Positions 1 through 32,000 of a stretch of DNA of 32,000 bases are shown piece by piece. Source of the DNA: Mycolicibacterium smegmatis (GTDB lineage Bacteria; Actinomycetota; Actinomycetes; Mycobacteriales; Mycobacteriaceae); NCBI RefSeq assembly GCF_001457595.1, contig NZ_LN831039.1, positions 6,300,001-6,332,000 on the forward strand, in the 5' to 3' direction. The notes below the pieces were generated by a model that was not told where the DNA came from, did no database searches, and saw nothing but the letters and a program-made list of their open reading frames with translations. The position numbers were made by a program, and so were the translations under genes. The stretch's first letter is position 1; every line of letters begins with the position of its first letter.

Positions 1-468
1 GGCATGGATCTGAGCCCATCGGCGATCGCCGCAGCAAACCGCGCGGCCCAGGAGCGCAACCTCGCGACCGCGAGCTTCGTGCAGGGCGACATCACGTCGT
101 TCACCGGTTACGACGGCCGGTTCAGCACCGTCATCGACTCGACGCTTTTCCACTCCCTGCCCGTCGAGGGCCGCGAGGGATACCTGCAGTCCATCCACCG
201 GGCCTCGGCTCCCGGCGCGCGCTACTTCGTTCTCGTGTTCGCCAAGGGCGCGTTCCCCGCGGACCTCGAGGTCAAGCCCAACGAGGTGACCGAAGAAGAG
301 CTGCGGACCACGGTCGGCAAGTACTGGGTGGTCGACGACATCCGGCCCGCGTTCATCCACGCCAACGCCGTCGTCTTCCCCGACGCGCCAGAACTGCCGC
401 CCCACGGCTACGACGACAAGGGCCGCATCATGTTCCCGGCGTTCCTGTTGGAAGCGCACCGCGACTAG
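1..468 (+). CDS. Class I SAM-dependent methyltransferase, C-terminal part (5' end lies outside the window)
   Basis: The frame of ORF 4..468 is open to the window edge. The product has Rossmann-fold methyltransferase strands (FSTVIDSTLFHSL, ARYFVLVF). Codon third positions are GC-rich. Confidence 0.7.
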   Translation, partial: GMDLSPSAIAAANRAAQERNLATASFVQGDITSFTGYDGRFSTVIDSTLFHSLPVEGREGYLQSIHRASAPGARYFVLVFAKGAFPADLEVKPNEVTEEELRTTVGKYWVVDDIRPAFIHANAVVFPDAPELPPHGYDDKGRIMFPAFLLEAHRD

Positions 469-481
469 TTCGTCCCCCGGC

Positions 482-560
482 TCGACCGTGCACTGAGGGC
501 GAGATTTCGGCTGAGATCCCGCCCTCTTTGCACGCTCGATGTGCCTGAATGCACGCTCGA
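482..560. promoter_or_regulatory. Three copies of the 11-bp motif TGCACG(C/G)TCGA upstream of the mftM-like gene (candidate operator array)
   Basis: Direct copies lie at 529-539 and 550-560, exactly 21 bp apart. One inverted copy with a single mismatch lies at 482-492. Confidence 0.3.
497..524 (+). terminator. Candidate intrinsic terminator after the methyltransferase gene
   Basis: Imperfect hairpin GGGCGaGAT...ATCcCGCCC, with 497-501 pairing 520-524 and 503-505 pairing 516-518. It begins 29 nt after the stop codon and is followed by TCTTTG. Confidence 0.3.
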
Positions 561-673
561 CGCACAGACCCTCCCCTACCCGAACGGGCAGTGCCAACCC
601 CACCCGGCCGTCACTCGATTGCGACCATTCGGGGCGCGCGCTGACATGTTGCCGGCGAATAGCGTTCCGCTAC

Positions 674-1555
674 ATGGACGTTGCCGTTCTCGGTCCTGCG
701 CTTCTGGACCCGTTCGCGCCTGCGCCGCAGGGAATCTGGAGCGGCAATGGCGTGCGGGTGCAGAGGCGTCGCGGGCCGCATCGCGTGCACGCCGCGGTGT
801 GCACTCCACGGTTCTGCGCGCACCGCGAAGGCGACGCGTTGACGGTCGAGCACGATCTGACCCCTGACGAACTGTCCGACGAACTGGCAGTGCTGCTCAC
901 CGAGGAACTCGGCGCCACCGGCGTTCTGCACGGCCAACCGGATTTCGAGTCGGTGTTCACCGGCGTCGTGCGTTCCACCGTCGACGGTGGCATGCAGGCG
1001 TGGCTGCGGTTCTACCGGAACTCGCTGCACGCGCTGGAATCCGGCACCGCGGCGTTCGCCCCGATCCATCAGCACGCGACAGAACTGATCATCGGGCGAC
1101 GCGTGCTCGATCTCGGCTCGTGCTTCGGGTTCTTCCCGCTACGTCTGAGCCGCAACGGATTCGACGCCACGGCAACCGATCTGAGCGCACCGACCATGAA
1201 CCTGCTGGCGCGGGTGAGCCCGAAGCTGCACCGGCCGGTTCGCACCGTCACATGCGACGCCGCGGGGGTACCGCTGCCCGACGCGGTCGCCGACACCGTG
1301 ACCGCGCTGCACCTGCTGGAGCATCTGGACCCCGACGCCGGCGACGCCGTGCTCGCCGAGGCATTGCGCCTGGCACGGCGCCGCGTGATCGTCGCGGTGC
1401 CGTTCGAGGACGAACCCCAGGTCTGCTACGGGCACGTCCGCAGATTCGACACCGAAGCGCTTCAGCGCATCGCCGAGAAGATCACCCGCACGCACCCCGT
1501 CACCGCGTCGGTCGGCGAGCACCACGGCGGCTGGCTGGTACTGGACCGTTACTAG
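674..1555 (+). CDS. mftM: SAM-dependent methyltransferase resembling mycofactocin oligosaccharide methyltransferase MftM
   Basis: ORF 539..1555. The first ATG after the repeat region is at 674. SAM motif I is RVLDLGSCFGFF, followed by LHLLEHL and VIVAVPFE. Its position next to the mno/mnoSR locus matches my memory of MSMEG_6237. The start codon is uncertain. Confidence 0.55.
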   Translation: MDVAVLGPALLDPFAPAPQGIWSGNGVRVQRRRGPHRVHAAVCTPRFCAHREGDALTVEHDLTPDELSDELAVLLTEELGATGVLHGQPDFESVFTGVVRSTVDGGMQAWLRFYRNSLHALESGTAAFAPIHQHATELIIGRRVLDLGSCFGFFPLRLSRNGFDATATDLSAPTMNLLARVSPKLHRPVRTVTCDAAGVPLPDAVADTVTALHLLEHLDPDAGDAVLAEALRLARRRVIVAVPFEDEPQVCYGHVRRFDTEALQRIAEKITRTHPVTASVGEHHGGWLVLDRY

Positions 1556-2202
1556 ATCAACCCGCGCTTGCTCGCCGCGTACACGGCCTCGGCTCGGCGG
1601 CTCACGTCGAGCTTGCGCATGATGTTGCTGACGTGAAACTTCGCGGTGGTCGCGGAGATGAACAGCTTTTCGCCGATCTTGTTGTTGGACAACCCGGCTG
1701 CCAGCAGTCGCAGCACCTCGATCTCGCGGTCGGTGAGCTGCTCGCGGGGTTCGGTGCGCCCGCTCAGCGACCGCACGACGGCCGCGGCGCTGCGGGAGTC
1801 GAAGGCACTGTCACCGGAGGAGATCGCGCGGATCGCCCGCACCAGTTCGGTCGTGTCGACATCTTTGACGACGCAGCCGCGGGCGCCGGCGTGCACGGCG
1901 CGCACCACGAGGTCCTCATCGAGGAACGTGGTGAGCACCAGCAGGCCGAGGTTGGGATGGGCCGCGGAGAGCTTGGCGCACAACGACAGACCCTCGAAGT
2001 CCGATCCGGCCGAGAGTTTGAGGTCCAGCAGCACCACGTCGGGTTCGACCGCGGCGACCATGGCCTCGGCCTCTGCCTCGCTGGACGCCTCCCCGACCAC
2101 CACCAGATCGTCCTCACGTTCCAGCAGCGAGCGCAGGCCCTGCCGCAGGATGGCGTGGTCGTCGACCAGTGCCAGCCTGATCTCGCGCGTCGTGACGGTC
2201 AT
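1552..2202 (-). CDS. mnoR: NarL/LuxR-family two-component response regulator (receiver plus HTH_LuxR)
   Basis: 216-aa product. Receiver motifs are LVDDH and VVLLDLKL. The C-terminal LuxR HTH reads LTDREIEVLRLLAAGLSNNKIGEKLFISATTAKFHVSNIMRKL. Its ATG overlaps the kinase stop codon (ATGA at 2199-2202). The symbol comes from remembered M. smegmatis MnoSR literature. Confidence 0.85.
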   Translation of the reverse strand: MTVTTREIRLALVDDHAILRQGLRSLLEREDDLVVVGEASSEAEAEAMVAAVEPDVVLLDLKLSAGSDFEGLSLCAKLSAAHPNLGLLVLTTFLDEDLVVRAVHAGARGCVVKDVDTTELVRAIRAISSGDSAFDSRSAAAVVRSLSGRTEPREQLTDREIEVLRLLAAGLSNNKIGEKLFISATTAKFHVSNIMRKLDVSRRAEAVYAASKRGLI

Positions 2203-3551
2203 CGTCTGTTCCCTTCGGTCCTGGGGATGGTCGCGACCACGCGGACACCGCCGATGCGGGACCGCTGAACCGCGAAGGTACCGCCGTGCTCGCGGCAGCG
2301 GGCCAGCATGTTGGCCAGCCCGCGGTGATGCCCGTCGACGTCGGTGGCGTCGGCCATCCGCAGCGCCATGCGCAGCTTGGCCGGGTCCCCGGTGCCGTCG
2401 TCGGAGATGGACAGCGACACGGCCGTCGGACGGTAGCGCAACCGCACGATCGCGCGGGTCGCGTTGCCGTGCATGGCGGTGTTGAACAGCGCCTCGCCGG
2501 CCACCCGCAGCAGCGCGTGCTCGACCTCGCTGGGCAGTTCGGCCACGGCGCCTTCGACTTTCAGGCTCACCCGCAGATCCTCGGGCATGTGCACGGTCGC
2601 AAGCTGTTCGAGCAGTTCGGGCAGCGTGGAACGCCCGGCGTCCTCGGGATGGTTGAGCGCGTAGATCGCCGACCGCAGTTGTTCACTCGCCGAACGGGTG
2701 AGTGTCTTGGCGGTGTCGAGGCGGTCGACCAGATCCTGCGTGCCGGGTAGCGCCATGGCCTCGCTGCGGCACACCTCGATCTGCATACCGGCCGAGAGTA
2801 CGGTCTGGCTCACGCTGTCGTGCAGTTCACGCGCGATGCGGTGGCGCTCGTTGTCGAGTACCTGATGGCGTTGCGCCGCACCGAGTTCCCGTTGTGTGGC
2901 CAGCAGTTCGGCGTTGCGTGCCTCGGACTGCGCCAGAAGTGCCTGAGACCGCTGGAACAGCGCGCAGTTCTGCAACGCAACCGCGGTCTGGCTCGACAGG
3001 ATCCGCATGACGGTCTCGTCGGTGTCGTCCAGCGTGCGGTGCACCGGGGTCCAAGCCGCGAACGCGCCGATCACGCCGCCGTTGAGTTCGATCGGCACGT
3101 GCGCGTGGTGGGGTTCGATCACCGGGTACCGGAACTGCGCCAGGTGCCCCCGCAGAATGTCGTTGAGACGGTTGAGCACCGCGTCCGGCAGGTGGTCGGG
3201 GACCTCGGCACCCGACACCCCGTCGTACGAATAGGCGTGCCCGTCGGCATCGAGGATGAGGTGACGCGGCAGGGCCTCCTGCAGGGCACCGTCGGCGAGC
3301 GCCAAAAGCACCCACTCGGCGTCGAGGTGGGTGCGGGCCGCTTCGGCCACGGCCCGCACGAGTTTCGGTGGGCCGTTGACGGTTTGGACCAGCGCGCGTG
3401 AGATCGCCTCGAGCGCGGCGAGGACACGTTCGGTGCGCTGAGCAGCGACACGGAATTCGGGGTAGAACGTGCTCTTTCCGGATCGGACGCCGGTGAGCCG
3501 TTCCAGATCCGGTGCCGCCACCCGATGCCCGAATCCGGGTGCCGCGGTCAT
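2199..3551 (-). CDS. mnoS: Cytoplasmic GAF-domain sensor histidine kinase (HisKA_3 plus HATPase_c)
   Basis: The internal ATG at 3551 gives 450 aa (MTAAPGFGH...). The H-box is ERHRIARELHDSVSQTV and an ATPase domain follows (NTAMHG..., DDGTG). I saw no TM segment. The ATG overlaps the stop codon of the upstream ADH (ATGA at 3548-3551). The 648-aa ORF in the track is an artefactual upstream extension. Confidence 0.85.
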   Translation of the reverse strand: MTAAPGFGHRVAAPDLERLTGVRSGKSTFYPEFRVAAQRTERVLAALEAISRALVQTVNGPPKLVRAVAEAARTHLDAEWVLLALADGALQEALPRHLILDADGHAYSYDGVSGAEVPDHLPDAVLNRLNDILRGHLAQFRYPVIEPHHAHVPIELNGGVIGAFAAWTPVHRTLDDTDETVMRILSSQTAVALQNCALFQRSQALLAQSEARNAELLATQRELGAAQRHQVLDNERHRIARELHDSVSQTVLSAGMQIEVCRSEAMALPGTQDLVDRLDTAKTLTRSASEQLRSAIYALNHPEDAGRSTLPELLEQLATVHMPEDLRVSLKVEGAVAELPSEVEHALLRVAGEALFNTAMHGNATRAIVRLRYRPTAVSLSISDDGTGDPAKLRMALRMADATDVDGHHRGLANMLARCREHGGTFAVQRSRIGGVRVVATIPRTEGNRR

Positions 3552-4759
3552 AGCGCGGTCCGGAACAACGCGCACAGACCGGCCTCGTCGACCGGACGGG
3601 GATTGGTGGTGATGCACGCGTCGGCCATCGCGTTGCGGGCGAGCACCGGGACGTCCTCGGCGCGCACACCCAGATCCGCCAGGCCACGCGGCACACCCAC
3701 CCGACGTGCCAGCTCCTGCAACCGATCCGCAAGGGCCAGAGCCGATTCCAGTTCGGGTGCGCGCTTGTCGGCGATACCGAGGTACGACGCGATGGTGGCG
3801 AACGGAGCCGGGTCGGCCTCGGCGTTGAACCGCACGACGTGGGGCAGCAGCACACCGTTGATGACGCCGTGCGGCAGGTCGAGCAGGCCCCCGACCTGAT
3901 GGCTCATGGCATGCGCCGCACCGAGGATCGCGTTTGTGAACGCCAGGCCCGCCTCCAGCGCGGCCTGGGCCATGAGCACGCGGGCCGGCATCTCCTTGGG
4001 CCGTTCGATGGTGGTGACCAGGTTCTCGGTCACCATCACCACCGAGCGCAACGCGTGATGGTCGGTCAACTGGTTGTGCCCCAGCGACACGAACGCTTCG
4101 ATGCCGTGCGTCAGCGCATCCAAACCGGTTGCCGCGTTGAGCCATTCGGGCATGGTGGTGAGCAGGCGCGGATCGATGACGGTAAGGTCGGGCACCAGCG
4201 CGCGGCCCAGGATGGTGATCTTGGTGTTGCGGGTGGTGTCGGTGACGATGCAGAACTGCGAGACGTCGGCGCCGGTGCCCGAGGTCGACGGCAGCACCAC
4301 GAGCGGTGGGATCGGCATGGTGGCCTTGTCCACGCCGGCGTAGTCGAGGATGTCACCGCCGTTGGCGGACAGGATCGCGATACCTTTCGCGGCGTCGATC
4401 ACCGATCCGCCACCCAGCGCGATCAGCACGTCGCACCCGTGGGCCCGGTAGAACTCGTGGCCCGCGGTGATCTCGTGGTCCTTCGGGTTGGGCGTGATGG
4501 CGCTCCAGACCTGTGGAGTCACGCACTGCTCCCGCAGATGCCCCAACAGTTCGTCGACCCATCCGGCCTCGATCAGCCCCGGGTCGGTGACCAGCAGTGG
4601 ACGCAAGCCACCCAGGCGCACCGCGGCGTGCGCGGCCTCGGCCATCGAATCGATGCCGAACACGATTTCGGGGGCGTGAAACTTGAGCAGCCGGGTCGGC
4701 ATCGGATCCGGCATGGCCCTCGGCACCGCGATCGGCGCGGACTCCACCTGCGTTATCAC
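3548..4759 (-). CDS. Iron-containing (group III) alcohol dehydrogenase
   Basis: 403-aa product with the GGGSVIDAAK nucleotide loop and metal-binding His motifs (ALTHGIEAF, GAAHAMSHQVG). It starts with GTG at 4759, preceded by GGGGTGGTGAG. Confidence 0.85.
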   Translation of the reverse strand: MITQVESAPIAVPRAMPDPMPTRLLKFHAPEIVFGIDSMAEAAHAAVRLGGLRPLLVTDPGLIEAGWVDELLGHLREQCVTPQVWSAITPNPKDHEITAGHEFYRAHGCDVLIALGGGSVIDAAKGIAILSANGGDILDYAGVDKATMPIPPLVVLPSTSGTGADVSQFCIVTDTTRNTKITILGRALVPDLTVIDPRLLTTMPEWLNAATGLDALTHGIEAFVSLGHNQLTDHHALRSVVMVTENLVTTIERPKEMPARVLMAQAALEAGLAFTNAILGAAHAMSHQVGGLLDLPHGVINGVLLPHVVRFNAEADPAPFATIASYLGIADKRAPELESALALADRLQELARRVGVPRGLADLGVRAEDVPVLARNAMADACITTNPRPVDEAGLCALFRTAL

Positions 4760-4843
4760 CTCACCACCCCGTCGTGTGATCCACCTAACAAACCACCATA
4801 CGTCGCCGACGGGTGGCTCCCAATGTGCAGGTGGGCAGGCCGT

Positions 4844-4865
4844 TACCTACCCGATCGGGTAGGTA
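4844..4865. repeat. Perfect 22-bp palindrome TACCTACCCGATCGGGTAGGTA between the VWA gene stop and the ADH start (terminator hairpin or operator)
   Basis: Read directly from the sequence: 9-bp arms around a GATC centre. It lies 18 nt downstream of the VWA stop codon (4883-4885) and 85 nt upstream of the ADH GTG. Confidence 0.6.
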
Positions 4866-4882
4866 CAAGATCACATCCGAGA

Positions 4883-6376
4883 TCAGGAGAGCGCGTGCGC
4901 GAGCTCTCCCGCCCGGGCGATGAGCTGCTCGGCATCGCGCGCGACGACGACCTTGTCGCACACCTCGGCGTAGTCCGGCATGGCGCACGTGGCCTGCCGC
5001 CAGTACCGGGTGGGTTCCGGGGTGATCCAGGCGAGCCGGTGTACGCGTCGCCGCAGCGCACGCAGGCTCTCGGTGCGAGCCGGCAGGCCCGGGCTGCGAC
5101 CGTCGCCGACGATCAGCACGGCCGTGCGCGAATCGAGTGCGTCGGCCTGCGCGGACAGCATCTCGTCGAATACCTGCCCGTAGTCGCTGCTGGCCTCCAG
5201 ATCGATCTGGGCCTCGGCCAGCACCGCGGCGAGCGCATCGTCCCCACCGGTCTGCAGCAGAATCTCGGTGACGTCGACGGGACGGTCCACGAACGCCATC
5301 ACCCGGCATCGGTGCGCCCGCCGGTGCATGGCCTGTGCCAGCCGCAGCGTGAACGCGGTGACCGGACGCACCGACAGCGAGACGTCGGCGATGACCAGCA
5401 GGCGCACCCGATCTGGCCGCGGGGTGCGGGTGATGAGCCGGAACGGCACGCCGTCGGTGCGCAGAGAGTGCCGCGTGGTGCGACGCATGTCGAGGCGGCC
5501 CCGCATCTCGGCGGGCCGGGGCCGCGGTGCCCCGCGCATGCGGCGCAGCACCTCGTGGCAGGCGAGGTCGACGTCGGTGGCCACCGTTGCGTCGGTGGGG
5601 CCGGCCGGGGTGTCCGGTTCGGCGGTCAGCCCGCACCGGTCGGCCAGTGCCGCGACGAAGCTCTCGACGGCCTGTGTCAGCTGGTCGAGTTGTTCGGCGG
5701 TCAACGGTTGGTCTCCCGCGTCGTCGCCGTAGGTGCGGGCCGGGTCGTAGGCGTCGAGCCAGGCCAGGATGGACTCCGGATCGTCCCAGTGCAGTGCGCC
5801 CGCCACCACGGGAGCCACCGAGTCGGCGAGGGCGCCGGCCAGGCTCGCCGCGGCGCGGTCCACCTCGACGGTGTAGCGCACGCCGCGACGGCCCGCGTCG
5901 CTCTCGGCCGACACCGACAGCTGGTTGTCGGCGCCAGACACGCTGAAGTCGTCGTCGTCCTTGTGCGGGTTGAACCCCTTGTCGGCGTCCGGGGTGTCGA
6001 AATGGTCGCCGACCTCGGCCGCGCGTTCGTTGTACTCGGCGTAACGCCCGATCTCCTGGTCCTCGTCGATCTCGAGGTGGTCGGGCAGACCCGAGCCGGT
6101 GTGGGCACGGCTCGGGTCTGCCACGTCGTGTTCGGTGACGATCGACGCGACGCCGAACATCGCGTCGAAGGCGCGGTCGAAACCACGTTGTTCACGAACG
6201 TATTTCGCGCACGTCGCGCGTAACGCGGCCCGCAGCGCCTCCTGGTCACGTGCCCCGAGCAGTCCGAGCACGCGCCGCACCTCGATCACCTCGGCCGGCG
6301 AGGTCGCGACGCCGGCGCGGCGCAACAACTCGCCGAACGCGGCGGCGACGAGGTCGAGGATCTTCGACGGTGTCAC
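4883..6376 (-). CDS. CoxE-like VWA-domain protein (partner of the MoxR ATPase)
   Basis: 497 aa. The N-terminus (LLRRAGVATSPAEVIEVRRVL) is typical of VWA_CoxE proteins. An acidic linker follows. The C-terminal VWA domain carries the MIDAS motif DVSLS. Its GTG start overlaps the moxR stop codon (GTGA at 6373-6376). Confidence 0.8.
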   Translation of the reverse strand: MTPSKILDLVAAAFGELLRRAGVATSPAEVIEVRRVLGLLGARDQEALRAALRATCAKYVREQRGFDRAFDAMFGVASIVTEHDVADPSRAHTGSGLPDHLEIDEDQEIGRYAEYNERAAEVGDHFDTPDADKGFNPHKDDDDFSVSGADNQLSVSAESDAGRRGVRYTVEVDRAAASLAGALADSVAPVVAGALHWDDPESILAWLDAYDPARTYGDDAGDQPLTAEQLDQLTQAVESFVAALADRCGLTAEPDTPAGPTDATVATDVDLACHEVLRRMRGAPRPRPAEMRGRLDMRRTTRHSLRTDGVPFRLITRTPRPDRVRLLVIADVSLSVRPVTAFTLRLAQAMHRRAHRCRVMAFVDRPVDVTEILLQTGGDDALAAVLAEAQIDLEASSDYGQVFDEMLSAQADALDSRTAVLIVGDGRSPGLPARTESLRALRRRVHRLAWITPEPTRYWRQATCAMPDYAEVCDKVVVARDAEQLIARAGELAHALS

Positions 6377-7431
6377 CGCCGGCCACCACCGCGCCCGCGG
6401 AACACCGCGGTGGTCGTGTTGGCCGGACGCGACGCCACCGTGGCCGGTTCTGCCGGCTTCGACGGCTCGACCGGTTGCGCCCCAACGCCACTCAGATTGT
6501 CACTCAGACCGCCACCCAGATGACGCAACGCGATCTCGCGGTCGCTGGTGAACTTCACCAGCGTCGAGAGCAGCAGCGGATGCGACGCCTCGGTGCCCAG
6601 CAGCGCCGCGGCACGCGCCCCGTCCACCACCTCCGAGATCGACGGGCTCTTGCGCAGCGGCAGTTCGCGCAGGGTGCGGGCCAGTTCGACGACGTCGGCG
6701 ACCACCGACGGTTCGACGTGCGGTGCCCGCACCCCGACGATCTCCCGTTCCCGTTGCGGCGTCGGGAATCCCAGGTGGTAGTGCAGGCACCGGCGCTTGA
6801 GCGCCGACGACAGTTCGCGAGTGTCGTTGGAGGTCAACACCACCCACGGCACCGTGCGGGCTTTGAAGGTGCCGATTTCAGGGATGGTCACCTGCCGCTC
6901 GGCGAGGATCTCCAGCAGCAGGGCCTCCATGGCCTCCTCGGTGCGGTCGACCTCGTCGATCAGCAGCACGACCGGTTCCTCGGACAGCACCGCGTCCAGC
7001 AGCGGACGTACCGACAGGAACGCCTCGGAGTACAGCCCGAAGTCACGTCCCGCCAGATAGCGCGACGCCTCGTCGATGTCCTCGATCCCATTGGTGGCAG
7101 CCGTGATCCGGTCACGCAGCATCTGCACATGCAGCAGTTGCTTGGCGTAGTCCCATTCGTAGAGCACCCGATTGTCGTCGAGACCCTCGTAGCACTGCAG
7201 GCGGATCAGCCGCCGCCCACCGGCCGCGGCGAGCGCCTTGGCCAGTTCGGTCTTGCCGACGCCGGCCGGCCCTTCCAGCAGCAGGGGCCGGTCCAGCGCG
7301 GTGGCCAGATGCACCACGGTGGCAAGGTCGGTGTCGGCGATGTAGTCCTGCTCGCGCAGCGCGGCGGAGAGTTCCGCCGCGCTGCCGAACATGATGGGCT
7401 CATCGCGAACAGGGATGGTCGCGGTGGTCAC
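6373..7431 (-). CDS. MoxR-family AAA+ ATPase
   Basis: 352 aa. Walker A is GPAGVGKT and Walker B is VLLIDEVDR. The GTG start at 7431 is preceded by GGGAGG. It lies 31 nt downstream of the mno stop codon. Confidence 0.9.
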   Translation of the reverse strand: MTTATIPVRDEPIMFGSAAELSAALREQDYIADTDLATVVHLATALDRPLLLEGPAGVGKTELAKALAAAGGRRLIRLQCYEGLDDNRVLYEWDYAKQLLHVQMLRDRITAATNGIEDIDEASRYLAGRDFGLYSEAFLSVRPLLDAVLSEEPVVLLIDEVDRTEEAMEALLLEILAERQVTIPEIGTFKARTVPWVVLTSNDTRELSSALKRRCLHYHLGFPTPQREREIVGVRAPHVEPSVVADVVELARTLRELPLRKSPSISEVVDGARAAALLGTEASHPLLLSTLVKFTSDREIALRHLGGGLSDNLSGVGAQPVEPSKPAEPATVASRPANTTTAVFRGRGGGRR

Positions 7432-7462
7432 ATGGCCTCCCGGTTGCGAATCAGATGCTGAA

Positions 7463-8734
7463 TCAGTAGGACTCGTTGATCGCGTGGTTCACCACGGGGA
7501 TCATCGATTCGACGGTCACCTCGCGCGGGTTGCCTGGGGTGCACCAGTCGTCCTGGATGTGCTCGGAGATCGCGCGGACGGTCTTGTCGTCGCCCTTGAT
7601 CACCTCACCCTTGCCGGCGTACTTGCCGGTGTTCATCTGGTTCTTGGCGTACGAGTCGACGCGGACCTGCGAGAAGTTGTCCGGGATGCCGACGTCCTGC
7701 GCCAACCGGATCGCGGCCTCGACCGCGGCGTCGGCGGCCTGCACCGTGGTCATGTTGCGGGTGTCCACACCCATCGCCGTCGCAAGCTGCGCGTAGCGCT
7801 CGTAGCGCGCGGGCAGGTTGTACTCCCATACCCGCGGCAGGGCGATCGCGTTGTTGAGGCCGTGGTGGCTGTCGAAGAACGCGCTGACCGCGTGGCTGAT
7901 GGAGTGCACGATGCCCAGACCGCCGGAGTTGAACGCCTGCCCGGCGATGTACTGCGCGTTCATCATGCCTTCGCGGGCCTTGAGGTTGCGTGGCTCGAAC
8001 ACCGCCTCGCGCAGATGCTTGGCGACGAGTTCGACGGAGTACAGGGCATTTCCGAGTGACGGCGCGAAGTCCAGCCGCGACACGAACGGCTCACTGCCGT
8101 GCGCGAGCACATCGAAACCGCAGTAGGCGGTGAAGTGCTGCGGGCAGCTGTAGTACAGCAGCGGATCGTCGATCGCGAGGGTGACGATGGTCGCCTCGTC
8201 GAACCCCACCCACTTGTGCGGGTGGTCCATGTCGGAGGTGTCGGTGATGACGTAGGCCCACGATGTCTCCGAACCCGTTCCGGCCGTGGTGGATACCGCG
8301 ATGTGCGGCGGGTTCTGCTTGTTGGTGGACTTGGCGAAGCCCTCGAACTCGTTGATGTTGCGGCCGTCGTGGGCGATGACCACACGCGCACCCTTGGCGG
8401 CGTCGTGGCTCGACCCGCCACCGACGGAGATGATGCTGTCGCACTTCTCCTGCTGGTAGAGCGCCGCGGCCTCCATGACGTTGTAGTCCTTGGGGTTCGA
8501 CTCCACCTTGTCGTAGAGGACCACCTCGACGCCCTGGTACTCGATCTTGCCGGTGAGTTCCTCGATGATGCCTGAGCCGCGCAGGCCCGTGGTCATCAGC
8601 AGGGTGCGCTTGAAGCCGAGGTTCTTGGCCTCGACGCCGATGATGTCGTGCGCCCCGACGCCCAGCAGCGCGCGGGGGAACGGGTGGAACTCCTTGATCG
8701 GGAAATCCCAAATCTGGTTCAGCTCAATGGCCAT
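7463..8734 (-). CDS. mno: NDMA-dependent (nicotinoprotein) methanol dehydrogenase, group III ADH
   Basis: The internal ATG at 8734 is preceded by GAGGAG and gives 423 aa starting MAIELNQIWDFPIKEFHPFPRALLGVGAHD. That is the characteristic N-terminus of actinobacterial Mno/Mdo. GGGSSHDAAKG is also present. The 448-aa ORF in the track is an upstream extension. Confidence 0.9.
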   Translation of the reverse strand: MAIELNQIWDFPIKEFHPFPRALLGVGAHDIIGVEAKNLGFKRTLLMTTGLRGSGIIEELTGKIEYQGVEVVLYDKVESNPKDYNVMEAAALYQQEKCDSIISVGGGSSHDAAKGARVVIAHDGRNINEFEGFAKSTNKQNPPHIAVSTTAGTGSETSWAYVITDTSDMDHPHKWVGFDEATIVTLAIDDPLLYYSCPQHFTAYCGFDVLAHGSEPFVSRLDFAPSLGNALYSVELVAKHLREAVFEPRNLKAREGMMNAQYIAGQAFNSGGLGIVHSISHAVSAFFDSHHGLNNAIALPRVWEYNLPARYERYAQLATAMGVDTRNMTTVQAADAAVEAAIRLAQDVGIPDNFSQVRVDSYAKNQMNTGKYAGKGEVIKGDDKTVRAISEHIQDDWCTPGNPREVTVESMIPVVNHAINESY

Positions 8735-8831
8735 TGGTTCACTCCTCGCTGTGTCGCGCCCAGGTTCGGGCAGCTGACACCACGGTGGACCGCAAGTGGC
8801 CGGCGTCACAATGGTTTGCGGCCACTACCCG

Positions 8832-8879
8832 CCGACCGGCACGGCAGAACTGTCCGGTCGGGCAGGGTGGTCGACCACC
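8832..8879. promoter_or_regulatory. Two inverted repeats between the DUF1348 gene stop and the mno start (terminator and/or mno operator)
   Basis: CCGACCGG-N14-CCGGTCGG lies at 8832-8861. The perfect 14-bp palindrome GGTGGTCGACCACC lies at 8866-8879. Confidence 0.35.
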
Positions 8880-8905
8880 GGCGGCTCACCGGTGGGCGAG
8901 GGTGC

Positions 8906-9379
8906 TCACAGCCCCAGGTCGTTGAGGCCCGGATGGTCGTCGGGCCTGCGGCCCAGCGGCCAGTGGAACTTGCGCTCGCCCTCGGCGATCGGCGCGGTGT
9001 TGATGGACGCATGCCGCGTGCGCATCAGGCCGAACTCGTCGAACTCCCAGTTCTCGTTGCCGTACGAGCGGAACCAGTTGCCCGAGTCGTCGTGGTGTTC
9101 GTAGGCGAAGCGCACGGCGATCCGGTTGCCGTCATGGGCCCAGAGTTCCTTGATCAGGCGGTAGTCGAGTTCGGTGTTCCACTTACGCGTCAGGAACTCG
9201 ACGATTTCCTCTCGGCCTCTGGGGAATTCGGTGCGGTTACGCCAGCGGGAGTCGACAGTGTAGGCGAGGGCGACCCGCTGCGGGTCCCGGGAGTTCCAGG
9301 CGTCCTCGGCCAGCCTGACCTTTTGGGCGGCGGTCTCGGTGGTGAATGGCGGCAGCGGTGGGCGGGCTGCGTCGGACAT
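8906..9379 (-). CDS. DUF1348 / NTF2-like (SnoaL-fold) family protein
   Basis: 157 aa. The product ([29 protein letters not shown]...[27 protein letters not shown]) matches my recollection of the DUF1348 family. The ATG is preceded by GGGAAGGAA. Confidence 0.75.
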
Positions 9380-9394
9380 GCGGCGTTCCTTCCC

Positions 9395-9443
9395 GGAGAA
9401 CGGTCGTTCTCCCGTCTGCTACCGTAGAGAACGATGGTTCTCC
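9395..9443. promoter_or_regulatory. Twin TetR-type operators in the divergent DUF1348/tetR intergenic region
   Basis: GGAGAACG-GT-CGTTCTCC lies at 9395-9412 and aGAGAAC-GATG-GTTCTCc at 9426-9443. Both share the half-site GAGAAC/GTTCTC. Confidence 0.55.
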
Positions 9444-9460
9444 GCGCAAGGAAGGTCGGC

Positions 9461-10021
9461 ATGCTGGACCCAGACGCGGCACGCGAGCGCGTCCTCGCCG
9501 CGGCCGAGGAACTCTTCTACGCCCGCGGCATTCAGGCCGTCGGCATGGACGCCGTGCGGACGGCGTCCGGAGTCTCGCTCAAACGCCTCTACCAGATGTT
9601 CCCCTCGAAAGAGGATCTGGTTGTTTCGTTCCTGCAACAACGGGATTCGCGGTGGCTCGGCAGGCTCACCGCCGCGGTCCAATCCCACACCGACCCGCGC
9701 GAACGCATCACCGCGGTGTACGACTGGCTGTACGCGTGGTTCTCCGAACCCGACTACCGCGGTTGCGCGTTCATCAACTCCTTCGGTGAACTCGGCGGTA
9801 TCTCCCCCGCGGTCGCAGACCAGGCCCGCCACCACAAGCGGGAGTTCCACGCTTATCTCACCGAACTCGTCGGCGCCGCAGGGTATCCCGCCGAGTTGGC
9901 CGCGCACCTCGCTCTGCTCGCGGAAGGTGCGATTGTCAACTCGGCGATCTTCGGCACACCCGACCCCGCCACGCGCGCAAAGCAAGCCGCGCTCACGCTC
10001 ATGCAGGCCTCAGGCGGTTAG
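9461..10021 (+). CDS. TetR/AcrR-family transcriptional regulator
   Basis: The ATG at 9461 is preceded by AGGAAGG and gives MLDPDAARERVLAAAEELFYARGIQAVGMDAVRTASGVSLKRLYQMF, a TetR_N HTH. The track's start at 9434 falls inside the second operator palindrome. Confidence 0.85.
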   Translation: MLDPDAARERVLAAAEELFYARGIQAVGMDAVRTASGVSLKRLYQMFPSKEDLVVSFLQQRDSRWLGRLTAAVQSHTDPRERITAVYDWLYAWFSEPDYRGCAFINSFGELGGISPAVADQARHHKREFHAYLTELVGAAGYPAELAAHLALLAEGAIVNSAIFGTPDPATRAKQAALTLMQASGG

Positions 10022-10022
10022 G

Positions 10023-11228
10023 CTAGCCGCAGTTACCTCCAAGCGGAGGTGTGGAAGTCGCTGGGCCAGCGCGTGGCGCGATGACCCTCAGCATCGGCAC
10101 GGCAATCAGTAACGCCAGCGCGACCATAACGCTGCTGACCCAGACCGGCGCAACGACATTCGCGTGAATTCCGAGAGCCGCAGCTGCGGCCACCGGACCA
10201 CCGGCAGCGCCGACGTTCAACGCCGCCGTCGCATACGCCCCACCCATCGTGGGGGCTGCGGACGCCTCATAGAGCACCCGCGTGATCAGGGTGCCGCCCA
10301 CGGCGAACGACAACGCGCCCTGCATGAATGCCAGCAGGAGAAGCGCAGCCGGCTGGCTCGACAGGAGCGCAAGCGCCGTCCAGCCCGCCAACAACGCAGG
10401 GCCCCCGGCTCCGATGACGATACCGGGGCGTGTGTCGGACAGACGTCCCGCGACGGTCACGCCGATGAACGACCCAAACCCGAACAGCAGCAAGACAACC
10501 GAGACCCACAGTCGCCCCAGTCCCGCCGATTCGGTGACGATCGGTGCCAGGAACGTGAACGTCGCGAACGTACCGGCATTCACCAGGGCGGCGAGCAGCA
10601 TGGCCAACGCCAGGCGCTTACTCCCCAGTTGCGCGAGCTCATCACGCAGCGAGGCACCCGCCACCGGCGAGCCGGCGCGTCCTGCACCCGCCGGTAATGC
10701 TGTGGCGATACCGACAACAGCGGGCACACAGAGCAGTGCTATCGCCCAGAAGGTGGCCCGCCAGCCTAGCATGGTGCCCAGCACCGCGCCGGCCGGCACT
10801 CCGGCGATGGTCGCCAGCGTCGTGCCCGCCAGGAGAACCGCCAGCCCGCGACCTTGGCGTCCCGCCGGCACGAGGGTGGCCGCCGTGCTCAACGCGACCG
10901 CGAGAAAGCCCGCATTGGCAACCGCCGCGACCAGCCGGGTGACCAACAGAACGCCGAAACTTGTTGTGACAGCGCCGAGCACGTGCACCAGGGCGAAGGT
11001 CAGCAGGAAGGCCGACAAACTGACCCGGGCACGCCATCGACGGGTCAACGCCGCCATCGACGGCGCACCGACGACCATCCCCACAGCAAATGCCGACGTG
11101 AGCAGCCCAGCCGGTCCGATCGATACACCGAGGTCGGCGGCGATGTCCGGCACCAGACCGGCGAGCATGAATTCCGAGGTACCCATGGCGAATACGGCCA
11201 CGGCAAGAAGGTAGAGCGAAAAAGGCAT
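10023..11228 (-). CDS. MFS efflux transporter, Cmx/CmrA-like (DHA family)
   Basis: About 401 aa and highly hydrophobic. The N-terminus MPFSLYLLAVAVFAMGTSEFMLAGLVPDIAADLGVS resembles Cmx-type exporters. ATG 11228 or GTG 11231 are possible starts, with GGAG upstream. Confidence 0.8.
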   Translation of the reverse strand: MPFSLYLLAVAVFAMGTSEFMLAGLVPDIAADLGVSIGPAGLLTSAFAVGMVVGAPSMAALTRRWRARVSLSAFLLTFALVHVLGAVTTSFGVLLVTRLVAAVANAGFLAVALSTAATLVPAGRQGRGLAVLLAGTTLATIAGVPAGAVLGTMLGWRATFWAIALLCVPAVVGIATALPAGAGRAGSPVAGASLRDELAQLGSKRLALAMLLAALVNAGTFATFTFLAPIVTESAGLGRLWVSVVLLLFGFGSFIGVTVAGRLSDTRPGIVIGAGGPALLAGWTALALLSSQPAALLLLAFMQGALSFAVGGTLITRVLYEASAAPTMGGAYATAALNVGAAGGPVAAAAALGIHANVVAPVWVSSVMVALALLIAVPMLRVIAPRAGPATSTPPLGGNCG

Positions 11229-11417
11229 CACAAACTCCGAGGTGAGAGAGCGAGAAAAGAAAACGTCTCGTCACCGCGGCCGGCCCCCGTGGGGCTGGGA
11301 CTGCGCTCAGTGATTCAGGGGGCTGACGGCGTGACCGAAAGCCCCCACCTTGGATGCCTCAGGGCTCGACATGACGCGAACACTAGCCACGGCACCGCTG
11401 ACCACGCAACCCTGTTT

Positions 11418-12530
11418 TCAGGGCGCCTCACGCAACGCTGCTGCGAACTGCTCCAGTTCGTCGACCGTCACGTCGACGTGCGGCGAGATTCGCAGCACCG
11501 GCGTGCGCATCTCGAACGGTGCCCGCGCGAGTTCACACGCGGTGCTCACGATGCCACGCTCCGCGATCAGCCACGAGCGCACCGACGCGGGATCGGCACC
11601 ATCGGTGGGCTCAAGGGTGGTGATCGCGGTGGGTTGGTCGACGGGTTCGACGACGCGCCACCCGTCGACCTCTGCCAGCACCTGCCGAGAGAGGCACCCC
11701 ACCTCGGCGAGTCGTTCGCGCACCGTCGTGGGACCTGCTGCGAGATGCTCACCGACCGCGACGGAGAATCCCACACGCGCCGCCGCGTTGTGCTCACCGA
11801 GTTCGAGCTTCTCCAGAACACTCATCGGAATTGGCCAGTCGGACGGGGGGATCCGCGGTTGCAGACGCTCGGCGAGTTCGGGCCGCACCGCGAGCACCCC
11901 GACACCACGCGGGCCGGCGAGCCACTTGCGCGACGATGAGTACACCGCGTCGGCCCCGACATTGCAGTCCAGATGCCCCAGCGCCTGCGCGGCGTCGATC
12001 ACCACGGGGATCCCCGCATTGTGGCAGGCCTCGACGAGTTCTGCCGCGGGTTGCGCGATCCCGCGATGGCTTGCCAATGCGGTGAGGTGTACGAGCGCGA
12101 CGGGATGGGCCGACAGTTCGTGCGACGCCTCGTCGACCAGCACCCGCCCGTCGTCGTCGACCGGTAGCGCACGCACCTGGAAACCGTTGGCCGCCATGGC
12201 AGACAGATTCGGCCCGTACTCGCCGGGCAGGCAGGCCAGCGTGCGCTTCCCCGGCCAGCTCGACAGCAACAGGTCGATGGCGTGGTTGGATCCGCTGGTG
12301 TACACCACGTCCGACGCCGCAAAACCGATGAGCGACGCGACCGCGGCCCGCCCGGCGTCGAGCGCCGGCGTCGCAGCCTCGGCCGCCACATAACCACCCA
12401 CCTCGGCCTCGTGGCGTGCGTGTGCGGTGGTCGCGTCGATCACCGCGAAGCTCTGCCGCGAACATGCCCCGCTGTCCAGGTGCAACCCGGCAACCTTGGG
12501 ACGGGCGTCACGCCACTGCTGCGCGAGCAT
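11418..12530 (-). CDS. egtE: PLP-dependent hercynylcysteine sulfoxide C-S lyase
   Basis: A class V aminotransferase-like product ([12 protein letters not shown]). It is the last gene of the egt operon. The internal ATG at 12530 shares its A with the egtD TGA (TGATG). Confidence 0.8.
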
Positions 12531-13495
12531 CACCGCACCGCCAGCGACAACCCGAAATCCCCGGCCGGATCGGTCCACCAATGCGTCTGCCGCAGACCGG
12601 CTTCCGCCAGCTCGGCGACGACGTTCTCGGGACGGAACTTGCAGGACACCTCGGTGAGCATCTCCTCACCCGCGGCGAAGTCGACCTCCAGGTCCAGTGC
12701 CGCGACGCGGACATGCTGTGCGGTGCGGGCACGCAACCACATCTCGATGCGTTCCTCGTCGGAGTTCCACTTCGCGACATGCTCGAACGCGTCGAGGTCG
12801 AAATCGGCGGACAGTTCGCGGTTCACCACGGCCAGCACGTTGCGGTTGAACGCCGCGGTGACGCCGGCCGCGTCGTCGTACGCGCGCACCAACCGGCCGG
12901 TGTCCTTCACCAGATCGGTGCCCAGCAGCAGGCTGTCGCCCGGCTGCAGCGTGTCCGCGAGAGTACTGAGGAACTCCGCGCGGGGCGCGGGTGTCAGGTT
13001 GCCGATGGTCGACCCGAGGAACACCACGAGCCGCCGTCCGACATGCGGGATCTTGCCCAGATGCTCCTCGAAATCGCCACATACGGCGTCGATCTCGATA
13101 CCCGGGTACTCCGCGCCGATTGCCGCTCCGGCCGAACGCAGCACGCCCGCGTCGACGTCGAACGGGATGAAGCGGCGCAGCAGCTCGGCGTCGCGCATGG
13201 CGTCGAGCAGCATGCGGGTTTTCTCCGATGTCCCACTGCCCAGTTCCACCAGGGTGTCGGCACCCGCGGCCGAGATGATCTCCGCCGACCGGGTCCGCAG
13301 GATCTGCGCCTCGGTTCGGGTGGGGTAATACTCGGGGAGCCGGGTGATCTGATCGAACAGATCACTGCCGACGGCGTCGTAGAACCACTTGGGCGGCAGA
13401 CTCTTCTGTGTCGCGGTGAGACCCGCGCGGACGTCACGGCGCAGCGCTTCGGCGGCCGAGTCGGCTGCCAGGTAGTTGGCCAGTGAGAGCGTCAT
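12530..13495 (-). CDS. egtD: L-histidine N-alpha-methyltransferase
   Basis: 321 aa from the ATG at 13495 ([22 protein letters not shown]...LPPKWFYD...[11 protein letters not shown]). It matches EgtD in sequence and in operon position. Confidence 0.9.
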
Positions 13496-13506
13496 GGGGC
13501 GTCCTT

Positions 13507-14190
13507 TCACAGGGGTGTCACGACGACGTGGGCGTCGCGGACGTCGACGAGGTGCCGGTCCGGGATGTCCGACCAGCCGGGATCGTCGTCGTAGGGTTCG
13601 CTCGCGAGGACGACGCCGTCGGGGCGGCGCAGGACCGACAGCGTGTCCCCCCAGGTGGTGGCGAGCAGCCGGGAACCGTTGGCGGCCAGGATGTTCAACC
13701 GCGCGTTCGGGTCGAGTTCGCCGACCTCGGCGATGGTGGCGCCGAGCGCGTCGAGGCCACGGGAGAAGATGAGCGCCGCGAGGATCGCGCTGTCCACCGT
13801 GGACTCGGCGGCACCGGTCAACGGGAGCACCCCGCGGTCGACCAGGCCGTTGTGCGACAGCAGCCACTGCCCGTCGCTGAACGGCGCCGACGCCGACGGT
13901 TCGATGGGCATACCGATGGTGGCCGAGCGCACCGCGGCCACCACACAGCGACTGCGCAGCGCTGGTGCCACCGACGCGAACGACGCATCACCCCACAGCG
14001 GTTTGTCGCTGCGCCAGCGGCGGGCCACTCCATCGTCGTCGAAAAACCCTGCGCCCCAACCGTCGGCGTTCATCAGACCGTGCTTCTGTCGTCGCGGTGC
14101 GTAGGACTGCACCAGCAGTCCCTGCGGCGGGTCGAGCACCAGGTCGGCCAACGACCGCGGCGCGCCCAGCCACGCCACATGCCGGCACAT
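13507..14190 (-). CDS. egtC: Class II (Ntn) glutamine amidotransferase, gamma-glutamyl-hercynylcysteine sulfoxide hydrolase
   Basis: 227 aa beginning MCRHVAWLG, with the Cys2 nucleophile. The ATG at 14190 overlaps the egtB TGA (TGATG). Confidence 0.85.
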
Positions 14191-15476
14191 CAGACGTCCC
14201 AGGCCAGGCGGACACCCGAGAAGATCTGCCGCCGGATCGGGTGGTCCCAGTTGCGGAAGCTGGGCCGCAGGATTCCCGGTGCCACGGCCCATGACCCGCC
14301 GCGCAGCACGCGGTAGTCACCGGATGTGGTGCCCTCGAAGAACGGCGTGCTGTAGCGCTCGTAGATCATCGGCGTGAAACCGGGCCACGGCCGCAGCGGC
14401 GAGGAGGTCCACTCCCACACGTCGCCCAGCATCTGCTCGGCGCCATAGGCCGACGCCCCCGCCGGGTAGGCCCCGACCGGCGCCGGGCGGCGTGCGTCAC
14501 CGCCGAGGTTGGCCAGCGCCGCGCTGGGTTGTGCTGAGCCCCAGGGGAACCGGCGCCGAGCACCGGCGACCGGATCCCACGCGCAGGCCTTCTCCCATTC
14601 GATCTCGGTGGGCAACCGCGCACCGGCCCACGCCGCGTAGGCCTCGGCTTCGAAGAACGTCACGTGCTGCACGGGTTCGTCACCCGGGATCTCCTCGATG
14701 TGCCCGAACCGGGTGCGGGTGCCGTCGGGGTTCCAGAACTGCGGGGCCACCAGGCCCGCCTCCTGGCGGTGCGCCCAGCCGCGTGGCGACCACCAGCGCG
14801 GCTCGTCGTAGCCGCCGTCGTCGATGAACTCGCGCCATTCGGCGTTGGTGACGGGCACGCGGCCGATCCGGAACGACGGGATGTCCACGACGTGGGCGGG
14901 CCGTTCGTTGTCCAGCGAGTGCGGTTCGGTCAGCGCGTCGACCCCGAGCACGAACGGGCCGCCCGGCACCAGCACCGACGTGCCTGCCACGCCTGGCCTG
15001 CCCGTGGGCAGGGGAGTTCCGGTGTCGAGCAGGGGCGGGCCTTCGCGCAGGTTGAGTGCCTGCAGCATGGTCTCGTCGTGCTGGTTCTCGTGGCTGATCA
15101 CCAGCGCGAACCGGAAGCCCGGATCGTCCTCGGGCAGCGTGTCGAGGGTGTCGAGCGCCTTGGCCCGCACCGTCGCGCAGTAGGCGCGCGCATCCGAAGG
15201 CGGCAGCAACGGGAGGTTGACCCGGCTGGCGCGTGAGTGCTCGAACGCGTCGTAGAGCCGGTCCACCTCGGGTGCGAGCATGCCGGGGCGGTCGGGGTTG
15301 CCGTCGCGCAGCAGCCACAGTTCTTCCTGCTGGCCGATGTGCGCGAGGTCCCATACGAGCGGGCTCATCAGCGGGTTGTACTGGCGATGCAGTTCCGCGT
15401 CGTCGAACTCCACGAGCCGCAACGTGCGTTCGCGGGCCCGGGCCAGCTCGTCGGCCAGTGTCTCGCGTGCGATCAA
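14190..15476 (-). CDS. egtB: Hercynine oxygenase / sulfoxide synthase (DinB_2 plus FGE-sulfatase domains)
   Basis: 428 aa. The N-terminal part is DinB-like ([22 protein letters not shown]). The C-terminal part is FGE-like ([23 protein letters not shown]). Its TTG start overlaps the egtA TGA (TTGA at 15473-15476). Confidence 0.9.
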
Positions 15477-16750
15477 AGCTCACCTTTCGCCAGTTCCCGG
15501 ACGGCGGCGGCGATTCCGCGTGCCACCACCCGGTCCGAGAAGTCGTCGGCGGGACTACGCCTCTGCTGGACCGAACGCATCAACAGCGTCATCGATTCCT
15601 CGAGTTCGGCCGGTGCCCGCTCCGCCGCGAGCCGCACGCACGTCAGGGCCGCGGTGTGCAGATGTCGGTCCGTCAGGCCCATCCGCGCGGCGCGGTCCCA
15701 GGCTGTGGCGACTGGACGTGTTGCCTCAGCGGCACTTTCGGCCGCGACAGGATCGTCGAGCAATGTGGTGAGGGTGAACACAGCGGCCGGCCACAGCGCG
15801 TCGGGCACGCTGTCGAGATAGCGGATCTCCAGCCAGCGGCGCGGCCGCACCGGCGGGAACAGCGTCGTCAGGTGATAGTCCAGGTCGGCCTCGGTCGGTC
15901 TGCGTCCACCCAGCACGGCGCGCCCGTCGGCCCAGTCCGCGAACGGCACCCAGTTGGTCACGGGCACCGCGTCCGGAGAGTTCACCAGCATCACCGGCGC
16001 GCGCAGCGCGTAGCGCGCCCATTCGGAGGCGGGATCGTCGCCGTCCACACCCAGCACCGGCCCGCACCGCGCCGAGTCGAGCTGCCCCCACACGCGTTGC
16101 CGCGTCGAACACCAGCCCGTGAACTGTCCACCCAGCATCGGTGAGTTGGCGGTGATCGCGATCATCGTGGGCCCCAGCGCATGTGCCAACCGGACCCGCT
16201 CGGCCCAGCCGTCGCGCGGACCGGCATCCAGGTTGACCTGCACCGACGCGGTTGCCGTCATCATCGCGGCGCCGGCCTCGGCGGTACCGCTCGCGGTGAA
16301 GAACTGTTCCATGGCCGAGTAGCGCGCACCCGGGTTGACCCGGCGGGTCGGCCGCAGCGGATCGGTGCCGAGCAGCACCAGGCCAAGATTCCTGCGGGCG
16401 AACTCCGCACGCAGCACAGCACGGTCGGCCTGCAGCGCGGCGACCGCGGCGAGCGGACCGTCGTACGGCGGACCGGACAGTTCGACCGCGCCGCCGGGTT
16501 CCACGGTGATCCGGCTGCCACCGGGCAGTGGCGGTACGTCCGCGATCACGGCGGACAGTTCGTCCCAGCTCGGTCGCCGCGTCGGATTGCTCAGGTCGAA
16601 ACAGTGCGCCTCGATCTCCAGGCCCACCCGGCCGATCGGACCGTCCTGCAGGCTGTTGGCACCGATGTGGGCGGCGGCCTGCTCCGCACTGGTGAACTCG
16701 ACCGGAACCGCACAGCCAGAATCACTTCTGGCGGGTAAGGCCATGACCAA
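15473..16750 (-). CDS. egtA: Glutamate-cysteine ligase (GCS2 family)
   Basis: About 423-425 aa (RVGLEIEAH..., ASVQVNLD). It is the first gene of the egt operon. The start is either TTG 16750 or ATG 16744, downstream of GGGAGGG. Confidence 0.85.
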
Positions 16751-16860
16751 CCGTCCCTCCCAGTCCCCTGCCGGACCGTCTGGTTCTTCTCCATCTTCCA
16801 GATCAGACCGACAAAGTTCGCGTCTTTATTCGTGACAGGTCGGTGACGGTTGCGGGCCGG

Positions 16861-17514
16861 TTATTGCCCCAGGGTGTTCTGCATGGCCCCGGCCAGCACG
16901 TTGACCGCGGGGCCTCCGTTGCCGGATTGGCACACTTTTGCCTGCAGCAGAACGTTTTCGCGCTTCCGGGTGGTGTTGAAACACCGCCGGTCGGTGGCCG
17001 CCTCCTGCTTGACCCAGTCGGCGTCGGCCGGGCCCGCCGGCCCGCCGGTGAACGTCCACACCTCGGTGTGGAAGTTGTCCAGATGCATCGCCGTGGTCTG
17101 CCCCGCGCATCCGACGGTGCGGTCGACGACGCGATGGTAGGCGCGGTCGGCCGCGTCGACGGTGGCGAACACCCCGACGGCCTGCTTCACCAGGTGTGTG
17201 GCGTCGCCCGCCGCGGTCTGGGCAGTGGCACCGCCGAAGGACGCCAGGTCGGGGTCGTTGAACACCTCGGGCAGGCCGATGTCGGCCCAGTTGTTGCACA
17301 CGGGGTTGTCGACGGAGAACGCCTGGAACGGCGCGGTGAACTCGGACTCCCAGCGGATGGGGGCGCCGACGATGTTGCTCACCGAACCCTTCGGCATGAC
17401 GGCGTAGGACACCACACCGGGATCCGACGGCCGGGCCGCAGCAGGTGCCACTGACGCCAGGACAAGTCCAGCCACCCCGAGACTCACAGTCACGGCACGC
17501 ATGGGCTCGATCAT
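16861..17514 (-). CDS. Secreted protein, possibly a PknH_C-type extracellular sensor domain
   Basis: The internal ATG at 17514 gives a signal peptide (MIEPMRAVTVSLGVAGLVLASVAPAAA/RP) and four Cys in the mature part. The family call is from memory only. Confidence 0.6.
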   Translation of the reverse strand: MIEPMRAVTVSLGVAGLVLASVAPAAARPSDPGVVSYAVMPKGSVSNIVGAPIRWESEFTAPFQAFSVDNPVCNNWADIGLPEVFNDPDLASFGGATAQTAAGDATHLVKQAVGVFATVDAADRAYHRVVDRTVGCAGQTTAMHLDNFHTEVWTFTGGPAGPADADWVKQEAATDRRCFNTTRKRENVLLQAKVCQSGNGGPAVNVLAGAMQNTLGQ

Positions 17515-17519
17515 GCCAT

Positions 17520-18038
17520 TCAGTACACGGTGCGGGTGCAGTAGGTGCGTGCCGGTGACGGGTACGGCCAGGCGAACTGACCGGCGTCGTCGCCGCATGC
17601 GGCCTGGTCACGGACGTCGAGCCGCCGCGTCACCTGGACCAGCAGGCCGGGCCTGGCGGGTTCGGCGCAGTCGGCCAGTTCGACCATGCCCGCGGGCATG
17701 CCGAGTTCGTAGCAGTGGTCGGCGACGAGGTTCGGCACCAGGCACAGCCGCGCCGTCGACGGATCGGCGAATTCGGTGGACAGCTGCTGGTATTCGCGGC
17801 TGGGGCACGCGCCGGTCTCGTCGGCGACGGCGCCCACGGTGTAGCTGGGGTCGGCGCTGCAGTCCACCTCTGTGGCACGTACGGGATCGGGTCCGTCAGG
17901 CGTCGTCGCCGGGATGCTCACGCAGTCACCCACCGAGAACACCATCACCGCACCACGTTCGGGGCCCGGTTGCCCACACGCCGGGGCGAGCAGTACCGGC
18001 GCTGCGATCAGCGCAAGCATGAGCCGATGGCGCGTCAT
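17520..18038 (-). CDS. Cys-rich secreted protein or lipoprotein
   Basis: The ATG at 18038 gives MTRHRLMLALIAAPVLLAPAC, a lipobox-like signal. The mature part has 9 Cys. The stop codon lies 5 nt before the next gene. Confidence 0.65.
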   Translation of the reverse strand: MTRHRLMLALIAAPVLLAPACGQPGPERGAVMVFSVGDCVSIPATTPDGPDPVRATEVDCSADPSYTVGAVADETGACPSREYQQLSTEFADPSTARLCLVPNLVADHCYELGMPAGMVELADCAEPARPGLLVQVTRRLDVRDQAACGDDAGQFAWPYPSPARTYCTRTVY

Positions 18039-18103
18039 GGTTAGGCAGAATGTCACGATTCGCCGGACCCCGCCCAGGGCTTCAACCGAACTGAAATGAA
18101 GAG

Positions 18104-18132
18104 CCCCGGCCACCGAGGGGTCGTGGCCGGGG
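18104..18132 (-). terminator. Intrinsic terminator downstream of the fur-family gene
   Basis: A perfect 10-bp stem CCCCGGCCAC/GTGGCCGGGG with a 9-nt loop, 26 nt after the stop codon. T-rich tracts follow on both strands (minus strand: CTCTTCATTTCAGTT). Confidence 0.7.
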
Positions 18133-18157
18133 CATTTCTTCGGGCTGCAGATGTGGT

Positions 18158-18622
18158 CTAGATGGTGCTGCTCTGCGGTCTGGTCGTTGTGGCGGAGTCG
18201 TGCTGGCAATCAGCGCAAACTCCCCAGTACACGACCTCTGCCTCGTCGATCGCGAAGCCCGCCAGATCGGAGGGCTCCAGGCAGGGCGCCTCGCCGACCG
18301 CGCAGTCGACGTCGGCCACCCGGCCGCACACCCGGCACACCAGGTGATGGTGGTTGTCGCCGGTCCTGGTCTCGTAGCGGGCCGACGATCCGGCGGGTTC
18401 GATGCGCCGCACCAGGCCCGCGTTGACGCACGCGCGCAGCACGTCGTACACCGCCTGAGTCGACACCGACCCGAGGTTCTGGCGAACTGCCATGGCAACG
18501 TCGTCTGCAGTCGAGTGTGGCTGTTCGGCCAGGACTTCGAGCACCGCGACCCTGGGTGCAGTGACGCGCAACCCGGAGGCCCGCAAAAGAGCCTTGGGAT
18601 CGTGGTCATGCACTGTGGTCAC
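18158..18622 (-). CDS. furA: Fur-family regulator of the FurA (peroxide-responsive) type
   Basis: 154 aa with a GTG start. The product (LRVTAPRVAVLEVL..., QAVYDVL, GDNHHHLVCRVCGRVADVDCAVGEAPCL, DEAEVVYWGVCADC) closely resembles remembered M. tuberculosis FurA. Confidence 0.8.
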   Translation of the reverse strand: MTTVHDHDPKALLRASGLRVTAPRVAVLEVLAEQPHSTADDVAMAVRQNLGSVSTQAVYDVLRACVNAGLVRRIEPAGSSARYETRTGDNHHHLVCRVCGRVADVDCAVGEAPCLEPSDLAGFAIDEAEVVYWGVCADCQHDSATTTRPQSSTI

Positions 18623-18663
18623 AAAACCCAGTATGCGCGCATTTTCTGGAATGAGTCAAAAAG
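18623..18663 (-). promoter_or_regulatory. furA promoter (TTGACT-N18-CATACT) overlapping an AT-rich FurA-box-like operator; predicted leaderless transcript
   Basis: The minus strand reads CTTTTTGACTCATTCCAGAAAATGCGCGCATACTGGGTTTT-GTG. The -10 element ends 7 nt before the GTG. TTGACTCATTCCAGAAAA resembles the remembered Mtb pfurA operator. Confidence 0.5.
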
Positions 18664-18674
18664 AGTGAGTGTGA

Positions 18675-19145
18675 TTATGGTCGCGCGGGTGCTGTGGTCG
18701 GCGTCTCTGAACGATCCGGGGCCTGCGGACCACGGAATTCACCGCGCTCGGCCGGTGCACCTCCCGGGCCGAACATGCCGCCACCAGGCCTCATGTGGCC
18801 GGGACCCATGCCGGGCATCATCGGCGGCGGGCCGCCACGGTGGAACATCATGATCTCCGGGCGGTCATGGCCGCGGTGATGATGCCCCGGGCCGGAGTTC
18901 TTGCCCAGCACGAAGCCGGTGCCGAACACCACAGCGACGATGAACACGACGCCCGCGACGATGCCGACCCACGCGGCGGCCTGTACGACACGGCTGTGCC
19001 GGCGGGGTGCCTCGGCGGGCGCGACGGGTACTGCTGCCGGCGGGGGCGCAACCGGCGGTGGCGCCACCGGCCCCGAGGTCGCGGTGGGCGTCTCGGCAGG
19101 CGTGCCGACCGGAGTGGTCGGATGGTCAGACGGTGTTTCACTCAT
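18675..19145 (-). CDS. Pro-rich single-pass membrane protein with a His/Met-rich C-terminal tail
   Basis: 156 aa. The N-terminal part is rich in Pro, Thr and Ala. The TM helix is AAWVGIVAGVVFIVAVVFGTGFVL. The tail is GHHHRGHDRPEIMMFHRGGPPPMMPGMGPGHMRPGGGMFGPGG. Confidence 0.7.
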   Translation of the reverse strand: MSETPSDHPTTPVGTPAETPTATSGPVAPPPVAPPPAAVPVAPAEAPRRHSRVVQAAAWVGIVAGVVFIVAVVFGTGFVLGKNSGPGHHHRGHDRPEIMMFHRGGPPPMMPGMGPGHMRPGGGMFGPGGAPAERGEFRGPQAPDRSETPTTAPARP

Positions 19146-19221
19146 GCCACGAGCATGCGTCCGCTGCTCAGGTGGTGATCAAGAATCGGCTATGAATTGG
19201 CTATGAACGGGCGTCCTCGCT

Positions 19222-19261
19222 CACCGTGCGTAACGCAGTGGCGGCCACGAGCGCGTTTTTC
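19222..19261. repeat. Left 40 bp of minisatellite unit A (interrupted by the ISL3 element)
   Basis: CACCGTGCGTAACGCAGTGGCGGCCACGAGCGCGTTTTTC is one mismatch away from 20779-20818. Confidence 0.85.
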
Positions 19262-20719
19262 GGCTCTTCGCAGTTAGCAGTGGCGTTGGTGCCGGCTGGG
19301 TGTGACTCGTCGTGATCGGCGAGTGCAGGCCCACCGTACTCGGCGGCGTTGGTTCTCAGGATTGCGGAAGCCGAAGGCGATGCGCCCGACGTGTTTGACG
19401 ATGCGGTTGTAGCCTTCGGTGCGGGCGTTGGACAGGCCGGTCTGCAGGGCGGCGATGATGGGGGCCTGCCAGGTCTCGATGGTGCGGGCCAGTCGGATCA
19501 CTTCGGGCACTGTGCAGGCCGCGCAGAAACGGTAGAACCGGTCCAGGGCGGTCGTGATCTCGTAGCGCAACCCGCCGCGGTCGGCGCAGGAAAGCAGGTC
19601 GCGCAGCAGTTCTTTGGCGATCCAGGCCGCGGCGATGTCCTGGTTGGGGTCGGCGGAGAGCAGCTTGGCGAACAACGTGGCGCGTTGGTCTGCGGTGAGC
19701 CGCTCGGAGCCGCGCAGCAGGCGGCGGCGGTTGATCCACTCGACATCGGCCTTGCGGCCGCGCCGGCCCCGTTGGGTCCAGGTGACCCGGCGGCGCACCG
19801 CATCAACCATGTCGTTGGCTTTCTTGACCAGGTGGAACCGGTCGGCGATCAGGATCGCGTGCGGCAGTGCTTCGCGAGCCACCCGGGCATAGGCCGGGGA
19901 CAAATCGATGGCTACGTGGGTGATTGCGGCCCGCCAGTCAGGGTCCTGGCCAGCGAGCCAGTCGATCACTGCCGCCGAGGTGCGGCCATTGACCTGGCCA
20001 AGGAGGCCTTGATCGCCGGTGATGTCGACCAGTCCGGTGTCCCAGCGATCCACCCATACCCGCCGCCCGAGTACCGGGTTGTGTTCCCATTTGGCCTTAC
20101 CGCGTCGGGTCTCGTCGATGCCGAGCACCGCCACCGGCGCCAGCTCGCCGGCCAGGGCGTCCTCGGCGGTGGCGATGACTTCGTCGTGCACGGTGTGCCA
20201 GCCGCAGCGGTACTGCCCGGCCACCGCGGCCACCGAACGGTCCTCGTCGAGCACCGCAGTGGCCATCGTCGCCTTGGCCCGCGGTGTTACCCGCGCCCGC
20301 GCCGGGATTCCGGGCACCGACTCGGTGAACACCTTGCGCGTACAGACCGTGCTGGGGCACAACCACTTTCGCTTACGCCAGCGCAGTATCGGGCGGTCCG
20401 AACCCACCACAACGTCGCGGGGTCCGGTCTGTACCCAGCCTTTCGACCTGGTGGAGCGTTCCCCGCATTCGGGGCAGATCCCGACCCACTGGGGGGCGGT
20501 GAGCACCTGCACCAACCGGGTGCCGTCCTCGAGGCGCTGCACCGATTCGACGACCACACCGTCGAGATCGAGCAGCAGTGAACTACCGTCAACCATGGTC
20601 CGCGTTCCTTGTCCTGGATGCCTGAAGAACACCCAGCTCACAGGGGCGCGGACCCCTAATCAATCACCGACACGACACAACGTCGGACAACACCAGACCC
20701 CTATCAAGTGCGAAGAGCC
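19262..20719 (-). mobile_element. ISL3-family insertion sequence, 1458 bp, apparently intact
   Basis: The terminal inverted repeats are GGCTCTTCGCA... at 19262 and ...TGCGAAGAGCC at 20719, imperfect out to about 29 bp. The element is flanked by an exact 8-bp direct repeat CGTTTTTC (19254-19261 and 20720-20727). Confidence 0.9.
19274..20596 (-). CDS. ISL3-family transposase
   Basis: The ATG at 20596 is preceded by AAGGAA and gives about 440 aa. There is an N-terminal zinc-finger region (CPECGERS...) and the motifs LGIDETRRGK and ARTEGYNRIVKHVGRIAFGFRN. The stop codon lies inside the terminal IR. Confidence 0.9.
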   Translation of the reverse strand: MVDGSSLLLDLDGVVVESVQRLEDGTRLVQVLTAPQWVGICPECGERSTRSKGWVQTGPRDVVVGSDRPILRWRKRKWLCPSTVCTRKVFTESVPGIPARARVTPRAKATMATAVLDEDRSVAAVAGQYRCGWHTVHDEVIATAEDALAGELAPVAVLGIDETRRGKAKWEHNPVLGRRVWVDRWDTGLVDITGDQGLLGQVNGRTSAAVIDWLAGQDPDWRAAITHVAIDLSPAYARVAREALPHAILIADRFHLVKKANDMVDAVRRRVTWTQRGRRGRKADVEWINRRRLLRGSERLTADQRATLFAKLLSADPNQDIAAAWIAKELLRDLLSCADRGGLRYEITTALDRFYRFCAACTVPEVIRLARTIETWQAPIIAALQTGLSNARTEGYNRIVKHVGRIAFGFRNPENQRRRVRWACTRRSRRVTPSRHQRHC

Positions 20720-20853
20720 CGTTTTTCCGCCCTCACGTCACAAACGGCGCACCCGCCGACCACACACCCGCACACCCGCACCGTGCGTAACGCAGTGGCG
20801 GCCACGAGCGCGATTTTCCGCCCTCACGTCACAAACGGCACACCTGCCGACCA
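20720..20853. repeat. Second TSD copy, right 35 bp of minisatellite unit A, (CACACCCG)x2 spacer, and complete 75-bp unit B
   Basis: Restored unit A (19222-19261 plus 20728-20762) matches unit B (20779-20853) at 72 of 75 positions. The spacer at 20763-20778 is a tandem 8-mer. Confidence 0.85.
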
Positions 20854-21151
20854 GGCAGGCTCGATGTCCAGATTCCACTCGTGTGTGACCGTACGCAGAG
20901 CTTCGGGTGGTAGATCGCTCAGTGGCATAACTTCCCCGATCAGTTCGCCAGTACCCGCCCTTCGAAGACCGCGTCGCAGTGCTGGCCATCCAGGCGCTGA
21001 TTACAGCGAGATTGGGCCGCAGGTCTGCGAGCACCTCGCGCAGGCACGTAACATCGGGCCAGGTAGAGCGTCCGGAGACGCCGGTGCCACGTCATCGAAG
21101 CGATGGTTGAACGCGTAGAGTTTCAGCGGACAAACAACACCGCAAACGGCG

Positions 21152-21185
21152 TCACTCCCAGGGCTTGAGTGGATTCACCGCGAAC
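21152..21185 (-). pseudogene. Displaced 3'-terminal fragment of a DUF4185 gene (encodes ...FAVNPLKPWE-stop)
   Basis: It matches 26201-26234, the true 3' end of the DUF4185 gene (...YAVNPLKPWE-stop), at 28 of 34 nt. Three mismatches are synonymous third positions. Similarity stops after 11 codons. Confidence 0.7.
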
Positions 21186-21280
21186 CCGTTCGTGCACGTT
21201 TGGCAACGTTGACTCGAATTGAATGAGTCCATCAGCCCATGTCAACAGGGTTGGCGGTGTTGGCGGGCACCGAGGCTTAG

Positions 21281-22938
21281 CCTCGATCCACCGATGAATT
21301 GGCTGGTCGCAGGGTGTCGTGACGAGGAAAGTGCCTTCTGAGCTGTGATGATGAGTGTTCTCTAGGCACTTATCGGCACAACTTCGAAAGGCACTTCCGG
21401 TGAAAGTGTCCCATAGGTTCGCTGCGTCGTCGGCGGTCTTCGATGATGCCCATCTCGTGTCGTGCGCCGGTCTGGTGCCGGTAATGACGCTGGCCACCCA
21501 GACCGGGCTGTCACAGTTGCTGGCCGACAAGGTTCGTATCAGCGAACCACGGATCAAGTCCGGGTCGGCCAACCCGTCGCCGAAGCTGCTCACCGTGGTC
21601 GCCGGAATGTGCGCCGGCGCCGACAGCATTGATGACCTCGACCTCGTGCGTGGCGGCGGGATGAAGACGCTCTTCGATGGGGTCTATGCACCATCGACGA
21701 TCGGAACACTGTTGCGGGAGTTCACCTTCGGACACGCCCGGCAGTTGGAGTCGGTCCTGCGTCATCATCTGGCCGCACTCTGTGCGCGGGTGGACCTGCT
21801 GCCCGGATCCGACACGGGGGCGTTCATCGACATCGACTCACTGCTGCGCCCGGTCTATGGCCACGCCAAACAGGGTGCCTCCTACGGGCATACCAAGATC
21901 GCTGGTAAGCAGGTTCTGCGTAAAGGGCTCTCCCCGTTGGCGACGACGATCAGCACCCCCGGAGCGGCGCCGGTGATCGCCGGGATGCGGCTGCGCGCCG
22001 GTAAGACCAGTTCCGGGAAGGGTGCGGGCCGCATGGTCGCCCAAGCCATCGCCACCGCCCGCGCCGCCGGCGTGCGCGGGCAACTGCTGGTGCGTGGCGA
22101 TTCGTCCTACGGCACCCGGTCGGTGGTGGGCGCCTGCCGAGCCCACAATGCGCACTTCTCGGTGGTGATGACCCGCAATACCGCGGTTGATCGGGCCATC
22201 AGTTCGATCGACGAGCAGGCCTGGGAGCCGGTCAACTATCCCGGTGCAGTGCGTGATCCCGACACCGGTGACTGGATTTCTGATGCCGAGGTCGCCGAGG
22301 TCAGCTACACCGCCTTCGCCTCTACCAAAGATCGGTTCACCGCGCGGTTGGTGGTGCGGCGAGTCAAAGACGCGAGATTTCGGGACGCGCTGTTCCCGGT
22401 GTGGCGGTATCACCCGTTCTTCACCAACACAGACTTGCCGACCGCCGAGGCTGACATCACCCACCGCCAGCACGCGATCATCGAAACCGTCTTCGCCGAT
22501 CTGATCGACGGACCCCTGGCCCACATGCCCTCAGGACAGTTCGGTGCCAACAGTGCGTGGGTGTTGTGCGCGGCGATCGCGCACAACCTGCTGCGCGCCG
22601 CCGGCGTGCTCGCAGGAGGTGCCCACGTGGTTGCCCGCGGCGCGACGCTGCGCCGCAAGATCGTCAACATTCCCGCCCGTCTGGCCCGACCCCAGCGTCG
22701 ACCGATCCTGCACCTCCCCGAGCACTGGCCCTGGACAGAGCACTGGCTCACGTTGTGGCGCAACACCATCGGATACAGCCCACCGCTACCGGCAACAACC
22801 TGACCAACGCGCCGAACAGGCCCAACCGGAGCACACAGGAAAAGCTGGGCAGACCAGCAACTACCGCATGCCCGCAACACCGAACGCAGCAGAAACCACA
22901 CACGGACACCTCAAGGAGGGCCGCTCCACGGATTCAGG
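21281..22938 (+). mobile_element. IS1380-family insertion sequence, about 1.66 kb
   Basis: The ends are CCTCGATCCACCGATG... and ...GCTCCACGGATTCAGG, an imperfect IR of about 10/16 that begins CCT. The direct repeat CTTAG lies at 21276-21280 and 22939-22943 and extends to AGGCTTAG, so the exact boundary is ambiguous by 3 nt. Confidence 0.65.
21355..22803 (+). CDS. IS1380-family transposase
   Basis: A 482-aa ORF (DDAHLVSCAGLVPVMTLA..., IDIDSLLRPVYGHAKQGASYGHTKIAGKQ, LVRGDSSYG, ITHRQHAIIETVFADL). The start may be GTG 21355 or GTG 21400. Confidence 0.85.
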   Translation: MFSRHLSAQLRKALPVKVSHRFAASSAVFDDAHLVSCAGLVPVMTLATQTGLSQLLADKVRISEPRIKSGSANPSPKLLTVVAGMCAGADSIDDLDLVRGGGMKTLFDGVYAPSTIGTLLREFTFGHARQLESVLRHHLAALCARVDLLPGSDTGAFIDIDSLLRPVYGHAKQGASYGHTKIAGKQVLRKGLSPLATTISTPGAAPVIAGMRLRAGKTSSGKGAGRMVAQAIATARAAGVRGQLLVRGDSSYGTRSVVGACRAHNAHFSVVMTRNTAVDRAISSIDEQAWEPVNYPGAVRDPDTGDWISDAEVAEVSYTAFASTKDRFTARLVVRRVKDARFRDALFPVWRYHPFFTNTDLPTAEADITHRQHAIIETVFADLIDGPLAHMPSGQFGANSAWVLCAAIAHNLLRAAGVLAGGAHVVARGATLRRKIVNIPARLARPQRRPILHLPEHWPWTEHWLTLWRNTIGYSPPLPATT

Positions 22939-22987
22939 CTTAGTTAGGCTACTGGGGACGCACTGCGGACGGAGGCCGAGCGCTCCT

Positions 22988-23752
22988 TTAAGGACAAGCT
23001 CCGCCGGTCACCGGGCAGATTCGTGGGTCGTAGTCTCGCTTCAAACGAGTCTTGATGAACTCGGCGTTGTTCCCATACCCCGGCGAGAGCCAGCGGCCGA
23101 CGACCATCACACTCACGTATCTAGCCCCCGCGGCTCGTAGCGTAAGCGCGGCCGACTGAGTTCTGGATCCGGTTGTCCATGTGTCATCGAGCACCAAGAT
23201 GTGCTTGCCGCTCAAGTCTTGCGGCGGTGCGATAACGAACTGGGTGCCTGCGACGATGCGATTGCTAGTCGCCGTCGCCGCGGGCACGAGGCTCAGCTGA
23301 TCGCTGATGGCGTTCATTTCTCTTGTGATCGCGGCGAATGGATGGACGCCGGGGCGATTGCTCAGTGAGGGAACCATCACCCGTCTGTACACAGGTTGCC
23401 CAACACGTTTTTCAATACAGTTCTGGTGCAACATGATTCCGAGGTAGAGCGCGCGCCGGATAACCATGCTGTGCTGCTGGCGCGCTACTTCGCTGACGTC
23501 GTCTTTGTAGTGGCGCAGCAGGATCCCGGACTGGGTTCGCTCGGCCGCGTATGTGAGAGGAGCTACGAGGTCCGCTATGCCGGCCGTGTATTGGTGCTGG
23601 TTGCACCGGTAGCAGCGGTCGTAGTCATCGACCGGTGTGCAGCAGACTGCGCATGTGATACGCGTTTCCCGGATCACATTCCGGAGATAGCCGCCAGCCT
23701 GCTGTACGAGTAGATGCTCGTTGTGGACGACTGGATCCCTCGTTCTGGTCAA
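22988..23752 (-). CDS. ComF-like phosphoribosyltransferase with an N-terminal CxxC-x9-CxxC zinc finger
   Basis: 254 aa. The zinc finger is CAVCCTPVDDYDRCYRC. The PRPP-binding loop is HILVLDDTWTTGSRTQSAALTLRAAGA. There is a Cys-containing tail (RICPVTGGACP). The TTG start overlaps the stop codon of the upstream DprA-like gene (TTGA at 23749-23752). Local GC is lower than in the core genes. Confidence 0.8.
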   Translation of the reverse strand: MTRTRDPVVHNEHLLVQQAGGYLRNVIRETRITCAVCCTPVDDYDRCYRCNQHQYTAGIADLVAPLTYAAERTQSGILLRHYKDDVSEVARQQHSMVIRRALYLGIMLHQNCIEKRVGQPVYRRVMVPSLSNRPGVHPFAAITREMNAISDQLSLVPAATATSNRIVAGTQFVIAPPQDLSGKHILVLDDTWTTGSRTQSAALTLRAAGARYVSVMVVGRWLSPGYGNNAEFIKTRLKRDYDPRICPVTGGACP

Positions 23753-24786
23753 CGTCCGTCAGGCAGTCCCGCCAACGGCGCCAAGACGCCGAGTGAGTCG
23801 TCCTCGTCCTGGTTTACGACCTGCTTGACGATGTCCATAACCTCGGCGGTGCTTCCCGCGACGTAAACGCCTGGCCGGTCGCGCATTTCGCGTCCCCACT
23901 TCGTCGCGTTCACCACAATGTCGGTCAGGATGACGGGGCGGCCGTGTTCAACAGCCACGCGCGCCTGGATTCGTGTGCCACTGTGTTCACTGGCTTCGAC
24001 GATGATCGACGCGCGACCCAGGCCGGACATAGTGACGTTGCGCATCGGGAACGACTGTTTTGTTGGCGGTGCGTCCGGAAAGAACTGAGATACCAGCGCA
24101 CCGGCTGCCGCAACCCGGTCGTGGAGCTCCCGGTGGATTGCCGGGTAGACACGGTTGATGCCCGTGCCGATCACGCCGATCGGCCGTCCGCCTGCTCGCA
24201 GCGTCGCTTCGTGTGCGGCGCCATCGATACCATCTGCAAGTCCGGATATGACCGAAATTCCCCGTTCCGCAAGGCCTTCCGCAACATTCGCGGCAATGGA
24301 CAGGCCCCGCCGTGTCGCGCGTCGTGAACCGACGACTGACACCCCGCGCTCGTCGGGGCGGAGGACGCCTTTTACGAACAGCATCGGCGGCATCTGATGG
24401 ATACCGCGCAGCGCAAATGGATACTCTTCGTCCAGCACCGTCAGCAGGTCGAAGTCTTTGGACGATTCCCACTCGATTAGCTGCTTCCACGCGACCTGGA
24501 ACTGCAGTTCTGATTCGTCACGGCTCAGGTCACCGTCGAGAGCGAGCGTGAGCAGCGGGGGGTGGATGTCCTGCCACACCGCTAGGGCGGAACCACGCAG
24601 AGACACCTCGGAGGCGATCGTGGACCACGAGGTCTTACCCGCGCGTTCGCCCAGCATCGGCGGGCGCTCATCCAGAAGAGCCAGAAGCGCGGCCCGTTCC
24701 TCGTCGGCGAATCTGTCGCCCATGCGTCGTAGCTTAGATCCGCCGTCCGGGGATGGCAGCACATCGGGGCCGTTTCGGAAGCCCAT
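23749..24786 (-). CDS. DprA/Smf-like (SLOG Rossmann-fold) protein
   Basis: The ATG at 24786 is preceded by GAGGTGGTGA and gives 345 aa. DprA core motifs are VSVVGSRRATRRG, VISGLADGIDGAAHEATL, IGVIGTGINRVYP, FPMRNVTMSGL, IIVEASEHSGT and GRPV. A longer ORF reaches 24822. Confidence 0.8.
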   Translation of the reverse strand: MGFRNGPDVLPSPDGGSKLRRMGDRFADEERAALLALLDERPPMLGERAGKTSWSTIASEVSLRGSALAVWQDIHPPLLTLALDGDLSRDESELQFQVAWKQLIEWESSKDFDLLTVLDEEYPFALRGIHQMPPMLFVKGVLRPDERGVSVVGSRRATRRGLSIAANVAEGLAERGISVISGLADGIDGAAHEATLRAGGRPIGVIGTGINRVYPAIHRELHDRVAAAGALVSQFFPDAPPTKQSFPMRNVTMSGLGRASIIVEASEHSGTRIQARVAVEHGRPVILTDIVVNATKWGREMRDRPGVYVAGSTAEVMDIVKQVVNQDEDDSLGVLAPLAGLPDGR

Positions 24787-24944
24787 CTGCGTCACCACCT
24801 CATTTCCGCAGGTCAATTGCACTGTCTAGATGTTACTGTCACCCACCGACACGCCGAGCGGTTAATGCCCTCGCGTCGGACAGCCCAGGATAGTCGCCAC
24901 GGGCTGGGGGACGCGCCGCCGGACTGTCAGAAAGGGTGATGCGA

Positions 24945-25241
24945 ATGACCATAAACGTCTATTGCGATCATGAAGGACGAAGCCCGAGGTTCACGTTCCC
25001 GAAAGTTACTGAGGACGGCGAGGCTTCGCCCGAGATCACGCGTTGGCGGCTTGATGGCAGATCGGTCGCGGCAGACACACCGGGCGCAAGACGCAGTTAC
25101 ACGCTGGCTTGCCCGGTTTGTCAGTCGAACTACCGGTTCGGCGAGGACAAGCTGATTCCCGCTCTCATTCGGCTTCGCGAGGTTGGGCAGCGCGAGATCA
25201 GCATCCAGAACTTGCAACACGCCCTCAGTCGCTATACCTGA
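24945..25241 (+). CDS. Small hypothetical protein with a putative zinc ribbon (CxH...CxxC)
   Basis: 98 aa from ATG 24945, with AAGGGTGA upstream. The ORF opens at GTG 24936. VYCDHEG ... LACPVCQ are the putative metal ligands. GC3 is about 68% in this frame. It is divergent from the DprA-like gene. I recognise no family. Confidence 0.5.
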   Translation: MTINVYCDHEGRSPRFTFPKVTEDGEASPEITRWRLDGRSVAADTPGARRSYTLACPVCQSNYRFGEDKLIPALIRLREVGQREISIQNLQHALSRYT

Positions 25242-25331
25242 CGGTTCTATGGTGAAACCATCCGAGGTTGACTCAGACGGAAGCCCCACGAATGAGCCAG
25301 ACGCGAATCGCCGTGCCGGTGTCGAGGACCG

Positions 25332-26192
25332 TTGGAACAAGACGATCCTCGCGATCGGCCACGCACAGAGCTCATCAACGGGCGGCAACTAGTGAACGAA
25401 CGTGACCAGGAAGACGTGTTGCGCGGCACCTTCGATCAACTGGACGAATGGCTGAGGCTGGGAGCAAAAGCCTTCGTTCCGGTGCCCGGAAGCGAACTGC
25501 ACATGGACGATCAAGACTGGCCGTGGATGCCCATCTCTCAACTAGCTCATGTCGGCCTGCAAGCTGCAGCCGACCACCTCGATGCAGTGCGTTTGCATCT
25601 CAAATCGCGCAAACTGTTCGCTGTCGCCGATCTGACGCTCAGCCGGTCAGCGCTCATCGGCGCATCGGCGGCAGTGTGGTTGCTAGCACCCGACGAGCGG
25701 ACGGAACGCCTCAAGCGGGCCCGAACCTTGGCTTCCTATGCCGCGAAGCATCACACGCAATATCTGATCGCCTTACACCGGTTGTCACCGGACCACGAGG
25801 CCACCAAACGCGTTGGCGAGCATGCTGCTATGCGGAAAGCGGAGCTCGACGCGAAGCGTGCAGCCCTGGGCGAACGCACTAAACTCGACACCACAAGGAT
25901 GATCAGCGACGCTGCTGCTGCGGTATTTGCCGCAGATATTGCCGCCGAGGCCGACTTGGAGTGGCAGTCGGGGTCAGGCGCGGCTCATGGCCTCGCCTGG
26001 TGCCTTCTCGGTGCACCCTCGACGGTGCAAGCGGGCCCGGTGGACAATTCCGGAATGACAGAGTTCCATGCCTCGGGTTCGATCGGTCGGATAGCGAATA
26101 GCTACATGGCCGCATTCCACTTGTGCAAGCACGGCTGGTCGCTGCTAAAACGCCGCAACTCTGTTGCGGACGTCCTGCGGACGGAAGGTTGA
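25332..26192 (+). CDS. Hypothetical, predicted mostly alpha-helical protein of unknown family (266-286 aa)
   Basis: It is the only long ORF in a lower-GC segment. The start is uncertain (TTG 25332, GTG 25392 or ATG 25503). The segment LSRSALIGASAAVWLLAPDE weakly recalls AbiV/DUF5677-type helical proteins. The stop codon lies 8 nt from the convergent DUF4185 stop codon. Confidence 0.55.
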   Translation: MEQDDPRDRPRTELINGRQLVNERDQEDVLRGTFDQLDEWLRLGAKAFVPVPGSELHMDDQDWPWMPISQLAHVGLQAAADHLDAVRLHLKSRKLFAVADLTLSRSALIGASAAVWLLAPDERTERLKRARTLASYAAKHHTQYLIALHRLSPDHEATKRVGEHAAMRKAELDAKRAALGERTKLDTTRMISDAAAAVFAADIAAEADLEWQSGSGAAHGLAWCLLGAPSTVQAGPVDNSGMTEFHASGSIGRIANSYMAAFHLCKHGWSLLKRRNSVADVLRTEG

Positions 26193-26200
26193 AACACAGC

Positions 26201-27307
26201 CTACTCCCACGGCTTGAGGGGGTTCACCGCGTACTGGATCACGCGGTAGGGCGTGCCGCCGCGTGGCCGGGTGTTCCACTGGCTGATGAAGACGCGGACC
26301 TCGTCGAGTGTCGAGGCCGGTGAGATGTAACCGCCATATGGCTGCGCGAGCCGGTTCACCTCCGGCGGCGGCAGGGTCTCGGCCGGGTCGGGCCAGTCGC
26401 TGGCATAGACCACGGTCGTCACGGGCACGGTGCCCAACTGTGTCGGGTCGTCGGCCACACGCATCTCCATGTTGCCGGTCGTGGCGTTGAAATATGACAG
26501 CACCGCCTTGCCGTCGATCAGGCGAATGCTCATCTCCCCCACGCGATCTGGCCACAGCGCAGTCGCCGGCTCACCCCAGCGCCCGGACGCCGAGGACCAG
26601 CCCTGCCAGGCCGCACGGTCGGTGAAGTCCTGCGGCGGTACGCGGTACAGGAACACCGGTCCGCTGCGGTCGAAGTTGTTGGCGACGATGTACACCCATC
26701 CGCGAGGTGACTCGGGGGTGGGGATCGGGTCGTAGTACCCGCTGACTTGCGACTGGTTCCCGCCCAGGTACGACGCCTCGCGCGCCGAACCGGGCACGGT
26801 GGGCCAACCGCTCTTGGCCGCATCGGCTTTCACCAGGCGCGAGGTCTGGGGCGTCAGATCCTTCGTGACGGTCACCATCATGTAGTTCTCGCGGTTGATC
26901 GACACCACCCCGGCGGGAAGCTGGGAACTGCCGGGCGGGGTCGGATCGGCCAGCAGCGGCTTGTCGACGCCGGAGACGCCGTTGTAGCGGATACCGGCCG
27001 GGTCGTCGATCGAGTCGGATTCGACGTGCAGCGCGATCGGCGAGTACCAGCCGCCGAATCCGACGGCCTGGCCTGCGAAGCTGTCGCCGCACACCTGCAG
27101 CACGCGGCTGGGGAACTCCATGAACTCGCACAGGTCGGTGGCGCCGATGCCGTAGTCACCGGTCGGTGTGCCGGTGCCGGCACTCGGCCCGATGCGCAGC
27201 ACCTGCCCAGGCACGAGCCCCGTGTCGGCGTGCGCGAGCCCCGCCGAAATGGCATTCCAGCAGAGAAAGATCGAGACGACGCCTGCTGGAATGCGGTTTC
27301 GGCGCAA
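26201..27307 (-). CDS. Secreted DUF4185-family protein (glycoside-hydrolase-like; Rv3707c-type)
   Basis: 368 aa with a TTG start 11 nt after the asd stop codon. The signal peptide is RRNRIPAGVVSIFLCWNAISAGLAHA/DT. The family call comes from remembered ask-asd-Rv3707c synteny and motifs (CGDSF, WVYIVANNF). Confidence 0.65.
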   Translation of the reverse strand: MRRNRIPAGVVSIFLCWNAISAGLAHADTGLVPGQVLRIGPSAGTGTPTGDYGIGATDLCEFMEFPSRVLQVCGDSFAGQAVGFGGWYSPIALHVESDSIDDPAGIRYNGVSGVDKPLLADPTPPGSSQLPAGVVSINRENYMMVTVTKDLTPQTSRLVKADAAKSGWPTVPGSAREASYLGGNQSQVSGYYDPIPTPESPRGWVYIVANNFDRSGPVFLYRVPPQDFTDRAAWQGWSSASGRWGEPATALWPDRVGEMSIRLIDGKAVLSYFNATTGNMEMRVADDPTQLGTVPVTTVVYASDWPDPAETLPPPEVNRLAQPYGGYISPASTLDEVRVFISQWNTRPRGGTPYRVIQYAVNPLKPWE

Positions 27308-27318
27308 CGGGGTTCAGG

Positions 27319-29626
<2,308 letters not shown>

Positions 29627-29713
29627 CTGATCAACCTTTCGCATGTGGGATCGAGCCGGAATGAGTCCCAACAAGGATAAGGGAGGCGCGCACCTTATTT
29701 TCCGGCCGGTAAC

Positions 29714-30343
29714 TTGGCGGACGTGACCGACGCGCCGAGTGATCGGCTGGCCAACACCAGCGTCCCGATCCACCCCCCACTCGCGGCCCGCTGGAGCCCG
29801 CGCGCCTTCGACGCCGCGGCAATCGTCACATCCGAGCAGCTCACGGCGGTTCTCGAGGCCGCCCGCTGGGCCGCGACATGGGGGCAGCGTCAGCCCGTGC
29901 GGTTCATCGTGGGGCGCCGCGGCGGGCAAACCGGCGCCGACGCGGCCGACGAGACGTTCACCACACTGGCCGGGTTGCTCAAACGAGGCAACAGCTACGC
30001 GCACGCGGCCTCGGCGCTGATCCTGGTGTGCGCAGACGAGGGTGAGGACGAGCGCACCGCGCGCTACGCCGCGGTCGACGCCGGCGCCGCGATCGCTCAG
30101 CTGACCATCGAGGCCGTGTCCCGCGGGCTCATCGCGCACCCGATGGCCGGTTTCGACGTCGACGGCGCCCGCGCCGCGTTCGGCGTACCCGACGGTGTGC
30201 GCCCGTTCGCGGTGGTCGCGCTGGGACACCTCGGTGACTACGCGACGGCCGACGAGGCCATCGCCGAACGCGACAGCCGCCCGCGTGAACGTCTGCCACT
30301 TGAGCAGGTTGCGTTCACGGGCCGATGGGGCAACCCGCTGTAA
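29714..30343 (+). CDS. Nitroreductase-family protein
   Basis: 209 aa (RWSPRAFD..., [45 protein letters not shown]). The start is TTG 29714 or GTG 29723. It is divergent from ask. Confidence 0.75.
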
Positions 30344-30358
30344 AGCGCGGTTTGAGTT

Positions 30359-30422
30359 TTAACCACGCTGCAACACTTCGCGACCATCTCCGTAACAGAA
30401 ACGTCGGTTACTGCGAGTGAAC
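30359..30422 (+). promoter_or_regulatory. Candidate GlnR boxes upstream of amt
   Basis: TTAAC-N6-GCAAC lies at 30359-30374 and GTTAC-N6-TGAAC at 30407-30422. Both fit the remembered actinobacterial GlnR pattern gTnAC-N6-GnAAC (AC-N9-AC). An extra GTAAC lies at 30392. Confidence 0.4.
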
Positions 30423-30458
30423 GGCTTGTTTCGAGCCGCCACCGTGAGGAGATGTTTG

Positions 30459-31709
30459 ATGGATACCGGAACAACAGCATTCATGCTGTGTTGCATCATC
30501 GGGCTCACGCTGATGATCCCTGGCCTGGCGTTGTTCTACGGCGGCATGGTCTCGGTCAAGAGCTCGACCAACATGATGATGATGACCTTCGGCGCGGTCG
30601 CCGTCGTCGGCCTGCTGTGGGTCCTCTTCGGGTTCTCCATGGTGTTCGGTACGTCCTACGGCGGATTCGTGGGCAGTTTCACCGAATTCGCCGGCCTGAC
30701 CGACCTTCTCGAACCCATGACCACCGTCGACGGGCTGCCGGTCAGCTTGTTCGCGGTGTTCCAGGCGCTGTTCGCGGCGATCACCGTGGCGCTGATCTCC
30801 GGTGCGGTGGCCGACCGCATGAAGTTCGGCGCCTGGATGGTGTTCGCGGCGTTCTGGGCCGTGCTGGTGTACTTCCCCGTCGCGCACTGGGTTTTCGCGT
30901 TCGACGGTACGGTCACCGAGGATTCGGTCGGCGGCTGGATCGCCAACAGGCTCGGTGCGGTCGACTTCGCGGGCGGTACCGCGGTGCACATCAACGCCGG
31001 CGCGGCCGCGCTCGCGCTGGCGATCGTGCTGGGCAAGTCCGCGATGTTCGGACGGCGCAAGCCTCACAACGTTCCGCTCACGCTCCTCGGCGCGGGCATG
31101 CTGTGGGCCGGTTGGTATGCGTTCAACGGCGGTTCGGCGCTGTCGGCCGGTAACTCCGCGGCCATCGTCATGGTCACCACGTTCGTGGCGACCTGCGCTG
31201 CGGTCCTGGCGTGGATCGCCGTCGAGAAGGTCAAGACCGGTCACGTGACCGGGGTCGGCGCGGCCTCGGGTGCCATCACGGGCCTGGTCGCCATCACGCC
31301 CGCGTGCGGCGCGGTGACGCCGATCGGCGCGATGTTCGTCGGCGGTATCGCGGGCGCGGTGTGCGTGTACGCCGTGGGTCTGAAAGACACGTTCGGGTAC
31401 GACGATTCGCTCGACGTGGTCGGTGTGCACCTCGTCGGCGGCCTGATCGGCACGCTGCTCATCGGCTTCTTCGCCAGCGAGGGCATGCCCAACGGCGTCA
31501 ACGGTCTGTTCTATGGCGGCGGCATCGACCAGTTGTGGAAGCAGGCGGTCGCGGCCGGTGCGGTGATGATCTATTCGTTCGTGCTCGCGTACGTCATCGC
31601 GTTCGCGATCAAGAAGACCATGGGCATCCGCATCTCCCCCGACGAGGAAGAAAAGGGTATCGACGCCAAGTTCCACCGCGACGCGGCGTACGAGCTCGAA
31701 TTCGCCTGA
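30459..31709 (+). CDS. amt: Ammonium transporter (Amt family)
   Basis: The ATG at 30459 is preceded by GAGGAG. The product is MDTGTTAFMLCCIIGLTLMIPGLALFYGG..., with ISGAVADRMKF, VDFAGGTAVHINAG and DDSLDVVGVHLVGGLIGTL. Confidence 0.9.
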   Translation: MDTGTTAFMLCCIIGLTLMIPGLALFYGGMVSVKSSTNMMMMTFGAVAVVGLLWVLFGFSMVFGTSYGGFVGSFTEFAGLTDLLEPMTTVDGLPVSLFAVFQALFAAITVALISGAVADRMKFGAWMVFAAFWAVLVYFPVAHWVFAFDGTVTEDSVGGWIANRLGAVDFAGGTAVHINAGAAALALAIVLGKSAMFGRRKPHNVPLTLLGAGMLWAGWYAFNGGSALSAGNSAAIVMVTTFVATCAAVLAWIAVEKVKTGHVTGVGAASGAITGLVAITPACGAVTPIGAMFVGGIAGAVCVYAVGLKDTFGYDDSLDVVGVHLVGGLIGTLLIGFFASEGMPNGVNGLFYGGGIDQLWKQAVAAGAVMIYSFVLAYVIAFAIKKTMGIRISPDEEEKGIDAKFHRDAAYELEFA

Positions 31710-31842
31710 TCCCGTTGATGACTCCCCGGTCCGGCCACCGCAGAAGGTTGTCCGCGGCGTCCGGGTCCGGGGATTCGTCGGCTTGCCGAAGTTTCATGCT
31801 GTGATACATTGATTCCCATCAAGAGACGACGGATTTGACCCA

Positions 31843-32000
31843 ATGACCTCTGATCTCGCCACACTCGCCGAGCAGTCGGGCACCAAGTTCATCCTCGCGT
31901 TGTTCGTCGACCTGCGCGGAAAGCCTTGCGCCAAGCTGGTTCCCGTCGAGGCCATCGACATGCTGGCCACCGAGGGCGTCGGCTTCGCCGGCTACGCCGT
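31843..32000 (+). CDS. Glutamine synthetase-like protein, N-terminal part (3' end outside the window)
   Basis: The ATG at 31843 opens a frame that runs to the window end. The product MTSDLATLAEQSGTKFILALFVDLRGKPCAKLVPVEAIDMLATEGVGFAGYA has the typical GS N-terminal beta-grasp. Its position downstream of amt matches the M. smegmatis amt1-glnT arrangement as I remember it. Confidence 0.6.
   Translation, partial: MTSDLATLAEQSGTKFILALFVDLRGKPCAKLVPVEAIDMLATEGVGFAGYA

Follow-up and report, generated by a model that had tools for sequence, protein, structure and literature searches.

The segment at positions 21152 to 26233 of the window (the whole stretch of 32,000 nucleotides analyzed here) is very probably the relic of a prophage-like element, brought into the final codons of a DUF4185 gene by a tyrosine integrase of the lambda type. 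Since the island lacks genes for an intact integrase, an excisionase or an Xre-type repressor, we infer its integration from related elements in other mycobacteria. As the integrase gene is reduced to one remnant of 57 nt and another of ~36 nt, the window copy is best described as a relic rather than a functional member of its lineage.

The 34-bp copies of the DUF4185 terminus that bracket the island are identical at 28 of 34 positions (27 of 33 in the coding part). On the minus strand, the left copy (21184..21152) reads TTC GCG GTG AAT CCA CTC AAG CCC TGG GAG TGA and encodes FAVNPLKPWE*, and the right copy (26233..26201) reads TAC GCG GTG AAC CCC CTC AAG CCG TGG GAG TAG and encodes YAVNPLKPWE*. 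Three of the differences are synonymous third-base changes, one exchanges Tyr and Phe, and the stop codons differ (TAG vs. TGA), exactly as claimed in the preliminary description; its statement that similarity ends abruptly after 11 codons also agrees with the residues directly upstream, where resemblance is lost at once (RVIQ vs. CTNG). When both strands of the window are scanned with the 34-mer, 28 positions match at 21152 and 22 in the runner-up, and in dinucleotide-preserving shuffles (n = 300) the mean best match is 20.9 (sd 0.8) with a maximum of 24, corresponding to a z of ~8.7. Direct reading and scan both give the 28/34 match, and it is clear that the repeat exceeds chance. A repeat search of the window lists the terminus pair (D12) at 88% identity over 32 nt, with the other listed two-copy families of at least ~30 nt being 70–79% identical (excluding D4 and D5, which lie beside an ISL3 copy). 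The GC content is 57–64% across ~21050–26150, compared with 66–71% in the flanks.

The right copy is the genuine end of the DUF4185 gene, as had been proposed: the open reading frame at 26201..27307 (minus strand) matches Pfam DUF4185 (PF13810) with an E-value of 8e-58. The gene is a DUF4185/GH183 endo-D-arabinofuranase of the Rv3707c (AraH2) type, a function described for the family in PMC10115798, and it adjoins asd (27319..28359), after which ask comes next. Both features of GH183/DUF4185 membership, the domain and the asd-ask neighborhood, are present, and synteny together with PMC10115798 suggests that the gene is the orthologue of Rv3707c (AraH2). The insertion lies at the very end of the coding sequence for an enzyme of the mycobacterial cell wall.

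Alignment with island-free genomes, which the preliminary description had put forward as a check, shows the DUF4185 stop followed almost at once by left-flank DNA. In the empty sites of L014 (M. wolinskyi), L018, L041, L003 and others, window sequence from 26203 upward aligns until the DUF4185 stop, and the homologue of window 19213 downward resumes 10–300 bp past it, the spacing in close relatives being 70–300 bp. Relative to these related Mycolicibacterium genomes the island ends on the right precisely at the DUF4185 stop; at its left end, the native half of the terminus copy with its flank, CTGGGAGTGACGCCG, equals the L014 empty-site terminus at 15 of 15 positions, the native terminus plus 5 nt is the same as in L014, and synteny is back at 19213. 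The boundaries therefore fall at the repeats, with the caveat that ~470 bp of non-IS DNA on the left (20720–21151 plus 19214–19261) has no counterpart in the fetched loci or the plasmid collection, so that the native identity of this flank is carried by just 15 + 5 nt. The nearest relative used for comparison is ~83% identical in DNA and the island-free comparisons are with other species; at an unoccupied site in the same species the native downstream DNA would be expected to begin CGCCGTTTGCGG, without the attL-type end TAG GCTGTG....

The terminus core was also found beside integrases elsewhere, where members of a single lineage abut DUF4185 in other mycobacteria. The reference integrase, in L029, is intact (417 aa; Pfam PF00589 at 1e-19, PHROG 1 integrase at 8e-63), and its gene overlaps the DUF4185 stop. 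Six integrases that are 76–86% identical to it (from M. pulveris, Mycobacterium sp. HUMS_1102779, M. alsense and three metagenome contigs) are each convergent with and abutting the DUF4185-asd-ask locus, and in the long contigs L085–L088 leuA is visible as well, giving the order DUF4185-asd-ask-leuA. In all, the lineage occupies the exact DUF4185 site in L029, L085–L089, L092 and L097, with C-terminal integrase fragments kept in L030, L056 and L077, and a footprint at the site is seen in ~10% of the 80 species-representative genomes examined. Some lineage members are true prophages, as L090 and L091 encode TerL, portal protein and capsid protein. An intact element in Mycobacterium sp. HUMS_1102779 (L086 and L101) shows both junctions 12.2 kb apart, with attL TTCGCGGTCAACCCCTTCAAG and attR TTCGCGGTCAACCCGTTCAAG, and it carries the same ~130-nt arm that precedes the left copy in the window. 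A second terminus copy with its junction at the identical nucleotide, directly after AACGG, is found in the window and in four other genomes (L030, L035, L067 and L101). The earlier reading of the two repeats as attL and attR is well supported by the empty sites, the site-tied integrases, the intact 12.2-kb element and this recurrent junction nucleotide.

The attL core, made up of the last 10 codons of DUF4185 and its stop (26201..26233, minus strand), can be divided into a host-derived left part, TACGCGGTGAACCCC, and an element-supplied right part, GTGGGAGTAG, which continues into the integrase-tail arm and is homologous position by position to attL of L087. The attR core (21152..21184, minus strand) correspondingly has an element-derived left part, TTCGCGGTGAATCCA, followed by the displaced native terminus, CTGGGAGTGA, and then CGCCG. 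All 6 differences between attL and attR lie outside the octamer CTCAAGCC common to both cores (26211..26218, minus strand) and sort into host and element halves. This arrangement suggests that strand exchange occurred within CTCAAGCC, narrowed to about YTCAA(G), an interval that four other attL/attR pairs (L030, L035, L067 and L086/L101) bound alike. In these as in the window a direct-repeat core stands at both ends and one copy is the end of the target gene, although divergence is greater in the window pair (27/33) than in those of L030, L035, L067 and L086, which are perfect or nearly so over 20–24 nt. Neither an attP-type junction nor an excised circle was found, the pattern scan of viral contigs giving chance matches only.

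On the element side of attR, the proximal P arm (21186..21275, minus strand; ...GTCAACGTTGCCAAACGTGCACGAACGG) ends at the core junction and the distal P arm (22944..22987, minus strand) begins 10 nt past the ShosT stop. Between them lies an IS1380-family insertion sequence (21281..22938, plus strand) with a transposase gene at 21355..22803 (Pfam DDE_Tnp_1_4, PF13701, E 5e-28), inverted repeats CCTCGATCC/CCTGAATCC and a 5-bp target duplication, CTTAG, at 21276–21280 and 22939–22943, so that the DDE transposase, terminal inverted repeats and short target duplication of the family are all present. This copy is 76–83% identical in nucleotides to annotated IS1380 on plasmids of Mycolicibacterium, Mycobacterium and Rhodococcus; a copy of ISL3 is also nearby in the window. 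Once the IS is taken out, the entire P arm has homologous counterparts in L030, L035 and L101 (65% over 177 nt for L101). The distal arm holds the 21-mer CCGTCCGCAGTGCGTCCGCAG at 22952–22972, one of just two occurrences in the window when as many as 4 mismatches are allowed. Its presence in both arms of the L086/L101 element had been foreseen from the window and L035 beforehand, and its distance upstream of the attR core is 104 nt in L101, 106 nt in L035 and ~95 nt in the window without the IS. Pairs of GTCCGCAG-type repeats, the second of them in the distal P arm, are found in the window, L035 and L101 at a spacing from the core of ~20 nt on the P' side and ~100 nt on the P side, with the P'-side position matched in L029, L056, L077, L085–L087 and L089. 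The GTCCGCAG repeats on both arms are probably arm-type integrase-binding sites; L5 and lambda have arm-type sites on both arms. As IS1380 splits the attR-side arm, the relic is probably immobile.

The claim that no integrase is recognizable in the island holds for an intact gene, whereas the start and the tail of one survive. The 5' remnant (25292..25348, plus strand; 57 nt) comprises ATG and 18 codons (MSQTRNRRAGVEDRWNKT), after which homology breaks off and the frame closes with a stop after 33 codons. In 13 loci the integrase start matches its DNA at 82–90% identity over 38–58 nt (lowest E-value 2e-14), and tblastn matches 12 of 13 residues to residues 14–26 of the L029 integrase. The P' arm (26164..26200, minus strand, ~36 nt) is the remnant of the integrase 3' end, with a tail, ADVLRTEG*, that resembles ADALRTAGE of the L029 integrase, and it is now fused to the end of an unrelated 257-aa gene (25419..26192, plus strand) occupying the position of the integrase body. 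The 257-aa protein is 100% identical to P0121 (257 aa), and Mycobacterium and Nocardia hold 46 homologues; the one in L097, which is 63% identical, lies between integrase codon ~400 and the integrase tail. Its AlphaFold2 model is all-helical with a pLDDT of 94, and we found no fold match to this model and no family match in profile searches. A small ORF of 101 aa (24936..25241, plus strand), called as a 98-aa gene in the identical Logan contig L098, likewise gave no family match in profile searches and has no homologue among the fetched loci.

The remaining cargo is a ShosTA-like pair, a putative defense system by sequence similarity. The ShosA-like DprA-family protein, a putative antitoxin (23749..24822, minus strand), matches PADLOC ShosA at 2.6e-60, Pfam DNA_processg_A at 2.9e-56 and NCBIfam dprA at 3e-51 (under the curated cut-off). 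The adjacent ShosT-like phosphoribosyltransferase (PRTase), a putative toxin (22988..23752, minus strand), is a weak assignment, with PADLOC ShosT at only 4.6e-6, weak NCBIfam PRTase/ComF matches and a PRTase motif, ILVLDDTWTTG, in its translation. The two genes overlap by 4 nt. In described ShosTA systems (PMC11961720, PMC12961424, PMC9122126) a DprA-like gene is likewise followed by an overlapping PRTase gene on a mobile element, but here the ShosT match covers the PRTase core only, and the protein has 254 aa compared with profiles of 237 and 427 positions. The pair may be considered an actinobacterial variant closest to that of Gordonia phage Vasanti, whose gp30 shares 67% nucleotide identity with the ShosA-like gene and whose PRTase, gp29, comes after the DprA gene in the same order. 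A ShosTA-like pair is thereby documented as the cargo of a temperate actinophage.

Taken together, these observations are consistent with the following history. The attP of the element would have carried a 33-nt imitation of the DUF4185 gene end, flanked by the ~130-nt P arm and, on the other side, by the 3' end of an integrase gene convergent to DUF4185. Strand exchange inside CTCAAGCC would have linked the body of the host gene with the terminus brought by the element at 26201–26233 (attL), leaving a DUF4185 protein that still ends in ...YAVNPLKPWE, and would have displaced the native terminus by 5 kb to 21152–21184 (attR), behind the P arm. Decay may then have begun with entry of the 257-aa accessory gene just upstream of the integrase tail, a state that L097 retains, with later loss of integrase codons 19 to ~400 and shrinkage of the DNA from the integrase start as far as the P arm to the small ORF and the ShosTA-like pair. 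Transposition of IS1380 into the P arm would have been the last step.

Other explanations of the same features must be weighed against this history. The preliminary description had suggested a satellite mobilized in trans, that is, a working integrase-less cassette which the related integrase of an incoming element or prophage excises and moves. It is true that the two cores survive, together with the complete P' arm and every piece of the P arm, that lineage integrases are common in mycobacteria, and that L030, L035 and L067 again contain relics which lack an intact integrase yet have an att copy on each side. We nevertheless consider this improbable: the 1658-bp IS1380, with its 5-bp duplication, parts the attR arm-site pair from the core, which should upset the spatial arrangement of the recombination complex, and of the two octamers in the P' arm one has degenerated (GTCCGCAA). 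An excisionase gene is missing from the island, and the window contains no other element from which an integrase might come. The relics in other genomes hold unrelated cargo and thus look like products of independent decay rather than a spreading cassette. As to PICI-like satellites, integrase, primase, capsid and terminase-small-subunit genes are all absent from the island. There is a slim chance that the DUF4185 terminus acts as a standing landing pad, at which att-flanked integrase-less cassettes persist and are reshuffled or remobilized by incoming elements of the same integrase lineage, the 257-aa family being a new factor for exclusion or recombination control rather than a mere passenger. 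The cassette here would comprise the ShosTA-like pair and the 257-aa gene, whose family is found repeatedly at the integrase/att junction.

A second terminus copy whose similarity breaks off abruptly would likewise be produced if homologous recombination or distributive conjugal transfer had brought in a donor DUF4185 3' end with the island, held in place by homology within DUF4185 and joined illegitimately 11 codons before the recipient stop; the duplication would then be a by-product and no integrase would have acted in the lineage. The DNA downstream of DUF4185 is indeed highly variable between species, but an illegitimate join would not recur at one nucleotide, and five genomes from different species, including one with an intact element, share the junction after AACGG to the nucleotide; the DNA to its left is a conserved attP arm instead of random donor DNA. 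This makes such an origin very unlikely, though the same route could still have carried the already integrated relic between strains. The idea that 21152–21184 is all that IS activity left of a second DUF4185 paralogue in tandem can draw on the several DUF4185 paralogues of mycobacteria (PMC10115798) and on the IS1380 and ISL3 copies close by. It is scarcely credible given that no more DUF4185-like coding sequence lies upstream of the fragment in any frame, that the preceding 130 nt are the conserved element arm, that relatives have no paralogue at this position, and that the 5-bp target duplication of IS1380 is intact, so that this IS made no flanking deletion.

Site-specific integration by a prophage-like element, the reading we favor, is mechanistically ordinary and leaves the understanding of integration unchanged. 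What the analysis adds is a prophage/integrative-element attachment site in the 3' end of a conserved AraH2-type arabinofuranase gene together with the integrase lineage that uses it, and the relic illustrates a defense pair outliving the element that delivered it. The DUF4185 site and this integrase lineage are not reported in the mycobacterial prophage surveys we searched, and for the fortuitum-smegmatis group a 2023 genus survey reported only tRNA-Lys and tmRNA attB sites (PMC10654092). Site and integrase could become an additional integration vector for mycobacterial genetics, beside existing systems.

Close known counterparts include the cluster MabH prophages of M. abscessus at attB-8, the 3' end of MAB_2979 (Dedrick et al. 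2021, PMC8092301), where a tyrosine integrase also acts a few codons before the stop, the prophage provides the new C-terminal residues, and the core is shorter than at tRNA sites. Target gene and integrase lineage differ from those in the window, where the element is a relic that has lost its working integrase and the supplied terminus reproduces the native PLKPWE* exactly. Elements at tRNA and tmRNA 3' ends (mycobacteriophage L5 and M. abscessus prophages; PMC8092301, PMC10654092) similarly rebuild the gene at attL from an attP copy, displace the native end to attR and keep the integrase beside the attachment site. The target here is instead protein-coding, so that the copy need only preserve codons, which explains the synonymous differences. 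In phages with integration-dependent immunity of the BPs type (MabB/C/H/K/N/O; PMC8092301), attP lies within a phage gene and overlaps its 3' coding end, as here, but the overlapped gene in our case is the integrase and not the repressor; with the crossover probably beyond the integrase stop codon, no change to the integrase C-terminus would be expected on integration.

On the minus strand, positions 26233..26201 read TAC GCG GTG AAC CCC CTC AAG CCG TGG GAG TAG and form the real 3' end of ORF 26201..27307, which encodes a DUF4185 protein (Pfam E 8e-58). Positions 21184..21152 of the same strand read TTC GCG GTG AAT CCA CTC AAG CCC TGG GAG TGA, and no DUF4185-like coding sequence lies upstream of this copy in any frame. 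The 34-bp duplication is just as the preliminary description had it, with 28/34 identical nucleotides; a 34-mer scan of the window gives a second-best match of 22/34, and the best match in 300 dinucleotide shuffles averaged 20.9 (sd 0.8) and never exceeded 24, which rules out a chance repeat. With each species represented by one genome, 80 Mycolicibacterium/Mycobacterium loci with a DUF4185 orthologue were retrieved, and since the C-terminal motif (Y/F)AVNP(L/F/I)KP... is kept in 80/80 of them, the fragment at 21152 is a genuine DUF4185 terminus. The GC content is 57-64% between the copies vs. 66-71% outside. A third terminus copy, as for tandem elements, was not found.

The genes asd and ask are located upstream of DUF4185 in the window, and this synteny marks the target as the Rv3707c (AraH2)-type gene for a GH183 endo-D-arabinofuranase, the function described for the DUF4185 family (PMC10115798). 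Alignments of the window to its closest relatives (M. wolinskyi, M. houstonense, M. septicum, M. porcinum and others) begin at 32000 and run down to 26201-26205; they restart at window positions 19207-19213, just 10-300 bp past the relatives' own DUF4185 stop. Because the alignment ends at 26201-26205, this comparison with island-lacking genomes of other species places the right edge of the extra DNA exactly at the DUF4185 stop. The footprint of this element is present at the DUF4185 site in approximately 10% of the 80 representative genomes. More generally, the DNA beyond the DUF4185 end is a hotspot of variation between species, the gap there measuring 70 bp to >8 kb. In many relatives, the DUF4185 stop is followed by a TTCATAGCCAATTCATAGCCGATTCTTGATCA motif (or a variant, for instance TTCACAGCTGATTCATAGCCAATTCTTGATCAGCACCTCAGCA), which in the window is at ~19185-19215 on the minus strand and probably marks conserved regulatory DNA of the next gene.

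To tell which copy is native and where the crossover probably fell, cores from empty sites were placed alongside those of occupied attL and attR sites. The six differences between the window's attL core (26201-26233) and attR core (21152-21184) sort cleanly by origin around CTCAAGCC. In attL, the part left of CTCAAGCC (TACGCGGTGAACCCC) is native, with the Tyr codon of fortuitum-group orthologues, and the part to its right (GTGGGAGTAG GCTGTGTTTCAACCTTCCGTCCGCAG) derives from the element, having position-by-position homology to the element side of another occupied locus, L087. The left part of attR, (GAACGGG)TTCGCGGTGAATCCA, is of element origin and resembles the element copy in locus L030, and the right part, CTGGGAGTGACGCCG, is native, being 15/15 identical to the terminus and flank of the M. 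wolinskyi empty site. The same probable exchange interval, ~YTCAA(G), is delimited by the core pairs in loci L030, L035, L067 and L086/L101. Reconstruction gives TAC GCG GTG AAC CCC CTC AAG CCC TGG GAG TGA as attB, and in an island-free conspecific the DUF4185 gene would be predicted to end in ...AAC CCC CTC AAG CCC TGG GAG TGA CGCCGTTTGCGG. Because the element's copy encodes the same peptide, the DUF4185 enzyme sequence is unchanged by integration; at most other occupied sites it is truncated, ending in ...KP, KS or KH before the stop.

A tyrosine integrase lineage is tied to this site. In the reference locus L029, a 417-aa tyrosine integrase (PF00589 1e-19; PHROG 1 integrase 8e-63) is convergent with DUF4185, its last codons overlapping the DUF4185 stop, and C-terminal fragments of the same type of integrase sit at the same place in L030, L056 and L077. 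A protein search gave >3600 homologues, and six of these, 76-86% identical to the L029 integrase, were looked up (M. pulveris, Mycobacterium sp. HUMS_1102779, M. alsense and three metagenome contigs); all six abut a convergent DUF4185 gene, with asd-ask-leuA beyond it on the long contigs L085-L088. Common to the elements are an Xre-type HTH gene that overlaps the start of the integrase and, in divergent orientation, an excisionase-like HTH_17 gene; DUF2742 and a 600-aa protein are present in some. Two loci, L090 and L091, are true prophages, encoding TerL, a portal protein and a capsid protein of HK97 type. Among cultured phages, no relative of the integrase exceeds 32% identity, and no junction is visible in the IMG/VR relatives L081-L084, because L081 and L082 run no further than the integrase stop codon, and DUF4185-type sequence is missing from L083 and L084. 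As a separate observation, the intact-integrase element in L029 holds at 13000-18700 a candidate ribosomal-peptide natural product cluster, judged from translations that appear radical-SAM-like, methyltransferase-like (two) and CoA-ligase-like, together with an ISL3-type transposase.

The left junction is also recurrent. In loci L030, L035 and L067 the terminus occurs a second time, 0.85-1.4 kb downstream of DUF4185; there and in the window the second copy is preceded by AACGG (codons N-G), and ~25-130 nt upstream of the AACGG junction are conserved among them. A 21-mer, CCGTCCGCAGTGCGTCCGCAG, which holds GTCCGCAG twice, has two occurrences in the window, one within the integrase tail (26184-26164), ~20 nt from the attL core, and one 10 nt past the ShosT stop (22972-22952). 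With the IS1380 copy removed in silico, the latter lies ~95 nt from the attR core, and the corresponding distance in L035 is 106 nt. No attR was found within 10 kb of the intact integrases in L029 and L085-L088, and L101 was reached by an outward walk from L086 through a neighbouring protein. Together these two loci form an intact element of Mycobacterium sp. HUMS_1102779, in which the attR core TTCGCGGTCAACCCGTTCAAG, preceded by GAAACGGG, is 12.2 kb from attL. Our prediction, set beforehand, that the 21-mer would be present in both arms of an intact element was borne out, with identical copies 104 nt upstream of the attR core and in the integrase tail. The attR-side (P) arms of the window and L101 are 65% identical over 177 nt. 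A P-arm site explains the 21-mer at 22972 better than a second integrase tail would, since L035 and the intact L101 have the motif at the same distance from the core. On sequence grounds, the GTCCGCAG pairs make good candidate arm-type sites for the integrase. A search of viral contigs with an arm-plus-core pattern returned two chance coding matches alone, and no attP or excised circle was seen. Immediately outside attR of the intact element, at L101 12150-12802, is a DUF6290/Fic toxin-antitoxin-like pair.

The preliminary description had recognised no integrase in the island, and no working one is present, but remnants of both ends were found. The plus strand from 25292 (ATG AGC CAG ACG CGA AAT CGC CGT GCC GGT GTC GAG GAC CGT TGG AAC AAG ACG) reads MSQTRNRRAGVEDRWNKT, the integrase N-terminus; in 13 loci the start of the integrase gene is 82-90% identical to this DNA across 38-58 nt (E to 2e-14). 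Past this stretch the homology ends, and the frame closes after 33 codons. Positions 26164-26200 encode ...ADVLRTEG and a stop, the counterpart of the integrase tail ...ADALRTAGEKHPVTSA. Between the remnants is a 257-aa gene (25419..26192, +), for which a 100% identical protein is on record (P0121) and whose family is a conserved hypothetical of Mycobacterium and Nocardia (46 matches). The predicted structure is confident (pLDDT 94) and all-helical, without a match in solved structures, viral structures or profile libraries. In L097, a 63%-identical homologue is wedged into the integrase 3' end, between codon ~400 and the tail, with the tail fused to it (...TTADALRTEASKTSVD). The family also occurs beside att sites at the edges of other elements, both prophages and integrative elements (L094-L096). 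It seems likely that the accessory gene entered directly before the integrase tail and that, later in the window lineage, integrase codons 19 to ~400 were deleted.

The remaining cargo comprises a small ORF (24936..25241, +), a DprA-like gene (23749..24822, -) with a strong match to ShosA (PADLOC E 2.6e-60) and, overlapping it by 4 nt, a phosphoribosyltransferase gene (22988..23752, -) with a weak match to ShosT. ShosTA has been characterised as a toxin-antitoxin system acting against phages (PMC11961720, PMC12961424). The best phage-collection match of the ShosA-like gene is the DprA-like gp30 of the temperate Gordonia phage Vasanti (MK359313.1), where it is followed by the phosphoribosyltransferase gp29 in the same order as in the window, the pair (24217-25904) being located between tail genes and a tyrosine integrase. 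Mycobacterial prophages typically carry lysogenically expressed cargo beside their attachment junctions (PMC8092301). One Logan assembly contains an identical stretch from ShosT to DUF4185, its contig breaking at the IS.

That IS is an IS1380-family copy within the island (21281..22938; transposase 21355..22803), flanked by the 5-bp duplication CTTAG at 21276-21280 and 22939-22943. To the left of the island, an ISL3-family IS (19262..20719; transposase 19274..20641, Pfam DDE_Tnp_ISL3 1e-48) has an 8-bp target duplication (19254-19261 and 20720-20727) and interrupts a ~91-bp tandem intergenic repeat with units at 20779-20853 and 20723-20762 + 19222-19261. A composite transposon, with the two IS as its ends, was rejected because they belong to different families and each has its own target duplication. 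Nor is there a tRNA or structured RNA at the junctions (ARAGORN 0 genes); the sole Rfam match, the Ms_IGR-7 'sRNA' (RF02469, 111.5 bits, 21282-21399, -), is exactly the left end of IS1380, antisense to the transposase start (21355), so the family looks IS-borne rather than a chromosomal sRNA gene. The 432 bp from ISL3 to attR (20720-21151) consist of two partial 91-bp units and ~300 bp of unique sequence (20854-21151); no homologue was present in 100 fetched loci and the plasmid collection, and this DNA may be lineage-specific intergenic sequence or the residue of an older insertion.

The attL/attR-like reading of the repeats is thus supported by the empty sites, the recurrent junction, the site-specific integrase lineage and the intact element with both junctions. 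The window copy itself is a relic, lacking a working integrase or excisionase and having an IS in one arm; with that arm split and no excisionase gene, the earlier suggestion of a satellite mobilised in trans is unlikely. Neither the DUF4185/AraH2 site nor this integrase lineage is present in the prophage surveys and papers searched. The mechanism is standard for elements of tyrosine integrases that reconstitute the 3' end of the target, and attB-8, at the 3' end of MAB_2979 (PMC8092301), is the closest mycobacterial precedent.

Follow-up and report, generated by a model that had tools for sequence, protein, structure and literature searches.

Organization of the coupled gene pair

The window analyzed here, a 32,000-nt stretch of Mycolicibacterium smegmatis DNA (contig NZ_LN831039.1, positions 6,300,001 to 6,332,000), carries on its minus strand two overlapping genes, the first encoding a DprA-like protein and the second a ComF-like phosphoribosyltransferase (PRTase) (Table 1). 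Both ORFs exist as originally predicted, and the fusion claimed for them can be read at the junction (CGT TGA / TTG ACC) as a 4-nt TTGA overlap. The DprA-like gene and the PRTase gene that follows it form a translationally coupled operon. A similarly tight arrangement was seen in most annotated homologous loci, where the two genes overlap by 1-11 nt or are separated by 7-11 nt. The sequence motifs listed in the original prediction are likewise all present, i.e. GSRRATRRG, SGLADGIDGAAHEA, FPMRNVTMSGL and VEASEHSGT for the first gene, and VLDDTWTTGS and C34-x2-C37-x9-C47-x2-C50 for the second.

In its longest form the DprA-like ORF extends over positions 23749-24822 (357 aa). Two ATG codons come into question as its start, one at 24786 (345 aa), preceded by GAGGTGG, and one at 24723 (324 aa), which encodes a conserved Met; the latter is favored as the probable start by the PGAP call and by the conservation of this residue. 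PGAP names the product "DNA-processing protein DprA". For the PRTase, conservation across the full length in 40 homologs supports the TTG start, and the PGAP calls of this protein (148-229 aa) are too short because the start codon overlaps the preceding gene. A scan for sigma-70 promoters upstream of the operon gave no candidates, such a scan being uninformative for mycobacteria.

Table 1. Coordinates of the genes, protein features and mobile elements within the window.
Feature	Coordinates	Strand	Remarks
DprA-like gene	23749..24786	-	Candidate antitoxin/ssDNA sensor; Pfam DNA_processg_A match
DprA Rossmann (SLOG) core domain	23908..24459	-	Pfam, residues 122-305 of the 357-aa ORF
Variable acidic C-terminal tail of the DprA-like protein	23752..23799	-	Predicted disordered
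TTGA stop/start overlap of the two genes	23749..23752	-	Read from sequence
ComF-like zinc-ribbon PRTase gene	22988..23752	-	254 aa, TTG start; candidate toxin/effector
N-terminal 4-Cys zinc ribbon (C34, C37, C47, C50)	23603..23653	-	Invariant in 40 close homologs
H109/C112 of the PRTase	23417-23428	-	Invariant in close-homolog alignment
PRPP-binding loop D189-D190-T-W-T-T-G195	23168..23188	-	Predicted; loop conserved in homologs
Family-specific C-terminal Cys pair C246, C253	22994..23017	-	Invariant in close-homolog alignment
Strain-variable 6.9-kb insertion	19268..26200		156-aa ORF/FUR on one side, DUF4185 gene on the other
ISL3-family insertion sequence	19262..20719	-	NF033550 6.1e-90; Pfam DDE_Tnp_ISL3
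IS1380-family transposase gene	21355..22803	+	NF033539 2.6e-99; Pfam DDE_Tnp_1_4
orf101	24936..25241	+	Divergent from the pair; no Pfam, PADLOC, NCBIfam or PHROG match
orf286	25332..26192	+	Independent cargo gene of mobile elements

A strain-variable insertion and its neighborhood

The strain variability of the insertion was judged by an asd-anchored comparison of empty sites and not from a contig search with the PRTase sequence alone, in which the only match was found in M. interjectum. The insertion was missing from the same locus in seven of the eight M. smegmatis-type assemblies; at these empty sites 18 bp lie between the two flanks (10404-19267 and 26201-32000), which have 98-99.7% identity. 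In CP082846.1 it is present and 100% identical. As the insertion is absent from seven of eight assemblies, the pair is accessory cargo rather than a set of housekeeping competence genes, in agreement with the original prediction. The lower-GC setting was confirmed on two measures, with a GC content of 0.61-0.63 in the region of the pair vs. 0.66-0.70 in the flanks, and a GC3 of 0.71-0.72 vs. 0.80-0.92 in core genes.

The same prediction placed the pair between IS elements and att-like repeats, and this part had to be abandoned. Both the ISL3 element, which has 14-nt inverted repeats and an 8-bp target duplication (CGTTTTTC), and the IS1380 element lie on the same side of the pair. The direct repeats of 46-53 nt (19222-19267, 20710-20762, and 20779-20853) represent a local duplication of approximately 91 bp of flanking chromosomal sequence, with the ISL3 element inserted into one of the copies. 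These repeats do not enclose the pair and were rejected as att sites or island ends. Neither an integrase nor a tRNA-type target was found in the island. One-ended, ISEcp1-like mobilization by the IS1380 element was also considered and set aside, as a convincing matching left inverted repeat was not found. A 21-nt direct repeat at 22953-22973 and 26165-26185 might, speculatively, correspond to the right end and a surrogate right end of this element.

Two further genes share the insertion with the pair. The gene orf101 was not found beside the pair in five other loci and is probably outside the module, while orf286 has 46 homologs, in Mycobacterium and Nocardia, which stand alone beside an integrase/excisionase or an HTH repressor. 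Since neither is linked to the pair elsewhere, both were rejected as additional components. A retron or other ncRNA partner was rejected as well; the only Rfam match (Ms_IGR-7) lies on the IS1380 end, and no reverse transcriptase ORF was detected at the locus.

Relationship of the two proteins to ComFC, DprA and ShosTA

The ComFC-like architecture proposed for the second gene was borne out by an hhalign comparison with E. coli YhgH/GntX (95.2% probability, E 2.9e-8), which aligned 174 columns from the zinc finger to the C-terminus. As in ComFC/ComF proteins (YhgH/GntX; 7P0H), an N-terminal CxxC...CxxC zinc finger is followed by a type I PRTase domain with a DDxxTTG PRPP loop. E. coli YhgH and homologs at a distance of 28-37% identity also keep the four cysteines, whose counterpart in ComFC is a 4-Cys zinc finger (PMC9005727). 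ComFC binds ssDNA, acts in cytoplasmic ssDNA handling and is functionally linked to DprA-type handling (PMC9005727). Within the PRPP loop, D189, D190, W192, T193, and G195 are invariant in the 40 aligned homologs. The AF2 model of the protein (pLDDT 94.3) shows an N-terminus composed of a helix and the zinc ribbon.

At the same time, the PRTase has a long helix and an extended C-terminus (H109, C112, C246, and C253) that ComF/YhgH do not have. These four residues are mostly retained in distant homologs and may constitute a second metal site. Scores of the PRTase fall far under the NCBIfam cut-offs for comF (TIGR00201, 19.4 vs. 233.55) and GntX (NF008616, 18.7 vs. 304), and structural similarity to ComF is low, the longest Foldseek alignment (7p0h, H. 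pylori ComFC, 231 columns) having a TM of 0.39. A Pfam scan of the 254-aa protein detected no domain. Also unlike ComF, the PRTase is carried on mobile DNA, varies between strains and has no linkage to competence genes. Searches returned 358 homologs at E ≤ 0.001, with a length of 250-257 aa for most among the matches listed, and approximately 250 clusters (50% identity) at E ≤ 1e-30.

The best PDB sequence match of the PRTase was ShosT (8zvb, E 9.5e-5, residues 143-216), the PRTase of the E. coli system named in the original prediction, which does exist and has the same gene order. This system, ShosTA, is the "DprA-PRTase" of Rousset et al. (2022) and a validated E. coli defense (PMC9122126, PMC11961720, PMC12961424). 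In the E. coli reference, located in a P2-like prophage, ShosA (1655-2638) is followed by ShosT (2640-3914). The M. smegmatis pair has in common with ShosTA two co-oriented, tightly spaced genes (here with a 4-nt overlap) with the DprA-like gene placed first, carriage on mobile elements including prophages, and conservation of the Asp-Asp of the PRPP loop and of three ssDNA-binding Arg residues. D189/D190 align with D331/D332 of ShosT, mutation of which abolishes toxicity (PMC11961720, PMC12961424).

ShosT is a 424-aa protein with an N-terminal pyrophosphatase/HAD-like domain in addition to the PRTase (PMC11961720). In contrast, the 254-aa PRTase is devoid of the pyrophosphatase domain and has instead a helix, the 4-Cys zinc ribbon and the Cys/His C-terminal extension. 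On two ShosT profiles it scored 23.9 bits (288-360 of 427) and 22.6 bits (162-214 of 237), vs. 973.5 and 179.1 bits for E. coli ShosT, and only some 50-75 residues at the PRPP loop are matched; all 40 family members gave weak matches only. Judged from sequence, the PRTase is thus placed outside the ShosT family and, as a profile, is better aligned to ComF/GntX. The 17-22% coverage of the ShosT models suggests that DefenseFinder/PADLOC would miss the pair.

For the DprA-like protein, the Pfam check proposed with the original prediction returned DNA_processg_A with an E-value of 2.9e-56. The protein (AF2 model, pLDDT 90.2) resembles DprA/Smf in its Rossmann/SLOG core, N-terminal helical domain and ssDNA-binding Arg residues, but is without the C-terminal extension of E. 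coli Smf. Its predicted disordered tail (pLDDT < 50 at residues 309-324 of the 324-aa form) shows poor conservation among the aligned proteins and is a likeness to ShosA; in E. coli the disordered C-terminus makes ShosA unstable (PMC11961720). In Foldseek searches S. pneumoniae DprA, E. coli ShosA, and R. palustris DprA were approximately equal matches. The best PDB match was S. pneumoniae DprA 3UQZ (phmmer 1.8e-31; Foldseek 1.3e-20), and the Foldseek match to ShosA 8zva had a value of 7.6e-19 over 316 columns. The ssDNA-binding R139/R234/R261 of ShosA correspond to the invariant R134/R228/R255, yet neither these residues nor the DprA fold discriminate ShosA, as the housekeeping Smf has both.

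Sequence identity of the DprA-like protein is 25% to ShosA vs. 31% to E. coli Smf. With PADLOC models applied by raw hmmscan, without the thresholds of PADLOC/DefenseFinder, the ShosA model PDLC03961 gave 202 bits for the DprA-like protein, 285 for ShosA and 195 for Smf; with PDLC02997, another ShosA model, the respective values were 71.9, 765, and 73. Unlike ShosA itself, the protein is therefore not separable from housekeeping DprA by ShosA models, and since Smf scores the same, the PDLC03961 match is not diagnostic and was rejected as proof of ShosTA membership. The PsyrA model also matched, at 2.7e-28. On the other hand, the protein stayed below the NCBIfam dprA equivalog cut-off (TIGR00732; 173.6 < 191.15 bits), and it differs from DprA/Smf in that its gene is always coupled to the PRTase and located on mobile DNA. 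Mycobacteria have a conserved dprA homolog, which in M. tuberculosis is Rv2896c; no publications on this housekeeping gene were found in a search of the literature.

Pairing of a DprA-like protein with a DNA-damaging or nucleotide-metabolism partner is a feature shared with PsyrTA and RqlHI. The partners in these two systems are RecQ-like helicases, although one preprint (10.1101/2024.10.26.620412) instead describes a PRTase domain in the PsyrT toxin; the pair described here has no helicase. DprA-like antitoxins occur in three systems, i.e. ShosTA, PsyrTA, and RqlHI (PMC9122126).

Distribution of the pair and its possible function

In 13 of 13 further contexts inspected by hand, the DprA-like gene was found directly upstream of the PRTase gene. 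These comprise Gordonia phages Vasanti and Bosnia, plasmids of Mycobacteriales, Pseudonocardia, and Streptomyces, and integrative elements. The same order was seen in 45 of the 51 testable metagenomic loci, and the linkage persists down to 26-33% PRTase identity; a scan of IMG/VR with the family profile gave no confirmed locus. In both phages the pair (gp30-gp29 of Vasanti, gp41-gp40 of Bosnia) is a part of the lysogeny module, beside the integrase and repressor. A complete RosmerTA system (RmrT 3.8e-19, RmrA 7e-73) lies immediately upstream of the pair in one locus, PDC-M30 A/B were found near it in phage Bosnia and PDC-M05A on an M. chimaera plasmid. The pair thus rides temperate actinophages, plasmids and integrative elements, sometimes within clusters of known defense genes. 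Synteny across mycobacteria, named beforehand as an observation that would speak against an accessory defense module, is absent, the context being different in every species inspected. The original statement that no actinobacterial example is known proved wrong for ShosTA in general: the class was recorded in Actinobacteria by DefenseFinder surveys (PMC10482375, PMC10023795), and canonical long ShosT homologs were found by us on Streptomyces plasmids. The pair described here is itself already annotated in Gordonia phages.

In the light of these comparisons, the pair is best explained as a mobile two-gene toxin-antitoxin/abortive-infection module, a variant form of the ShosTA type, a reading to which we assign a probability of roughly 0.6; from it we infer a function in defense. 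By analogy with E. coli ShosTA, the unchecked PRTase would bind PRPP and perturb nucleotide metabolism, which could lead to replication stress and DNA damage. As a type IV antitoxin, the DprA-like protein would act against this in an indirect way, by binding ssDNA and recruiting RecA. Phage infection might then free the toxicity, either by titration of the DprA-like protein by phage ssDNA or by a stop in the resupply of a labile antitoxin, and the infected cell would die or arrest. The zinc ribbon of the PRTase might, speculatively, add nucleic-acid or partner binding of its own. The ssDNA sensing and the PRPP or nucleotide perturbation proposed originally resemble published ShosTA models, while the role given there to the DprA-like protein does not fit, as in ShosTA this protein is an antitoxin and not an activator.

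Considerably more tentative is the notion that the pair represents a distinct, uncharacterized family of mobile immune/conflict modules in Actinomycetota, in which DprA and a ComFC-type PRTase were co-opted together, the PRTase serving as the effector. Such an effector would perhaps have two zinc sites and be able to sense nucleic acids itself.

An unlikely alternative, though a more probable one than the two that follow, is that the pair has no role in defense and is a portable DprA-ComFC partnership. When an element enters by conjugation, or in phage replication, integration or recombination, it would protect or process the ssDNA of the element and would load or modulate RecA. A precedent outside defense for finding the two together is transformation, in which DprA and ComFC are natural partners. 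The full ComF architecture of the PRTase (hhalign 95%, 174 columns) fits this alternative, given the ssDNA handling by ComFC (PMC9005727), as does the DprA-like protein, which is nearer to canonical DprA than to ShosA and keeps the ssDNA-binding Arg residues. Many carriers of the pair are plasmids, and one PRTase lineage without a DprA-like neighbor, in which all PRTase motifs are kept, is placed between ParA and the TrwC relaxase on conjugative elements. The location of this solo lineage near relaxases calls for caution in taking the PRTase for a toxin, and its existence is awkward for the PRTase as an obligate toxin. Yet, the phage copies lie in the integrase/repressor region and not among replication or recombination genes, and the pair is found also as IS-associated chromosomal cargo without transfer or replication genes. 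Further arguments against a role in ssDNA handling are the adjoining defense systems and the lack of other competence genes (comEC, comFA) in any locus inspected. Moreover, the validated precedent for a DprA-like protein with a PRTase is a defense/toxin-antitoxin system (PMC9122126, PMC11961720).

The pair could also be a toxin-antitoxin addiction module that stabilizes its carrier plasmid, prophage or island, with any anti-phage effect absent or incidental; we consider this improbable. The toxin-antitoxin-like features that speak for the ShosTA-type reading (overlap, gene order, disordered tail) would serve addiction equally, and the pair is often carried by large plasmids and integrative elements. 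Against addiction stand the status of the ShosTA class as a proven defense, E. coli ShosTA protecting 10^6-fold against T7 (PMC11961720), and the setting of the pair: RosmerTA and PDC candidate systems are among its neighbors, and the insert described here is chromosomal and IS-associated and would have little benefit from addiction. That the genes are housekeeping dprA and comF competence homologs, as their domain content and the PGAP name DprA would allow, is effectively refuted by the empty-site polymorphism between nearly identical flanks, and the foreign-looking composition, the variable context across all species inspected, the phage and plasmid copies and the scores under the NCBIfam equivalog cut-offs for dprA, comF, and GntX all stand against it as well.

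ShosTA is among the few defense systems in which toxicity in nucleotide metabolism is countered by a recombination mediator, and its acceptor substrate and trigger are debated. A compact variant, with a ComF-type zinc ribbon and no pyrophosphatase domain, would reveal which parts of ShosT are dispensable and would connect ShosTA defense to the unsolved biochemistry of ComFC. For annotation, the lesson is that PADLOC model PDLC03961 fails to separate ShosA from housekeeping DprA. If the pair does represent a family of its own, a scorable phenotype in M. smegmatis or Gordonia would provide the first genetic handle on the PRPP-binding domain of ComF, and the coupling of DprA and ComF would be an ancient functional unit reused in immunity. 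Some M. smegmatis strains naturally have the pair and others lack it, and it occurs in genetically tractable Gordonia phages. As a candidate native anti-phage system for mycobacteria, it bears on phage therapy and on the choice of hosts for phage hunting.

A translationally coupled gene pair within a strain-variable island

The DprA-like gene and the downstream phosphoribosyltransferase (PRTase) gene form a genuine pair, correctly described as a feature by the original prediction, and their operon structure is evident from the DNA. The proposed TTGA overlap can be read directly at the junction, where ...GGA CGT TGA overlaps TTG ACC AGA..., and all the motifs quoted there were found in the two ORFs. 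Both products are identical to database proteins (CKI49381.1 and CKI49405.1). For the DprA-like gene, the ATG at 24786, which had been taken as the start, is preceded by GAGGTGG; the ATG at 24723 is the PGAP start and encodes the Met that opens the conserved portion of the family alignment. The suggested Pfam search was positive for the DprA-like protein (DNA_processg_A, 2.9e-56) and gave no match for the PRTase. The latter nevertheless has 358 homologs at E ≤ 0.001, and its four zinc-ribbon cysteines and DDxWTxG loop, the conserved ligand-binding residues, are invariant in 40 homologs. AlphaFold2 gave confident models of both the PRTase (pLDDT 94.3, pTM 0.91) and the DprA-like protein (pLDDT 90.2, pTM 0.87). 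Taken together, the Pfam E-value, homolog number, invariant residues and models place the signal far above chance. Public annotations shorten the PRTase (proteins P0001, P0241, P0242), to 229 aa in the Sanger version and to a "hypothetical protein" of 148 or 159 aa in PGAP records of identical DNA, e.g., CP082846.1. The homolog alignment supports the full 254 aa, read from the TTG that overlaps the DprA-like gene.

Features of the insert and its borders (window positions)
Feature	Position	Strand	Details
Flank-duplication repeat stretches	19222-19267; 20710-20853		tandem, ~91 bp
ISL3 target duplication	19254-19261; 20720-20727		perfect 8 bp, CGTTTTTC
ISL3 element	19262-20719		14-nt terminal inverted repeats
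DUF4185 gene remnant	~21150-21180		~30 nt, just left of IS1380
Ms_IGR-7 sRNA (Rfam RF02469)	21282-21399	minus	full length, 111.5 bits, E 3.4e-23
IS1380-family transposase gene	21355-22803	plus	
21-nt direct repeat	22953-22973; 26165-26185		18/21 identical
PRTase ORF	22988-23752	minus	TTG start, 254 aa
DprA-like ORF	3′ end 23749	minus	candidate starts GTG 24822, ATG 24786, ATG 24723
orf101	24936-25241	plus	CPVC motif
orf286	25332-26192	plus	

With the adjacent asd gene as anchor, eight M. smegmatis-type loci were recovered. Seven have a 156-aa ORF and FUR immediately after the DUF4185 gene, and the eighth (CP082846.1) carries the same insert, window positions 17319-32000 being 100% identical to it. 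By blastn, positions 10404-19267 and 26201-32000 are 98.4-99.7% identical to the strains with an empty site, in which only 18 bp separate them, and the insert is therefore 19268-26200 (6.9 kb). Its GC content (0.61-0.63 vs. 0.66-0.70 outside) bears out the lower-GC setting noted before; GC3 is 0.71-0.72 for the pair and 0.80-0.92 for core genes. The empty sites and the lower GC confirm an accessory rather than a housekeeping copy, carried as cargo; of the contrary arrangement named in the prediction, a sole copy syntenic across mycobacteria, the synteny half did not hold. Besides two IS elements, the insert carries the pair and two ORFs of no assigned function; an integrase gene is absent from it. 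The pair had been placed between IS elements and att-like repeats, yet both IS elements sit on one side of it, and the repeats are duplicated chromosomal flank sequence, with ISL3 inserted into one of the copies. This alters the description and leaves the accessory conclusion standing.

Both copies of the flank duplication reach 14 nt past the empty-site homology, so that the duplication is younger than the arrival of the island. Ms_IGR-7, catalogued as an M. smegmatis "intergenic sRNA", lies antisense to the IS1380-family transposase gene, spanning its 5′ end, and hence looks like an IS-borne antisense or 5′-end transcript. The DUF4185 remnant is the 3′ end of a second such gene (...VNPLKPWE*, with stop TGA instead of TAG); as it resembles the intact DUF4185 gene bounding the island at 26201, it hints that IS1380 and the cargo derive from a homologous locus of a donor genome. 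The 21-nt repeat, found downstream of the transposase gene and again 15 nt from the right end of the island, could mark the right end of IS1380 and a substitute for it in ISEcp1-style one-ended mobilisation of cargo; a convincing left inverted repeat for this was looked for and not found. As for the other ORFs, orf286 is one of a family of ~46 hypothetical proteins in Mycobacterium and Nocardia, whose members occur singly, beside an integrase/excisionase and next to a Hypoth_Ymh/TIGR02391 gene (locus L027) or adjoining an HTH_3 repressor (L028). The gene is thus independent cargo of mobile elements. No relatives of orf101 were detectable in the libraries searched.

Relationship to ShosTA, DprA and ComF

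The DprA plus PRTase defence system that the prediction had named does exist: it was found by Rousset et al. in a P2 hotspot (PMC9122126) and is ShosTA. ShosTA is a type IV toxin-antitoxin system in which ShosT (424 aa, a pyrophosphatase and a PRTase domain) owes its toxicity to PRPP binding and to perturbed purine metabolism, ShosA counters it via ssDNA binding and RecA, and phage ssDNA or host shut-off serves as trigger (PMC11961720, PMC12961424). In E. coli the ShosA gene precedes that of ShosT, just as the DprA-like gene precedes the PRTase gene. The statement that no actinobacterial example was known is wrong for the class, since DefenseFinder surveys report ShosTA in Actinobacteria, often on plasmids (PMC10482375, PMC10023795), and canonical long ShosT homologs were present in 19 Streptomyces plasmid records. 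For the zinc-ribbon ComF-like form, no description as a defence or toxin-antitoxin system was found in the literature, and annotation of the pair in Gordonia phages is descriptive only. The class and mechanism are thus already published, and the form with a ComF-type effector in a ShosTA-like architecture is a variant of predicted function.

The DprA-like protein has a helical N-terminus, a Rossmann/SLOG core and a variable acidic tail predicted to be disordered, and by fold it is about as similar to S. pneumoniae DprA as to E. coli ShosA and R. palustris DprA. R134, R228 and R255, equivalent to ShosA R139, R234 and R261 that are required for ssDNA binding and antitoxin activity (PMC12961424), are invariant; the three arginines also occur in Smf, the housekeeping DprA of E. 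coli. On the PADLOC ShosA model PDLC03961 the protein scored 2.6e-60 (202 bits), as compared with 3.5e-58 (195 bits) for Smf (L019 3440-4561) and 285 bits for true ShosA; on the specific model PDLC02997 the respective values were 72, 73 and 765 bits. We therefore did not take the match as proof of ShosA membership: a hit to PDLC03961 signals a DprA fold and alone cannot separate ShosA from ordinary DprA, which matters to readers of raw PADLOC HMM output.

The PRTase matched ShosT models weakly, at ~23 bits in the PRPP-loop region (real ShosT, 179-973). Its best PDB sequence match was ShosT (9.5e-5, residues 143-216), with D189/D190 aligned to the toxicity-essential D331/D332. The family profile aligned to ComF-family YhgH/GntX with 95.2% probability (E 2.9e-8; 174 columns), from the CxxC...CxxC finger through the C-terminus, and to ShosT with 80% (57 columns). 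The "ComF-like zinc-finger PRTase" label was therefore apt, and the PRTase falls outside the ShosT family. Foldseek yielded no close solved structure (TM ≤ 0.39); among the matches listed, ShosT (8zvb) ranked best by rmsd and by identity, and H. pylori ComFC (7p0h) aligned over the greatest length. In contrast to ComF, the family has an extra long helix and a C-terminal extension, and its conserved H109, C112, C246 and C253 may form a second metal site.

Distribution and genomic neighbourhood

An exhaustive profile search with E ≤ 1e-30 recovered 253 PRTase clusters, counted by their representatives at 50% identity. The linkage is conserved: in the contexts given below the DprA-like gene directly precedes the PRTase gene, the two mostly overlapping by 1-11 nt or standing 7-11 nt apart, and in a metagenome scan the same held for 45 of the 51 loci whose upstream sequence was long enough to tell. 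The pair adjoins Prim-Pol and two integrases in M. interjectum and ParAB and IS110 in Mycobacterium sp. BK086, comes last in the cargo of a serine-recombinase/capsid element in M. paraffinicum, and occurs in the same order on two more actinobacterial chromosomal contigs. It is also found on plasmids of M. chimaera, Rhodococcus, Pseudonocardia, Streptomyces and M. aubagnense (PRTase identity down to 26-33%), and in the integrase/repressor region of the temperate Gordonia phages Vasanti (gp30-gp29) and Bosnia (gp41-gp40), a lysogeny-module context. It is thus a conserved mobile module.

Known defence genes sometimes border the pair: a complete RosmerTA directly upstream (L025; RmrT 3.8e-19, RmrA 7e-73), PDC-M05A on the M. 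chimaera plasmid, and the PADLOC candidate PDC-M30 A/B between repressor and pair in Bosnia. Bosnia gp45 and gp44 (L015 1197-3049) match PDC-M30 A (1e-20) and B (5e-107), the B protein also matching PDC-M41B (7e-112); with these genes adjoining the pair, the lysogeny region is a predicted small defence cluster. The M. paraffinicum element (MPNT01000002.1, L002 1-8768), with the pair as terminal cargo, encodes a serine recombinase, HTH_17 proteins, a Phage_capsid_4 protein and a Phage_cement_2-like protein. It looks like a PICI-like mycobacterial phage satellite and recalls the defence hotspots of P4 satellites.

Predicted function

We favour, with a probability of about 0.58, a ShosTA-like toxin-antitoxin/abortive-infection module. 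The ComF-type PRTase would act as effector in a PRPP-dependent way, and the DprA-like protein, encoded upstream and translationally coupled to it, would serve as antitoxin and sensor linked to ssDNA and RecA; toxicity, neutralisation, triggering and protection are thus all predicted.

The main alternative, which we consider unlikely, is a mobile module handling ssDNA and RecA that would descend from the DprA-ComFC partnership; ComFC is an ssDNA-binding protein that takes part in handling ssDNA in the cytoplasm (PMC9005727). The best support comes from six metagenomic loci (L037 3971-4750, L039, L040, L047, L048 and L049; protein P0119) in which the PRTase, 47-50% identical, keeps its Zn, His and PRPP motifs and has no DprA-like neighbour. 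Their gene order is conserved (ParA-like ATPase, PRTase, TrwC relaxase), presumably on conjugative elements. A more distant PRTase (39% identity; L099 4-4738) is the last gene of a co-oriented run with an SbcC/Rad50-like ATPase, a NurA-like protein and a 254-aa low-complexity Gly/Ser/Ala-rich ORF, which may be a different multi-gene system sharing the PRTase family. These exceptions speak against obligate toxin-antitoxin dependence. Addiction as the sole role is more doubtful still, and a housekeeping role, given the empty sites, is highly improbable.

The zinc-ribbon ComF-type variant of such a module is widespread in Actinomycetota and probably missed by current detection profiles. It is naturally polymorphic in the model mycobacterium M. 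smegmatis and ties a defence system to the question of what ComF-family PRTases do.
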